In this document: positions 1-64,000 of the stretch, in pieces
Layout of the letters: each line of letters starts with the position of its first letter
How positions within the stretch are numbered: the first letter of the stretch is position 1
Assembly (NCBI GenBank): GCA_037379345.1
Contig: CM074516.1
Location: forward strand, 8,556,001-8,620,000
Length of the DNA stretch: 64,000 nucleotides
Source of the DNA: Perna viridis
Taxonomy: Eukaryota
Direction of reading: 5' to 3'
Made by a program: the position numbers and the translations under genes
Notes under the pieces: generated by a model
What the model saw: only the letters and a program-made list of their open reading frames with translations
The model's database searches: none
What the model was told of the DNA's origin: nothing

Positions 1-48
1 TTTACTTCATTTTTGCAGAAAAAAAGAAGTTACAAGTATAAAAAACGT

Positions 49-793
49 AAACAAGACGCTGCAAGGACCCTAAATAGCTCACCTAGTTATTTTTTTTTTC
101 AAGGACAACAACTCTAACTTTAAGGAGCTGTCCAACAGTTTTGACTCAATTAAAACTTTGGTAAAACTTACCTGAAGGATCCTTTTATCAATTGAAAGTT
201 TCATTCTATCTATTATAGTTTTCAAAATATTGGCTGAAAACTGCTTAAAACGTATTTTGTTTGTCTTTCAAGGGCAAAAAATTTAACAAGGAGTCATCCA
301 ACAAGTTTGATCACCACAAACATTTGTAGGTCATGTCATAAGGATCATTTCATCAATTAAAAGTTATATTCTATCTATCATAGTTTTCAAGATATTGGCT
401 AAAATCTTTAAAAAAATAAATCATTTTTCACCTTTCAAGTGCAATAACTCTAACAAGGAAACGTCTGACAACTTTTTCTCCTTGGAGACTTTAGTAAGCC
501 TTATAATAAGGATCATTTCAGCAATAAAAAGAATTTGGCAAAACCTGACGGTTTTGGAGATATATGCAAAAAACTATTGTCTGACCTCTTTGTACTATTA
601 TTAGTAATGGCAGCCATGTTTTTCGACGAAACAAAAATCCCCATTTCAGTTCTATGGAGGATACCACAAGAAACATTCATATTAAGTTTGGTTCTAATTG
701 GTTAAGTAGTTTTAGAGGAGAAGAGTTTTGTAGAATTGTTAATGACGACAGACGTTGACGGACGCCAAGTGATGGCAATAGTTCATATGGTTT
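49..793. mobile_element. Non-autonomous Helentron/HINE (pearl-like) element with internal ~168-bp satellite-like monomers
   Basis: Ends AAACAAGA..TAGCTCACCT and GACGGACGCCAAGTGATGGCAATAG..CAGGTGAGCTAAAA (subterminal AGCTCACCT/AGGTGAGCT inverted motif). Three diverged monomers start at ~97, ~266 and ~433. A related copy lies at 47801-48728. Confidence 0.75.
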
Positions 794-1002
794 AGGGACA
801 GGTGAGCTAAAAATGATTTTTGCCTCAACAAGGTTTAAAAAGTAACCAAAAATACAAAAAAGTACAGTTTTGAATTGTTCAGATATGTTGAGTAAATCAT
901 TATCTTAATTATGAATGCCTAAAATATGAGTTTCACAGTGTCGGTATGGTGTGAATGAAAATTATGTTTGATACTGGGACCAGTTTTCTAGGGGTAGGGG
1001 GA

Positions 1003-1522
1003 GCCCTGAGCATGTCCGGGTGTTAAAAGAATAGGCCTGCAGCAGCACTAAGCTTGTCGTAAAAGGCGACTAAATAGTGCTCAGAAACCTAGCCGGGGGC
1101 TAGGCGCTCTGCCCACAGAGCAACTGGGATGTGTGCCTCAGGTGGTGGAATGGGGTACCCCTGGCATGTTGGATGCTTGGGTTTTCTGGCTGTGATACAG
1201 ATGGCCTGACCGCAGACCATAGTGGTGCACTGTGTTGGAAAGATGCCACGTTCCTTGCACGTTAAAGAACACTGCTGTGGTATTCGATAGGAGTAAGAAC
1301 CTTTGCGCTCCGCCACAGGAGGCTAAATTGCCCAATCTTACCCATCCCTCCCTTTAACTAGTGGCATTCTAAATTTGTCGACCCTATTATCCTTGTGTGG
1401 CATCCCTATTTTTTCATTTCATCATCATTCATGTTCATTTCATCATCTATTTCATGTTCATTATCTGAATATAGCTAAAATATTGCTGCTCGGACGTTAA
1501 ACCCCAACAATCAATCAATCAA
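1003..1522 (+). mobile_element. ~500-bp SINE-like retroposon without tRNA head, copy 1
   Basis: Homologous to 58346-58857 and 63088-63558. Has a (TCAA)n tail and a 14-bp TSD TCTA(G/A)GGGTAGGGG at 987-1000 and 1523-1536. Confidence 0.85.
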
Positions 1523-1939
1523 TCTAAGGGTAGGGGTAATATTTTTAACATTTTTTTGAAAACTCTTTCTTGAAAATTAGTTTTGGTGGTTTATTAAGGT
1601 AGAAAATTAAATCTAGTCATGCAATAACTTGTAGAGTGGAATTTATGTAAATTTCGCAGGAGTTGAAATTCCCATGTTTTTGGAATTAAAAAAATATATT
1701 CTTACTACGATAGTCGCCACAAGTCATCAACAGACTCCCAGGTGTATCAATTGCGATCATATTGAAGGTAAATAACAAATAAGCTATTTTTTACTATAGA
1801 ATAAACACTCTAGGGTGACTGGACAGACTACCCAAGTGTATTTCTAATCGGCGTTGTGACGTCTATTTTGCCTTTTACGGACTGATTTGAAGTTTACACT
1901 GGATCGGAAAGTTCTGGGGTCACATGTCATCATGAAATT

Positions 1940-2320
1940 TTTGTCCACATCATGTAAAGAAACCACATCACATAAAGAAGAAATCACTGCACGTAAAGAA
2001 AAGAAGATGCACATAAAGTATTTAGAGATCGACATAACGTAAAGATGAAACGACCTCACGTTATAAGAAAACCACTGCATGTAAAAATAAATCAACATAA
2101 TGTAAATATATGTTGACATAACGTAATCATAAAACGACAGAACATAAAGAAAAAATTACAGAACGTAAAGACGAAATGACAGAATGTAAAGATGAAATGG
2201 CAGAACGTAAAGACAAAACGACATAATGTAAAGATGTTCCTACATAACATAAATACAAAGTGACCAGATGTAATTATAAAACCACAGCAAGTAATATAAA
2301 ATTGACAACACGTAAACAAA
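1940..2320. repeat. Degenerate 21-bp minisatellite (consensus ~CAGAACGTAAAGACGAAATGA)
   Basis: Recurrent CGTAAA/TGTAAA motif at 21-nt spacing. It produces the spurious 7-aa periodic ORF 2092-2319. Confidence 0.8.
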
Positions 2321-3188
2321 TGTGTATCTCTTCAGACAGTTTAGGCGTTCCATACTTTAAGAACATGTTACTATAACATGTATAAGAAACAAGTTCTCAA
2401 TGACAATCTGATCACTTACTATATTCAATTAAAGTTACTGATAATACATATACTTATTCATTTGCAATTGTTGAAAATGGAATTATAGTATTAAACTTAT
2501 CATATTTGTTTATCATTTATTAGAATACATGTCCTTAAGATACAATTTCATACCAATGCGATAAAATATTCCAGTGGTGAAGTATGATTTCTCCCACTTC
2601 CTGACTCACTCCTCCCTATCACTCCTGGAAGGGAGAAGTCACGTCTCCTATTCACTGAATCCTAGATTATGCTCTGTGGATACATGTAAGTGAAGCATTG
2701 ATTTGGAATTTACAACGGCTAAACCATAGTACTGATGATATAACACCCTTTCGGAAACTTAACAAAATGCTGGCAACAAAATTAAATGTATAAATGTAAA
2801 AATAAGTCTAGTTTGAACTTCATGACCCTAAAATTCTGCTCCTTGGAAATTGACATGTAAGGAAGGGGTCATAATAAAGTACCACACCAAATTATTGGAA
2901 GTGTTTGAACTGCACGACCCAACAAACCTATATCCAGATACAAAGAGAGGAGAGGGTTGAAGGGTCAGAGAAACTTATCTCTGACCTTGCCTACGAGGAT
3001 TTCAGGCTCAACGTGACAATTTGCATCATCAGTTGAATCAAATGTGTTATTTAAACACATAAATTTTGCCAATATCAATTACCTTTTGTCGAATTAGATA
3101 GAGATTTACTTAAAAGTGAACAAGACCGTTGAAAAATCTTCACGAGTTGTTGACCGGAAGCCATTTTCCTATGTGATTATTGACAAAA

Positions 3189-3728
3189 CCTAGATGACAG
3201 CCCGATCACGAAGGTTTCTATTAAGCTAGTATGTTGTGTAGTATGTAATCCCTGGAAAAATCGGCACAATTTCACTTAAATGAGAAGTTAACGGAAGGTT
3301 TTCATTAGTCTCTAAAGTGGTTAATTGTCCTGCCCCGTGCAAATAGTTGCTTTACCCTTGGTTAATACATTCAGCTAGTATATATATCAGATATATGTAC
3401 ATAAGTCCCTGGTATATATCATTGACCTCCCGGATTATCTTAAACACGACAAATAGCGATTATTTGCTGACGACAGTATTATATATATACATGTATACCC
3501 ATTAAATGACAGAGTGGCTGCATTAAACTTCAATGTGATCTTGATGCAGCAGCAAAATGGTAACAAGACTGGCCAATGGCCTTCCACCATGATAAATGCA
3601 CTGTTCTCTCTGTCTCCTGTAAACGAAAACCCATCAAACACAGTTATTATATTCTTCATAACAACATCCAAGAAGTTGTCACATCAGATAAATATCTTCA
3701 GTCTAACCATGTTAAAATGGGACAAGCA
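3189..3728 (+). repeat. Left copy of a long direct repeat flanking the Gypsy element; includes a CR1/L2-type LINE RT fragment from ~3410
   Basis: Aligns to 11963-12462 at roughly 90% identity with a ~50-bp indel. Encodes IDLPDYL..RLFADDSIIY..LQCDLDAAAKW..W.MAFHHDKC. Confidence 0.9.
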
Positions 3729-4053
3729 GAAAGTGAGTTGGATGCTAGGATTTTGGAGCCCATCTCATCTCCTGGTGACATCACCGGTACATGTCCTCTA
3801 TGGTCCGAGAGAATTCCCACCTGGGGTGTGACTCATCCTTGATCCGACGTAACAGTTGTGCCACTTATATCGGAATGTTCTAACCTAATTCCACAACACC
3901 CCCTCTTTAAAGTTTAGTGTTAAAAAGGAGTAATTCATATTCCGACAAAAGTCAACTGTCTGAAATTCCTTTCACATCACTGATAGTGGTAACTATGGTG
4001 AATCGATTTGACCATTACATGTATGTCATCAGAGACAAACTCGCTCTCGGAAA
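3728..4053 (-). repeat. Inverted copy of the Gypsy 3' internal end, PPT and first ~167 bp of the LTR
   Basis: Reverse complement matches 11471-11791 at roughly 90-95%. On the minus strand the PPT AAAGAGGGGG (3899-3908) abuts the LTR start TGTTGTGG (3891-3898). Confidence 0.92.
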
Positions 4054-6455
4054 GACAACAAGGTCAACCAATACTTAGTCCGAGTGATGATTTGGCTAGA
4101 CTTAAACATAGTACTCCAAAAATGGACAAGAGGTCAATTGGGGTGACAGATAAACTTCGTCAAGTCAATAACGAAACAGATAACCTCAGAATGGAGTTGA
4201 ATCAGTTATGTCAACAATCTTTTGAACAACTGGCGGAGTCAAGTGGTGATGAGTCATTAAAATATTCATTAAACCAATCTGATATTGACGTTTTAACATC
4301 CAAGCGCCAAAAACAAGTAGGCTTCAACAACATTTCAAGTGATGTCAACAAATGTCAACAAAGTTTCAACAAGCCTCTACAAGTTTATACAGTGTCTTAA
4401 CAAATAACCATGGGTGTACCAGATAGCCCGATAGACACCATAAATAATTCTGAATGTCAGCAAAGTTATGATAGCTCTCAACAAGCTGTCAACAGGCTTC
4501 AACAAGGTGAATATGATAATAAATCACCTATGTTAGGTTCTCACCAACCAACATTTAAACAACCAAAAAGAGAGGCCTTTATATATGTTAAGCATCCATT
4601 CATCAGGTGTTGAAACACAATAAACAAGAATCAACATACATTCAACAAGATACCAAATGGAATGAAACGTTAGAACTATTTAAACAAGTAGTAAGTCAAC
4701 GTAATCATGTTCATCAGGTGATACTATCTAACCAAGTACCTCAATTACAACATCAACAAGGTATCAACAAGGTTCAACAACCTATCAACATTGCTAATGT
4801 GGGTACGGATCCAGTTCCACATTGACACATGTTAATATGCAGAATGATGGACTTTTACAAAATGTCAACAAACATCAACATCATTCAACTAACCATTAAC
4901 AGGATAGAGTAGCTTTCACCAGCTATCAACAAAGACCACATTATGTGTCTACACATAAACGAGATCAAAGGGTAACTGTACTAAGTCCCCAATATGTGAA
5001 AGCACATTCAACAGGTACGCAACAAGAATATAAGGATTTTTCCCCTAAGTCATCAGAGATCCATAGGTATCAACAATGTAATGAGACACCAGTAAGACCT
5101 AACACAATGAATATAGTGAATCACAGCACACATATCTCACGTAAAGCAGATGTATTGATTGAAGATAGCCATAAGACAGTGAGTTCGCACTCACAAATTC
5201 ATCGATTCGGAAGTAGACCAGTGGGTTTGATCCCAAAAGCTCCATGAGAGTTAGATCAACAATATAATGAGTATACAACTCAAGACTCTGAGTTGTCTGA
5301 TAGATCATCAATAGTTCGTCAGAGAAAAGGCAGACGACCGAAGGCTCAGGCTAGACGTGATAAGAACATAACTCGTAGATACGAGTCTGACTCTTCCACA
5401 GAAGAAAGTGACATTGTGTATGATGACTACAATCGACGACCAGTGGAACAGAGAAAGATAAGAGATAGTCATAGAACAAATCAAGAAAGTCATATGAGTA
5501 GACAATCGCTAAGGCAGCCAACCGAAGAAAAGAACCTTATCCAAGATACCTAGTGGTTTGAAGTTCACAGAGAAAGGTAATTGGAAGTCTTTTTATACCA
5601 AGTTTAAGGGGTATGCTAGATTGGAAGACTTGAATGATAAGGAAAAGCTTTATCAACTGTGTTTCTGTCTAGAGGATAAAGCAAGTGACTTCTACACTAT
5701 GCTTTTGGAACAGGACAAGACGATGTCGTTTGACACACTAATTCTAAAGATGGAGAAGAGATTTGGCCTTTTGGAGTTGCAGGAAACTTCGCAACTCCAG
5801 TTCAGACAATGTGTGCAAGAGCCAAATGAAACTTTAGAAAAATGGGCTGATAGAATTGTGTGGTTTGTAGCAAAAGCCTTTAAGGATTTTCCTGAAGAAC
5901 ATATGACTGAAGAGGCAATAATGAGATTTTGCTAAGGATGTGATGATGGTCAAAATGCATGCATGGCGAGGCCAAATTCTATAGAAGGTGCATTGGACAA
6001 AATTAAATGGTTCCAACATACTAGAAAAGCGTGTCAGTCTGTTACTAAGGTGGGTACACCTAAAACAGAATCAGAACAGAGTGTGAAACAAATAGATACA
6101 CCCGTGGTACAGGGATTGAGCCAGGACAATGGCGTTATGACTATTTTGAAGAAAATGAGTGACAACGTAACTTAGCTCAGTATGTACCAGAGACAAATGA
6201 AGACCAGACAAAGTAATCTTGAAAGACGACTGTCCCATTTCAAAAGGTGGAAACAGACGTTCTGAACCTCAAATGAGAAATTCTCCAGATACAGGGAGAA
6301 GACCCTATCAGGAAACACTTCCAGGTGATAGGAGTTATAGATATGGTAGAGGTATTGGTCGTGGATGGAGAAACGGTAGACGATCCAATGAGTGTTGGTA
6401 TTGTAGAATTCCAGGCCATTTTGCTATTGATTGCTCTGAGAGAAAACTAGGATGA
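4054..6455 (+). pseudogene. gag: Gag pseudogene: long Q/N/S-rich N-terminal region, capsid-like domain (~5558-5950), CCHC zinc knuckle (6393-6434)
   Basis: KFTEKGNWKSFYTKF..LEDKASDFY..EKRFG..FRQCVQEPNETLEKWADRI; CWYCRIPGHFAIDC fits CX2CX4HX4C. Broken into many ORFs. Confidence 0.85.
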
Positions 6456-6549
6456 AAAAAGGAAGCAATCCCAAAAGAGAAAGAAAAAGGGGAAGAAGTC
6501 CAAAGTAAAATTTGACTCTGAAAGTGATAACATTGAAGAAGCTAAAAAA

Positions 6550-6930
6550 GTGAATGATGGAACAGCCAGTGTAGCATCACTAGGAACAGCTAGTTTGTTA
6601 AGACTGAAGGGCTGTATCCAAGGTATTAATGTGAGTGCTATGATTGACACCGGTTCAGAAGTAACCATAATTCAGCAGAGGTTATTCAATCAATTGAGGA
6701 AAAAGCCATTTATTATCAATTATGCATGGAGCCGGGACAGAAATGTCAGTGAAGTGTAGTATAGTTAATCCAACGAAATTCTAATACAGGGTCAACCCTT
6801 CACTGAACGTCTGTACGTAGCACCCTTGGATTGTGATATGCTAATAGGGGATGATTTCCTAAGTAAACACAAAGCAACTATTGACTACAATAGGCTTGAA
6901 CTGACACTGGATGGGAGGTTTGAACTGACA
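6550..6930 (+). pseudogene. Retropepsin aspartic protease (degenerate)
   Basis: AMIDTGSEVTII active-site motif (~6638-6673) and downstream DMLIGDDFL motif (~6835-6861). Confidence 0.85.
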
Positions 6931-7399
6931 AAAGGTAGTGAGTCAGAAACTATAGCCTCTGAGATGAGAGTACATAAAGTGACAATTCCGTAGACTGTGG
7001 TGGTTCCTCCATATTCAACAGTAAAAATAATACTTGGACAGCATTGCATGAAAAATGATTATGTGGTTGAACCAGTAGAAGGAATGAAATTGTTCATGCC
7101 AAGTACAATATGTTCTAAAGAGAATGCTCCAACTGTGTGTATGCTGAATGTTGGTGATAATCCTGTAAAAATTCGGCAAGGAACAGACGTTGGTGTTGTA
7201 CACCCAGCATCAGTATTTCAGCCGAAGGATGAGAATACATCAGTCAGCACATGTGTCGGTCATAAGTCAATAGAAAAGATAGAGAATGATGAAATCCCTG
7301 AAAACTTGAAGGGATTGTACAAGGATGCTTGTGAACAGCTGAACCCAACACAAAAGAGGCAACTGAAAAGGTTGTCATTAAGATACCATGATGTATTTG

Positions 7400-8660
7400 C
7401 CACAAACGACTTTGATCTAGGAAACTTCATAGCAATTGAACATTCGATAGACACAGGAACAGCAAAACCAATCAAACACAGAATGCGTAGAACCCTAGAC
7501 TGTTTTGTGCGGGAAAGAAGCACATTTGCAGAAAATGTTAGAAGCAGGTGTAATACAACCTCCAATTTCGGAATGGTGCTCTGCACCAGTTCTGATACGT
7601 AAGAAAGATGGCGGAGTACGCTGTTGCATAGATTATAGGAAGCTGAATGCTGTGACAACTAACGATGTGTTTCCATTACCACTGATAAATGAGTGTCTTG
7701 ACACGTTGTCAGGAAATGTGTGGTATGCCAAGTAAGATGCCAATAGTGCCTACTGGTAAATTAATATTAAAGAAGAAGACCGAAAGAAGACAGCGTTTGT
7801 AGCAAAGTACAGTCTATATGAATGTGTAAAGATGGCATATGGGTTGTGCAACGCACCCGGAACTTATGCCAGGGTAATGAATTTTGTACTCCGAGGATTA
7901 ACTTGGAACACAATGTTGGCTTTCCTAGATGATATCTTGGTTCTCGGTACAACATTTGAAGAACATTTAAAGAACGTGGAAGAAGTATTTAAGCGTTTCA
8001 GGGAGTATCAATTGAACTTGAAACCCAGAAAATGTGCACTTTTCAAGGAATCAGTGGAATTCCTGGGAAGAGTTGTAAGTCAAGAAGGACTTGAAATCCG
8101 CCCACAACATTTAAAACCAGTGAAAGATTGGCCTATTCCAACATGTACTAAAGATGTGGAAAAGTTCCTAGGATTCGCCAATTATCATAGATCGTTCTTG
8201 AGAAATTAAGTTTCAGCACCACTGTATAAAATTACAGGCAAGAAACCATTTACTTTGAATCTTGAGAGACAGCAGTCCTTTGATCAACTGAAAAGAAGAT
8301 TACTTTCAGCTCCAGTGTTAACACTGCCGAATAGTAAAGATCCTTTCATCTTAGACACAGATGCGTCAGACAAGGCAATAGGTGCCGAATTAGTCCAGAT
8401 GCAGGATGGAAAAGAGCGAACTATTGCTTATGGTAGTTTAGTACTTACACCAGAACAACAGAGATATTGTACTACCAGGAAGGAAGTGCTTGCTGTGATT
8501 CCTATTGGGTACAGTTTGTAGCACGCACAGATCATAGTAGTCTCACATGGTTGACAAATTTTATAGAACCACAAGGCCAACTGGCTAGATGGATAGAAGA
8601 ACTGGGTCAGTATGATATGATTATCAAACATCGACCAGGACGTCATTATGGTAACGCTGA
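7400..8660 (+). pseudogene. pol: Gypsy reverse transcriptase and RNase H (degenerate)
   Basis: W.SAPVLIRKKDGGVRCCIDYRKLNAVT, MAYGLCNAPGTY, FLDDILV, VEFLGRVV, FLGFANYHRSF; RNase H motifs FILDTDASDKAIG, RYCTTRKE, RTDHSSLTWL, NADGLSR. Confidence 0.95.
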
Positions 8661-9194
8661 TGGTTTAAGCAGGATACCTGATGTAGTACCAAGCTGTACT
8701 GAGTATAGACCTAGAATCGAGCTAAATCAACTGCCATGTAATTGTTGCAAGTATTTCACCAGAGCTCATAGAGACTGGGCTAGATTTTTGCAGGAGGTTG
8801 ATGAAGCTGCACCTCTAACCAGGAAGGGGAAAGTAATAATAAACCGGTTGAAGAACCAGAAATAGCACTGGTTGAACTGTTTAATGAAACAGAGGAAACC
8901 AATGTAAGACCAAAATGTGGAGGGGAAGTTAATCACTGTTTAAGTACCAGTATAGAACTGGAGTGCTCTCCTACAAAGGCAATGATAATAGCAACCACAA
9001 GTGTGATGTGTGCTGTTATAGCTATATCCCGTGGGGAAGGAATTAGCTTGTCAGGCTTTTCTTCTGACGAGATAAGAAGCGAACAAGCAGAGGATTCGGA
9101 GCTAAAGCCTTAGTTAGCGTGGTTAAAAGTCGAGGAGGAGCCCACACAGAATGAACTGTTCATATCGACTAAGAGTTATTGGATTAACAAAGAA

Positions 9195-10360
9195 TTGTTT
9201 TTCCTGGATGAGGATGGTATACTGAAAAGTAATCCAAAGAAAGAGAGTGGAAATATCCGAATGGTGGTGCCAGATTCTTTAAAAAATCTGATCATGGAAT
9301 TATGCCATGAATTAAAAAGTTCAGGACATCAAGGTGTATCCAGAACCACCACGAGGGTGAAATACAAATATCATTGGTATAATGTGTCAAGAGACATCAA
9401 ACACTTCGTAGCGACATGTGAAATATGCAATAAGAATAAGAAGCCAACTAGGTATGGGAATTGCCCTATGACCAATTATCAAGCTGGTTATCATATGGAA
9501 AGAGTATGGATTTCATGGGTCCTCTCCCGTAAACGAAAAGCGGGAATGAATATATACTAATGATGGTGGATTAATTCACTGCTGAATGTATACCATTGCT
9601 ATCCAAGACAGCAGAAGTGACAGCCCAATCTGCAGTGATTGAATTTTTTAGCAGATTCGGATACCCTTTTGAGATATTCTCTGATCAAGGAAGAAATTTT
9701 GAGAGTACTTTATTTAAGGCGGTATGTGATTTACTTCAGATTCACAAAGCTAGAACGACGCCTTATAGACCCTCTGCGAATGGTCAGGTGGAAAGACAAA
9801 ATCGAAGTTTAATAGATGCAGCGAGATGTTTTGTAAGTAAGCAGCAAGACAACAGGGATGCTCACTTAGCCCAATTAGCTGGAGCATTAAGACCTAGTGT
9901 AAACCGAAGTATTGGGTATACCCCAAATATGCTGATGTTAGGTCGTGGGACAAATCAGCTAGTAGATTTGATGTATAGGGGTACAGGTACGAACACATAT
10001 GAGGGACCAGATGAGTATGTGGTATCACTAGAGAAAGCAATTCATGATGCACATGAGGTTGCCCGGAAGACTCTAAAGACCACCCAATTGAAGATGAAGA
10101 ATTATGACCTTCGTGTATTCGAGAAGCAATATAAAATTGGAGATCTGGTATATGTTTTCGATAGTGCCCATCGTCTTGGAAAGGCCCAGGAATAGTACTG
10201 GCTATGATTACATCTTATGTTTATAAGGTGACGATCCAAAGAACTGTGTTTAACACAAACCATGATCGTTTGAAAGTGTGTAGAGATAGGAAAATTCCGT
10301 CATGGTTGAGTATGTGTAGAGAGAAGCTGCTACAAGGTGAGAATGTTCTCATCAAGAAGT
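9195..10360 (+). pseudogene. Gypsy integrase (HHCC, DDE core, GPY/F-like WKGP) (degenerate)
   Basis: CHELKSSGHQG..CEIC; IFSDQGRNFES; RTTPYRPSANGQVER; WKGP at ~10178-10190; NHDRLK at ~10258. Confidence 0.93.
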
Positions 10361-10372
10361 AAAAAACCACAG

Positions 10373-10510
10373 TATTGTGTGTGTAGAGGACCAAATACCG
10401 GTGAGATGATGGTTCAGTGTGATAACTGCAAAGAATGGTTCCACCTGTCATGTATAAAGATCAGTCCCTAAGATGCTGACGAAATGGAGACGTATATATG
10501 TCCTAACTCT
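10373..10510 (+). pseudogene. PHD finger at the integrase C-terminus (not in ORF track)
   Basis: Manual translation YCVCRGPNTGEMMVQCDNCKEWFHLSCIKISP*DADEMETYICPNS gives C-x1-C-x11-C-x2-C-x4-H-x2-C-x15-C-x2-(S, TCT one change from TGT). Confidence 0.9.
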
Positions 10511-11269
10511 CGGTTCGTAGCGTCGCGGAACTCACAAAGGCAATAGCCCTTCCCTTAAAAAAGTAGGGGAAGGGGAAGTGGTGGAAGGATACCCAGGGGA
10601 AAGGAAGTGCTTTCCCAGAGTGGGTTAAGGGTGATTCACTCCGAAAAGAGGGATCTCCAATGGCAGGGATGATACAAGCCAATAGGATAATTTAGGCCAT
10701 TTTCAAAAATATAGTTGTGATTTTGTGAAAAGTTTAAGTTATTACTTTTCTGTATTAATTGTATTTTGTATGTTGATTAAATACATGTATTTAGAATAAG
10801 ATTAATTCTAAAGTTTCTGAGGGTTATGTTAGATACGTCCTTTGAATGAGACGTTAAACCGATGCCCCATGTGCAAGGAAACGTCACGCCTTGTGCATGA
10901 GTGGTTGGTGTAAAGGTCTAAATTATTTCATTTAATTTTTAAAATATAGTAATGTTTTCAAGTGACAATCAAAAGTTTTAAAAGTCTATTATGTTTCAAT
11001 AGTGATTAGTCACGTAAAGTTGATATATTTTTACTGGACAATTCATGTTAAGTCGTAGCACTTACCGGAAACTGCAGATATGGTCGTGCGATTTGTAATC
11101 TTGTGGAGAGACGTCAGGAAAAAGTTCATTGGATGTACACATACTCGGGCGGAGTAAGGTGTTGTTCGATGACCATGGTGGTTTGTCACCTGATGGTAAT
11201 TGGTATTTCAGTGAAACCAAGCGAAAGCTGTTGAGCTAGGGTTGCGGGTTGAATGAGACTGAAATGGAG

Positions 11270-11374
11270 TGGTTTTCCAACAGAGCCGAAGAAAAACTGC
11301 GAATTGGTTTTCCAGTAGAGCCAAAGAAAAACTGCGGATTGGTTTTCCAGTAGAGTCAAAGAAAAACTGTGGAT
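11270..11374 (+). repeat. Three tandem 35-bp units in the Gypsy 3' UTR
   Basis: TGGTTTTCCAGTAGAGCCAAAGAAAAACTGCGGAT-like units starting at 11270, 11305 and 11340. Confidence 0.9.
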
Positions 11375-11616
11375 TTATTCAAGTCAGTTCCTTTGATCAA
11401 ATAGTGGATCCTGTTCAGTGATAGTCGTCCAGTATTAAATCATCATATAATTACGTTTCTATGACTTTTATTTCTGATAGCGAGTTTGATGTTATGTCTC
11501 TGGTGACATACATGTAATGGTCAAATCGATTCACCATAGTTACCACTATCAGTGATGTAAAGGGAATTTCAGACAGTTGACTTTAGTCGGAATATGAATT
11601 ACTCCTTTTTAAATTT

Positions 11617-11624
11617 GAGGGAAG
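11617..11624 (+). promoter_or_regulatory. Polypurine tract (degenerate)
   Basis: GAGGGAAG directly before the LTR TG. The inverted copy preserves AAAGAGGGGG. Confidence 0.75.
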
Positions 11625-11962
11625 TGTTGTGGAATTAGGTTAGAACATTCCCATGTAAGTGGCATAACTGTTACGTCGGACCATGAATGAGTCGCACCCC
11701 AGGTTGGGAATTCCCTCGGACCATAGAGGACATGTACCGGTGACGTCACCAGGAGATCGGCTCCAAAATCCCAGCATCCAATTCACTCTCTTCTACACGT
11801 GGTTTCATCGGAGAAGGTTGTGTGTAACATCGCTCCAGAGATATTCCATATTAGGAAGGTAAGGCGTGAGTCTATGTTCAGTACTCTCTCTAATCTCTTA
11901 GAACTTACTCTAACTATATTAAGTCCAACAGCCACACAATAATTATACATAGCACCACAATA
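11625..11962 (+). repeat. 3' LTR (338 bp)
   Basis: Starts TGTTGTGG after the PPT and ends CCACAATA (7/8 terminal inverted repeat). The end coincides exactly with the start of the flanking direct repeat. Confidence 0.8.
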
Positions 11963-12462
11963 CCTAGATGATAGCCCCGATCACGAAGGATTCTATTAAG
12001 CTACTGTGTTGATAACGGAAGGTTTTCATTCACAAGTCGTTTCGAAAGTGGTTAATTGTCCTGCCCCGTGCAAATAGTTGCTTTACTCTTGGTTTATACA
12101 TTCAGCTTGTATATATATGTTAGATACATGTTCATAAAGTCCCTGGTACATATCATTGACCTCCCGGATTATCTTAAACACGACAAATAGCGATTATTTG
12201 CTGACGACAGTATTATATATATACATGTATGCCTATTAAATGGCAGAGTGACTGCCTTAAACTTCAATGTGATCTTGATACAGCAGCAAAATGGGAAAAA
12301 GACTGGCCAATGGCCTTCCACCATGATAAATTCACTGTTCTCTCTGTCTCCAGTAAACAAAAACCCATCAAACACAGTTATTATATTCTCCATAACAACA
12401 CCCTAGAAGTTGTCATATCAGATAAATGTCTTCAGTCTAACCATGTTAAAATGGGACAAGCA
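11963..12462 (+). repeat. Right copy of the long direct repeat
   Basis: Matches 3189-3728. Both copies start CCTAGATGA and end ATGGGACAAGCA. Confidence 0.9.
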
Positions 12463-13227
12463 CACTGATCATTTCAAAAGCCAATAAAACACTCGGATTT
12501 CTCAAAATGAACATGATGACAAACAACCAACCCATCTAAAGTCAAGCATACTTAGCCCTTGTACGTCCCGTAATTGAATATTTCTCCTCAGTTTTGGATC
12601 CTCATTCCCAAGACTCTATTTCGTAGATACTTATTAGATGTATGGTTCAGAGGTGGGCTGCTTAGTACGCCTGTAATAACTACATGTACCACAACACCAA
12701 TAGTTTGTATCTGCTATGCTGAACACACTAAACTGGCCAAAACTACAAGAACGCAGTTTGCGTAGTCGCCTTACAAGTACATGTAATAGTGCATATTGTA
12801 TATTAGATCACACAACTTGTTGCTATACCATCCAGCACAATTCTGAATTCCATCAGATCCAAGAACCAGAAAACATTACGCTCTCACCTTCGGACATGTC
12901 TACACTACTAAAGATTCTTACAGGTTTTCATTTTTCCCATACACTATCACTCAGTGGAACCTACTACTTTTTACAGTTGCCCATTCTACCTTGGTAGACA
13001 TCTTCAGAGAAAGCTTTCATTGTTGTTCTCTCACCTTATTTGATAATCTTTATCTCATGTACATAATTTTAATCACAAATGTCTACTACTTCTGTTCTTT
13101 ACACAATTTTTCTTCATGTAAATATGTTTAATTGCTACACTTCATGTATATAGGTCACACATGCACCTGTGAGTAATCACCTAAACTTAGATGGTTTACC
13201 GGAAAACTGAAAGAAGGAAAAGAAGAA
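12140..13227 (+). mobile_element. 5'-truncated decayed CR1/L2-type LINE (RT C-terminal half and 3' tail)
   Basis: RLFADD; LQCDLD...WEKDW.MAF; AYLALVRPVIEY; VQR.AA; LNWPKLQER; YRFSFFP.TITQWN; GAA-rich tail at ~13210-13227. Confidence 0.85.
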
Positions 13228-16200
13228 CACAGTGACTTTACATAGACCACTCTAATATTCAATCCCTGCTTAACATGATAAAAAAATATTCAGTGTTAAA
13301 GACAGTTAGAATTTGATAAGCAATAGACAATAAATAGACAATGAACAATATTTATTTGCATCACAGTAATGCAACAATACAAGAGCATTAAAATAGTCCT
13401 TAAAGAACTACGTTTATATGCCCATGATTAATATACAAAAATGTAGGATAGATCAAAGACTGAATTCTTCAAAGGCGCTGATCGTCAATTATAATATACC
13501 ACCGGCAAATCGGCGATAAGTTTCATTATATTTTTATATAGAAACATGAGCAAGGAAGCCAACTCCGTTCTCAGTATATTCCTCATTGCATTGTTATACA
13601 GAAAATCCACGTGAAGATAAATTATATGGCTTACTTAAGCTTCGACTCTGTAATGTTCGAGTACATAACAATGTGGCTGTTTTTTTTTTCTAAAACGGAT
13701 CAAGATTTTCTTCTAGTAACTACATAACTTATAAATTATATAGGTCCTGATAATCTATATGACCTATATAGTCAATTGTAACGAACCCATATGTCTGAAT
13801 CGGAAAATGGGTAATGTTCAATGCCAACTGATCATTAATGTAAATTTCCCGTTCTCATACAGGCAAAAAAAAGCACTCGTGGAACACTTATGTATGATAT
13901 TTAAGGGTACATTTTGATCTCGTAATTAGAAGTTAGAACTACGAATAGTTGACGTTAAACACGGCACCGATCCGCAGTTTAATGTGGAGTAATGAATTAT
14001 TTAAGTATGCAAATCATATGCGAATACAAAGTACTGAAAGTACGAGAGCAGAAGTCCCTAACAATATAAGCGACTTAAAAAAGAAAAAAAATAACATATG
14101 TTCCATTCCCGTTAGATATGAGATAACAGCATTCGTTCAGGAATATAAGTGTTAATTTTAGTGTATTAGTACTATTGCTACTTATTATAACGGATAGGTC
14201 CTTTACTGTAAAGTGGGGTTCTGATTTAAAGAAAAAAACGAGCACTTTATTTTTATAGTTTGTCTCGATATATTGTGTATTGAGGGCATGCATACTGAAT
14301 TGAAGTGATGTTTTTATCTTCGATGTCAACACTATCACATATGACAGGCAAATACGATTATCTCATTTTTTCTGTTGTTGTTAATATTTTTTGTATCATG
14401 ACTTGTTACTCCTATATTCTGTTTTTGTTTTGTTTTGTTTTGTGTGTTTGTTTTTGTTTGTTTGATTTTTTGTTTGTTTCTTTTCGTCCCATTTTCATTC
14501 TTGACATATGAAGTTTCATAAATGGCTTCGTTAGACCAAAAAAAAAAACATAAGTACTACTTCATATAAAGAACAAAACAGTTTTAAATCTCTCCATTTC
14601 GATCTCAAACACAAAAAGAAAAAGGAAAATTGAAGATTCTAGAAAACAAATAGAAAGTCCAAGTAAATATATACAGGTGGACAAATCAAGGTTATCTTCT
14701 TCTTTGATATAAACAAACAAGACAAACGTTGTAACGCGAATTTTTTTTGAAGTCTAGGAAACTGATCTCAATGGGATTTCGTAATATGAAAACCTTCTTG
14801 AAGTGATATGAATTTTACGGAAAAATAATACTTTTTCATTTACAGCCATTGGCATTTTTTATCTTGCATTATTTAAATTTTCATATATATACTAACATAT
14901 CATGGGAATTAAGAATATGCATAAGACATTTAATGATATTCCATTGAACTTTTTTAAAAAGATGTGCATGTAGGATTGTTCTATTTGTTTCCATTAGGCA
15001 TTCAATATTAGTTGTTGTACTATGAATACCGGAATTTCTTTTATGAATTCAAGTGCAAGTGTTCATAGGATTCTGATTTACTGATTTTTTTCCAGCTCCC
15101 CAGATCTCACTTCCGTATCAGACAACGTGTACTACTAAATTGTCAAAAAGATGATCAACGGACAGAGTGAATGAGATTAAAGTAGAAATGAAGAGGTAGA
15201 GGAGAAAAGAAATTATCAAGAATATGAAACACCTAATGGGTGACGGCCATGTAAAAAAGGTTGTTTGACTATTTCAGTTTAAACCAGGCCTTCACCCCTC
15301 CTCTTCTCCATTAAATTACCCTTAGAGCTAATTGTTATTCCAAGATAATAGCTAGTATATGATTTCACTGTCTCATGGATCTTGAAATAATTGAGAAAAG
15401 ATTAATCATTTGAATTTCAATTGGCATTTTCTACACTTGGAAGGAAATCTTTGACTATGCTTATGAGCCTCGAACTGTCGGCAAACGAAATAGAATTATG
15501 ATTGCCCAGACCATACTGTTTCTACATGGATCAAGATTATTAACTACGATTATTATGTACGATCCCGGTACAGAAACAGCTAGTTTTTTTTTTCAGGAAA
15601 ACAGTTTATAAATGACGGCTGGTAGTGGGGACATTCAGAGTTGATTGTTTCACTTTATTGCATGGTTTGTACAGACACTTGATGTTAAGTAGTATTATAC
15701 AGTCCCGGGTTTGTATTTTCATTACTCATGTTAAAACATTTAAATACGCACTTAAGGTTTCAGTATCGTATTCATTTTCCCATAGACTTCTATAGTGAAG
15801 TGCATATTTTTAGGATTTTTTTAAAAAATATGTAAATTCATTCAATAAAACTTTCACTTATGTAGCATTTCTAAGGACATATGAAAAAAATAATTTCCCG
15901 CAGAGAAAATAGGGTGAGTCCACGAAGATAGGACAGAAAAGTAGTCTTGAACTATAAAAACCCATTTTCTCTACTTTCACTTTCGCTTTGCACTCATTAA
16001 ACCTACCTTTTCAGTGGAACATTTTTATGTCATTATGATAGATTTTCTTCTAAAAAGTTTGTCATCTTATAGTGTGATGTTTGCTCTATTTTATGAGTCA
16101 TTGTTCATACCTTTTGATATAACATTAGTTTGTAGAGAGGCAAAAAAAAAAATAAAATGCACTACATTTTTATAGCATCCATGTTTTGACGTACACCCGC

Positions 16201-18275
16201 TCAGGGATATGCAATGCGATACTGGTATCTTTATGCGTATATAATATATGACACTGGAGTATATACCTTTATTTCATATCAGTGAAAAAATCATAAATTT
16301 CAATTGGATAAAACCTTTTCACGTGGTATTATAATTAATCTGCAGTAAAAAGTTTTACCAGTCAGTACCATGCTGTGATAATGCCCGATTACGAGTTGCA
16401 CCCCCTTATTCAAACGCATTCATGATCAAACAGTTGTCAATGTAAATATGACAAGCCGTACGTCTGCTTCTGACGCAGAAACGTTTTGCATTGCCTTCTT
16501 ACAAAAAATCAAGGTTATGGTTCCTCAATAAAATACACATAATAGTCTGACGGCACACATTTATACATGTATTTGAACAACAAATTACCCGCGGTCTATA
16601 CTCTATACGTGAAATAAATTATCCGGGAGTCTATCTCACAGCACACCTTTATACGTATAATGAATAAACGGAAAGTCTCGATCATGAAACTCTATTATAC
16701 TCTCAGCATGCAAAACATCTTATTAAATGTCGTTACAATTTCACAAAGTCACTGCATTTCATTTCGTTGGTCATTAAACTTCGATACTCTACAATATTTA
16801 TATGTACCATAATAGAATATATCAACTTAGAATTTTACAAACAGCCAGGGAATTCTTGTTATCACAAATTACTAAAAAAAAAGCTATGATAGAAAGTTTC
16901 TTCTGAGACATGTTTCAACACACTTTTGCATATTTAGTTAAAACTTGTTTATAGACACTTATGCATATTCTGTTTTGTTTCCAGAAGTAACAGTTAAGTG
17001 TAAGAGTCGTTTGTTTTAGTTTTTTTTTTCGCTCTATACGTATAGTCCATGGGCTTGGATGGTCCACCATGCACCCCTAGTTGTCGACTTTGTAATGATT
17101 ATCAGGTATTTGTACTTTACATCCCGATTATCGAATTAATTTGTAGCCAAAGAATATTCGCGGATTCTTTATCGGTATAAGCCTAGAATATTTGTACCCC
17201 ATAGACACAGGAAGCCAAGATTTTGTGAGTCAATTATTCGAATGTCTAAGTCCTCCTATGACATCACTTGTAAAGAAACTAAATATAAATAGGTGTCATT
17301 ATGTCACCTAATGTCTCAGCTTTTAAATTTTACCATAATAATTGTAGTAACATTTCGGAGTAAAATGAAAAATACGTACCCTTACCCAACCGGAAAATTG
17401 CTTTAATTGACACTTTTTTTCAATGTGAAATCCTTACTGTATTTACACTTTGGTAAAAATGGTTTCTTTGGTATTTTCTGTTTAATACTATCACAATTGA
17501 AACTTCGGGATGCTTTTGAAGACTGTAAGAAAATTGCAAAAATGGGATTTTCAATTTTCCCATAAGAAGTTGCATAAATTCGACTCGACAATCTAGTGCA
17601 CAAACAAAACGCCTCAAATTTAGTATCGGATGCTTGGGTCAATCACCGGATGAGGCTGCATGACATCAAGATCGGAAACATGGTTTTTCAATAGGACATC
17701 TGGTCTAGCAAGTTACCAATATATAAGACTACTTATTATGACCATTCCGACTCTTAATAAAAACAACCGACAACCAAACAAGTGTCTACATGAACAATAA
17801 AAGCTATCCCTAATAATTACATTCACATCACTATAATTACGGTCCGTTTGATCCAAGACCACTTTTGCAATATCATTTTGCACTTCGACTTTGTGCCGAG
17901 AATTTGCTCCCAGAATTTTCACTCCAAACTTGTACCCGGAATTGTCACCGGAGTTTTAAAGGAAAAAAGGGAGGAAAATATAACAAGAGAAGATTTCGGA
18001 AAGAGGAATACTGAAAACGCAGATTATGAAATATCTTATGGATGCAATGACAACACCAAAAGTATAGGAAACCTTTCAAGCCAATAAAACAATAACAAAT
18101 AACATAAATGTGATGAATTAAATTGACAAAAATCCAAGACGGATGAGTCACGGCCATCGCCACTATACATCACCTTCTTCATTACATACAAAAACCTCTT
18201 GGATTTCATCACACTCAAACTAAACTCTATTCTATACCTCTCACTCTACTACACCCCCTTTACAAAACAAGTCTT

Positions 18276-18713
18276 GCGCTAGAACTCTAACAAATAGGCT
18301 TCTAGAACAGGGTTATGTTGTTACAGGATTGAAGTCATCACTAAAGAAGTTTTATGGTAGTCATCATGAACTCGTGGATCGTTATGGTGTATCCATCTGC
18401 ACTATGAAAATGGATTTATTCAACGGGTCATAGTTTTCCTTTCCTCGTTTTTCTACCCCAGACTTTACTTTTTATGAGCAACTCGGCGGGTGTTTCTAGA
18501 AAAGCAGAGGACGCTTACCATACCGGTGCACCTGGTCCATGCTCCCAGTTTTTAGTGGAGTCCGAGTGGATCGTTTGCTTTTGTTACTTTGTATGTATGA
18601 TTTTAGTTACTTTATGTTCTTTGTTGTGTATGTCTGTTATCCATGTCTGGTCTTTGTCCTTACATTACATTCTTTTGATTACCGCTATAACCTTGGTTCC
18701 CTTGATTACTCTT
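18276..18713 (+). mobile_element. PLE family A, 5'-truncated copy
   Basis: RT-thumb end (..QGYV.TGLKSSLKKFYGSHHELVDRYG..) followed by the shared ~290-nt 3' region ending CCCTTGATTACTCTT. Confidence 0.9.
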
Positions 18714-18920
18714 GGACACTCCTGTTTCTGAACCTACCCCATCATTATATAGACTTATGACCATCATAAGTCACAAACTAAATTCCCTCGTATTTCAAAG
18801 ACAAATTAATACCAATTATTTCATATTCCTATACACCTATTTTCCCTTCATTACCCTTTCAATTATAAAAGGCTATTGCAGGACCTGTGGATTGAGACCT
18901 TCAAGGCTAAATCACCTTGC

Positions 18921-19276
18921 AAAGAGTAATCAAGGGAACCAAGGTTGTTGTGGTAATCAAAAGAATGTAATTCAAGGACAAAGACCAGACTGCTTTTCTA
19001 GTAAAACCTGCCGAGTTGCTCATAAAAAAAGTCAAGTCCGGGGTAGACAAACGAGGAAAGGAAAACTATGACCGGTTGAATAAATCAGTTTTTATAGTGC
19101 TGATGGATACACAATAACGATCCACGAGTTCATGATGACGACCATAAAACTTCTGTAGTGATGACTTTAATCTTGTAGCAACATAACCCTGTTCCAGAAG
19201 CCTATTTGTTAGAGTCCTAGCGCGATACAAAAAGTCTGCGTAGTTTCGGCAAGCTCTGGCATAACGTATGAGTTGT
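18921..19276 (-). mobile_element. PLE family A, 5'-truncated copy with internal deletion
   Basis: Reverse-complement match to family A. The deletion near 18990 removes most of the 3' structured region. Confidence 0.88.
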
Positions 19277-20106
19277 AAGTTGTTGCAAAAACTCCCAATT
19301 TAAGTATGAATACAACAACTTAAAAATCCATGATTATTCAACTCTTTATACTTCTATTGACATTATACAATGTTGTTACTCAAAAGAAAAGGTACACCTA
19401 GATACAAATATGTAGTATAGATTCCTCATACTTTGAAAAAAAAACCAATTCCAAATCATCTTCCAAATATACCAAAGACGATGTTTACAAAATACTGGAA
19501 TATTTGTTTGACAACATATTCGTCCAGTGTGGTGGACGCGTTTTTCAACAAACGGTCGGCATCGCAATGGTAACAAACTTTGCTCCTCTAATTGCTGACA
19601 CCTTAACACATGAAAACTGACAACAACATAAGACTACATATTATGACAACTCAGACTACTATCATAATCAACCGGCAATTCAGCATGTGTCTACATGGAC
19701 AATAAAATCCATCCCTAATTATTAACTTCACACCACGATACTTACAGACCAAGACTACTTTAGTAACAGCATTTTGCACCTAGATTTTACAAAGAGGATT
19801 TGCACCTAGGATTCGTTTCCATAAATTTCACCTTGAATTTTATCACAATTTTCACCCGTTATGGTCACCGGAGTCTTGCACCGGACCTTTGCACCCAAAC
19901 AGCAAACATGTACCAACCATCTAGGACTGTAGATTTCATGAAACATTAACATAAATAAATTATTCAACTACTAACTGTTGCGCTTTCTGAAATCCCTCTT
20001 ACATATTTTCCATCGTTTCAAAAGTTGTCGCGTTGAAGACTTCAGTATTTATTAGCAGACGTAATCAAAACCCTCTGTTTCCGGTACCGATGAGTGTTTT
20101 TATTAC

Positions 20107-20928
20107 AAAAGTAATAAAGGGAACGAGGATTCTAGCGGTAATCAAAAGAATGTAATCCAGGGACAGAGACCAGACATGCACAACAAAGAACATAAAGTAA
20201 GTAAAATAATACATACAAAGTAACAAAAGCAAATGAGCAACTTGGACTCCACCAAAACTGGGAGCATGGAATAGGAGCACCGGTAGGGTAAGCGTCCTCT
20301 GCCGATTTGCTCATAAAAAGTCAAGTGTCAGGTAGACGAAAGAGGAAAGGAAAACTATGACACGTTGAACAAATCAGTTTTCATGGCGCAGATGGGTACA
20401 ACGTAACGATCCACGAGTTCATGATGACGACCAGTAAACTTTTGTATTGATGACTTCAATCTTTTAGCAACATAACCCTGTTTCAAAAGCCTACTTGTTA
20501 GAAGTCTAGCGCGAGATAAAAAAAGTCCGCTTAGTTTCGGCAGGCTCTGGAATAACGTATGAGTTGTGATATGAACACTCCATACGCAGGTCTTGAAGGG
20601 ATGTTGCCACAGATGAAAGGAATGTTGGCAATTTCGAATGAGAAGTCACCACTATTGTCGTAAAGTTTGGTCGATAGTTTTCCCTCACCATCGATTTCTA
20701 AGTGTAGGTCAAGATATGAGGCTGACTTCACAATGTCTGTAGTATACTTTATCTCAAGTTCTTTGGGGTAGATGCGATAAAATCCCCGAAATTAGGATTG
20801 TTTAAAGATAATACGTCATCTACATAGCAGAAACTGATATTAAAGGATCTAGCCAAACGATATTCTTTCTTTCGGATTTGATCAGCTATAAAGTCAGCCT
20901 TATAAGAGTGAAGGAATAGGTCAGCAAG
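20107..20928 (-). mobile_element. PLE family A, 5'-truncated copy
   Basis: SASYLDLHLEIDGEGKLSTKLYD..GNIPSRPAYGVFISQLIRYSRAC plus the shared 3' region. Confidence 0.92.
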
Positions 20929-22189
20929 CTACGGTCTGGTCAATTTGTTAAAACATAAACTACTCCGACTATTTCTGAGTAAATAATTTTCAAAGGTTTA
21001 ATTTCACATTAGAAAAAAAAAATTCAAGTAAGTTAAAAAAAAGTTCAAACATCACTTTATATAAAGCAGCAATTAACCAAACGAAAAAGCTGCGATTGTA
21101 TATTGCAAGTATAGAGTTCGATGTAATAGTATAACTTACTGAATTAGTCTTCGTCATGCTGGTATGCACAGACGACCATTCAGCTTTGTGTACCGGAATA
21201 TTTTTCCATGGTAGTGTTGTTACCTTTAATTTTTACCACAGAACTCAGACGGACAGTCGTTTTATGTGAGGGTGGAGATATGTCGAGAAATACAACTATT
21301 AAACGAGAAGAAGACCCAATATAAGCAAATGAGTGTAGTTTCAAAAAGGCAAAACATGTAACACTGATGTCTATCAGCAGATAGAAGGCGTGTAATTGAT
21401 TTAAATAGCTCTCCATGTTTACCAAATATAAATTTGTTTGTAAGCATACGAATGTGGGACAATTACATGTACATTTGTATGTTTCAGTGTAATCAAACTA
21501 AGACATAATACAGGAACGTGAGAAATCAATCATTAAGTAGTCAAAAGATCACTTAACAGTTTGATTCATGGTAAACATGGTGTTTAGATCTTCTCAACAG
21601 GGAAGTTCAGACAAGCAAATTTGATAGTGCCGTTCAAATTTAGGATTTGATGTGACATTTGAAGCAAGCAGACAAGACAGGCTTGATCATTTCTTCAATT
21701 TGCAGACATTAAATACGTACACTAACTGACGTTCGAGTATAATGAAGGACCAGTTAGCCTGTAATCTATTATTTATCTAATTTGTTTTTCAGAACTTTTA
21801 AAATGTAAATGTGACAATAGCTGATAGAATAACAGCAAAATGCTTTATCTTGGAATTAAAGGTAGAATACATTTACAGCAAAATGCGTAGATTAAACGCG
21901 TTACATGCATAATCTGTTTGAAACTTGCAGCTATATATATATACTTTCTGTGTAAAGTTTAGTATAGTTTAGTAGAAACACAGCCTAGACAGTCATGCCA
22001 TTAATAAAATTATGCTTTTCTTTCAAACGCATTCCGAACAATTCAAGGAAAATGTACAAGGAAGCGTGTACCAGATTGGTTGTCATGTGTGATGTGCATT
22101 GAGTATGCAAATAGTCTTCATGAGATTTCTTACGGTAAATTAGTGATGCACAATTTAACACCTTGTAAAAATAAATATGATGATGTATA

Positions 22190-22990
22190 ATTAAGAAATT
22201 AAACCGGGAAACTCCATTTTGTCATTGTTTTACCACGGGCTGACCATTATCATTATCGTCATCATGAACTCGTGGGTCGTTATGGTGTATCCATCAGCAC
22301 CATGAAAACTGATGTATTCAACGGGTCATAGTTTTCCTTTCCTCGTTTGTCTACCCCGGACTTGACTTTTTATGAGCAACTCGGCGGGTGTTTCTAGAAA
22401 AGCAGAGGACGCTTACCCTACCGGTGCACCTGGTCCATGCTCCCAGTTTTTAGTGGAGTCCGAGTTGCTCATTTACTTTTGTTACTTTGTATGTATGATT
22501 TTAGTTACTTTAGGTTCTTTGTTGTGAATGTCTGTTTTCCATGTCTGGTCCTTGTCCCTGGATTACATTCTTTTGATTACCGCTATAACCTTGGTTCCCT
22601 TGATCACTCTTTAAACCGCAATATTTTATCCCAAGCGATAGCGAGGGGTAAAATATCGGCATAAATGGTCAGCCGTGGTAAAACAATGATAAAATGGAGT
22701 TTCCGTAATTTATTTCGATTCTAATAGGACAATAACGGTACTTGTTTACATTTTCGTGACCTATTTTTACGATAGCCTTAGACCAGCCATATGTGTCCAT
22801 ATTTAGCTGTACGCTGTCATTTGAAATGGTCGCTATTGAGATTTTTACGGAATATCGTATAACTGTTCTAAAACATAATGTTGAACTTTAATATTTTTAT
22901 TAAATATGAATTTGATGTTCATTCACGCAACTGAAATTAATGAAAACAGCTGATACACATCGGAATGTTACGTGTGTTTGTTTACCTTAT
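22190..22990. mobile_element. Foldback/MITE-like non-autonomous element hosting a PLE insertion
   Basis: Arms GAAACTCCATTTT..GCTGACCATT (~22208-22248) and AATGGTCAGC..AAAATGGAGTTTC (~22664-22703). A related copy in opposite orientation lies at ~47305-47630. Confidence 0.6.
22256..22612 (+). mobile_element. PLE family A, 5'-truncated copy
   Basis: HHELVGRYGVSISTMKTDVFNGS* plus the shared 3' region. Confidence 0.9.
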
Positions 22991-36440: not shown

Positions 36441-36564
36441 AGATAGTCTGAAAAATATATTATATATGATAGACTTTCATAATGTCTACAAATTAATTTT
36501 GAGTTGGTTTCACTTGTACATTATTATGTCACAATACCCACAAAATTCAAGACTTATTTTGAAA

Positions 36565-37040
36565 CTATGTTCCCCAAACGAAGTGGGGGAAACATATTGT
36601 TCTTGTTTTGACACTCACAATTTTTCTTTGTCGCTAATGCTATGTCTGCGCAACTCCTCCGAAACAGCTGAATAAAATGAAACTTTACTTGGCACAAAAA
36701 GGTCACCAAATGGAGATATGCATGCACGAAGTGAAATTTCAATCGTGCCTGCCATTTCTAAATGGCCACAATTGAAAGACGAAAAAAAGTCATGGAAAAC
36801 GGAGAAAAAAATGGACTTAATATTTGGTTAAAACAAGTCACTACAAGGACTTCCTGTCGGCCACATAAACATTTAAAAGAAATAGCCACCTTTCCAAAAC
36901 GGCCGCCGGTCAAACATTTAAAAAACTAAAAACAAATGGAAATAAATTGTAGAGCCATAGAACTGATTTTCGGACTCCTGCAACATTGGGAACGTTTTTG
37001 AACATAAGTGTTGGTGTCCACAACATTTTATACTAGTTTG
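36565..37040. mobile_element. HINE/Helentron-type non-autonomous element
   Basis: Terminal hairpin ATGTTCCCCA..TGGGGGAAACAT, then TGTCTGCGCAACTCCTCCGAAAC. The other end reads TTGGGAAC..CTAGTTT. Confidence 0.45.
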
Positions 37041-37394
37041 TATTGTATTTAGTTCTTTTTTTACACTTTATATTCACATCTTCATTGACTTGACTACTGA
37101 TTTTGCCAATTTTGACCCGTGACAATTGTATGCTCCTCATTGTGTTGAAATAAACCGGAAGTAATAAACCGTAATAGAAGCGAGATATTTAGCGCGCTAT
37201 AAATCCTTGTTCTATCCATCTTTCATTTTGAAATGCCTGTACCTAGTCACGATCTTTGTGGTGGTTTCCAACAGTTTTTATCCTGATATTACTATTTCAC
37301 CAATTGCTATACGAACTTTCCTTTTGAATATTTCTTCCGCCTATTACCAAAATTAATCAGTAAGGAAATTTCACTATCAACCTTCATTTGATAC

Positions 37395-37470
37395 TAATTC
37401 TGCTGATGAGAGGTTATTTCGTTCAACACGTGTAAAGCGTATCGAAATTTGTAATATATATCATCGGTAT
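37395..37470 (+). ncRNA. Degenerate hammerhead-like motif, same family as 36090
   Basis: CTGATGA at 37403-37409 and palindromic ACACGTGT. GAAA box is mutated. Downstream ATCGAAATTTG.AATATAT is shared with 36134. Confidence 0.45.
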
Positions 37471-38511
37471 TTTAGTATTACAGATTGCTATAAGCAACAT
37501 TGAAAGTGTCTTGGTTTACATTATTTAAAAATGTTTGTATATGTTTTTAAGAATGTTTTTGCAAGGATTTTTAAATAGCAAGGGTCAGAATATCGCGCAA
37601 TTTTAAATAGTACGATAATAAATATCTTGCGTGGGGCGATATACAGCGAGATTACCTATGATGCATTTCGTTGATGCTGAGCGTACCATGTTAATGGCGG
37701 GCGATTTCCACCGCTTCAACATTTCATCACGATTAATGTAGGTATTCTGACCCATTTGGTTTAAAAAATATACAACCTCAAGTTGCCTCCAGACTTTTCA
37801 ATGTTTTGTTTTGATCAATACCTATATTTTCGAGATCTTAATAGCTTGGAAAATTTTCTACCTGGTCCCACCTTCGAAGGCGTACTTCCCTCCTCATTAC
37901 AAATTCAAACTCCTATTTCCAAACCCGATCAATCGTAATATAATTTGTTTAAAATTGATCAGAAATACTATGAGGGTGTATACAAGGAGTTTTAAAGCTG
38001 TAGTTTTCGCTACATTTGTGATATCTACGTTTATATATGCATTGGTTTTGACTCCTGACTGGGTAGCTCCGCCTTCGAGGGCGGTTGCCCTTCTAATTTT
38101 AAATGGTCCGAGGGTGAATATAAGAAATTTTGTATTTAGCCTCCCATTCTTGCTTGATATCAACGTTTGTATTTGACCAAATGTGGCAGCCAGAGTCACG
38201 ACCTCGAGAAAGGTATTCCCTCCTAAATTAAAATTCTAACTCCTTCTTCTAAACCCGAACGATCATCATAAAATTAGTTTTGAATTGACAACAAAATAAT
38301 CTAAAAGTGTATATAAGGATGTTTATAGCTATAGCTTCTCCTGCTTTTGTTGTATCAATGTTTCATATGACTTTATTTTGACTGCAATAGCAGTATCGGC
38401 GGCAAGTAGCTGATGCGAGTATACTGAAATCTCGCCACGCGAGATATTCCAATAAATTACGAGATGCAAATCCTTCTATATTTAACTCTTTATTTTTGTT
38501 TTTGTAAGTAT

Positions 38512-39080
38512 GGTAACTATTGATCAAACTACAACAACCACATTGACTTTTCATTCCGTATTGCGAACTTTCCTTTCCTTCAGCACCTGCGAGTGGAGTT
38601 TTTATATCATTACTCATACGTTACGCCAGAGCTTGCCGTAACTACGCAGATTTTTTTGTATCGCAATAGACTTCTTACAATTAGGCTTCTGGAGCAGGGT
38701 TATGTTGCTACAACATTGAAGTCATCACTACAGAAGTTTCATGGTTGTCATATGGTGTAGCCATCTGCCCCATAAAACTAATTTGTTCAACATGACATAG
38801 TTTTCCTTTCCTCTTTCGTATACCCCGGACTTGACTTTATATTAGCAACTCGGCGGGTGTTTCTAGAAATTCAGAGGGTGCTTACCCTACCGGTGCACTT
38901 GGTCCGTGCACCCTATTTTAAGTGGAGTCCGAGTTCATCATTTATTATTATTTTTTGTATGTATTATTTTGTTTATTTTGTATTTTTTGTGTCTGTGTGT
39001 CTGTTTTCCATGCCTGGTCTTTGTCCCTGGATTACATTCCTTTGATTTCCGCTGTAACCTTGGTTCCCTTGATTACTCTT
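38512..39080 (+). mobile_element. PLE family A, older 5'-truncated copy
   Basis: DFSFRIANFPF..PSAPASGVFISLLIRYARAC plus the shared 3' region. Confidence 0.88.
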
Positions 39081-42000
39081 TACCTGGGAAAAAATGAAAT
39101 GTATGTTTGCCTTTTCTTCCTCTTTAATGGCTTTTGAGTCCAATCGTTACCCCAAAATTAATTTCTTTTTATAATGAATCCCTTATTGATAACATTTGCA
39201 TTGAACAATGTTTTTCGTATCCTGATGTATAGTAAATAATTGCCATTCTATCTACTTTTATAGGTAAACCATACTTTTGATATCTCGTATAAAATACAAT
39301 ATGGATGTTAATAACTCTTTTGGTGGTAATGGAGAGGGAAATTAAAAAAACAATAATTGGAAAATTTATGGCGACATCCAAAATACCTTAACGACGTCCT
39401 ATTAATGACAGTTTGACTATAGTCCTGTTTGTTTAATTTCCGTTAATACATAACAATTAACAGATTTGATCCAAGACTGAAAAGACAATCCTGCTAGTGT
39501 TTGACATAATTAATACTGAAGATTGAAATTGTTTTACATTTCAATCAAATTTAGAACATGTGACACTTTTATTTCATCAAAATAGAAGAAGTTTCGTAGC
39601 ATAAGTCTGTACTTAGGAAATTTTAATCAAACCTAATTACCAGAGACAAACGTGTATTTCTACTGTAAGAACATGCTGTAGTATGTCGTATCGACGTAAA
39701 ACATTAGACAAAAGTCATTTTATTTGTGCAACATGCTTACGTACAGTTTAGTTTTTATGTGTTTAAATTTAAAACGGGTTTCAATTATATCCAACAATTA
39801 GTGCCAAATTATAATGCAGGCTGAAAGATATGTGTTGTACATAAATAAGTATCGGTATATGAAATAGAGATCAACTTCAATGTTTGTATTTAATATTAGA
39901 GATGTGGAAATCAAACGTACCTGTTGACTTTATAAGTGTTTGTATTTTTTGTATCTTGTGAATTTTATCATGAGTTGATATTCCGTATTAACCAGGTTTT
40001 TGGTCTTTTTGCTGATATCAGTCAGAATGTTCATAAAGTTAAACGGTTAAATAATGCTGTCTTATATACCAATTGAAAAAAATGTTCATCTTCAATGGGG
40101 CAATTGCTCTATGTTTCAATGTGATGTCATAATCAAATTTGAACGAGCGAATATCAATCACTGTTAAAAAAATAATACAAATACATATTTTTGACTATTA
40201 TTTATTTCATTGTGCCCCATCTGGTCACACTTGTGGACGCAACATTTACCGGAGTTATGGACCATTGTACTTCACAATTTTTTGCGACTTAATGAAAAGT
40301 TCTTTTTACATATTTTGTCTAGATTTACAGCCTGTCTCTTACATTATGTCATAATTAATTGATTTTTAAATTTTGAAAAGTTCATAGTAATAAGAGAATG
40401 CATCTTTACGGAGATACACGTAAGATGAACACTGTGACGATATGGTTAAATATATCAAGAACCGCCATTTTGCAAAATTTATTCTTTCGTTATCAAAATA
40501 TTGACGAGTTCAATATATAAAGATATTTATTCTAATTCATAAAATGTTCAAATTATCAAGATATTTTTCAATTATTTTTCTCTATACTTCAGAATTAATT
40601 TTCAATTTCTCGGCAATCTGCGCACGAACCGAATTACTTTTTTGGTTCATATTTTCGACACATTTAGACGATTCAATTATTTTTATTCAGAGTTTGATAA
40701 GCTATGACTTAAATAATATACACATGCATAACTAATATCTTTGATAGACATTGTTATTTACAGAGCCTATGTAATTTTAATCAGTATTCGGATTCAGTGG
40801 AAGTAATTGTTGAGATTAATAAATTGATTATGATGACCTAGAGCGTCTGATGATATTCGGTGTTATTATAACTGTATTTACATAATGCTATATAGTTGTT
40901 TTTGTTTCCTTATATACCCATAACAAGCGCCTAAGAGAAAACTTGAAAAATGAGTTCTGAAAAGTTATCAAGCTATTTCCTCATTTTGGATCATAAACAA
41001 CTTAGATTAATGCCCCTTTTGTTTCTTCATTAGTCATTTCTTTTTGTTTCTTATGATACCTTATTACTGTAGATTTTTATGAAACAGTCATATATTACTG
41101 TAATAGTAAAATACGTTGCAGCTATGATACTGCAATCGTTATCCAGGAAAGAATTAACAGTCCCTTCAATAGATATTTACAGTAAATTAGACCTGCCTGT
41201 AATTTGAACTTTTAATTAACACAATTTAAGGTAATACTTTTTATGTTGACGAAATAGGAATTACAAGTATTACACCCCTCAACAATGCAATTTTTTACGA
41301 TAAGTTTTAAATAGAAGCATTCATTTATCGAATGGAATAAAAATAGATTAAACGATTGAATATATTTTTGTTACCACATTTAAATATATAGGTTTATCAT
41401 ATGGCAGCGATTTTAAAAAAGGTAGACATCGCAAAACTATTTTGTTTTGTGTTATAGCTTGGAGTTTAATATAGGAAACGTAGAATAACGTTACATGGCG
41501 TATAATGATTAATATCAATGTATTTATCGACATAGTCTACATCTGATATGCCCTGCCTGGCATAAGAAAAACAGCAATTTTTACGATGGTTAATTATTTG
41601 AAAAAAAACTCTTGGAGGCATTTTGTATTATTGTATCACCATTGAGATAAATTCTCACGATGTGACGTACGCTTCTTCATATTGATACTCTGAATAAGAA
41701 TTTCCTATTATTCTTCTGCTGAACAGAACTATATCAGGGTTCATGGACGTTTCTGATGAACTGAATCCAACAAAATGGAACAATTATGACAAAACAGTCA
41801 GAACAGTATGTCTTCAATTAATTAAAAAAGGCCATTACCTGAATATGAAAACGATGTACATAAATGAAAAACCGATTACTATCTTAAAACGGACTGTTCT
41901 TATTTTTTTTATTTAAAACAAAAATGGTGTTCCTGAGAAAACTATGATAATTGTATTTGTTATCAGTATGTGTTTTCAAGTTTTTTGAAATTCATTTGTA

Positions 42001-43569
42001 TAAAATAATAGTCATATCAAAGTGTTACATATGAACAAAAATACGAGAGTAGGATAAATATAGGAAACGAACAAAGAACAACTAACAAAACCACCGAACG
42101 CATTACATGTATATCTTGCTCGACTATTTAAATATTAAAAATCTTTACAGTTTTTTGAAAAATGATGAAGCTGTTTTCTTTTTTATCTATGTTTCAAAAA
42201 TAAAAGTTTCACCTGTTGATATTTTAATGCAATAATGTACATATTTCAACATAAAATTCCTATAATAATTAAAAGAGTGCAAACCAGATGAAATAAAATC
42301 TCTTTTAAATGTGCTCATATTTGAATGTTTAAAACCAAAGTCAAGTAGAGTTTCAAGTCAATGAATTATTACTTGGTGATATCATTACATTTTGTGTATG
42401 TAGCAAATCAAAGTAGTGTTTTGACATTAAAATAAAAAATCTCATTGTTCCACATTTTAATTAATAAAACCACTGAGATTATAAATCAAAGAACAAAAGA
42501 GAAATCAAAGACGGATTCTTACATAGCGTTTTTCTTGCTGTTCAAGTTACGAGTATGTTTGGTGTCTGTACTGATCTAAATGAAAACATGACATATCGCT
42601 CATCAATATGATTTTAATGGTATTTGTACTTAAACAGGCAATAGTCGATTGGTATTTTCGTAAATTAAAACATGTTTAATGCACGAAATATTAACTTGTC
42701 AAAAGCGTATTAATCACATTGATTATTTATGATTTCCAGTAATAAATACGATATTCTGTTATTAATGCCACTAACATTTTTGTTTTCAATCTCGACTTTG
42801 CTGCGTCAAAATTTGCCATTACTAATAGTTACTGAGGCCATTGAATATAAGTAATATACATACATTAATTTGTGTACAAATCGGGACATTAGGTGTTAAA
42901 ATGATTGCTCCCCCGTACCTTTTTGTTGTTTTCATATATCAGGAGGGTTATCTACTTAGCTTATCCACGAATTTATTTTCAATCTATAACTGTAAAATGA
43001 CAAAGAATAGAAATTGAGATAAAACACACTCTATACATAGCAATAGAAGTCAATAATCACAACACTTTTCGCGATCAGTCTCAACATACTATTTATAAAG
43101 TGATATTAAATCTGTCACAATGAAAACTTAAGGCAAAAAAAAGCTGTTTAGCGCTTGATGCAGATTAACTGGGTCTGTCAATAATATAATATATCATGTT
43201 TTGTTCAACATAAGCTATAATTAAACCAACTCATTCATTTTTTTTTTAAATTTACATAAAGGAAATGAATATCAGTAAAATAATGACTACAATAATACAG
43301 TTACCTATAACATATCTGCCATTCCATTTCATGTCTTTTGTAAATGTAGTCGACCTGCCAGATTTTCCAGTTATCTTTTGACTTCCTAACGCAGCTACTA
43401 AATTTAGATCTGAATGAAAGAAATAAAACGAAAAAATATGTTTGATAAATAAACAGACGTTTCTATTTTTAGAAACCTTTATTGTATGACAGGCACATTA
43501 CACTGTAAATTATTTATTTCATTGTTGTTTACGGTGGTTTAATGGTATGATAACTGGTAGTATTTTTAT

Positions 43570-44166
43570 TCACCAAACTTTACGACAAACGTGATGATTT
43601 TTCATTCAGAATTGAAAACTTTCTTTTCATCTGTGGCAACATCCCTTCAGCACCTGCGAATGGAGTGTTCATATCACAACTCATACGTTATGCCAGAGTT
43701 TGCCGAAACTACGCAGACTTTTTGTACCGCCCTGAACTTCTTACTAGTAGGGTTCTGGAGCAGGGTTATATTGCTACAAGATTAAATTCATCACCACAGA
43801 AGTTTTATGGTCGTCTTCATGAACTCGTTGATCGTTATGGTGTATCCATGTGCGTCCATGAAAACTGATTTGTTCAACGTGTCATAGTTTTCCTTTCCTA
43901 TTTCGGCTGCCCCGGACTTGACTTTTTATGAGCAACTCGGCGGGTGTTTCTAGAAAAGCAGAGGACGCTTACCGTACCGGTGCACCTGGTCTATGCTCCC
44001 AGTTTTTAGTGGAGTCCGAGTTGCTCATTTGCTTTTGTTACTTTGTATGTATGATTTTAGTTACTTTATGTTCTTTATTGTGTATGTCTGTTTTCCATGT
44101 CTGGTCTTTGTCCCTAGATTACATTTTTTATTACCACTAGAACCTCGGTTCCCTTGATCACTCTTT
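43570..44166 (+). mobile_element. PLE family A, 5'-truncated copy
   Basis: TKLYDKRDDFSFR..FISQLIRYARVCRNYADFL plus the shared 3' region. Confidence 0.92.
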
Positions 44167-47100
44167 CAGACACTCGGAATACTTATAGGACACCAAGGTC
44201 CTTATGTTTGATAGCCCGATTGGTGACTAAATAAGAAATTTGTTATTGTATTTTATTTTTGCAGTCTCCGTCCCAAGACTGAAATACTTAATTCTGAAAG
44301 TTTTGATTTTTCGGAGTTTCTGTCTGTGATCCTGTTGTTTTTGTACTTATTAATTTTTAGTATCCGTTCCAGATTTTATTTTTTATGTATTTTATTCATA
44401 CATTTATTCTGCAAGACACTGTTTTGCTTATATATTAATTCATTTTTCTGAGGTTTCAATCCTGGAATTTTTATTGTCACTTTATTCGTATTCCTTCAGT
44501 TTTCATATTAATGTTTGTGTATTGATTATTTTGCAGAGTTTGTCTCCAATGAATTTGTTTCATTTATGTGTTGTTTCCCGTTTTTAAGTGTCCGTCTCAG
44601 AAATTTTGAATCTTTGTTGACAAAATTAGTATATATTTCTCTTTTTTATTTATTTAAACAGTTGATATAATTGTTTATTTAGATGATATTATAAGTATTA
44701 CTTAAGATATAATTTTAGTCAAAATATGAATGTCAAAACTACCAGTGTTTTTACAAGTCGGTTGTGTACTTTTCTAAACCAAACTGAGTACAAGCTTTAA
44801 GTGTGAAGGTATTTAAGCTTTTCAGTTAAAATTTATTAGCAAAGATAACGTGACCTGCAAACAAATTTGTGAACATTAGGTATCAGATAATTACATTTCC
44901 TTTCAATAAGGAGCATTGTCATTAACAAATTTTAACTTCAACGCATCCGTTAATGAAAACAAAAACAATATTGTTCCCATAATAAATCCTTTTACTCTTC
45001 ACCAATTTTGTTAAGCCACAAATTTGAAAATGAATTAGCAATATTGGACGTAATGTTTTGTCATTTCACAATCACTTTAGTCTTTACCTTTGCTATAAAA
45101 ATGTATCATCATTAAATTTGAATCGTATGCATCATAAATATACTTTAATAAGTAGCATTCCAGATAAGAATCGTGCGAAGTGTGATTTATGGTTGGATAG
45201 CCTACATATTTTTATTTTTGATATTTTTTTATAATGTTATAGTAAACAGAAATTAACATGTGGCTTTTCATACAACCTTTATTATTAGGAGAAAAAATGT
45301 ATAAAATGTACTATAGAAATCAAAATTAAGGGAGATACCTATGTAAATGACACTAAAATACAATAGAGACAGTTGGATTTTTAATGTGGATTATCTTCTA
45401 AGAGCAGACAGATTATAATGCATAATTATATTTTTATCATATTTACCTATAAAGCTAATGAAAATAGACTGTTTTGTGGTATATCACATAACTATTTCAT
45501 TCCATAACTACTTACTAAATAAAAGTCATATTGTTAAAATATTAAACGATAAAGAATCTTCTGCCATGGTAACAAGCAGACATAATGAATATGTTGTAGT
45601 TGTAAGAAAAGTGACAAAACCAAATGTGCCATACTCAATAAATTATGGATTCAATATGCATCGTCATCAGTTTAATCGTACAGTCTGCAAAATAACAATC
45701 GTTAATAGCAATGTGTCATACAATTATGTAAAGTAAGTTTCTGTACACAACCAGGAGATGGAAGAAACTTTGGTACAATCAATGTCAATTTTAGTGGTTC
45801 AGTAATGGTCCTAATAGTATTTGAAATTTACTCTTACTGTTCGTCTGTTGCTATACATATACGCTGTAATTGATCCATTCAAGCATTGGTGATACTGTGG
45901 CTATAACACTTTTCATATCCCACAAAGTATAATTGGACAAAAAAAATATAATATTTCAATACCCAATATGCTGTTAAAGTGTTTCAAGGAGTAACCTTTC
46001 ATCAGCAGCATAAGAATCAAATAAAAAAAACACAAAAAAACACAAACAAAAACAAAAAAACAATCAGACATATTGCAAATTTCGATATGCTGTGCACGTC
46101 TTTCAAGGAGTTACTTCTCCAAAGCAAATGGAAATCAAATACATAGGAATAAAATTTAACTAAATAATAATTGTAAACTAGAAGTACACAAAGCTAACGT
46201 ATTATAATTGAAAGACAACTCTAGTGCCACAAGGATCTACCATATGAATTAAGCTGTTTAATGTAATTTGAATTCTGCAAATTACATGATGTATAATATA
46301 TGATGTACTTCGAATTAAGATAAGTCTAACTAGTGGGCTGATGAATACCATCAAGAACAAACCTTTTAAGAAGTATACAAAGAACACGGTACATACGCCT
46401 CAAGAAACATAATAACAGTGAAGTTCGAAAAATATTTTATGAGTAATATTCAGCAATTTAAGTTAAAGAGATATAGGTAGTTTATATTCAGGTTACGCAT
46501 CTATGTTGCAGCTGTATCTGTACGACTAACAGTACAGAATTATGTATTTATATCTTAAACAACCCATGACAATACTAGTTGATAGTAATAATATCTATTC
46601 CCAACATCTTACATTGCAAAACCATTATTTAGTCCTATTTTCAAAGAAAGGTGAACTCTTGAAAATAAAGTTTAGCGTTGTTGTTTACATTGTTAATATA
46701 TCCTAATTTAGGCTATCCTATTTATACTGGCTTTGCCTAATTGTTGATAGTCTAGATTGTACTAATCAACAGATGCGAAGTACGATCCTTCTAAGTGATG
46801 AGTAGATGTTTGTATATATTTGTGACTATTGAATGTGACACTACCAGATGTGACTCTCTTGAGTGTTGTAAGGGTAGCCGTAAGCAACAACTTACATCTA
46901 AGAGAAAGTAAAATCTTCTTATTGTATTATCGTTGCCTTATTTGATAAACAAGACGATTTGGAAGAAAGGAATACTTCAAAAATAATGTTCTAAGTACAG
47001 TAAATATATAGCATTATTCTAAATGCTCCAAGTCACACAGAAATAGCCAGAATTGTGTAATACAATTCCCATTGATAAACGTACATAACCACAATAATAT

Positions 47101-47304
47101 ACACTAATCACAATTGGTCTACCATGATGATAACAGCCTAATATTTACATTTAGATGTAAAAGAAAATTCTAATATGACGTCCTTAAAAGGCTTTGAGAC
47201 CACTACTGTGATCAATTTTCGATTGCTATATGAGCAGCACGCGACTTATTGGGCGTGGCACTGGGTGTTGCTTGTGTGTTTGTAAATTAATGCTCAATTT
47301 AATC

Positions 47305-47630
47305 ATGTAAACAAACACACGTAACATTCCGATGTTTATCAGCGCTTTCATTCATTTCAGTAGCGTGGATGAATATCAAGTTCATATTTAATATTTAATA
47401 ATGATATTAAATATTGTTTTAGAAAAGTTATATCATATTCCGTAAACATCACTTACACACGTACTCGGTAGCACCGTAATAGGTCACGGAAATGTAAAAA
47501 TGGACCGCTATTATCCTATTAGAATCGAAATAAATCAAGTCTAGATTTGCTCGGGGTAAAATAATGCGGCATAAATGGTCAGCCCGGGTAAAACAATGAT
47601 AAAATGAATTTTCCGTAATTTATTTCTTAA
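47305..47630. mobile_element. Second copy of the foldback element seen at 22190-22990
   Basis: Reverse-complement similarity to 22700-22985 and the same arm CATAAATGGTCAGCC..GTAAAACAATGATAAAATG. Confidence 0.6.
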
Positions 47631-47800
47631 ACAGACCATTTATAGAATTATTGTCTTTTACCTTGTGTTTTTTTAACTGTATTTTTTTACAATGAAGTTA
47701 GCTGTCATTGTTACTCTTCGTATACCATTTTTCAATATCAGTTAAAGTATAGGTACACGACAAAATGATACGGCTTTAATATAAGGACTGTATAAATTTG

Positions 47801-48728
47801 AAACAAGAGGCTCCGAGGAGCCCAAATAGCTTACCTAGTAAAGTTTTGCTTTCAATGGCAATAAATCTAACAAGAAGTCCACAAACTTCGACTCAGAAAC
47901 TTGGTAAGACTTTTCAAAAGTATCATTTCATTAATTGAAAGTTTCGTTCTATCTATAAAAGATTTCAAGTTATTGGCTGACAACTGCTAAAAACATAATT
48001 TTTTCACCTTTCATGGGCAATTACTCTTACATGGAGCTATTGGACAACTTCAATTCCCTAGAGACGTTTGTAGGCCTTATAAGAAGGATCATTTCAGCAA
48101 TTGAAGGAACTTAGCTAAAACTAACGGTTTTTGAAATATATGAGAGAAACTTATGACCGACCCCTTTGTTCTATTTTTATTAACAGTAGCCATGTTTTTT
48201 TTCCGCGGATCAAAAATTCCTACATTAGTTCTTTGAAAAATAACCTAAGAAACATTCATACCAAATTTGATTCCAATTGGTGTGGTAGCTTCAGAGGAGA
48301 AGATTTTTGAAAGAAATAACATCAATAATAGCAAAAAACCTTGAAAAGGGACAATAACTCCAACATGGTTTAACAGATTACAACAAAAATTGTAACGTAG
48401 ATATGTTCACACTTTGCTGAACACATTAATTCCAAGATATAATATGGCTGAACCTAACAGTTTTGGGGATACAAGCGAAGAACTACTGTCTAACCCCTAT
48501 GTTCTATTTTAAGTAACGGCGACCATGTTTTCGACGGATCAAAAATCCCCATATCACTTTCTATGCAAGATACATTAAGAAACATTCATACCAAGTTTAG
48601 ATCTAATTGGTCAGGTAATGTCAGAGAAGAAGATGTATGAAAAATTGTAAAAGACGACGACGACGACGACGACGGACGCCAAGTGATGGCAATAGCTCAC
48701 ATGGCCTTTGGACAGGTGAGTTAGTAAA
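47801..48728. mobile_element. Helentron/HINE (pearl-like) element, same family as 49-793
   Basis: AAACAAGAGGCTC..GAGCCC start; (GAC)n-GGACGCCAAGTGATGGCAATAGCTCACATGGCCTTTGGACAGGTGAG end; internal repeats. Confidence 0.8.
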
Positions 48729-51700
48729 AGTGCTTAAATATTTTTTATGATTAGTTTTGGTTTTGAGGGTCAGATTAAAAAAAAAAGAAAACCAGGCGGT
48801 TGCAGATAGAGATAAGTAATTTTGTTTATAAATAAGAAAAAAACTTTAAATCTTTTTTTCCCGAACACTAATTTGTTCGTTATAGTAAACAATTCTTCTC
48901 TCGCTTTTTGAACAGCCAATCAGTAAGTTTAATGTCAATGATTACATTCTGAAAACTTACGAAGTACGCACTTATGAAACATTCTTATTATGTATGAGTC
49001 TGGTTGCTTTGGCAATGTTAATATACATTTATATGCACTGAACTGAATGAACATCTTTTAAATTACTGTCGATTGATATCATGCATTATATTTTCAAAAT
49101 GTTAATCGCTTAAAAATGGACGGCAAGGTTGACTGTATAAAATGATGGTTACCTGTATGTGTTCAGCAAAAGCATCAAATTAAAAATGAATAAGTTTCTT
49201 TAATTAAAAATCGTATTTCATGATTACCACCAGATGGCTCTATTATTTTTTAATATAACCAAGTAAAAGTACATTGTTTTCCAAAAAACCGTTAGATATA
49301 GCGATGTATACGATACACATTTCCAATTATGACTTTTCAAAATTTAATTTAGGGGATTTTTCAAGAAAATGAAGTAAAAAGCCTCGGTTGTTGACATAAT
49401 GGAAATTTATCCTGGTTATGAATATATTTTCTTCATCCTTTCGAAAAGATTAATTAATTGATGTATCAGTTTGGTCAGACGTTTTATCGTATGTCACATA
49501 ACGCCTGCAACAACCGTACAATTTCAAATTTGTCAAATTGAATGAAAATTGATAACTTGTAGTTTTAATATACATTCGATTAAATATTTTCCCTGTTTTT
49601 TTTTAATGTTTGTTGCAATTTTTATGATGTGTTCAACGTTGACCAATTTCAGTGCAAATCAAAATGAGGAGTTTTTATAATACAATGAATATAATAGTCT
49701 CTTTTGCTTTACAATATGGTTGTTTTTTTTAATTTGGTCTCCATTTTGAATCTTTTTCATATTTTAATTTTAGTTATTATCTCAATTTTAGGGACTTTAT
49801 TTTGTTCTAAGTCTAATAGCACCGGTTTGGAAACCGTTTATGTTGCTGCCAAACATAATTAATTCTTGGATTTTTTGCTTTTTTGTTGAAAGCAGGTTTG
49901 ACACTTATTCTTTTTTTCAATTTCTTTTTTCGTATACGAAAAATATTGATAATTTGGTATTGATATGATGTAAATATTGGATACCCTCTACGCTTTAACT
50001 GTATGTTTTGAATGGATTTCATCTTAAAAAAATATTAAACACTCATTTTGCATGACACTCAAGCTGGTAGTGCACCACTTCGAGCTAGTTGATTCTAGAA
50101 ATAGGTTTCTCTCGTTTTCCAAAATTGCTTATTCTTATATCATGTCGAATTCATACTTTGTGTAACATTGTACAGTATCTTAAATATCTATACATATACA
50201 TTACATGAATATGTGTTGTTTAACGGTGTTGTTGGATAATGTGGAAAACAAGGAAATCTCAAGAATAAAAGTATAAAAGACTCTATCATACATTTGCATG
50301 CCTTACTCCTCCTACTACTGCTACATATACATATGTAACACGTACATGTATCAAGCTTGTGTATTGTAACTGAATGGTTAGTAAAGCATATAACAACACA
50401 CATTGCTGTACCTAAATGCATATTGACGTATACAAATGAATGCATCGGTTTCAAATTAAGTCTTTTTGAAATATTAAGGAAAAAGGGCTGTTTAATATAA
50501 GTGAATCTGGTGTGTATGACACACAAGATCCGAGCTATTAGACTCTAGGTATCGCTGATTTTCCACGCCTGGAGACTGCTTATTCTTATGCCATGTCGAA
50601 TGCATACTTAATACAACATTGTAAAATAACTAGGCACGACTAAGCATAACTTTCCTTTTGTACCACGGATTGAAATAATACTGGGAATATCAACCGTTAC
50701 CAATCAGCACATGTGTTTAATCGTGTATCCGAAAGTGATATTTTCTTGCAAACTAATTGCATATAGTAAACCTTGGCTTTGAAATATAGACATTTCCTAC
50801 AATTGATATATTTTTTTTTAAAAAGGTGTTAAAGATGTTAGAAGTATTGTACATAATGTTGTTTTAAGGATAAGGGTTGCATGATGTTAGATGTGTACAA
50901 CGTAATAGGGTAAAATATATATATTAGGTAGGGACTTTTGTTAGTTGTGAATGTGTTTATCAACGAGAAAAGTATAAAGTAGAGCTATTTTACTATGCAT
51001 TTTAAAAAGTATTAATATCAGAATCTTTTTTTCGGTTTTCCTGGCACTGTGATGTTCTGAAGAAATCTACTGGTTTTGAGTACCATGGTTGTACCATGCA
51101 CCACCTTCCTCGGTCATCTTTTGACTCCTCTTTAACCTTATTTCACTTCCCCGTGTGCTGTGTATGTACGTAACTCCATTTCTATACTACATGGCGAAAA
51201 AAACAGTATGTAAGCGCGACAGTAAAAAAGGAATGCTTTATTAATAGAATCCTGTCAAAATGCACATGTGCAAATGTTTAAAGTGGAATACTTGTGGTAC
51301 CAGTGCTTCGAAAGTAAATGTGTGCTAGGCACATATAAACTGCAAAACACACATAGGTATATTCTGCAAATGTAAGAAATGAATATCATATTCAATTATT
51401 TATTATCATTCATTTAAAGGTCATTTCATTTTACTTGATATTTGTTGCCATGTCAACTAATTATCAGTGAATACATTAGTGTGAATGATGAGAAACGTTC
51501 CACGCATTTTTGCCTATATTTATATTTGTAGTAGCTAGGACATCTTTGTCTTCAAAGTATATTTAAAACTAATCAGTTTCAGTTGTACAATAGTCAAAAC
51601 TAAACAACCCCAAACATGGTGACTGCTAGAATCGTCTATGAAAATTTTGGCAACTACAAAAATAAAACACATCAAAATAATTCCCCTGTTTTGGGAGAAA

Positions 51701-52089
51701 ACGACCAAAAATAACCCGACGCAAAACTATCCAAATTTACGGTAATCTCTAATTGCCATAATATTGTGGTGGGAAAATTATGGGAAATGCAATAATGTTG
51801 AATATCCTTCATTTCTGTTGTAGGGCCAATTTTAATTTTCAAACTGTTAGATAGTGTCCTTAACCGGATTTTATTATTGAATTTCTAGGATATAAATCTT
51901 TCAAAATCAATAGAACAATATTTGTGCATAAAGATAATACAGTACAATTCATTCATCTCAAGCATTCAGCAAGCTTTCCATGCATTTCATGTAAAAGGTA
52001 AAAACACATGTGTATGTGATTGGCCCTCTGATTAATTGAACTTTCCAATAATGTTGCTTCTTTGACATACTGTGATAGGAGCTTACTTG

Positions 52090-52256
52090 TGCTGGATTTA
52101 GCTTCCTATTTCAACAATATTTGATTTCTTCTCATAAACAATTTACGTTTTAATTTGGAACTTTCTATGTTTTAGTTCGTATACTTCTGATGAGAAGTAA
52201 ATCAATGAAACACATGTACATCACACCTAAACGTGCAATATTTAAATGATTGGTGT
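52090..52256 (+). ncRNA. Dispersed copy of the retrozyme-like unit with both hammerhead core boxes intact
   Basis: Homologous to ~35997-36160. CTGATGA at 52187-52193, GAAA at 52207-52210, then CACATGT. Confidence 0.5.
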
Positions 52257-54097
52257 TTCGTTTTCTTTTTTCATTCACAGAGTTGCGATTTTTACTTCTT
52301 AAACACAATGCCCTTTACACAGAACTATACATATCTTTCTTTTAAGTCTTAAAAGATACTTATGCGAAGACGAATTCTGAACTCCTTGTCACTAACGAAT
52401 GATCGAGTTGATCTCAATTAATAACAATTTCATACATGTGATAATTTTAAACAACGACTTCAGGTACAGAAGGTATTTTATAATAACCACACACACATGT
52501 CCTATCATTAATTCTGACCTTCATGTGCATCTTCATATTCATAAGCGATCACTCTAAAAACGTGTTTGTCAATAAGATAAGAATTATACATGTCAAGTTT
52601 TACTTAATGCACCAATGTAAATATATAAACATCAGCAAAATTTGTAAATTCAATCTATAAATTAGTAGAGTGTTGAATTAATGTAATTACATGCACGTTA
52701 CAACTGCACTATATAATTATTTTTGGCGAATAAATAATCGCAGATAACTGATAGTTCATTATTATTATTGAACCAGTATTATCCTATGAACAAACAATGA
52801 TACATGATAAAATAAATTGTTGCATAGTTTTGCCTGAATTTGTTTGAGTTTTTTTTTATTTTGTCAATTTCAAAGCTATCAAGTTTATATAGGGGTTTGA
52901 AATGTTCCATTTTTTCAATACGTTAATTCCTTTATCTTTTTCACTCTATTTCTAAAAAGAATATAGATAGTATGCACTAAAATATTTAATATTTAAAATC
53001 TTTAAAACCCTTTAATGGACAATGCTAAAATATGCAACGCAATTTATATTAGAAAGAAATTATTACAACTGACACCATATAAAAATGAAAAGTGGAACAG
53101 AAAACTCTGTACTGAAAAAAAACTATGCAATGTCGCATATAATTCAGAACGATTATTTTTGCAAAGTTCAGTTTCGTCTTGTGGCTTTGTTATGAGGCAT
53201 ATTATTGATGTGCACGAAGCTGTTTGCTGTCTTATGAAAATGAACGTGTATGTATGAAAGTACGTACGTATGTTTGTGATAACAAATAAACAACCAAACT
53301 GATTAACCAAACTGATCAAACTAAGGCAACATCAAAAAGGAGTAGTAAAAAGGAAAGGCAGTATCACAGTTAAAACCAGAAAATTAGAAATTACCACTTT
53401 GTTCCTGACGTGGTACAGGCAGGTATTTTCCTGAGTAACGTTGGTTTAAACCAGGAGTATGTATGTTCGCCATGCTTTTTTTTTTTAATAATGTGACAAC
53501 TTTTCAACAATGGATATAATTGCCACATAAATCCAAAATCTGTATACATAGCCACTAAAATGTTTTTTTCTCTTCAGCTTCGTGTAAAAAGCATTTTTTT
53601 CTAGATAGCTCAAGACCAATTATTTTTTTCTCAAAAATTAAAATAAATCCTTAGCCTCCACCCCAACACAAGACAATCAATTGGTTATTGTCTAATGAAT
53701 GGGTAATATATACACGCGTATAATATTAATCTGACAGCAAATTTTATCAAAGAATTATTCATTAGTTCTCTGAATTAAAGTTAAACAGTACTTCATTATA
53801 ACCCCAAACTGAAATCCCACCTTCATCAATATTCAACGTCACACGTATGACATATTTAAGATACAATTCCTATTTTACTTTACCAATATACGTAATGGCA
53901 TGTAACATTCGTCTATAATTATGTAACGTTAACAGCTCAATACTTTGGAATTTCTAATTATTTTTGTAATTGAATTTTTATAATGCTCTAAGATGACATT
54001 TTAAGCAAAGATGAAAGTATTTTATACTGTATTGTCAAATTAATAATCTATGTACAAAATCACATAGGGTTCCTACATAAGTAAGGATGAAAATTTA

Positions 54098-54684
54098 AAA
54101 GAGTAATCAATGGAAACAAGGTTATAGCGGTAATCAAAAGAATGTAATCCAGGGAGAAAGACCAGACATGGAAAACAGACATACACAACAAAGAACATAA
54201 AAGTAACTAAAATCATACATACAAAGTAACAAAAACAAATGAGCAACTCGGACTCCATTAAAAACTGAGAGCATGGACCAGCTCCATCGGTAGGGTAAGC
54301 GACCTCTACTTTTCTGGAAACACCCGCCGAGTTGCTCATATAAAGTCAAGTTCGGGGTAGACGAAAGAGGAAAGCAAAGCTATGACACGTTGAACAAATC
54401 AGTTTTCATGGCGCAGATGGATACACTGTAACGATCCACGAGTTCATGATGACGACCATAAAACTTTAGTAGTGATGACTTCAATCTTGTAGCAACATAA
54501 CCCTGCTCCAGAAGCCTATTTGTTAAAATTCTAGCGTGATACAAAAAGTCTACGTAGTCTCGGCAAGCTCTGACATAACGTATAAGTTGTGATATGAACA
54601 CTCCATATGCAGTTGCTGAAGGGATGTTGCCACAGGAAAGTTGACAATTTTGAATGAAAAGTCATCATGTTTGCCATAAAGTTT
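54098..54684 (-). mobile_element. PLE family A, 5'-truncated copy
   Basis: ORF 54380-54601 FISQLIRYVRAC..KFYGRHHELVDRY..DLFNVS* plus the shared 3' region. Confidence 0.92.
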
Positions 54685-55379
54685 AATTTACGTAAAGTTT
54701 GTATCATGGAAATTTCCGTATTTAAATATACTGGTATGCATGAATGTTGTGTCTGTTAATGATTTATAGACAAAACATGCATATGGTAGGCAATTTTAAA
54801 TGACTCATGTAGGAGCATCGGTGTATATAATCGCGCATATAAATTGTAAAAAAACAATGGTATTCACACATTCCGTATAATCTTTCATAAATTAAAGAGT
54901 CTGCAAGGCCAAAGGTACTCTTACACTTCATCAAATTGACAGAGAAATTAACAGTAATAAAAATCAATTCAAATTGGGACTTTAACGGTCAATTAGAGAT
55001 ACTTCATTTATAAATTCCTTGATGATCTAGTCTTATAAGTTATCAAAATCAAAAGAGTTAAATAAAAAAACGAATTGATTTTTATTTCAGTTTATGCTTT
55101 ATATCAATACATTTTTTTCCATTAAAACGCAATTTGTACCACATTAGAAGAACTTCCCAAGCGGGAATTTTCAAATCTGTTTACAGTTTATATTCTTCTA
55201 CCTTTTACACTACACTTCCACATAAAACAAAAATTCAGTTATCTTATCTAACAGGTCGTTCGATAAATCGGGATGTCAATATATTTATTTGAATTCTTAA
55301 CATACTTTTAGTAACGTAAAATATAAAACTATGTTCATTGGACTTCTTTTGATATATTTGCATAACTCTAATTCCTTTT

Positions 55380-55990
55380 AGAAAACACTGTCATCCGCTT
55401 TGGCGATACCGTTTATCGTCAAGTTCTTGTGATTACCATGGGAAACGATTGTTCGCCACATTTAGAGGACCATTTTCTGTACTCTTGCGAATCACAACTT
55501 ATGGCTAGAATAAAGAAAAAAAACCATTCCAAACAACATATGGTAGATATTGTGTAATAACACATAGGATATAAGGACGATAAGTTGGCTCTTAATTAAC
55601 AACGACGACTTCAGTATTTATACTAAAGATAAATGTCCTCCTGAACTTCTTTTGACAAAAACATATATCGATGATAAAGACTGTAGGTTTCCGGATTTTA
55701 TTATGCATATCAACAATGGTAAACTTAATAATAAAATTTATGATAAAACTATGATTTTTATTCCCTATTCTTAACTATCTGTTTTTAGAAGGTACCGTTC
55801 CTTTGTCACAATCATGTGGTGTTTACATATCACAATCGGTTCGAACTATGATTAATACGGGCTGGTACCTCCCACCCTATATCATATGGTGATATTCTTC
55901 ATAAAGCACAGAAAGCTCAATACTTAGTCCAAAAATGTACTTATCCGTTAAATAGGCTAATTCGCAAGAAATAAAATTATGATTAATGCC
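55380..55990 (+). mobile_element. Old PLE RT fragment (family C)
   Basis: Manual reading across frameshifts: IRFGDTVYRQVLVITMGNDCSPHLEDHFLYSCE..YKDD..PELLL..NGKLNNKIYDK..NYLFLEGTVPLSQSCGVYISQ. Confidence 0.7.
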
Positions 55991-56920
55991 CTTGTCTTCC
56001 GCTTTAATTTACTACAACCATTCTTGAATAAATTGAATTTAGAGATTAGGACATGAACTATCAAGCTATCAAGAATACTTAGTCAGTTCTTGCCGTTATA
56101 TTTTATACTTAAATACATATAAACTCAGCTTTAGAGGATGCATGGAGTGGAACCCATTATTATTTATGCCGGATGAATTCTCTTCGTTTTAGTAAGGATT
56201 TATTTTTGATAAGAATATACATGTAGTAGCATTTGCTATAATTTTGTTCTGACTTGGGTATTGATACCAGCCTATCTTTATTATGGGTGAGTTGAGGTTG
56301 TAAAAGATGATTTATCTTAATTACACAACTAATTACAAAATGAAGTTAAGTGCATTAGTATATGGTAAGGTGTTAGATAACGTATGACCTTCTTTTCACT
56401 GAACTAGCGACAGGCTAAGATAAATGTCTTGAAAATGTTGGCATAATACGATTTTAATTTCATGGTCCTCAATTACTTTTGATTATAAGATTTCTTGTTC
56501 ATGCAACAACATTGTTTATGATTGTTAAACCAGTCTATAAGCATTTAGCTTCAGTAAAAGGGTTCAAATATTAGAATTTTTATATACTTGTCTACTACAG
56601 AATAAGAAGTAACCACTTAAATTATACACCAAATGTGCAACTTCGATGCAAAAGAATTACAATCTTTTTTGTCTCAATCCAATGATATCCCATCCGATTA
56701 TGTAATTCTCCTAGATGTCATACTGCATATAAGTCATATTGTCTCAGTTACGGCAGTATGTTTCAATTTAACGTATGTAGTTCATCGTTATACGAATGAC
56801 ATGTCTCTTACTGAAAGTTAAACTATTATAAATCAACGAAGAATCCTGTAATTTTAAATCGTTGAAGTTGCACTTTTTTTAATGGAAGTGTCGATTGTTA
56901 AAAAAATATTATTCCCAAAT

Positions 56921-57765
56921 CTCCACTCTTATGAGGCTGACTTTATAGCTGATTTGATCAGAAAGAAAGAATATCGTTTGGCTAGATCCTTCAATCTCAG
57001 TTTCCGCTATATAGATGACGTATTATCTTTAAACAATCCTAATTTCGGGGATTTGATACATCGCATGTACCCAAAAGAACTTGAGATAAAGTATACTACT
57101 GACACTGTGAAGTCAGCCTCATATCTTGACCTACACTTAGAAATCGATGGTAAAGGAAAACTATTGACCAAACTTTATGACAAACGTGATGACTTTTCAT
57201 TCAGAATTGTCAACTTTCTTTTCATCTGTGGCAACATCCCTTCAGCACCTGCGTATGGAGTGTTCATATCACAACTCATACGTTATGCCATAGCTTGCCG
57301 AAACTACGCAGACTTTTTGTATCGCACTAGAACTCTAACAAATATGCTTCTGTAACAGGGTTATGTTGCTACAAGATTGAAGTCATCACTACAGAAGTTT
57401 TATGGTCGTCATCATGAACTCGTGGATCGTTATGGTGTATCCATCTGCACCATGAAAACTGATTTATTCAACGGGTTATGGTTTTCCTTTCCTCGTTTGT
57501 CTACCACGGACTTGACTTTTTATGAGCAACTCGGCGGGTGTTTCTAGAAAAGCAGAGAACGCTTACCCTACCGGTGCATCTGGTCCATGCTCCCAGTTTT
57601 TAGTGGAGTCCGAGTTGCTCATTTGCTTTTGTTACTTTGTATGTATGATTTTAGTTACTTTATGTTCTTTGTTGTGTATGTCTGTTTCCATGTCTAGTCT
57701 TTGTTTTGTCCCTGGATTACATTCTTTTGATTGCCGCTATAACCTTGGTACCCTTGATTACTCTT
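56921..57765 (+). mobile_element. PLE family A, one of the two longest copies (RT motif 5 to 3' end)
   Basis: LHSYEADF..FRYIDDVLSLNN..YPKELEI..SASYLDL..TKLYDKRDDFSF..PAYGVFISQLIRYA, the PLE-type RT signature. One premature stop at 57353-57355. Confidence 0.95.
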
Positions 57766-58345
57766 CCATCCGTGTCCATTGTACTTAGTGTTCTCTTCAT
57801 ATATTTCATGATGTTTATACGATTTGACACACAGACTGACGTATAAATTACGTACATGTTTATATATCTTCATTTTATGTTCTAACTTCTTTTATTACAC
57901 TCAGAGTATCTGTTATCAATATACACTTATACTCACATATAATAAGTGAAGTCTATACTTCTTTTATTTCTTTACATTATATTCTACCATACTGTCGATG
58001 AAAGAATAAACGGGGTTTTAACCTGATTTTTTTTTATAGTTCTGTCAGTGGTTTCAGGACAATTCATTCGAAAACAACGACGACATGATCAAGTTATTCG
58101 AACTATTCAAAAACCCAAGAAATTATTGACTCTTATTATGTAAATGATCCTTGGCGATGCCATCCTATCTTAATTTTGTTGTCATATTAAGATAATATAG
58201 CACTCTAAATATTCTGCTAACAGTTTCTAATCTACAGCACATTCGAATGAAAATCCGCAAAGAACCTCAGGCGTTCTAAAAATATCGAATAATAGCTCGA
58301 CACAGTTGATAGGTGCGGCAGCACCATTTTTGCTTTATTAATTTA

Positions 58346-58857
58346 TTTGTTTGTTTGTTTGTTGGGGTTTAACGTCCGAGCAGCAATATTTCAGCTATAT
58401 ACAGACAATGAACATGAAATGGATGATAAAATGAAAATGAAATGAAAAAAAAAAAACGATGGGTCACAAGGACAATAGGGTCGACAAATTTTGATTGCCA
58501 CTGGAAAAAGGGGATGGGCAAGGTCGGGCATTCTAGCCTCCCGTGGCGGAGCGCAAAGGTTCCCACTCCTATCGAACACCACAGCAGGGTTCTTGAACGT
58601 GCGAGGAACGTGGCATCCTTCCCAACACGATGCACCACTATGGTTTGCGGTCAGGTTTTCCGTATTATAGCCTGACAACCCCAGCAAGTAACACGCCAGG
58701 GGTACCCCATTCCACCACCTGGGCCACACATCCAAGTTGCTCTGTGGGCAGAGCGCCTAGCCCCCGGCTAGGTTTCTGGGCACTATTTAGTCGCCTTATA
58801 CGACAATCTTAGCGCTGCTGCAGGCCTATTCTTTTAACACCTGGGCCTGCACGGGGC
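58346..58857 (-). mobile_element. ~500-bp SINE-like retroposon, copy 2 (full length)
   Basis: 11-bp TSD TTATTAATTTA at 58335-58345 and 58858-58868; (CAAA)n tail. Confidence 0.88.
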
Positions 58858-59019
58858 TTATTAATTTAAATGGTGTACTGTTGACAATTCAATATTTGAG
58901 TAAATTTAAGTGTTGCTGACAAATACAAAGCGGATTACAGACAAATTTTACAATATATTATCATTCAAAATGAGATGATGTGTTGTGCTCGCAGACTTAG
59001 TTGAATATGACTAAATGTT

Positions 59020-59105
59020 CATTTTATCATCCATTTCATGTTCATGAATATAGCTGAAATACTGCTGCTCGGGGATTAAACCCCAACAATCAATCAATCA
59101 ATCAA
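59020..59105 (+). mobile_element. 3' tail fragment of the same SINE-like family
   Basis: GAATATAGCTGAAATACTGCTGCTCGG..TTAAACCCCAACAA(TCAA)n. Confidence 0.8.
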
Positions 59106-60223
59106 TTATACCCCACTGTTCTTAAATACTGCAGTGATAACTCTCCTACAATGTTATGACAGTGTTAGTTTGGATGACTGATTCAGCTGTACAATATAAC
59201 GAGTCTAGAGAGCATATGCAATTGCCATCAATGAGAAGCAGTTACCTTACAATCTCTCCGATTTATAGCTTCTTATTTGAAACTTTGATAATTAGGACTA
59301 GATTAGTCAAATGTCTCAGAAAACTGAAATTTGATTGTTCAAATATAGTACAAAGAAAGAAAAATTAATATCGAAATAATAAATGAGGAGACACACCAAT
59401 ACAAAAGAGGTTGAGCACTCAGGTGCTTTTATAGGGAAAACTGTCCCCGTTTCTAATTAAAGGTCAATTCCAATTAAAAGTAAAAATATCTGACAGAGGA
59501 AATTGTTTGTCATGTGAGAAACGGACACTTAATCACGATGAATAAAGTTGTGGTGACACTTTTTGAAGTAACGAACTTGATCTGTGGGCAATATGTATTT
59601 GACACAGTTCTGTAAATAACAGAGATCTTTACATGAAAATCTATGAAATGTTTACAGTTTCAAGAAAAGCTTTAGAAAGACAAAGATAAAACAAATATGA
59701 ACAATATAACATGTCTTGAAACTCTACATAAGCGAAACAAAAAGGATGAACAAACGACTTTTTGTATATTGATCCACCTTTTTGAATAATTAATGGGACA
59801 ACAAAACCACAAGACCAAAAGATCAAAGTAAACAAAAGAAAAAACAACACGACAACTAATTATCCACAGAATTTTGATTTCTTGTCTACTTAGCTTTTTT
59901 CAATTGATCTCTGTCTAGTTTAATTGCTTTGAAACTAAGAGATGAATTTGTTGTATATTGAAAGTAAAAAAAATCAGGAGATGTAAAGTCATTCTTCTTT
60001 TATATATTCGTTATTTCCAGCTGGTTATTTTGCAATCTTGTCTGTATAATTCATTACTTCTTGTTAACAAGTGTAATAAGACATATCATCTTAATCTAGT
60101 ATACTGTAATGGTAATTGAAGACCTTTTCATAGTTACTTGTCATGAAAACTGATGCCACTTGCTGTGATATATTTGAACTGTTGAATGTACTTGTTACCG
60201 ATTGAACGGTGACTTTGTTAGAT

Positions 60224-60322
60224 GGAAAGGAAAGGAAACCAATGTCCCGTTGAATAAATCAGTTTTCATGGTGCAGATGGATACACCATTACGATCCACG
60301 AGTTCATGATGACGACCATAAA
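60224..60322 (-). mobile_element. PLE family A, short internal fragment
   Basis: Reverse complement of TATGGTCGTCATCATGAACTCGTGGATCG..TTCCTTTCC. Confidence 0.85.
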
Positions 60323-61786
60323 TAACATCCATAAAACAACTTAGGTTAAAAGACCTTTACTTTAACCTCCGAGTTTGATTAAAATGCCAAATAACATGAA
60401 ACAGTTGTAAAAGGAAGAGCCTCAATATTGCTGTTCTATATTAATCTAAGAGAATAATTAACATGATTAAACAACGTAACCGTTAAGACTTATAGCAGAA
60501 CTCCCTGAAGATTGGAGTGATGCACGATGGAATTTTACGATATGTCGTCATCCCAGACAAATTACGAGACATTAACTCTGACTTGTTACCTCGTTCCCTA
60601 CCTGATTCATCGTTAAATGCTATTTTTTCCTTGCAATCATGGACTTAGCATTTGTTTCGTACTAAATACACCTATAGGCATTACATATGCTCTCGGGTTA
60701 ATTTTTCTTGTTTACGTCTCAAAATAAAAGATGTACATTGTCTATCACCTATGGCGCATTTAAAGCATGTGAACCGATGATCGTATCAAAACACTCTTCA
60801 TATTCTAAAAACCGAAGAGTAATAAATTTTGGTATTACATGTATAAACAATCTCAAGACATGTTTACATGCTATATATTAAGTTGTTTTTTTATTTCTGC
60901 TCAATATTTATGATTTGTATCATAGAAATAAATTGGAGCTATAAATTTTCATTCTTTAAATGCATTAATGGTAACAAAGTAAATTTGTACCGTGCTTGTC
61001 GGTAATTATTCGGCTGTTATGGAACGCAGTTATAACAGTTCGTCTTTGATGTCTCGTCTTCTAAGGAGGAATATACACGCATTATTTTAATTCAGAAGTA
61101 ATACTTATCTTTATTACTGTTTTCCCCATTGCACTAATGAATAATTGTACGTTCATTTATTTTCATTAAAAGTAGTGATTTACCAATTATTGAGGAGATT
61201 AACTATTTTGTTATGGGTCTTTTTTTAAGGATAGGGAAGAATAACGTTACTTTTTCCTTTTCTTCAATTAAATAAACTCATTTTATTGGCGATTTTAAAA
61301 ATAGGACGTAGTCATGATTGCATCGCTGCAACTATTTGTAATGTGGTGATTGTTTTTATGCGCAATGAAATTCTATTAAAGTTGTTGTAATTGTTTCCGT
61401 CTGTTGTTTATAGCATGATATAAAACTAAGGAGATACAAATTGTTTAAGGATGATGGCATAATGAAATATAACACACGTTTTACTGGAATTCATTTAAAT
61501 CATCATATGTGTCATAAAACACTTTGCGTAATGCTTCAATATATAGAAGCAGACACAAAGGTGAAATTAATACATTATGGTCATCCGGAAATAAAAAAAA
61601 ATATCTAGGTACAATATATGTTGATTCAAAGTAATTATTTAAATCTAGATTGAAATGCTTAGAAGTTTCATAATTTTAATTCAAATGGCCTAATAAGTTT
61701 TGTTATCTTCATAAATTGTCCGGTACATTGACAAGACAACTTTCAGAATACACACATACTACACAGGTAAAAATGCCAACGTATTA

Positions 61787-61985
61787 GAGGGTAACCAATG
61801 GATTCTAGCGGAAATCAAAAGAACGCAATCCAGGGACAAAGAACAGACAGCGAAACTATACACACACAACAAATTACATAAAGTACCCAAAAATTGTAAG
61901 TACAAAGAAAAAAAAGCAAATGAGCAACTCAAGACTCAACTAAAAATTTGTGGCATGAACCAGGTGCATTGGTATTGTAAACATG
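61787..61985 (-). mobile_element. Older relative of the PLE family A 3' region
   Basis: TAGCGGAAATCAAAAGAA..CCAGGGACAAAGA..GCAAATGAGCAACTC..CCAGGTGCA. Confidence 0.7.
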
Positions 61986-63087
61986 TGTTTAGGAGTACTA
62001 TGGTAAACAATTGTCTGTGCTTTTAACAATAAACGACAGCACATGTTTTCTAAATTGTTTTTAAATACAATGCCCTTTTCATATACAAAATACTATTGAA
62101 AACATTAATACCATATATTTTTTTTATAAAATTAATTCGTTAGTCAGAAACATACGTTTTTCATGTGTTGATCATGGTGATCCAAATCATATGCAAAACA
62201 CATGATAGACAAATGTTTTCCAGGTGTTTTCAAAACGTATGAAAAACATATGTTGCATTTTGTTTTGTGTACTCCGTTTTGTATTGTTTATATTCAAATT
62301 CTCGTTTTATCAAGTTCATTGAAGTTTTCTGTTGTGTCTGTTTCAGCTATGTTTCTCTATTTCTCTTTGTGCAAGTTTCAAAATAGTATTGCTTACGTTC
62401 TTTTCTGTTTTTACTTGTATTGTATGAGTTGATATTAGGAAGTAATTTGATCATTTGTAAATCGAAAGCAAAATATAATTTTCAGTATAGATTTTATCGT
62501 TGTGGCCAATGATTCATTGGCATTTTATTAAATAATTTTACTCATCTGCTAAAAAAAATCCTAGTGTTCTTTGTTTGCATGTCGACATACTCTCTTACAC
62601 TAACACACGAATAGATGTAATTAGTGGTATTCTGTATTAGTCTTCCCCATGCTGTTTTGTAATTTTCTTTTCGCTGGGTTTAATTGTCTGTTTCATGCTG
62701 AACCAGCGACATAGAATATTAAAGGCAGCATGCCAGACTTCACATCTTGTTAATTGTCTGGATTTCTGTAAAACTGTATGTTTAACCTTTTATACTTCCG
62801 TCTTATCCCATTAAGAACTTAATTCAAGTAATTCTTGTTTTATGAATTGTATGAGACATATCAATTACGTATACTTCGGTTTACAGTCATTGATTTTATT
62901 CGTGTTTCGTCACAATATTTTGTATTTTTTGTTATTTTCCTTGTCCTTAATTTTCACCCTTTTTGTTTTCATTTAAGATGATTTTAATAAGACAAATGAA
63001 TAGTGGAGTGTTCATATTTGTTATTTAACTATTGTTGATTTATTCAAATGTTAAAATACTTGTAAAGTTAGACATTCACTGCATCTG

Positions 63088-63558
63088 TTTGTTTGTTAGT
63101 TTGTTGGGGTTTAACGCCCGAGCAGCAATATTTCAGCTATATTCAGACGATGAACATGAAGTTGATGATAAAATGAAAGAGGGATGGGACACAAGGACAC
63201 TGGGGTCGACAAATTTTGATTGCCACTGGAAATTGGGAGAGATGGGTAGGGTCGGGCAATTTAGCCTCCTGTGGCGGAGCCCTATGGTTCCTACTCCGGG
63301 AGAATACCACAGTAACATGGCATATTTCCCACCACGGTGCACCACTATGGTTTGCGGTCAGGTTTTCCGTATTATAGCCTGACAACCCCAGCATGTAACA
63401 CGCCAGGGGTACCCCATTCCACCACCTGGGGCACACATCCCAGTTGCTCTCTGGGCAGAGCGCCCTAGCCCCCGGCTAGGGTTCTGAGCACTATTAAGTC
63501 GCTTTTTACGACAAGCTTAGCGCTGCTGCAGGCCTATTCTTTTAACACCCGGACCTGC
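63088..63558 (-). mobile_element. ~500-bp SINE-like retroposon, copy 3
   Basis: 13-bp TSD TTCACTGCATCTG at 63075-63087 and 63559-63571. The 5' end is ~7 nt shorter than copy 2. Confidence 0.88.
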
Positions 63559-64000
63559 TTCACTGCATCTGAGGTATTGCAACAATTGCACTTAAAGGTT
63601 AAGCACATGTGCATACAAGTGTAATATATCAAAAAGGGTATTTAGTATAATATAACACAAATTCACACCTGGGATGCCATTGAGGACAATAAGATGTTTC
63701 CCGTAAATGTAAAATAACGATGTTTCTCGGACGTCATAAAGCCCGTCGGAGAGAATTCTGGGGTCATTCGTTACATGTTTTTATTAAGTTTCGACTGTGA
63801 ATAAATTGCAATTCTATAAGTATTGTTCCTTTTTGTCAAATTTTCTATATACAATATCATTTATAAATGTGATTACAGTAAAAAAAAATATGAAAAAAAA
63901 ACATCAATAAGGATTTGGATTTCATTTGTCAACATTTTTATCATTAAATGAATTACACATTGATACGTTCAGTTCGATGTTTTTTTACATATCTTGTATC

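Follow-up and report, generated by a model that had tools for sequence, protein, structure and literature searches.

The 5' end of a SINE of about 505 bp, found in the window (the whole stretch of 64,000 nucleotides analysed here) and in over 6,000 copies in the genome searched (G000, 723 Mb, AT-rich), carries a real and undescribed RNA fold on a known kind of SINE. Covariation argues strongly that this head is a structured RNA in which base pairs are conserved, and not the sequence alone. The favoured reading, which is given an even chance of being right, is that the head stops the 5'-to-3' exonucleases Xrn1/Xrn2 and would thereby trim read-through transcripts to the first base of the element. 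The features of the window and the viral records that carry the full fold are listed in Table 1.

Table 1. Features of the window, and viral records outside it with the full fold
Feature	Position or record	Strand	Remarks
5' TSD of copy 1	992..1000	+	exact 9-mer, repeated at 1528-1536
LP-type SINE copy 1	1003..1524	+	decayed; 4 head changes relative to the family consensus, the conserved U7 among them
LP head, 78-nt RNA motif	1003..1080	+	predicted: two tandem pseudoknots and an invariant hairpin core
Stem S1	1003-1008 with 1017-1021	+	head numbering 1-6 with 15-19; 85.9% of cells paired
Conserved U7	1009	+	A in copy 1; +1 lies 6 nt upstream
Stem S2, 7 bp, first pseudoknot	1010-1016 with 1034-1040	+	head 8-14 with 32-38
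Conserved AGAAUA, end of linker	1028-1033	+	
Stem X, 3 bp, second pseudoknot	1041-1043 with 1052-1054	+	head 39-41 with 50-52; 95% paired
Stem Y	1045-1050 with 1075-1080	+	head 43-48 with 73-78; length and sequence differ between families
Invariant 19-nt core	1055..1073	+	U53, 4-bp hairpin (54-57 with 65-68), 7-nt purine-rich loop, UAA
Two hairpins 3' of the head	1088..1121	+	family-specific, outside the common motif
Body stretch similar to SINE central domains	1255..1335	+	presumably of the Nin/Deu/Snail group
T run in SINE body	1409..1414	+	
3' tail and (CAAT)n microsatellite	1465..1524	+	
SINE copy 2	58347..58857	-	starts at G1; own TSD
SINE 3' fragment	59015..59103	+	same ~505-bp SINE family
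SINE copy 3	63089..63558	-	starts at G8, 7 nt short; own TSD
Second repeat family, copies	18272-19276, 20103-20913, 22256-22615, 35346-35630, 38515-39082, 43567-44175, 54095-54684, 56921-57768, 60219-60322, 61778-61983		
RdRP_4, toti-like	L036/L161		full fold
Peptidase_A21 capsid	L159/L162		full fold
RdRP_3	L163		full fold
Nodavirus-type capsid	L194		full fold
S-domain capsid	L330		full fold; genome RNA or ssDNA
ORF RdRp-like by eye, no Pfam match	L158		full fold, two copies
Invertebrate iridescent virus 6	L035:1450-1530		full fold between gene 206R and the next long ORF

An LP-type SINE and the points at which its copies start

Exact matches in G000 number 6,492 for a 26-mer of the head core and 4,166 for a 33-mer from the first base of the head, versus 0 for the reversed control in each case. 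The consensus of 62 G000 copies is 505 nt long, and its first 78 nt are identical to the head consensus given in an earlier note on this DNA. That note had reported three copies of about 500 bp with a common 5' start: three near-full copies are indeed present in the window, each with its own TSD and microsatellite tail ((CAAT)n or (CAAA)n), but copy 1 is decayed, and the common start applies to copies 1 and 2, copy 3 being truncated. The hairpins that it placed after the head (CCTAGCC/GGCTAGG and GCTCTG/CAGAGC) exist, but are absent from the other head-bearing families. Its suggestion that the head lacks box A and box B agrees with the consensus of the 62 copies, and the possibility that the copies are truncations of an element with a longer tRNA or 5S head is discounted because the TSDs adjoin the head directly. 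What it lacked was the published LP head described below (PMC4758252).

By its sequence, the element is a new member of the LP-SINEs, which occur in gastropods and bivalves (Matetovici et al. 2016, PMC4758252), so that its published relatives are molluscan. The LP head of about 70 bp, common to the 5' ends of Nimb-17_LMi, I-3_DR and RTE-9_CPB, was presumed to be a promoter from sequence alone by those authors, who called for experiments and pointed to the promoter/ribozyme precedent of Pr77. The window element resembles the LP-SINEs in its LINE-type head of about 70 bp in place of a tRNA head, its variable TSDs, its tail of short tandem repeats, its mollusc-type body and its lack of coding capacity; the head also occurs on an autonomous LINE (L223). 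Assignment to this published kind follows from the scallop "Nimb-17 homology" rows in the supplement of PMC4758252, which agree by eye with the SINE head in layout and 3' core, and the body stretch at 1255..1335 has an 11-mer in common with the Snail-domain rows of that supplement. The ~505-bp family itself was not found in the supplement, where the scallop copies begin with C runs, and the available parts of the paper give no RNA structure, viral copies or function test for LP-SINEs. The motif is also absent from PMC5786205 (Kojima 2018; main text and supplement) and from the available passages and supplements of PMC11481361 (Martelossi 2024), and the accessible part of a review of retrotransposon tools (PMC13708176) has nothing on it. 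The full-text literature searched, which excludes subscription journals, Repbase and Dfam, yielded no published structure, viral copies or function for the head.

Pol III transcription of the SINE is unlikely, judging from the absence of boxes A and B in the head and from the runs of at least five T that precede the tail in 56 of the 62 G000 copies; a box-A-like match with 1 mismatch is located at consensus 141, with no box B 3' of it. A tRNA- or 5S-headed SINE was rejected for the lack of boxes in the head and for the internal T runs.

TSDs of 8-15 nt flank 47 of 65 full-length G000 copies, and in 33 of these 47 the TSD ends exactly 6 nt before U7, that is, just before G1. In a second G000 sample, 32 of 58 TSD-bearing copies start exactly at +1 and there is no peak of starts at G8, a start near U7/G8 being seen in 1 of the 58 (start 9) as well as in window copy 3, and of 184 tail-bearing copies, 99 begin within consensus 1-3 (the start sample was 600 kb of copy-rich DNA picked from pattern matches, not at random). 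Among 50 loci of other families, 13 bear TSDs, which end exactly 6 nt before U7 in 5 and within 2 nt of that point in 9; the 6-nt spacing is kept to within 2 nt even though U7 and the core are separated by anything from 47 to 186 nt. Of the 65 G000 copies, 57 have G and 5 have A at +1. The columns at and before +1 are unconserved, and the invariant bases, clustered around U7/G8 and the core, are found at distances of 6 to 70 nt from +1.

A tandem array of at least five SINE units with a 504-bp period, 98-100% identical, is located at G000:C1:9836039-9837588. Tail-to-head junctions (29 in all) are mostly nested insertions or tandem duplications, or are ambiguous, with no clean co-mobilised dimer among them. 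The window also contains a second repeat family of about 600-850 bp, commoner than the SINE with at least 10 copies, and two dispersed repeat pairs, one internally repeated (49-809 and 47801-48723) and the other partly inverted (3289-4053 and 11471-12462).

The predicted fold and its covariation

The stems S1/S2 and X/Y are predicted to form two pseudoknots in series. The H-type pseudoknot proposed in the earlier note corresponds to the first of these, and the second had been missed: the AGCUU/UAAA stretch, described there as an internal loop, apparently takes part in pairing, its GCU forming pairs with the AGC that directly follows the first pseudoknot. A check for covariation, which the note had named as a test of the head, came out strongly positive, and its view of the head as a structured 5' module of non-tRNA type with a sharp 5' end is borne out by the covariation and by the TSD-defined starts.

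The alignment was made from sequence only and consists of 14 animal-DNA and 6 viral rows, with one good copy per family. In these 20 rows, 91.5% of cells pair versus 74.2% in shuffles, and covariation is 0.487 versus 0.167, a value reached by 0 of 500 shuffles (slid controls, at most 0.123), although some rows are related and the shuffle null ignores relatedness. Changes on both sides occur in 7 of the 7 pairs of S2, 2 of the 3 of X and 2 of the 4 of S1. With anchors free of pairing, X pairs in 57 of 60 cells versus a null mean of 35.5 (0 of 20,000; 2 of 22 rows with irregular anchors left out), and the summed helix length of Y, 105, compares with a null mean of 87 and a maximum of 102, exceeding all 3,000 partner swaps. 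The support for S2 comes from the 20-row alignment, as an anchor-based test of S2 is circular, its partners being picked by complementarity.

The 4-bp hairpin of the core never varies in the alignment and hence does not covary, although the search pattern itself enforces part of this invariance. With the pattern relaxed, one loop variant emerged (L330), and a bulged form of the core is present among the scallop rows of the PMC4758252 supplement. The linker tolerates insertions of 60-150 nt with both halves of the fold kept. Such insertions, pyrimidine- or repeat-rich, lie between the first hairpin and AGAAUA in L093, L088, L091, L107, L110 and L130. Single-sequence folding, which ignores pseudoknots, gives a weak z of -0.76 for the decayed window copy and mixed values (-3.16 to +0.44) for others. 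No Rfam model matches the window at its gathering score or the head at E<=10, which is weak evidence, since Rfam also missed the HDV-like head of the G000 LINE described below.

Occurrence in animal repeats, LINEs and viruses

The 19-nt core pattern matched at least 122 metagenome stretches, which represent several animal-type repeat families with different bodies and an identical head at the start, and in non-coding SINE families compensatory changes preserve the fold. At L102, L114, L094, L119 and L053, a tRNA-like stretch with box-A/B-like words lies behind the LP head (ARAGORN makes no call), and at L070:1370-1520 an animal-type repeat has tandem heads, the first of them damaged.

When a covariance model is trained on 12 animal-DNA heads and no viral ones, 7 viral loci score 43-71 bits (E <=1e-10), whereas none of 39 other loci, viral or bacterial, that match the core alone or a loose pattern exceeds 26 bits; most of the 41 viral matches to a 16-nt core are due to chance. 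In six unrelated RNA-virus-like records, the motif follows the last long ORF (6/6) at a distance of a few to about 200 nt and lies 14-119 nt from the contig end, at the start of the 3' UTR or inside it, and once as a tandem pair (L158). The second head of that pair is cut by the contig end, and paired changes are present in S2. In the iridovirus, a DNA virus, the motif precedes the start codon of the next long ORF by about 150 nt. The phage collection has no match to the motif. Two of 7 GTDB matches are due to chance and the other 5 are eukaryote-like DNA in MAG or symbiont contigs, so no bacterial form is claimed. The eukaryote-like DNA (L218, L219, L220, L222 and L223) comprises repeats, microsatellites and a LINE, and is likely to be host contamination or chimeric assembly.

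The L223 locus contains a LINE whose ORF1 is gag-like and whose 5' end is an LP head. A homologue in G000 (ORF1 42-43% identical, two 5' UTR pieces in common), whose ORF2 carries endonuclease, RT and RNase H, instead begins with a fold that we take to have the HDV layout, with a 7-bp P1, a 9-bp P2, L3 and CUAA. Thus the head occupies the place of an HDV-like ribozyme in a homologous LINE, in keeping with the comparison to such LINEs made in the earlier note. All 19 core bases can be aligned in order on the L3 and P4/J4/2 strands of the HDV-like fold, as 28 of 20,000 shuffles can in this post hoc test; the shared strands suggest that the head may have descended from a ribozyme core or converged on one.

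Loci L244-L249 (e.g. G000:C8:23536900-23546500) represent a young I-group LINE of 6.08 kb with copies about 99.7% identical, an ORF1 of 491 aa and an ORF2 of 1247 aa with endonuclease, RT and RNase H; it opens with a clean HDV-like fold to which Rfam is blind. In L246 (~950-1000), a stretch of 48 nt directly behind the HDV-like fold resembles by eye a decayed 5' half of the LP head and is followed by the 5' UTR common to L223, although the RNA model gave it no score. There are thus hints that the ribozyme replaced the LP head in the G000 LINE. An autonomous LINE with the LP head was not found in G000, where 4 + 23 matches to variant cores all belong to the SINE, as do, by matched text, the 100 listed of 155 further matches. 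The young G000 LINE is at most a candidate partner of the SINE, as their tails differ, with only a microsatellite in common.

Exonuclease block, cleavage and other readings

The head must work as RNA and serve non-coding SINEs, and both cleavage and an exonuclease block fit. If the head is a block, Pol II would transcribe SINE copies from outside promoters, an uncapped piece (an excised intron or decay intermediate) would be chewed in the 5'-to-3' direction, the enzyme would run into the core near U7/G8 once its channel contains about 6 nt of the first strand, and the surviving RNA would be copied via its tail by the protein of an I/Nimb-group LINE. In the RNA viruses, a block would leave a 3' non-coding RNA of 70-260 nt, as the xrRNAs of flaviviruses and plant viruses do. 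What the data establish are insertions that begin sharply, helices that covary, the distribution of the motif across retroposon heads and viral 3' UTRs, and the slot that it shares with an HDV-like ribozyme. The start of the 3' UTR is the usual place of xrRNAs, and a position at the start of a viral 3' UTR or before subgenomic ORFs is found in 6/6 RNA-virus-like records. Both this placement and tandem use are described for xrRNAs in the available parts of PMC12397905, according to which class 3 xrRNAs halt Xrn1 at the base of a P1 helix that Xrn1 unwinds first. By analogy, S1 would be the helix unwound first, which matches its variability. Like xrRNA classes 1-3 and coremin, as far as these are described in the passages available of PMC12397905 and PMC10321173, the head is compact and pseudoknotted, lies at the start of viral 3' UTRs, is sometimes tandem and has a 5' helix at the base of which the RNA would begin; unlike them, it has no three-way junction, T-loop L2B or coremin sequence. 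Membership in these classes was rejected, as the layouts differ and Rfam has no match on six virus/animal loci or on L035.

Several points count against the block. A 19-nt invariant core is seen more typically where catalysis or protein binding takes place. The xrRNAs are defined by a ring that encircles the 5' strand, a feature that is at most hypothetical for the head. According to the accessible parts of the sources, Xrn1 passes through ordinary H-type frameshift pseudoknots without stalling (PMC10321173), and ribozymes do occur in viral UTRs, mostly 5' and exceptionally at the 3' end (PMC13725137). In a homologous LINE, a ribozyme-like fold stands where the motif would be, and the core of the motif can be aligned with the L3 and J4/2 strands of that ribozyme; one record is a DNA virus with the motif between genes; and single-base precision of the start suits cleavage equally well.

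To our knowledge, nuclease-resistant RNAs are known only from viruses. New xrRNA classes and non-viral contexts are treated as open in the available part of PMC12397905. The chances are balanced that the head represents a new xrRNA class, possibly a rebuilt HDV-like core, that has moved among animal LINEs and SINEs, RNA viruses and an iridovirus and provides a third route to the 5' end of a retroposon, by programmed decay in place of a promoter or self-cleavage. If so, a block present in thousands of copies in a host genome would mean that retroposons can be born from decay intermediates of host transcripts, and would account for the exchange of a single 70-nt module among SINEs and the LINEs of the Nimb, I and RTE groups, which PMC4758252 leaves unexplained. 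The motif is about 70 nt long and has many natural variants. A compact 5' stabiliser of this kind would also serve RNA-based tools for gene insertion.

A new or rearranged self-cleaving ribozyme, which would cut read-through RNA just before G1, perhaps with HDV-like active-site strands, seems rather unlikely. It is favoured by its occupation of the same slot as the HDV-like fold in the homologous LINE, by the exact 5' end of the insertions, by the likeness of the core to L3 and J4/2, and by S2, a helix of 7 bp whose first base, a near-invariant G, follows a near-invariant U, as in P1 of HDV; the Pr77 precedent named in PMC4758252 also favours it. However, its strand order differs from that of HDV, and a loose HDV descriptor has 0 matches in 9 of 12 other heads and weak ones away from +1 in the remaining 3 and in the SINE, in contrast to the LINE head, which the descriptor folds with a P1 of 7 bp and a P2 of 9 bp. 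The block is favoured over cleavage because the invariant bases lie at U7/G8 and in the core whereas neither +1 nor -1 is conserved, because the HDV-like cleavage site would be U7/G8, where insertions do not pile up (1/58 sampled insertions and window copy 3), and because six linear RNA-virus-like genomes carry the motif where xrRNAs sit, so that a cut would sever their 3' ends. Self-cleavage at +1 thus appears the less likely of the two; if the head does cleave, it would constitute a new ribozyme class, and either outcome would be new.

It is unlikely that the head acts instead as an RNA element recognised by the ribosome or a host protein (for stability or translation, or as a replication enhancer), with the 5' end set otherwise, for example by an RT reaching a capped start. 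Such an element would agree with the invariant core that lacks covariation and with the places of the motif in viral 3' UTRs, some 150 nt upstream of an iridoviral ORF and 5' in LINE UTRs, but the fold is kept with compensatory changes in non-coding SINE families, and the fixed spacing of 6 nt to +1 would be unexplained. The published reading of the LP head as an internal DNA promoter of LINE origin (PMC4758252) is very improbable: the 5'-terminal position in LINEs and SINEs reported there, the G or A at +1 of most G000 copies and the lack of Pol III boxes suit it, but conservation of base pairs and not of sequence alone, presence in RNA viruses without a DNA stage, tolerance of the 60-150-nt insertions inside the head and the C runs at the start of the scallop copies in that supplement do not. 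The head may have a minor promoter role.

Layout tests for the HDV, hammerhead, twister and pistol ribozymes failed, in agreement with the earlier note, which had found by eye that the head fits none of the hammerhead, HDV, twister, pistol or hatchet cores. No hammerhead CUGANGA, pistol or hairpin motif and no Rfam match was found in the head, and the hammerhead, pistol, hairpin and twister ribozymes were rejected; a loose twister pattern and the GAAA half of the hammerhead match it only loosely. An HDV-like ribozyme was rejected because the nested double pseudoknot (P1-P2-P3/L3-P1.1-P4-J4/2) is absent, descriptor and covariation giving another strand order. The head resembles HDV-like ribozymes in an L3-like strand, in a possible counterpart of their CUAA strand and in a 7-bp helix after U, but its pseudoknots are in tandem and not nested, neither a P3/L3 hairpin nor P1.1 is present, and the start of the element precedes the HDV-like site by 7 nt. 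The HDV-like ribozymes of R2, RTE and ingi/L1Tc (cited in the available parts of PMC5786205 and PMC4758252) are likewise 5'-terminal LINE modules with a sharp start. In the head, CUAA, a candidate for the C-N-A-A strand that HDV-like ribozymes have before their last helix, precedes helix Y in all alignment rows, but its C can pair in the 4-bp hairpin.

Follow-up and report, generated by a model that had tools for sequence, protein, structure and literature searches.

For heterochromatin marks, it is established that a retrotransposon can guide its integration with a reader domain of its own. Chromoviruses such as MAGGY have the domain order PR-RT-RH-IN and carry a methyl-lysine reader, a chromodomain for H3K9me, as the last domain of their integrase, as given in the available portions of the relevant papers (PMC6673714, 10.1101/2021.11.30.470311). 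In the same portions, PHD fingers are called widespread in retrotransposons and possibly integration-guiding, with the ORF1 PHD of CR1-like elements cited (PMC6673714), and fusions of PHD fingers and chromodomains to integrase and reverse transcriptase domains are broadly catalogued, including PYGO-type PHDs in cnidarian retrotransposons (10.1101/2021.11.30.470311). Among individual elements, Gypsy-7a_cRei from Chlamydomonas carries a PHD and shows a 2.6-fold bias towards intergenic sites, but the figure legend in the accessible text places its finger between RH and INT (10.1101/2022.06.16.496473); Ginger1-9_HM also has a PHD, but is described in the text at hand as a DNA transposon with Ulp1 plus PHD (PMC2836005). 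Outside retrotransposons, the PHD of RAG2 guides the DDE recombinase RAG to H3K4me3 chromatin (PMC6941560, available in part), and a tether bearing the ING2 PHD redirects HIV-1 integration toward start sites (PMC8149907, available in part).

Within a 64,000-nucleotide stretch of Perna viridis DNA (hereafter the window, meaning the whole stretch that was analysed), a Gypsy element shares the chromovirus domain order and ends its integrase with a putative methyl-lysine reader, but this is a PHD finger of predicted H3K4me3 type in place of the chromodomain, and the element belongs to a lineage of marine invertebrates. Membership in the chromoviruses was rejected on these grounds, PF00385 (chromodomain) being absent among the 120 matches listed for its integrase; by analogy, the lineage may nonetheless work like a chromovirus tether. 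Whereas the cnidarian fusions have a PYGO-type PHD, the finger here resembles those of PHF2, BPTF, DIDO and CFP1. The host readers PHF2/PHF8/KDM7A, BPTF, DIDO1 and CFP1/Spp1 share its C4HC3 fold and its Tyr/Met/Trp cage at ~50% identity, but are host regulators, unlike the retrotransposon finger. The RAG2 PHD and engineered ING2 PHD-LEDGF tethers are H3K4me3 readers that steer a DDE enzyme to active chromatin, but there the reader is a separate protein, whereas here the putative reader is fused to the element's own integrase. For PHD-bearing elements in general, the PHD has been proposed to affect insertion or chromatin; their hosts and element types differ from the present ones. PHD-bearing Gypsy and Ginger elements are thus already published, but the lineage described here, with its PHF2/BPTF-like finger, appears undescribed in the literature searched. 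Term searches of the available main text of mollusc and annelid clade surveys (MolGy/PolGy) returned no mention of a PHD (PMC6238403, PMC8556966), and no description or functional test of the lineage was found in a search of paper texts that included few subscription papers. Two further papers (10.64898/2026.05.21.726589, PMC5291243), consulted in part, contributed nothing specific.

Table 1. Features of the PHD-bearing Gypsy element in the window.
Feature	Position	Strand	Basis and remarks
Rearranged 5' end replacing the 5' LTR	3188..4053	.	3' flank repeated at ~3188-3726; ~11477-11800 present as an inverted copy at 3725-4053
Gag region, 5' part lost	4052..6260	+	PF14893 5e-07, PF03732 1.4e-05; sisters align from 4052
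Protease, reverse transcriptase, RNase H	6514..8856	+	PF00078 6.3e-18, PF17919 3e-24; tblastn to P0001
Integrase H2C2 zinc domain and DDE core	9267..10170	+	PF17921 4.5e-18, PF00665 1.5e-07; stops and one frameshift
Integrase C-terminal domain (WKGPG, HDRLK) and linker	10165..10359	+	flanked by frameshifts near 10171 and 10360
PHD finger, integrase C-terminus	10373..10510	+	PF00628, E 1.1e-11; frame naturally ends at 10546
Polypurine tract and 3' LTR	11612..11962	+	LTR 11625-11962, 338 bp, TG...TA ends

The window element is a decayed, dead Ty3/Gypsy retrotransposon (Table 1). Its Pfam domains follow the Gypsy order (Retrotrans_gag/PNMA, RVT_1, RT_RNaseH, Integrase_H2C2, rve), a protease DTGS motif can be read near 6646, and its sister copies show the 338-bp LTR, a polypurine tract, a primer-binding site (PBS) and 4-bp target duplications. 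Several stops and frameshifts interrupt the PR-RT-RH region, and the 5' LTR is missing. The 5' end of this copy is an old local rearrangement: comparison of 3188-4053 with 11477-12463 indicates that the 5' LTR, the PBS and ~1.2 kb of internal sequence have been replaced by a repeat of the 3' flank (94% identical) and an inverted piece of the 3' UTR/LTR. The repeated flank looks LINE-like by eye. In two raw RNA runs labelled with the same species, no reads fell on 3336-13340, a region that a DNA-like run covered, and the copy is therefore silent in those samples; no RNA source was listed as carrying the element. As a single locus, the window copy is a fossil with no special value.

The preliminary description of this locus had proposed a C4HC3 PHD finger, interrupted by one nonsense codon and separated from the integrase by a single frameshift. 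The profile comparison that it called for confirms the domain, which scores 45 bits against PF00628 (cut-off 24) when the stop codon, present at 10469-10471 as described, is entered as X. A six-frame reading of 5000-12000 gives the pattern Y-C-x-C-x11-C-x2-C-x4-H-x2-C-x15-C-x2-S, with the same translation as before. Seven of the eight zinc ligands are in place and the eighth is a serine (10508-10510), so that the C4HC3 set is incomplete in this copy; ligand 8 is also serine in the C9 copy, and cysteine in those on C2, C4 and C14. Similarly, the frameshift near 10360 was borne out, but a second frameshifting deletion near 10171 also lies between the integrase core and the PHD. Neither deletion occurs in the C4 and C9 sisters. 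The putative cage residues, Tyr 10373, Met 10409 and Trp 10436, align with identical residues of PHF2, Spp1 and CFP1, in agreement with the cage originally assigned. The segment is therefore a genuine PHD finger at the C-terminus of an integrase, broken in the window copy.

Six more copies match the integrase end elsewhere in the genome (723 Mb, 46 contigs). In the C4 sister, a natural open frame of 381 aa links the integrase core to the PHD, and the C9 and C14 copies have their linker and PHD in a single frame, so that the in-frame fusion expected in other copies is found. LTR pairs are only 90-97% alike (five pairs), and these insertions are therefore old. Across the PHD, dN/dS was 0.09-0.42 in four of five sister comparisons, on small and non-independent counts, and 1.08 against C9, on six changes. 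The window and C9 copies share the serine at ligand 8, and a template with a damaged finger has therefore probably still spread; this suggests complementation, or a finger that is dispensable in the short term. A PHD search of the genome gave 20 matches which, by reading, comprise seven of the element's own family, seven in other Gypsy-like families and six host-type PHD genes; one further PHD family was seen in the same genome. The host genes lie at loci of their own, most of them apparently interrupted by introns, to judge from matches that break off. In the C9 sister (C9:32281870-32288868), the 5' LTR lies in three tandem 3.3-kb units that are 98-99% alike.

Beyond this genome, the fusion is a feature of an entire lineage, as had been surmised. 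With the C4-frame protein as query, which included the first part of the PHD, PF00628 was detected in 113 of the 120 listed integrase relatives, and a full C4HC3 set with all eight ligands in 110. An RT-RNaseH-only query was used to remove this bias: 35 of its 120 listed matches stop before the integrase C-terminus, and among the 85 that reach it 80 bear a PHD, three break off at or just before the PHD and two have different tails. An in-frame PHD is thus found, besides the sister copies, in ~100 distinct relatives, and its position is that of the chromodomain in chromoviruses. The sources given by name are Pinctada, Ostrea, Haliotis, Nucella, Lytechinus and Anneissia (molluscs and echinoderms), with a brachiopod also among the relatives; further relatives come from records labelled as symbiont MAGs, which probably hold host DNA. 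An Atlas cluster of 80 members has the PHD in 99% and rve in 94%, with Mollusca as its commonest phylum (strongly scored). Clusters with over 100 members also appear in the search.

A tree of 144 RT-RH-IN sequences (97 with a PHD, 10 truncated and 37 other; one duplicate was omitted) unites 96 PHD elements in one group, with a support of 0.49 for the whole and 0.93 for 93 of these. The sisters of this group have acidic tails; P0212, which has a PHD, nests among them, and P0039, without a PHD, lies inside the PHD group. Given this grouping and its two exceptions, the finger marks a lineage in these sequences, with some gain, loss or exchange. The PHD-less sister lineage is likewise widespread, including in the same genomes. 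In several of its members (L284, L292, L082-L085, L301-L302), the long acidic integrase tail is closed by a short basic motif, R..R..P..L.DY, which is perhaps another chromatin-contact device. Among individual relatives, P0024 has an RNA 2'-phosphotransferase (Tpt1/KptA, E 4e-43; residues 1065-1234) between the integrase C-terminal domain and the PHD, and P0149 has a helix-hairpin-helix motif (PF12836) at the N-terminus of gag.

The residues of the H3K4me3-type cage are under strong constraint. In the 78 of the 80 PHD relatives (RT-RNaseH query, among the matches listed) that have a full C4HC3 set, the Met before Cys3 and the Trp two residues before His are invariant (78/78 each), Tyr, Phe or His precedes Cys1 in 77 and Cys3 is followed by Asp in 70, whereas conservation at positions beside the cage is only 24-49% and the PHDs average 55% identity. 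We take the Tyr before Cys1 and the Trp to be part of the H3K4me3 cage. The finger is the last domain, a median of six residues from the protein end, and follows the integrase C-terminal domain after a linker of ~30 residues. By sequence, the best PDB matches are PHF2, Spp1, KDM7A, DIDO, PHF8, CFP1 and BPTF. The C-terminal 140 residues of an intact relative were modelled from a 16-row alignment (mean pLDDT 78.5, PHD 93-96, pTM 0.42), giving a beta-rich integrase C-terminal region followed by a helix, a flexible linker and a PHD that matches BPTF, PHF2, DIDO and PPS at ~1 Å r.m.s.d. and 50-57% identity; many or most of the top structural matches were solved as H3K4me2/3 complexes, and Pygo ranks far lower. 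In TAF3, changing the cage Met to Ala weakens H3K4me3 binding more than 100-fold, according to the available part of the report (PMC8246079). Because the cage Met and Trp are invariant and the nearest structures are H3K4me3 readers, and in view of the effect of the Met-to-Ala change in TAF3, the finger is likely to bind H3K4me2/3.

How such binding might serve the element can be outlined from the domain layout. The integrase, once cut from Pol, would carry the finger on its ~30-residue linker past the C-terminal domain; the finger would grip H3K4-methylated nucleosomes, and the integration complex would be held at open, active chromatin. On balance, we lean towards the view that the integrase finger of this lineage binds methylated H3K4 and would tether the integration complex to active chromatin. 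By analogy with known tethers, it is slightly favoured that this tethering biases or speeds integration. The more specific proposal, that this large and old Gypsy lineage from marine invertebrates directs its new copies to active promoters by means of an H3K4me3 reader of its own, is tentative and somewhat doubtful. A built-in reader of active promoters would be the opposite of the heterochromatin case. If true, the lineage would mirror the chromoviruses on the euchromatic side and be a natural counterpart, in one protein, of RAG2-PHD or the ING2-LEDGF tether, with consequences for how such elements influence gene regulation in molluscs and echinoderms. Since the lineage is large and a PHD-less sister group occurs in the same genomes, the question is directly testable.

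The comparison of insertion flanks drew on 38 flanks from 27 insertions in three PHD families, after exclusion of four regions of unclear layout and of several LTR matches that were duplicated or partial. The other sets were 40 random regions of 10 kb, 20 first exons of Ras-family genes and the 3' flanks of 28 PHD-less Gypsy insertions, the remaining 12 of 40 fetched lacking a definable end. In the first kilobase, CpG observed/expected was 0.77 for PHD elements, compared with 0.63 for random regions (p 0.09) and 0.74 for PHD-less Gypsy (p 0.82). No CpG peak was seen at the junction, near values exceeding far ones (3-6 kb) in 16 of 27 PHD insertions (p 0.35) and 16 of 28 PHD-less controls. The genome has a two-peaked CpG pattern, and values below 0.4 occurred in 2/27 PHD insertions against 30% of random bins, but also in only 3/28 controls, so that avoidance of CpG-poor domains is generic and was discarded as a PHD-specific trait. 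Strict promoter-type motifs, from a set picked after some flanks had been viewed, occurred in 8 of 38 PHD flanks, against 22/400 random bins, 10/111 far bins and 3/20 Ras upstream bins. This apparent excess (p 0.002) was also rejected: it stems in part from a 470-bp MITE, the removal of which leaves 5/38, and it disappears against the PHD-less controls (7/28). The targeting of active promoters suggested previously thus gains no support here, in that PHD insertions and PHD-less Gypsy are about alike in CpG and motifs, on weak proxies and old copies. The flank test speaks against strong, lasting promoter targeting, but does not count against a bias that acts during insertion itself: the PHD copies are old and have passed through selection, the controls for the most part seem younger, numbers are small, and the CpG proxy is weak because even the Ras-family first exons, as positive control, gave no significant peak.

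These results bear most directly on the main alternative, that the finger binds H3K4me3 without any choice of site, serving instead to give the integration complex access to chromatin in general or to retain it there (for example in germ cells), or acting after integration on the chromatin state of the new copy. An invariant cage that yields no PHD-specific signal at insertion flanks would be expected in this case, and Grau-Bove et al., in the available part of their text, hold that aiming at active chromatin would be harmful and that such fusions may serve evasion of silencing (10.1101/2021.11.30.470311). Nevertheless, the finger occupies the chromodomain position, which in chromoviruses directs integration according to the accessible text (PMC6673714, 10.1101/2021.11.30.470311), and with flank proxies as weak as the Ras exons show them to be, we regard a function without site choice as rather unlikely, if deserving of attention. 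For the preferred reading, a tether to active chromatin, it follows that any integration bias was probably modest or has been erased by selection, because the old surviving copies are without such a signal.

It is also conceivable, but improbable, that the cage binds another ligand, such as a methylated non-histone protein, a histone mimic or a lower methyl state (H3K4me1/2). The fourth cage position varies (Asp in 38, Trp in 15, Tyr in 13 and Cys in 7 of the 78) and could shift specificity, and PDB titles record the PHF2 PHD with a VRK1 peptide (7m10, 8f8y); however, the great majority of the top structural matches are H3K4me2/3 complexes, and Asp at the fourth position is also found in TAF3, as far as the available text shows (PMC8246079). 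Although the finger of the window copy is broken and out of frame, the idea that the PHD is a mere passenger, derived from a host gene or lying next to this one insertion by chance, has next to no likelihood: it is refuted by the in-frame integrase-PHD fusion across sisters and relatives, and the location of the finger within an LTR-bounded element and the host PHD genes at separate loci also speak against it.

An affiliation with 'Selgy', which had been brought up at the outset and which we took to be possibly a Sec-tRNA-primed animal Gypsy group, was examined and gained no support. Priming by tRNA-Sec was excluded: the PBS of the window family begins TGGTAG and that of a second PHD family TGGCGCTG, whereas TGGCGCCGG would be needed for the host tRNA-Sec. 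In the paper of Neumann et al. 2019 (PMC6317226), Selgy is a clade restricted to Selaginella moellendorffii, and 'PHD' has no occurrence in its available text; membership in this clade was rejected, the named relatives of the present element being molluscs, echinoderms and a brachiopod. The PBS differs between PHD families, and the one in L055, TGGCGACGAG, fits a host tRNA-Ser. In two PHD families (window 11625-11962; L135-L164), the LTR ends are TG...TA rather than TG...CA, with 4-bp duplications (seven insertions, by eye). About 50 tRNA genes form a tandem array with a 520-bp period at C6:43388203-43414625; the one that was read is a tRNA-Ser(GCT).

Around the element, the window's first 20 kb showed no evident host gene start, and RNA reads within 1-20000 fall on repeats only. 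Nested copies of one abundant repeat occupy 18270-22700; a 165-bp short tandem repeat lies at 155-531, and a reverse-transcriptase fragment with an FRYIDD motif at 56858-57355. The 470-bp MITE (L212, L213, L222, L265) is young, has TA duplications and adjoins or hosts three PHD-element ends; it carries an ETS-like CCGGAAGT beside a TATA-like box.
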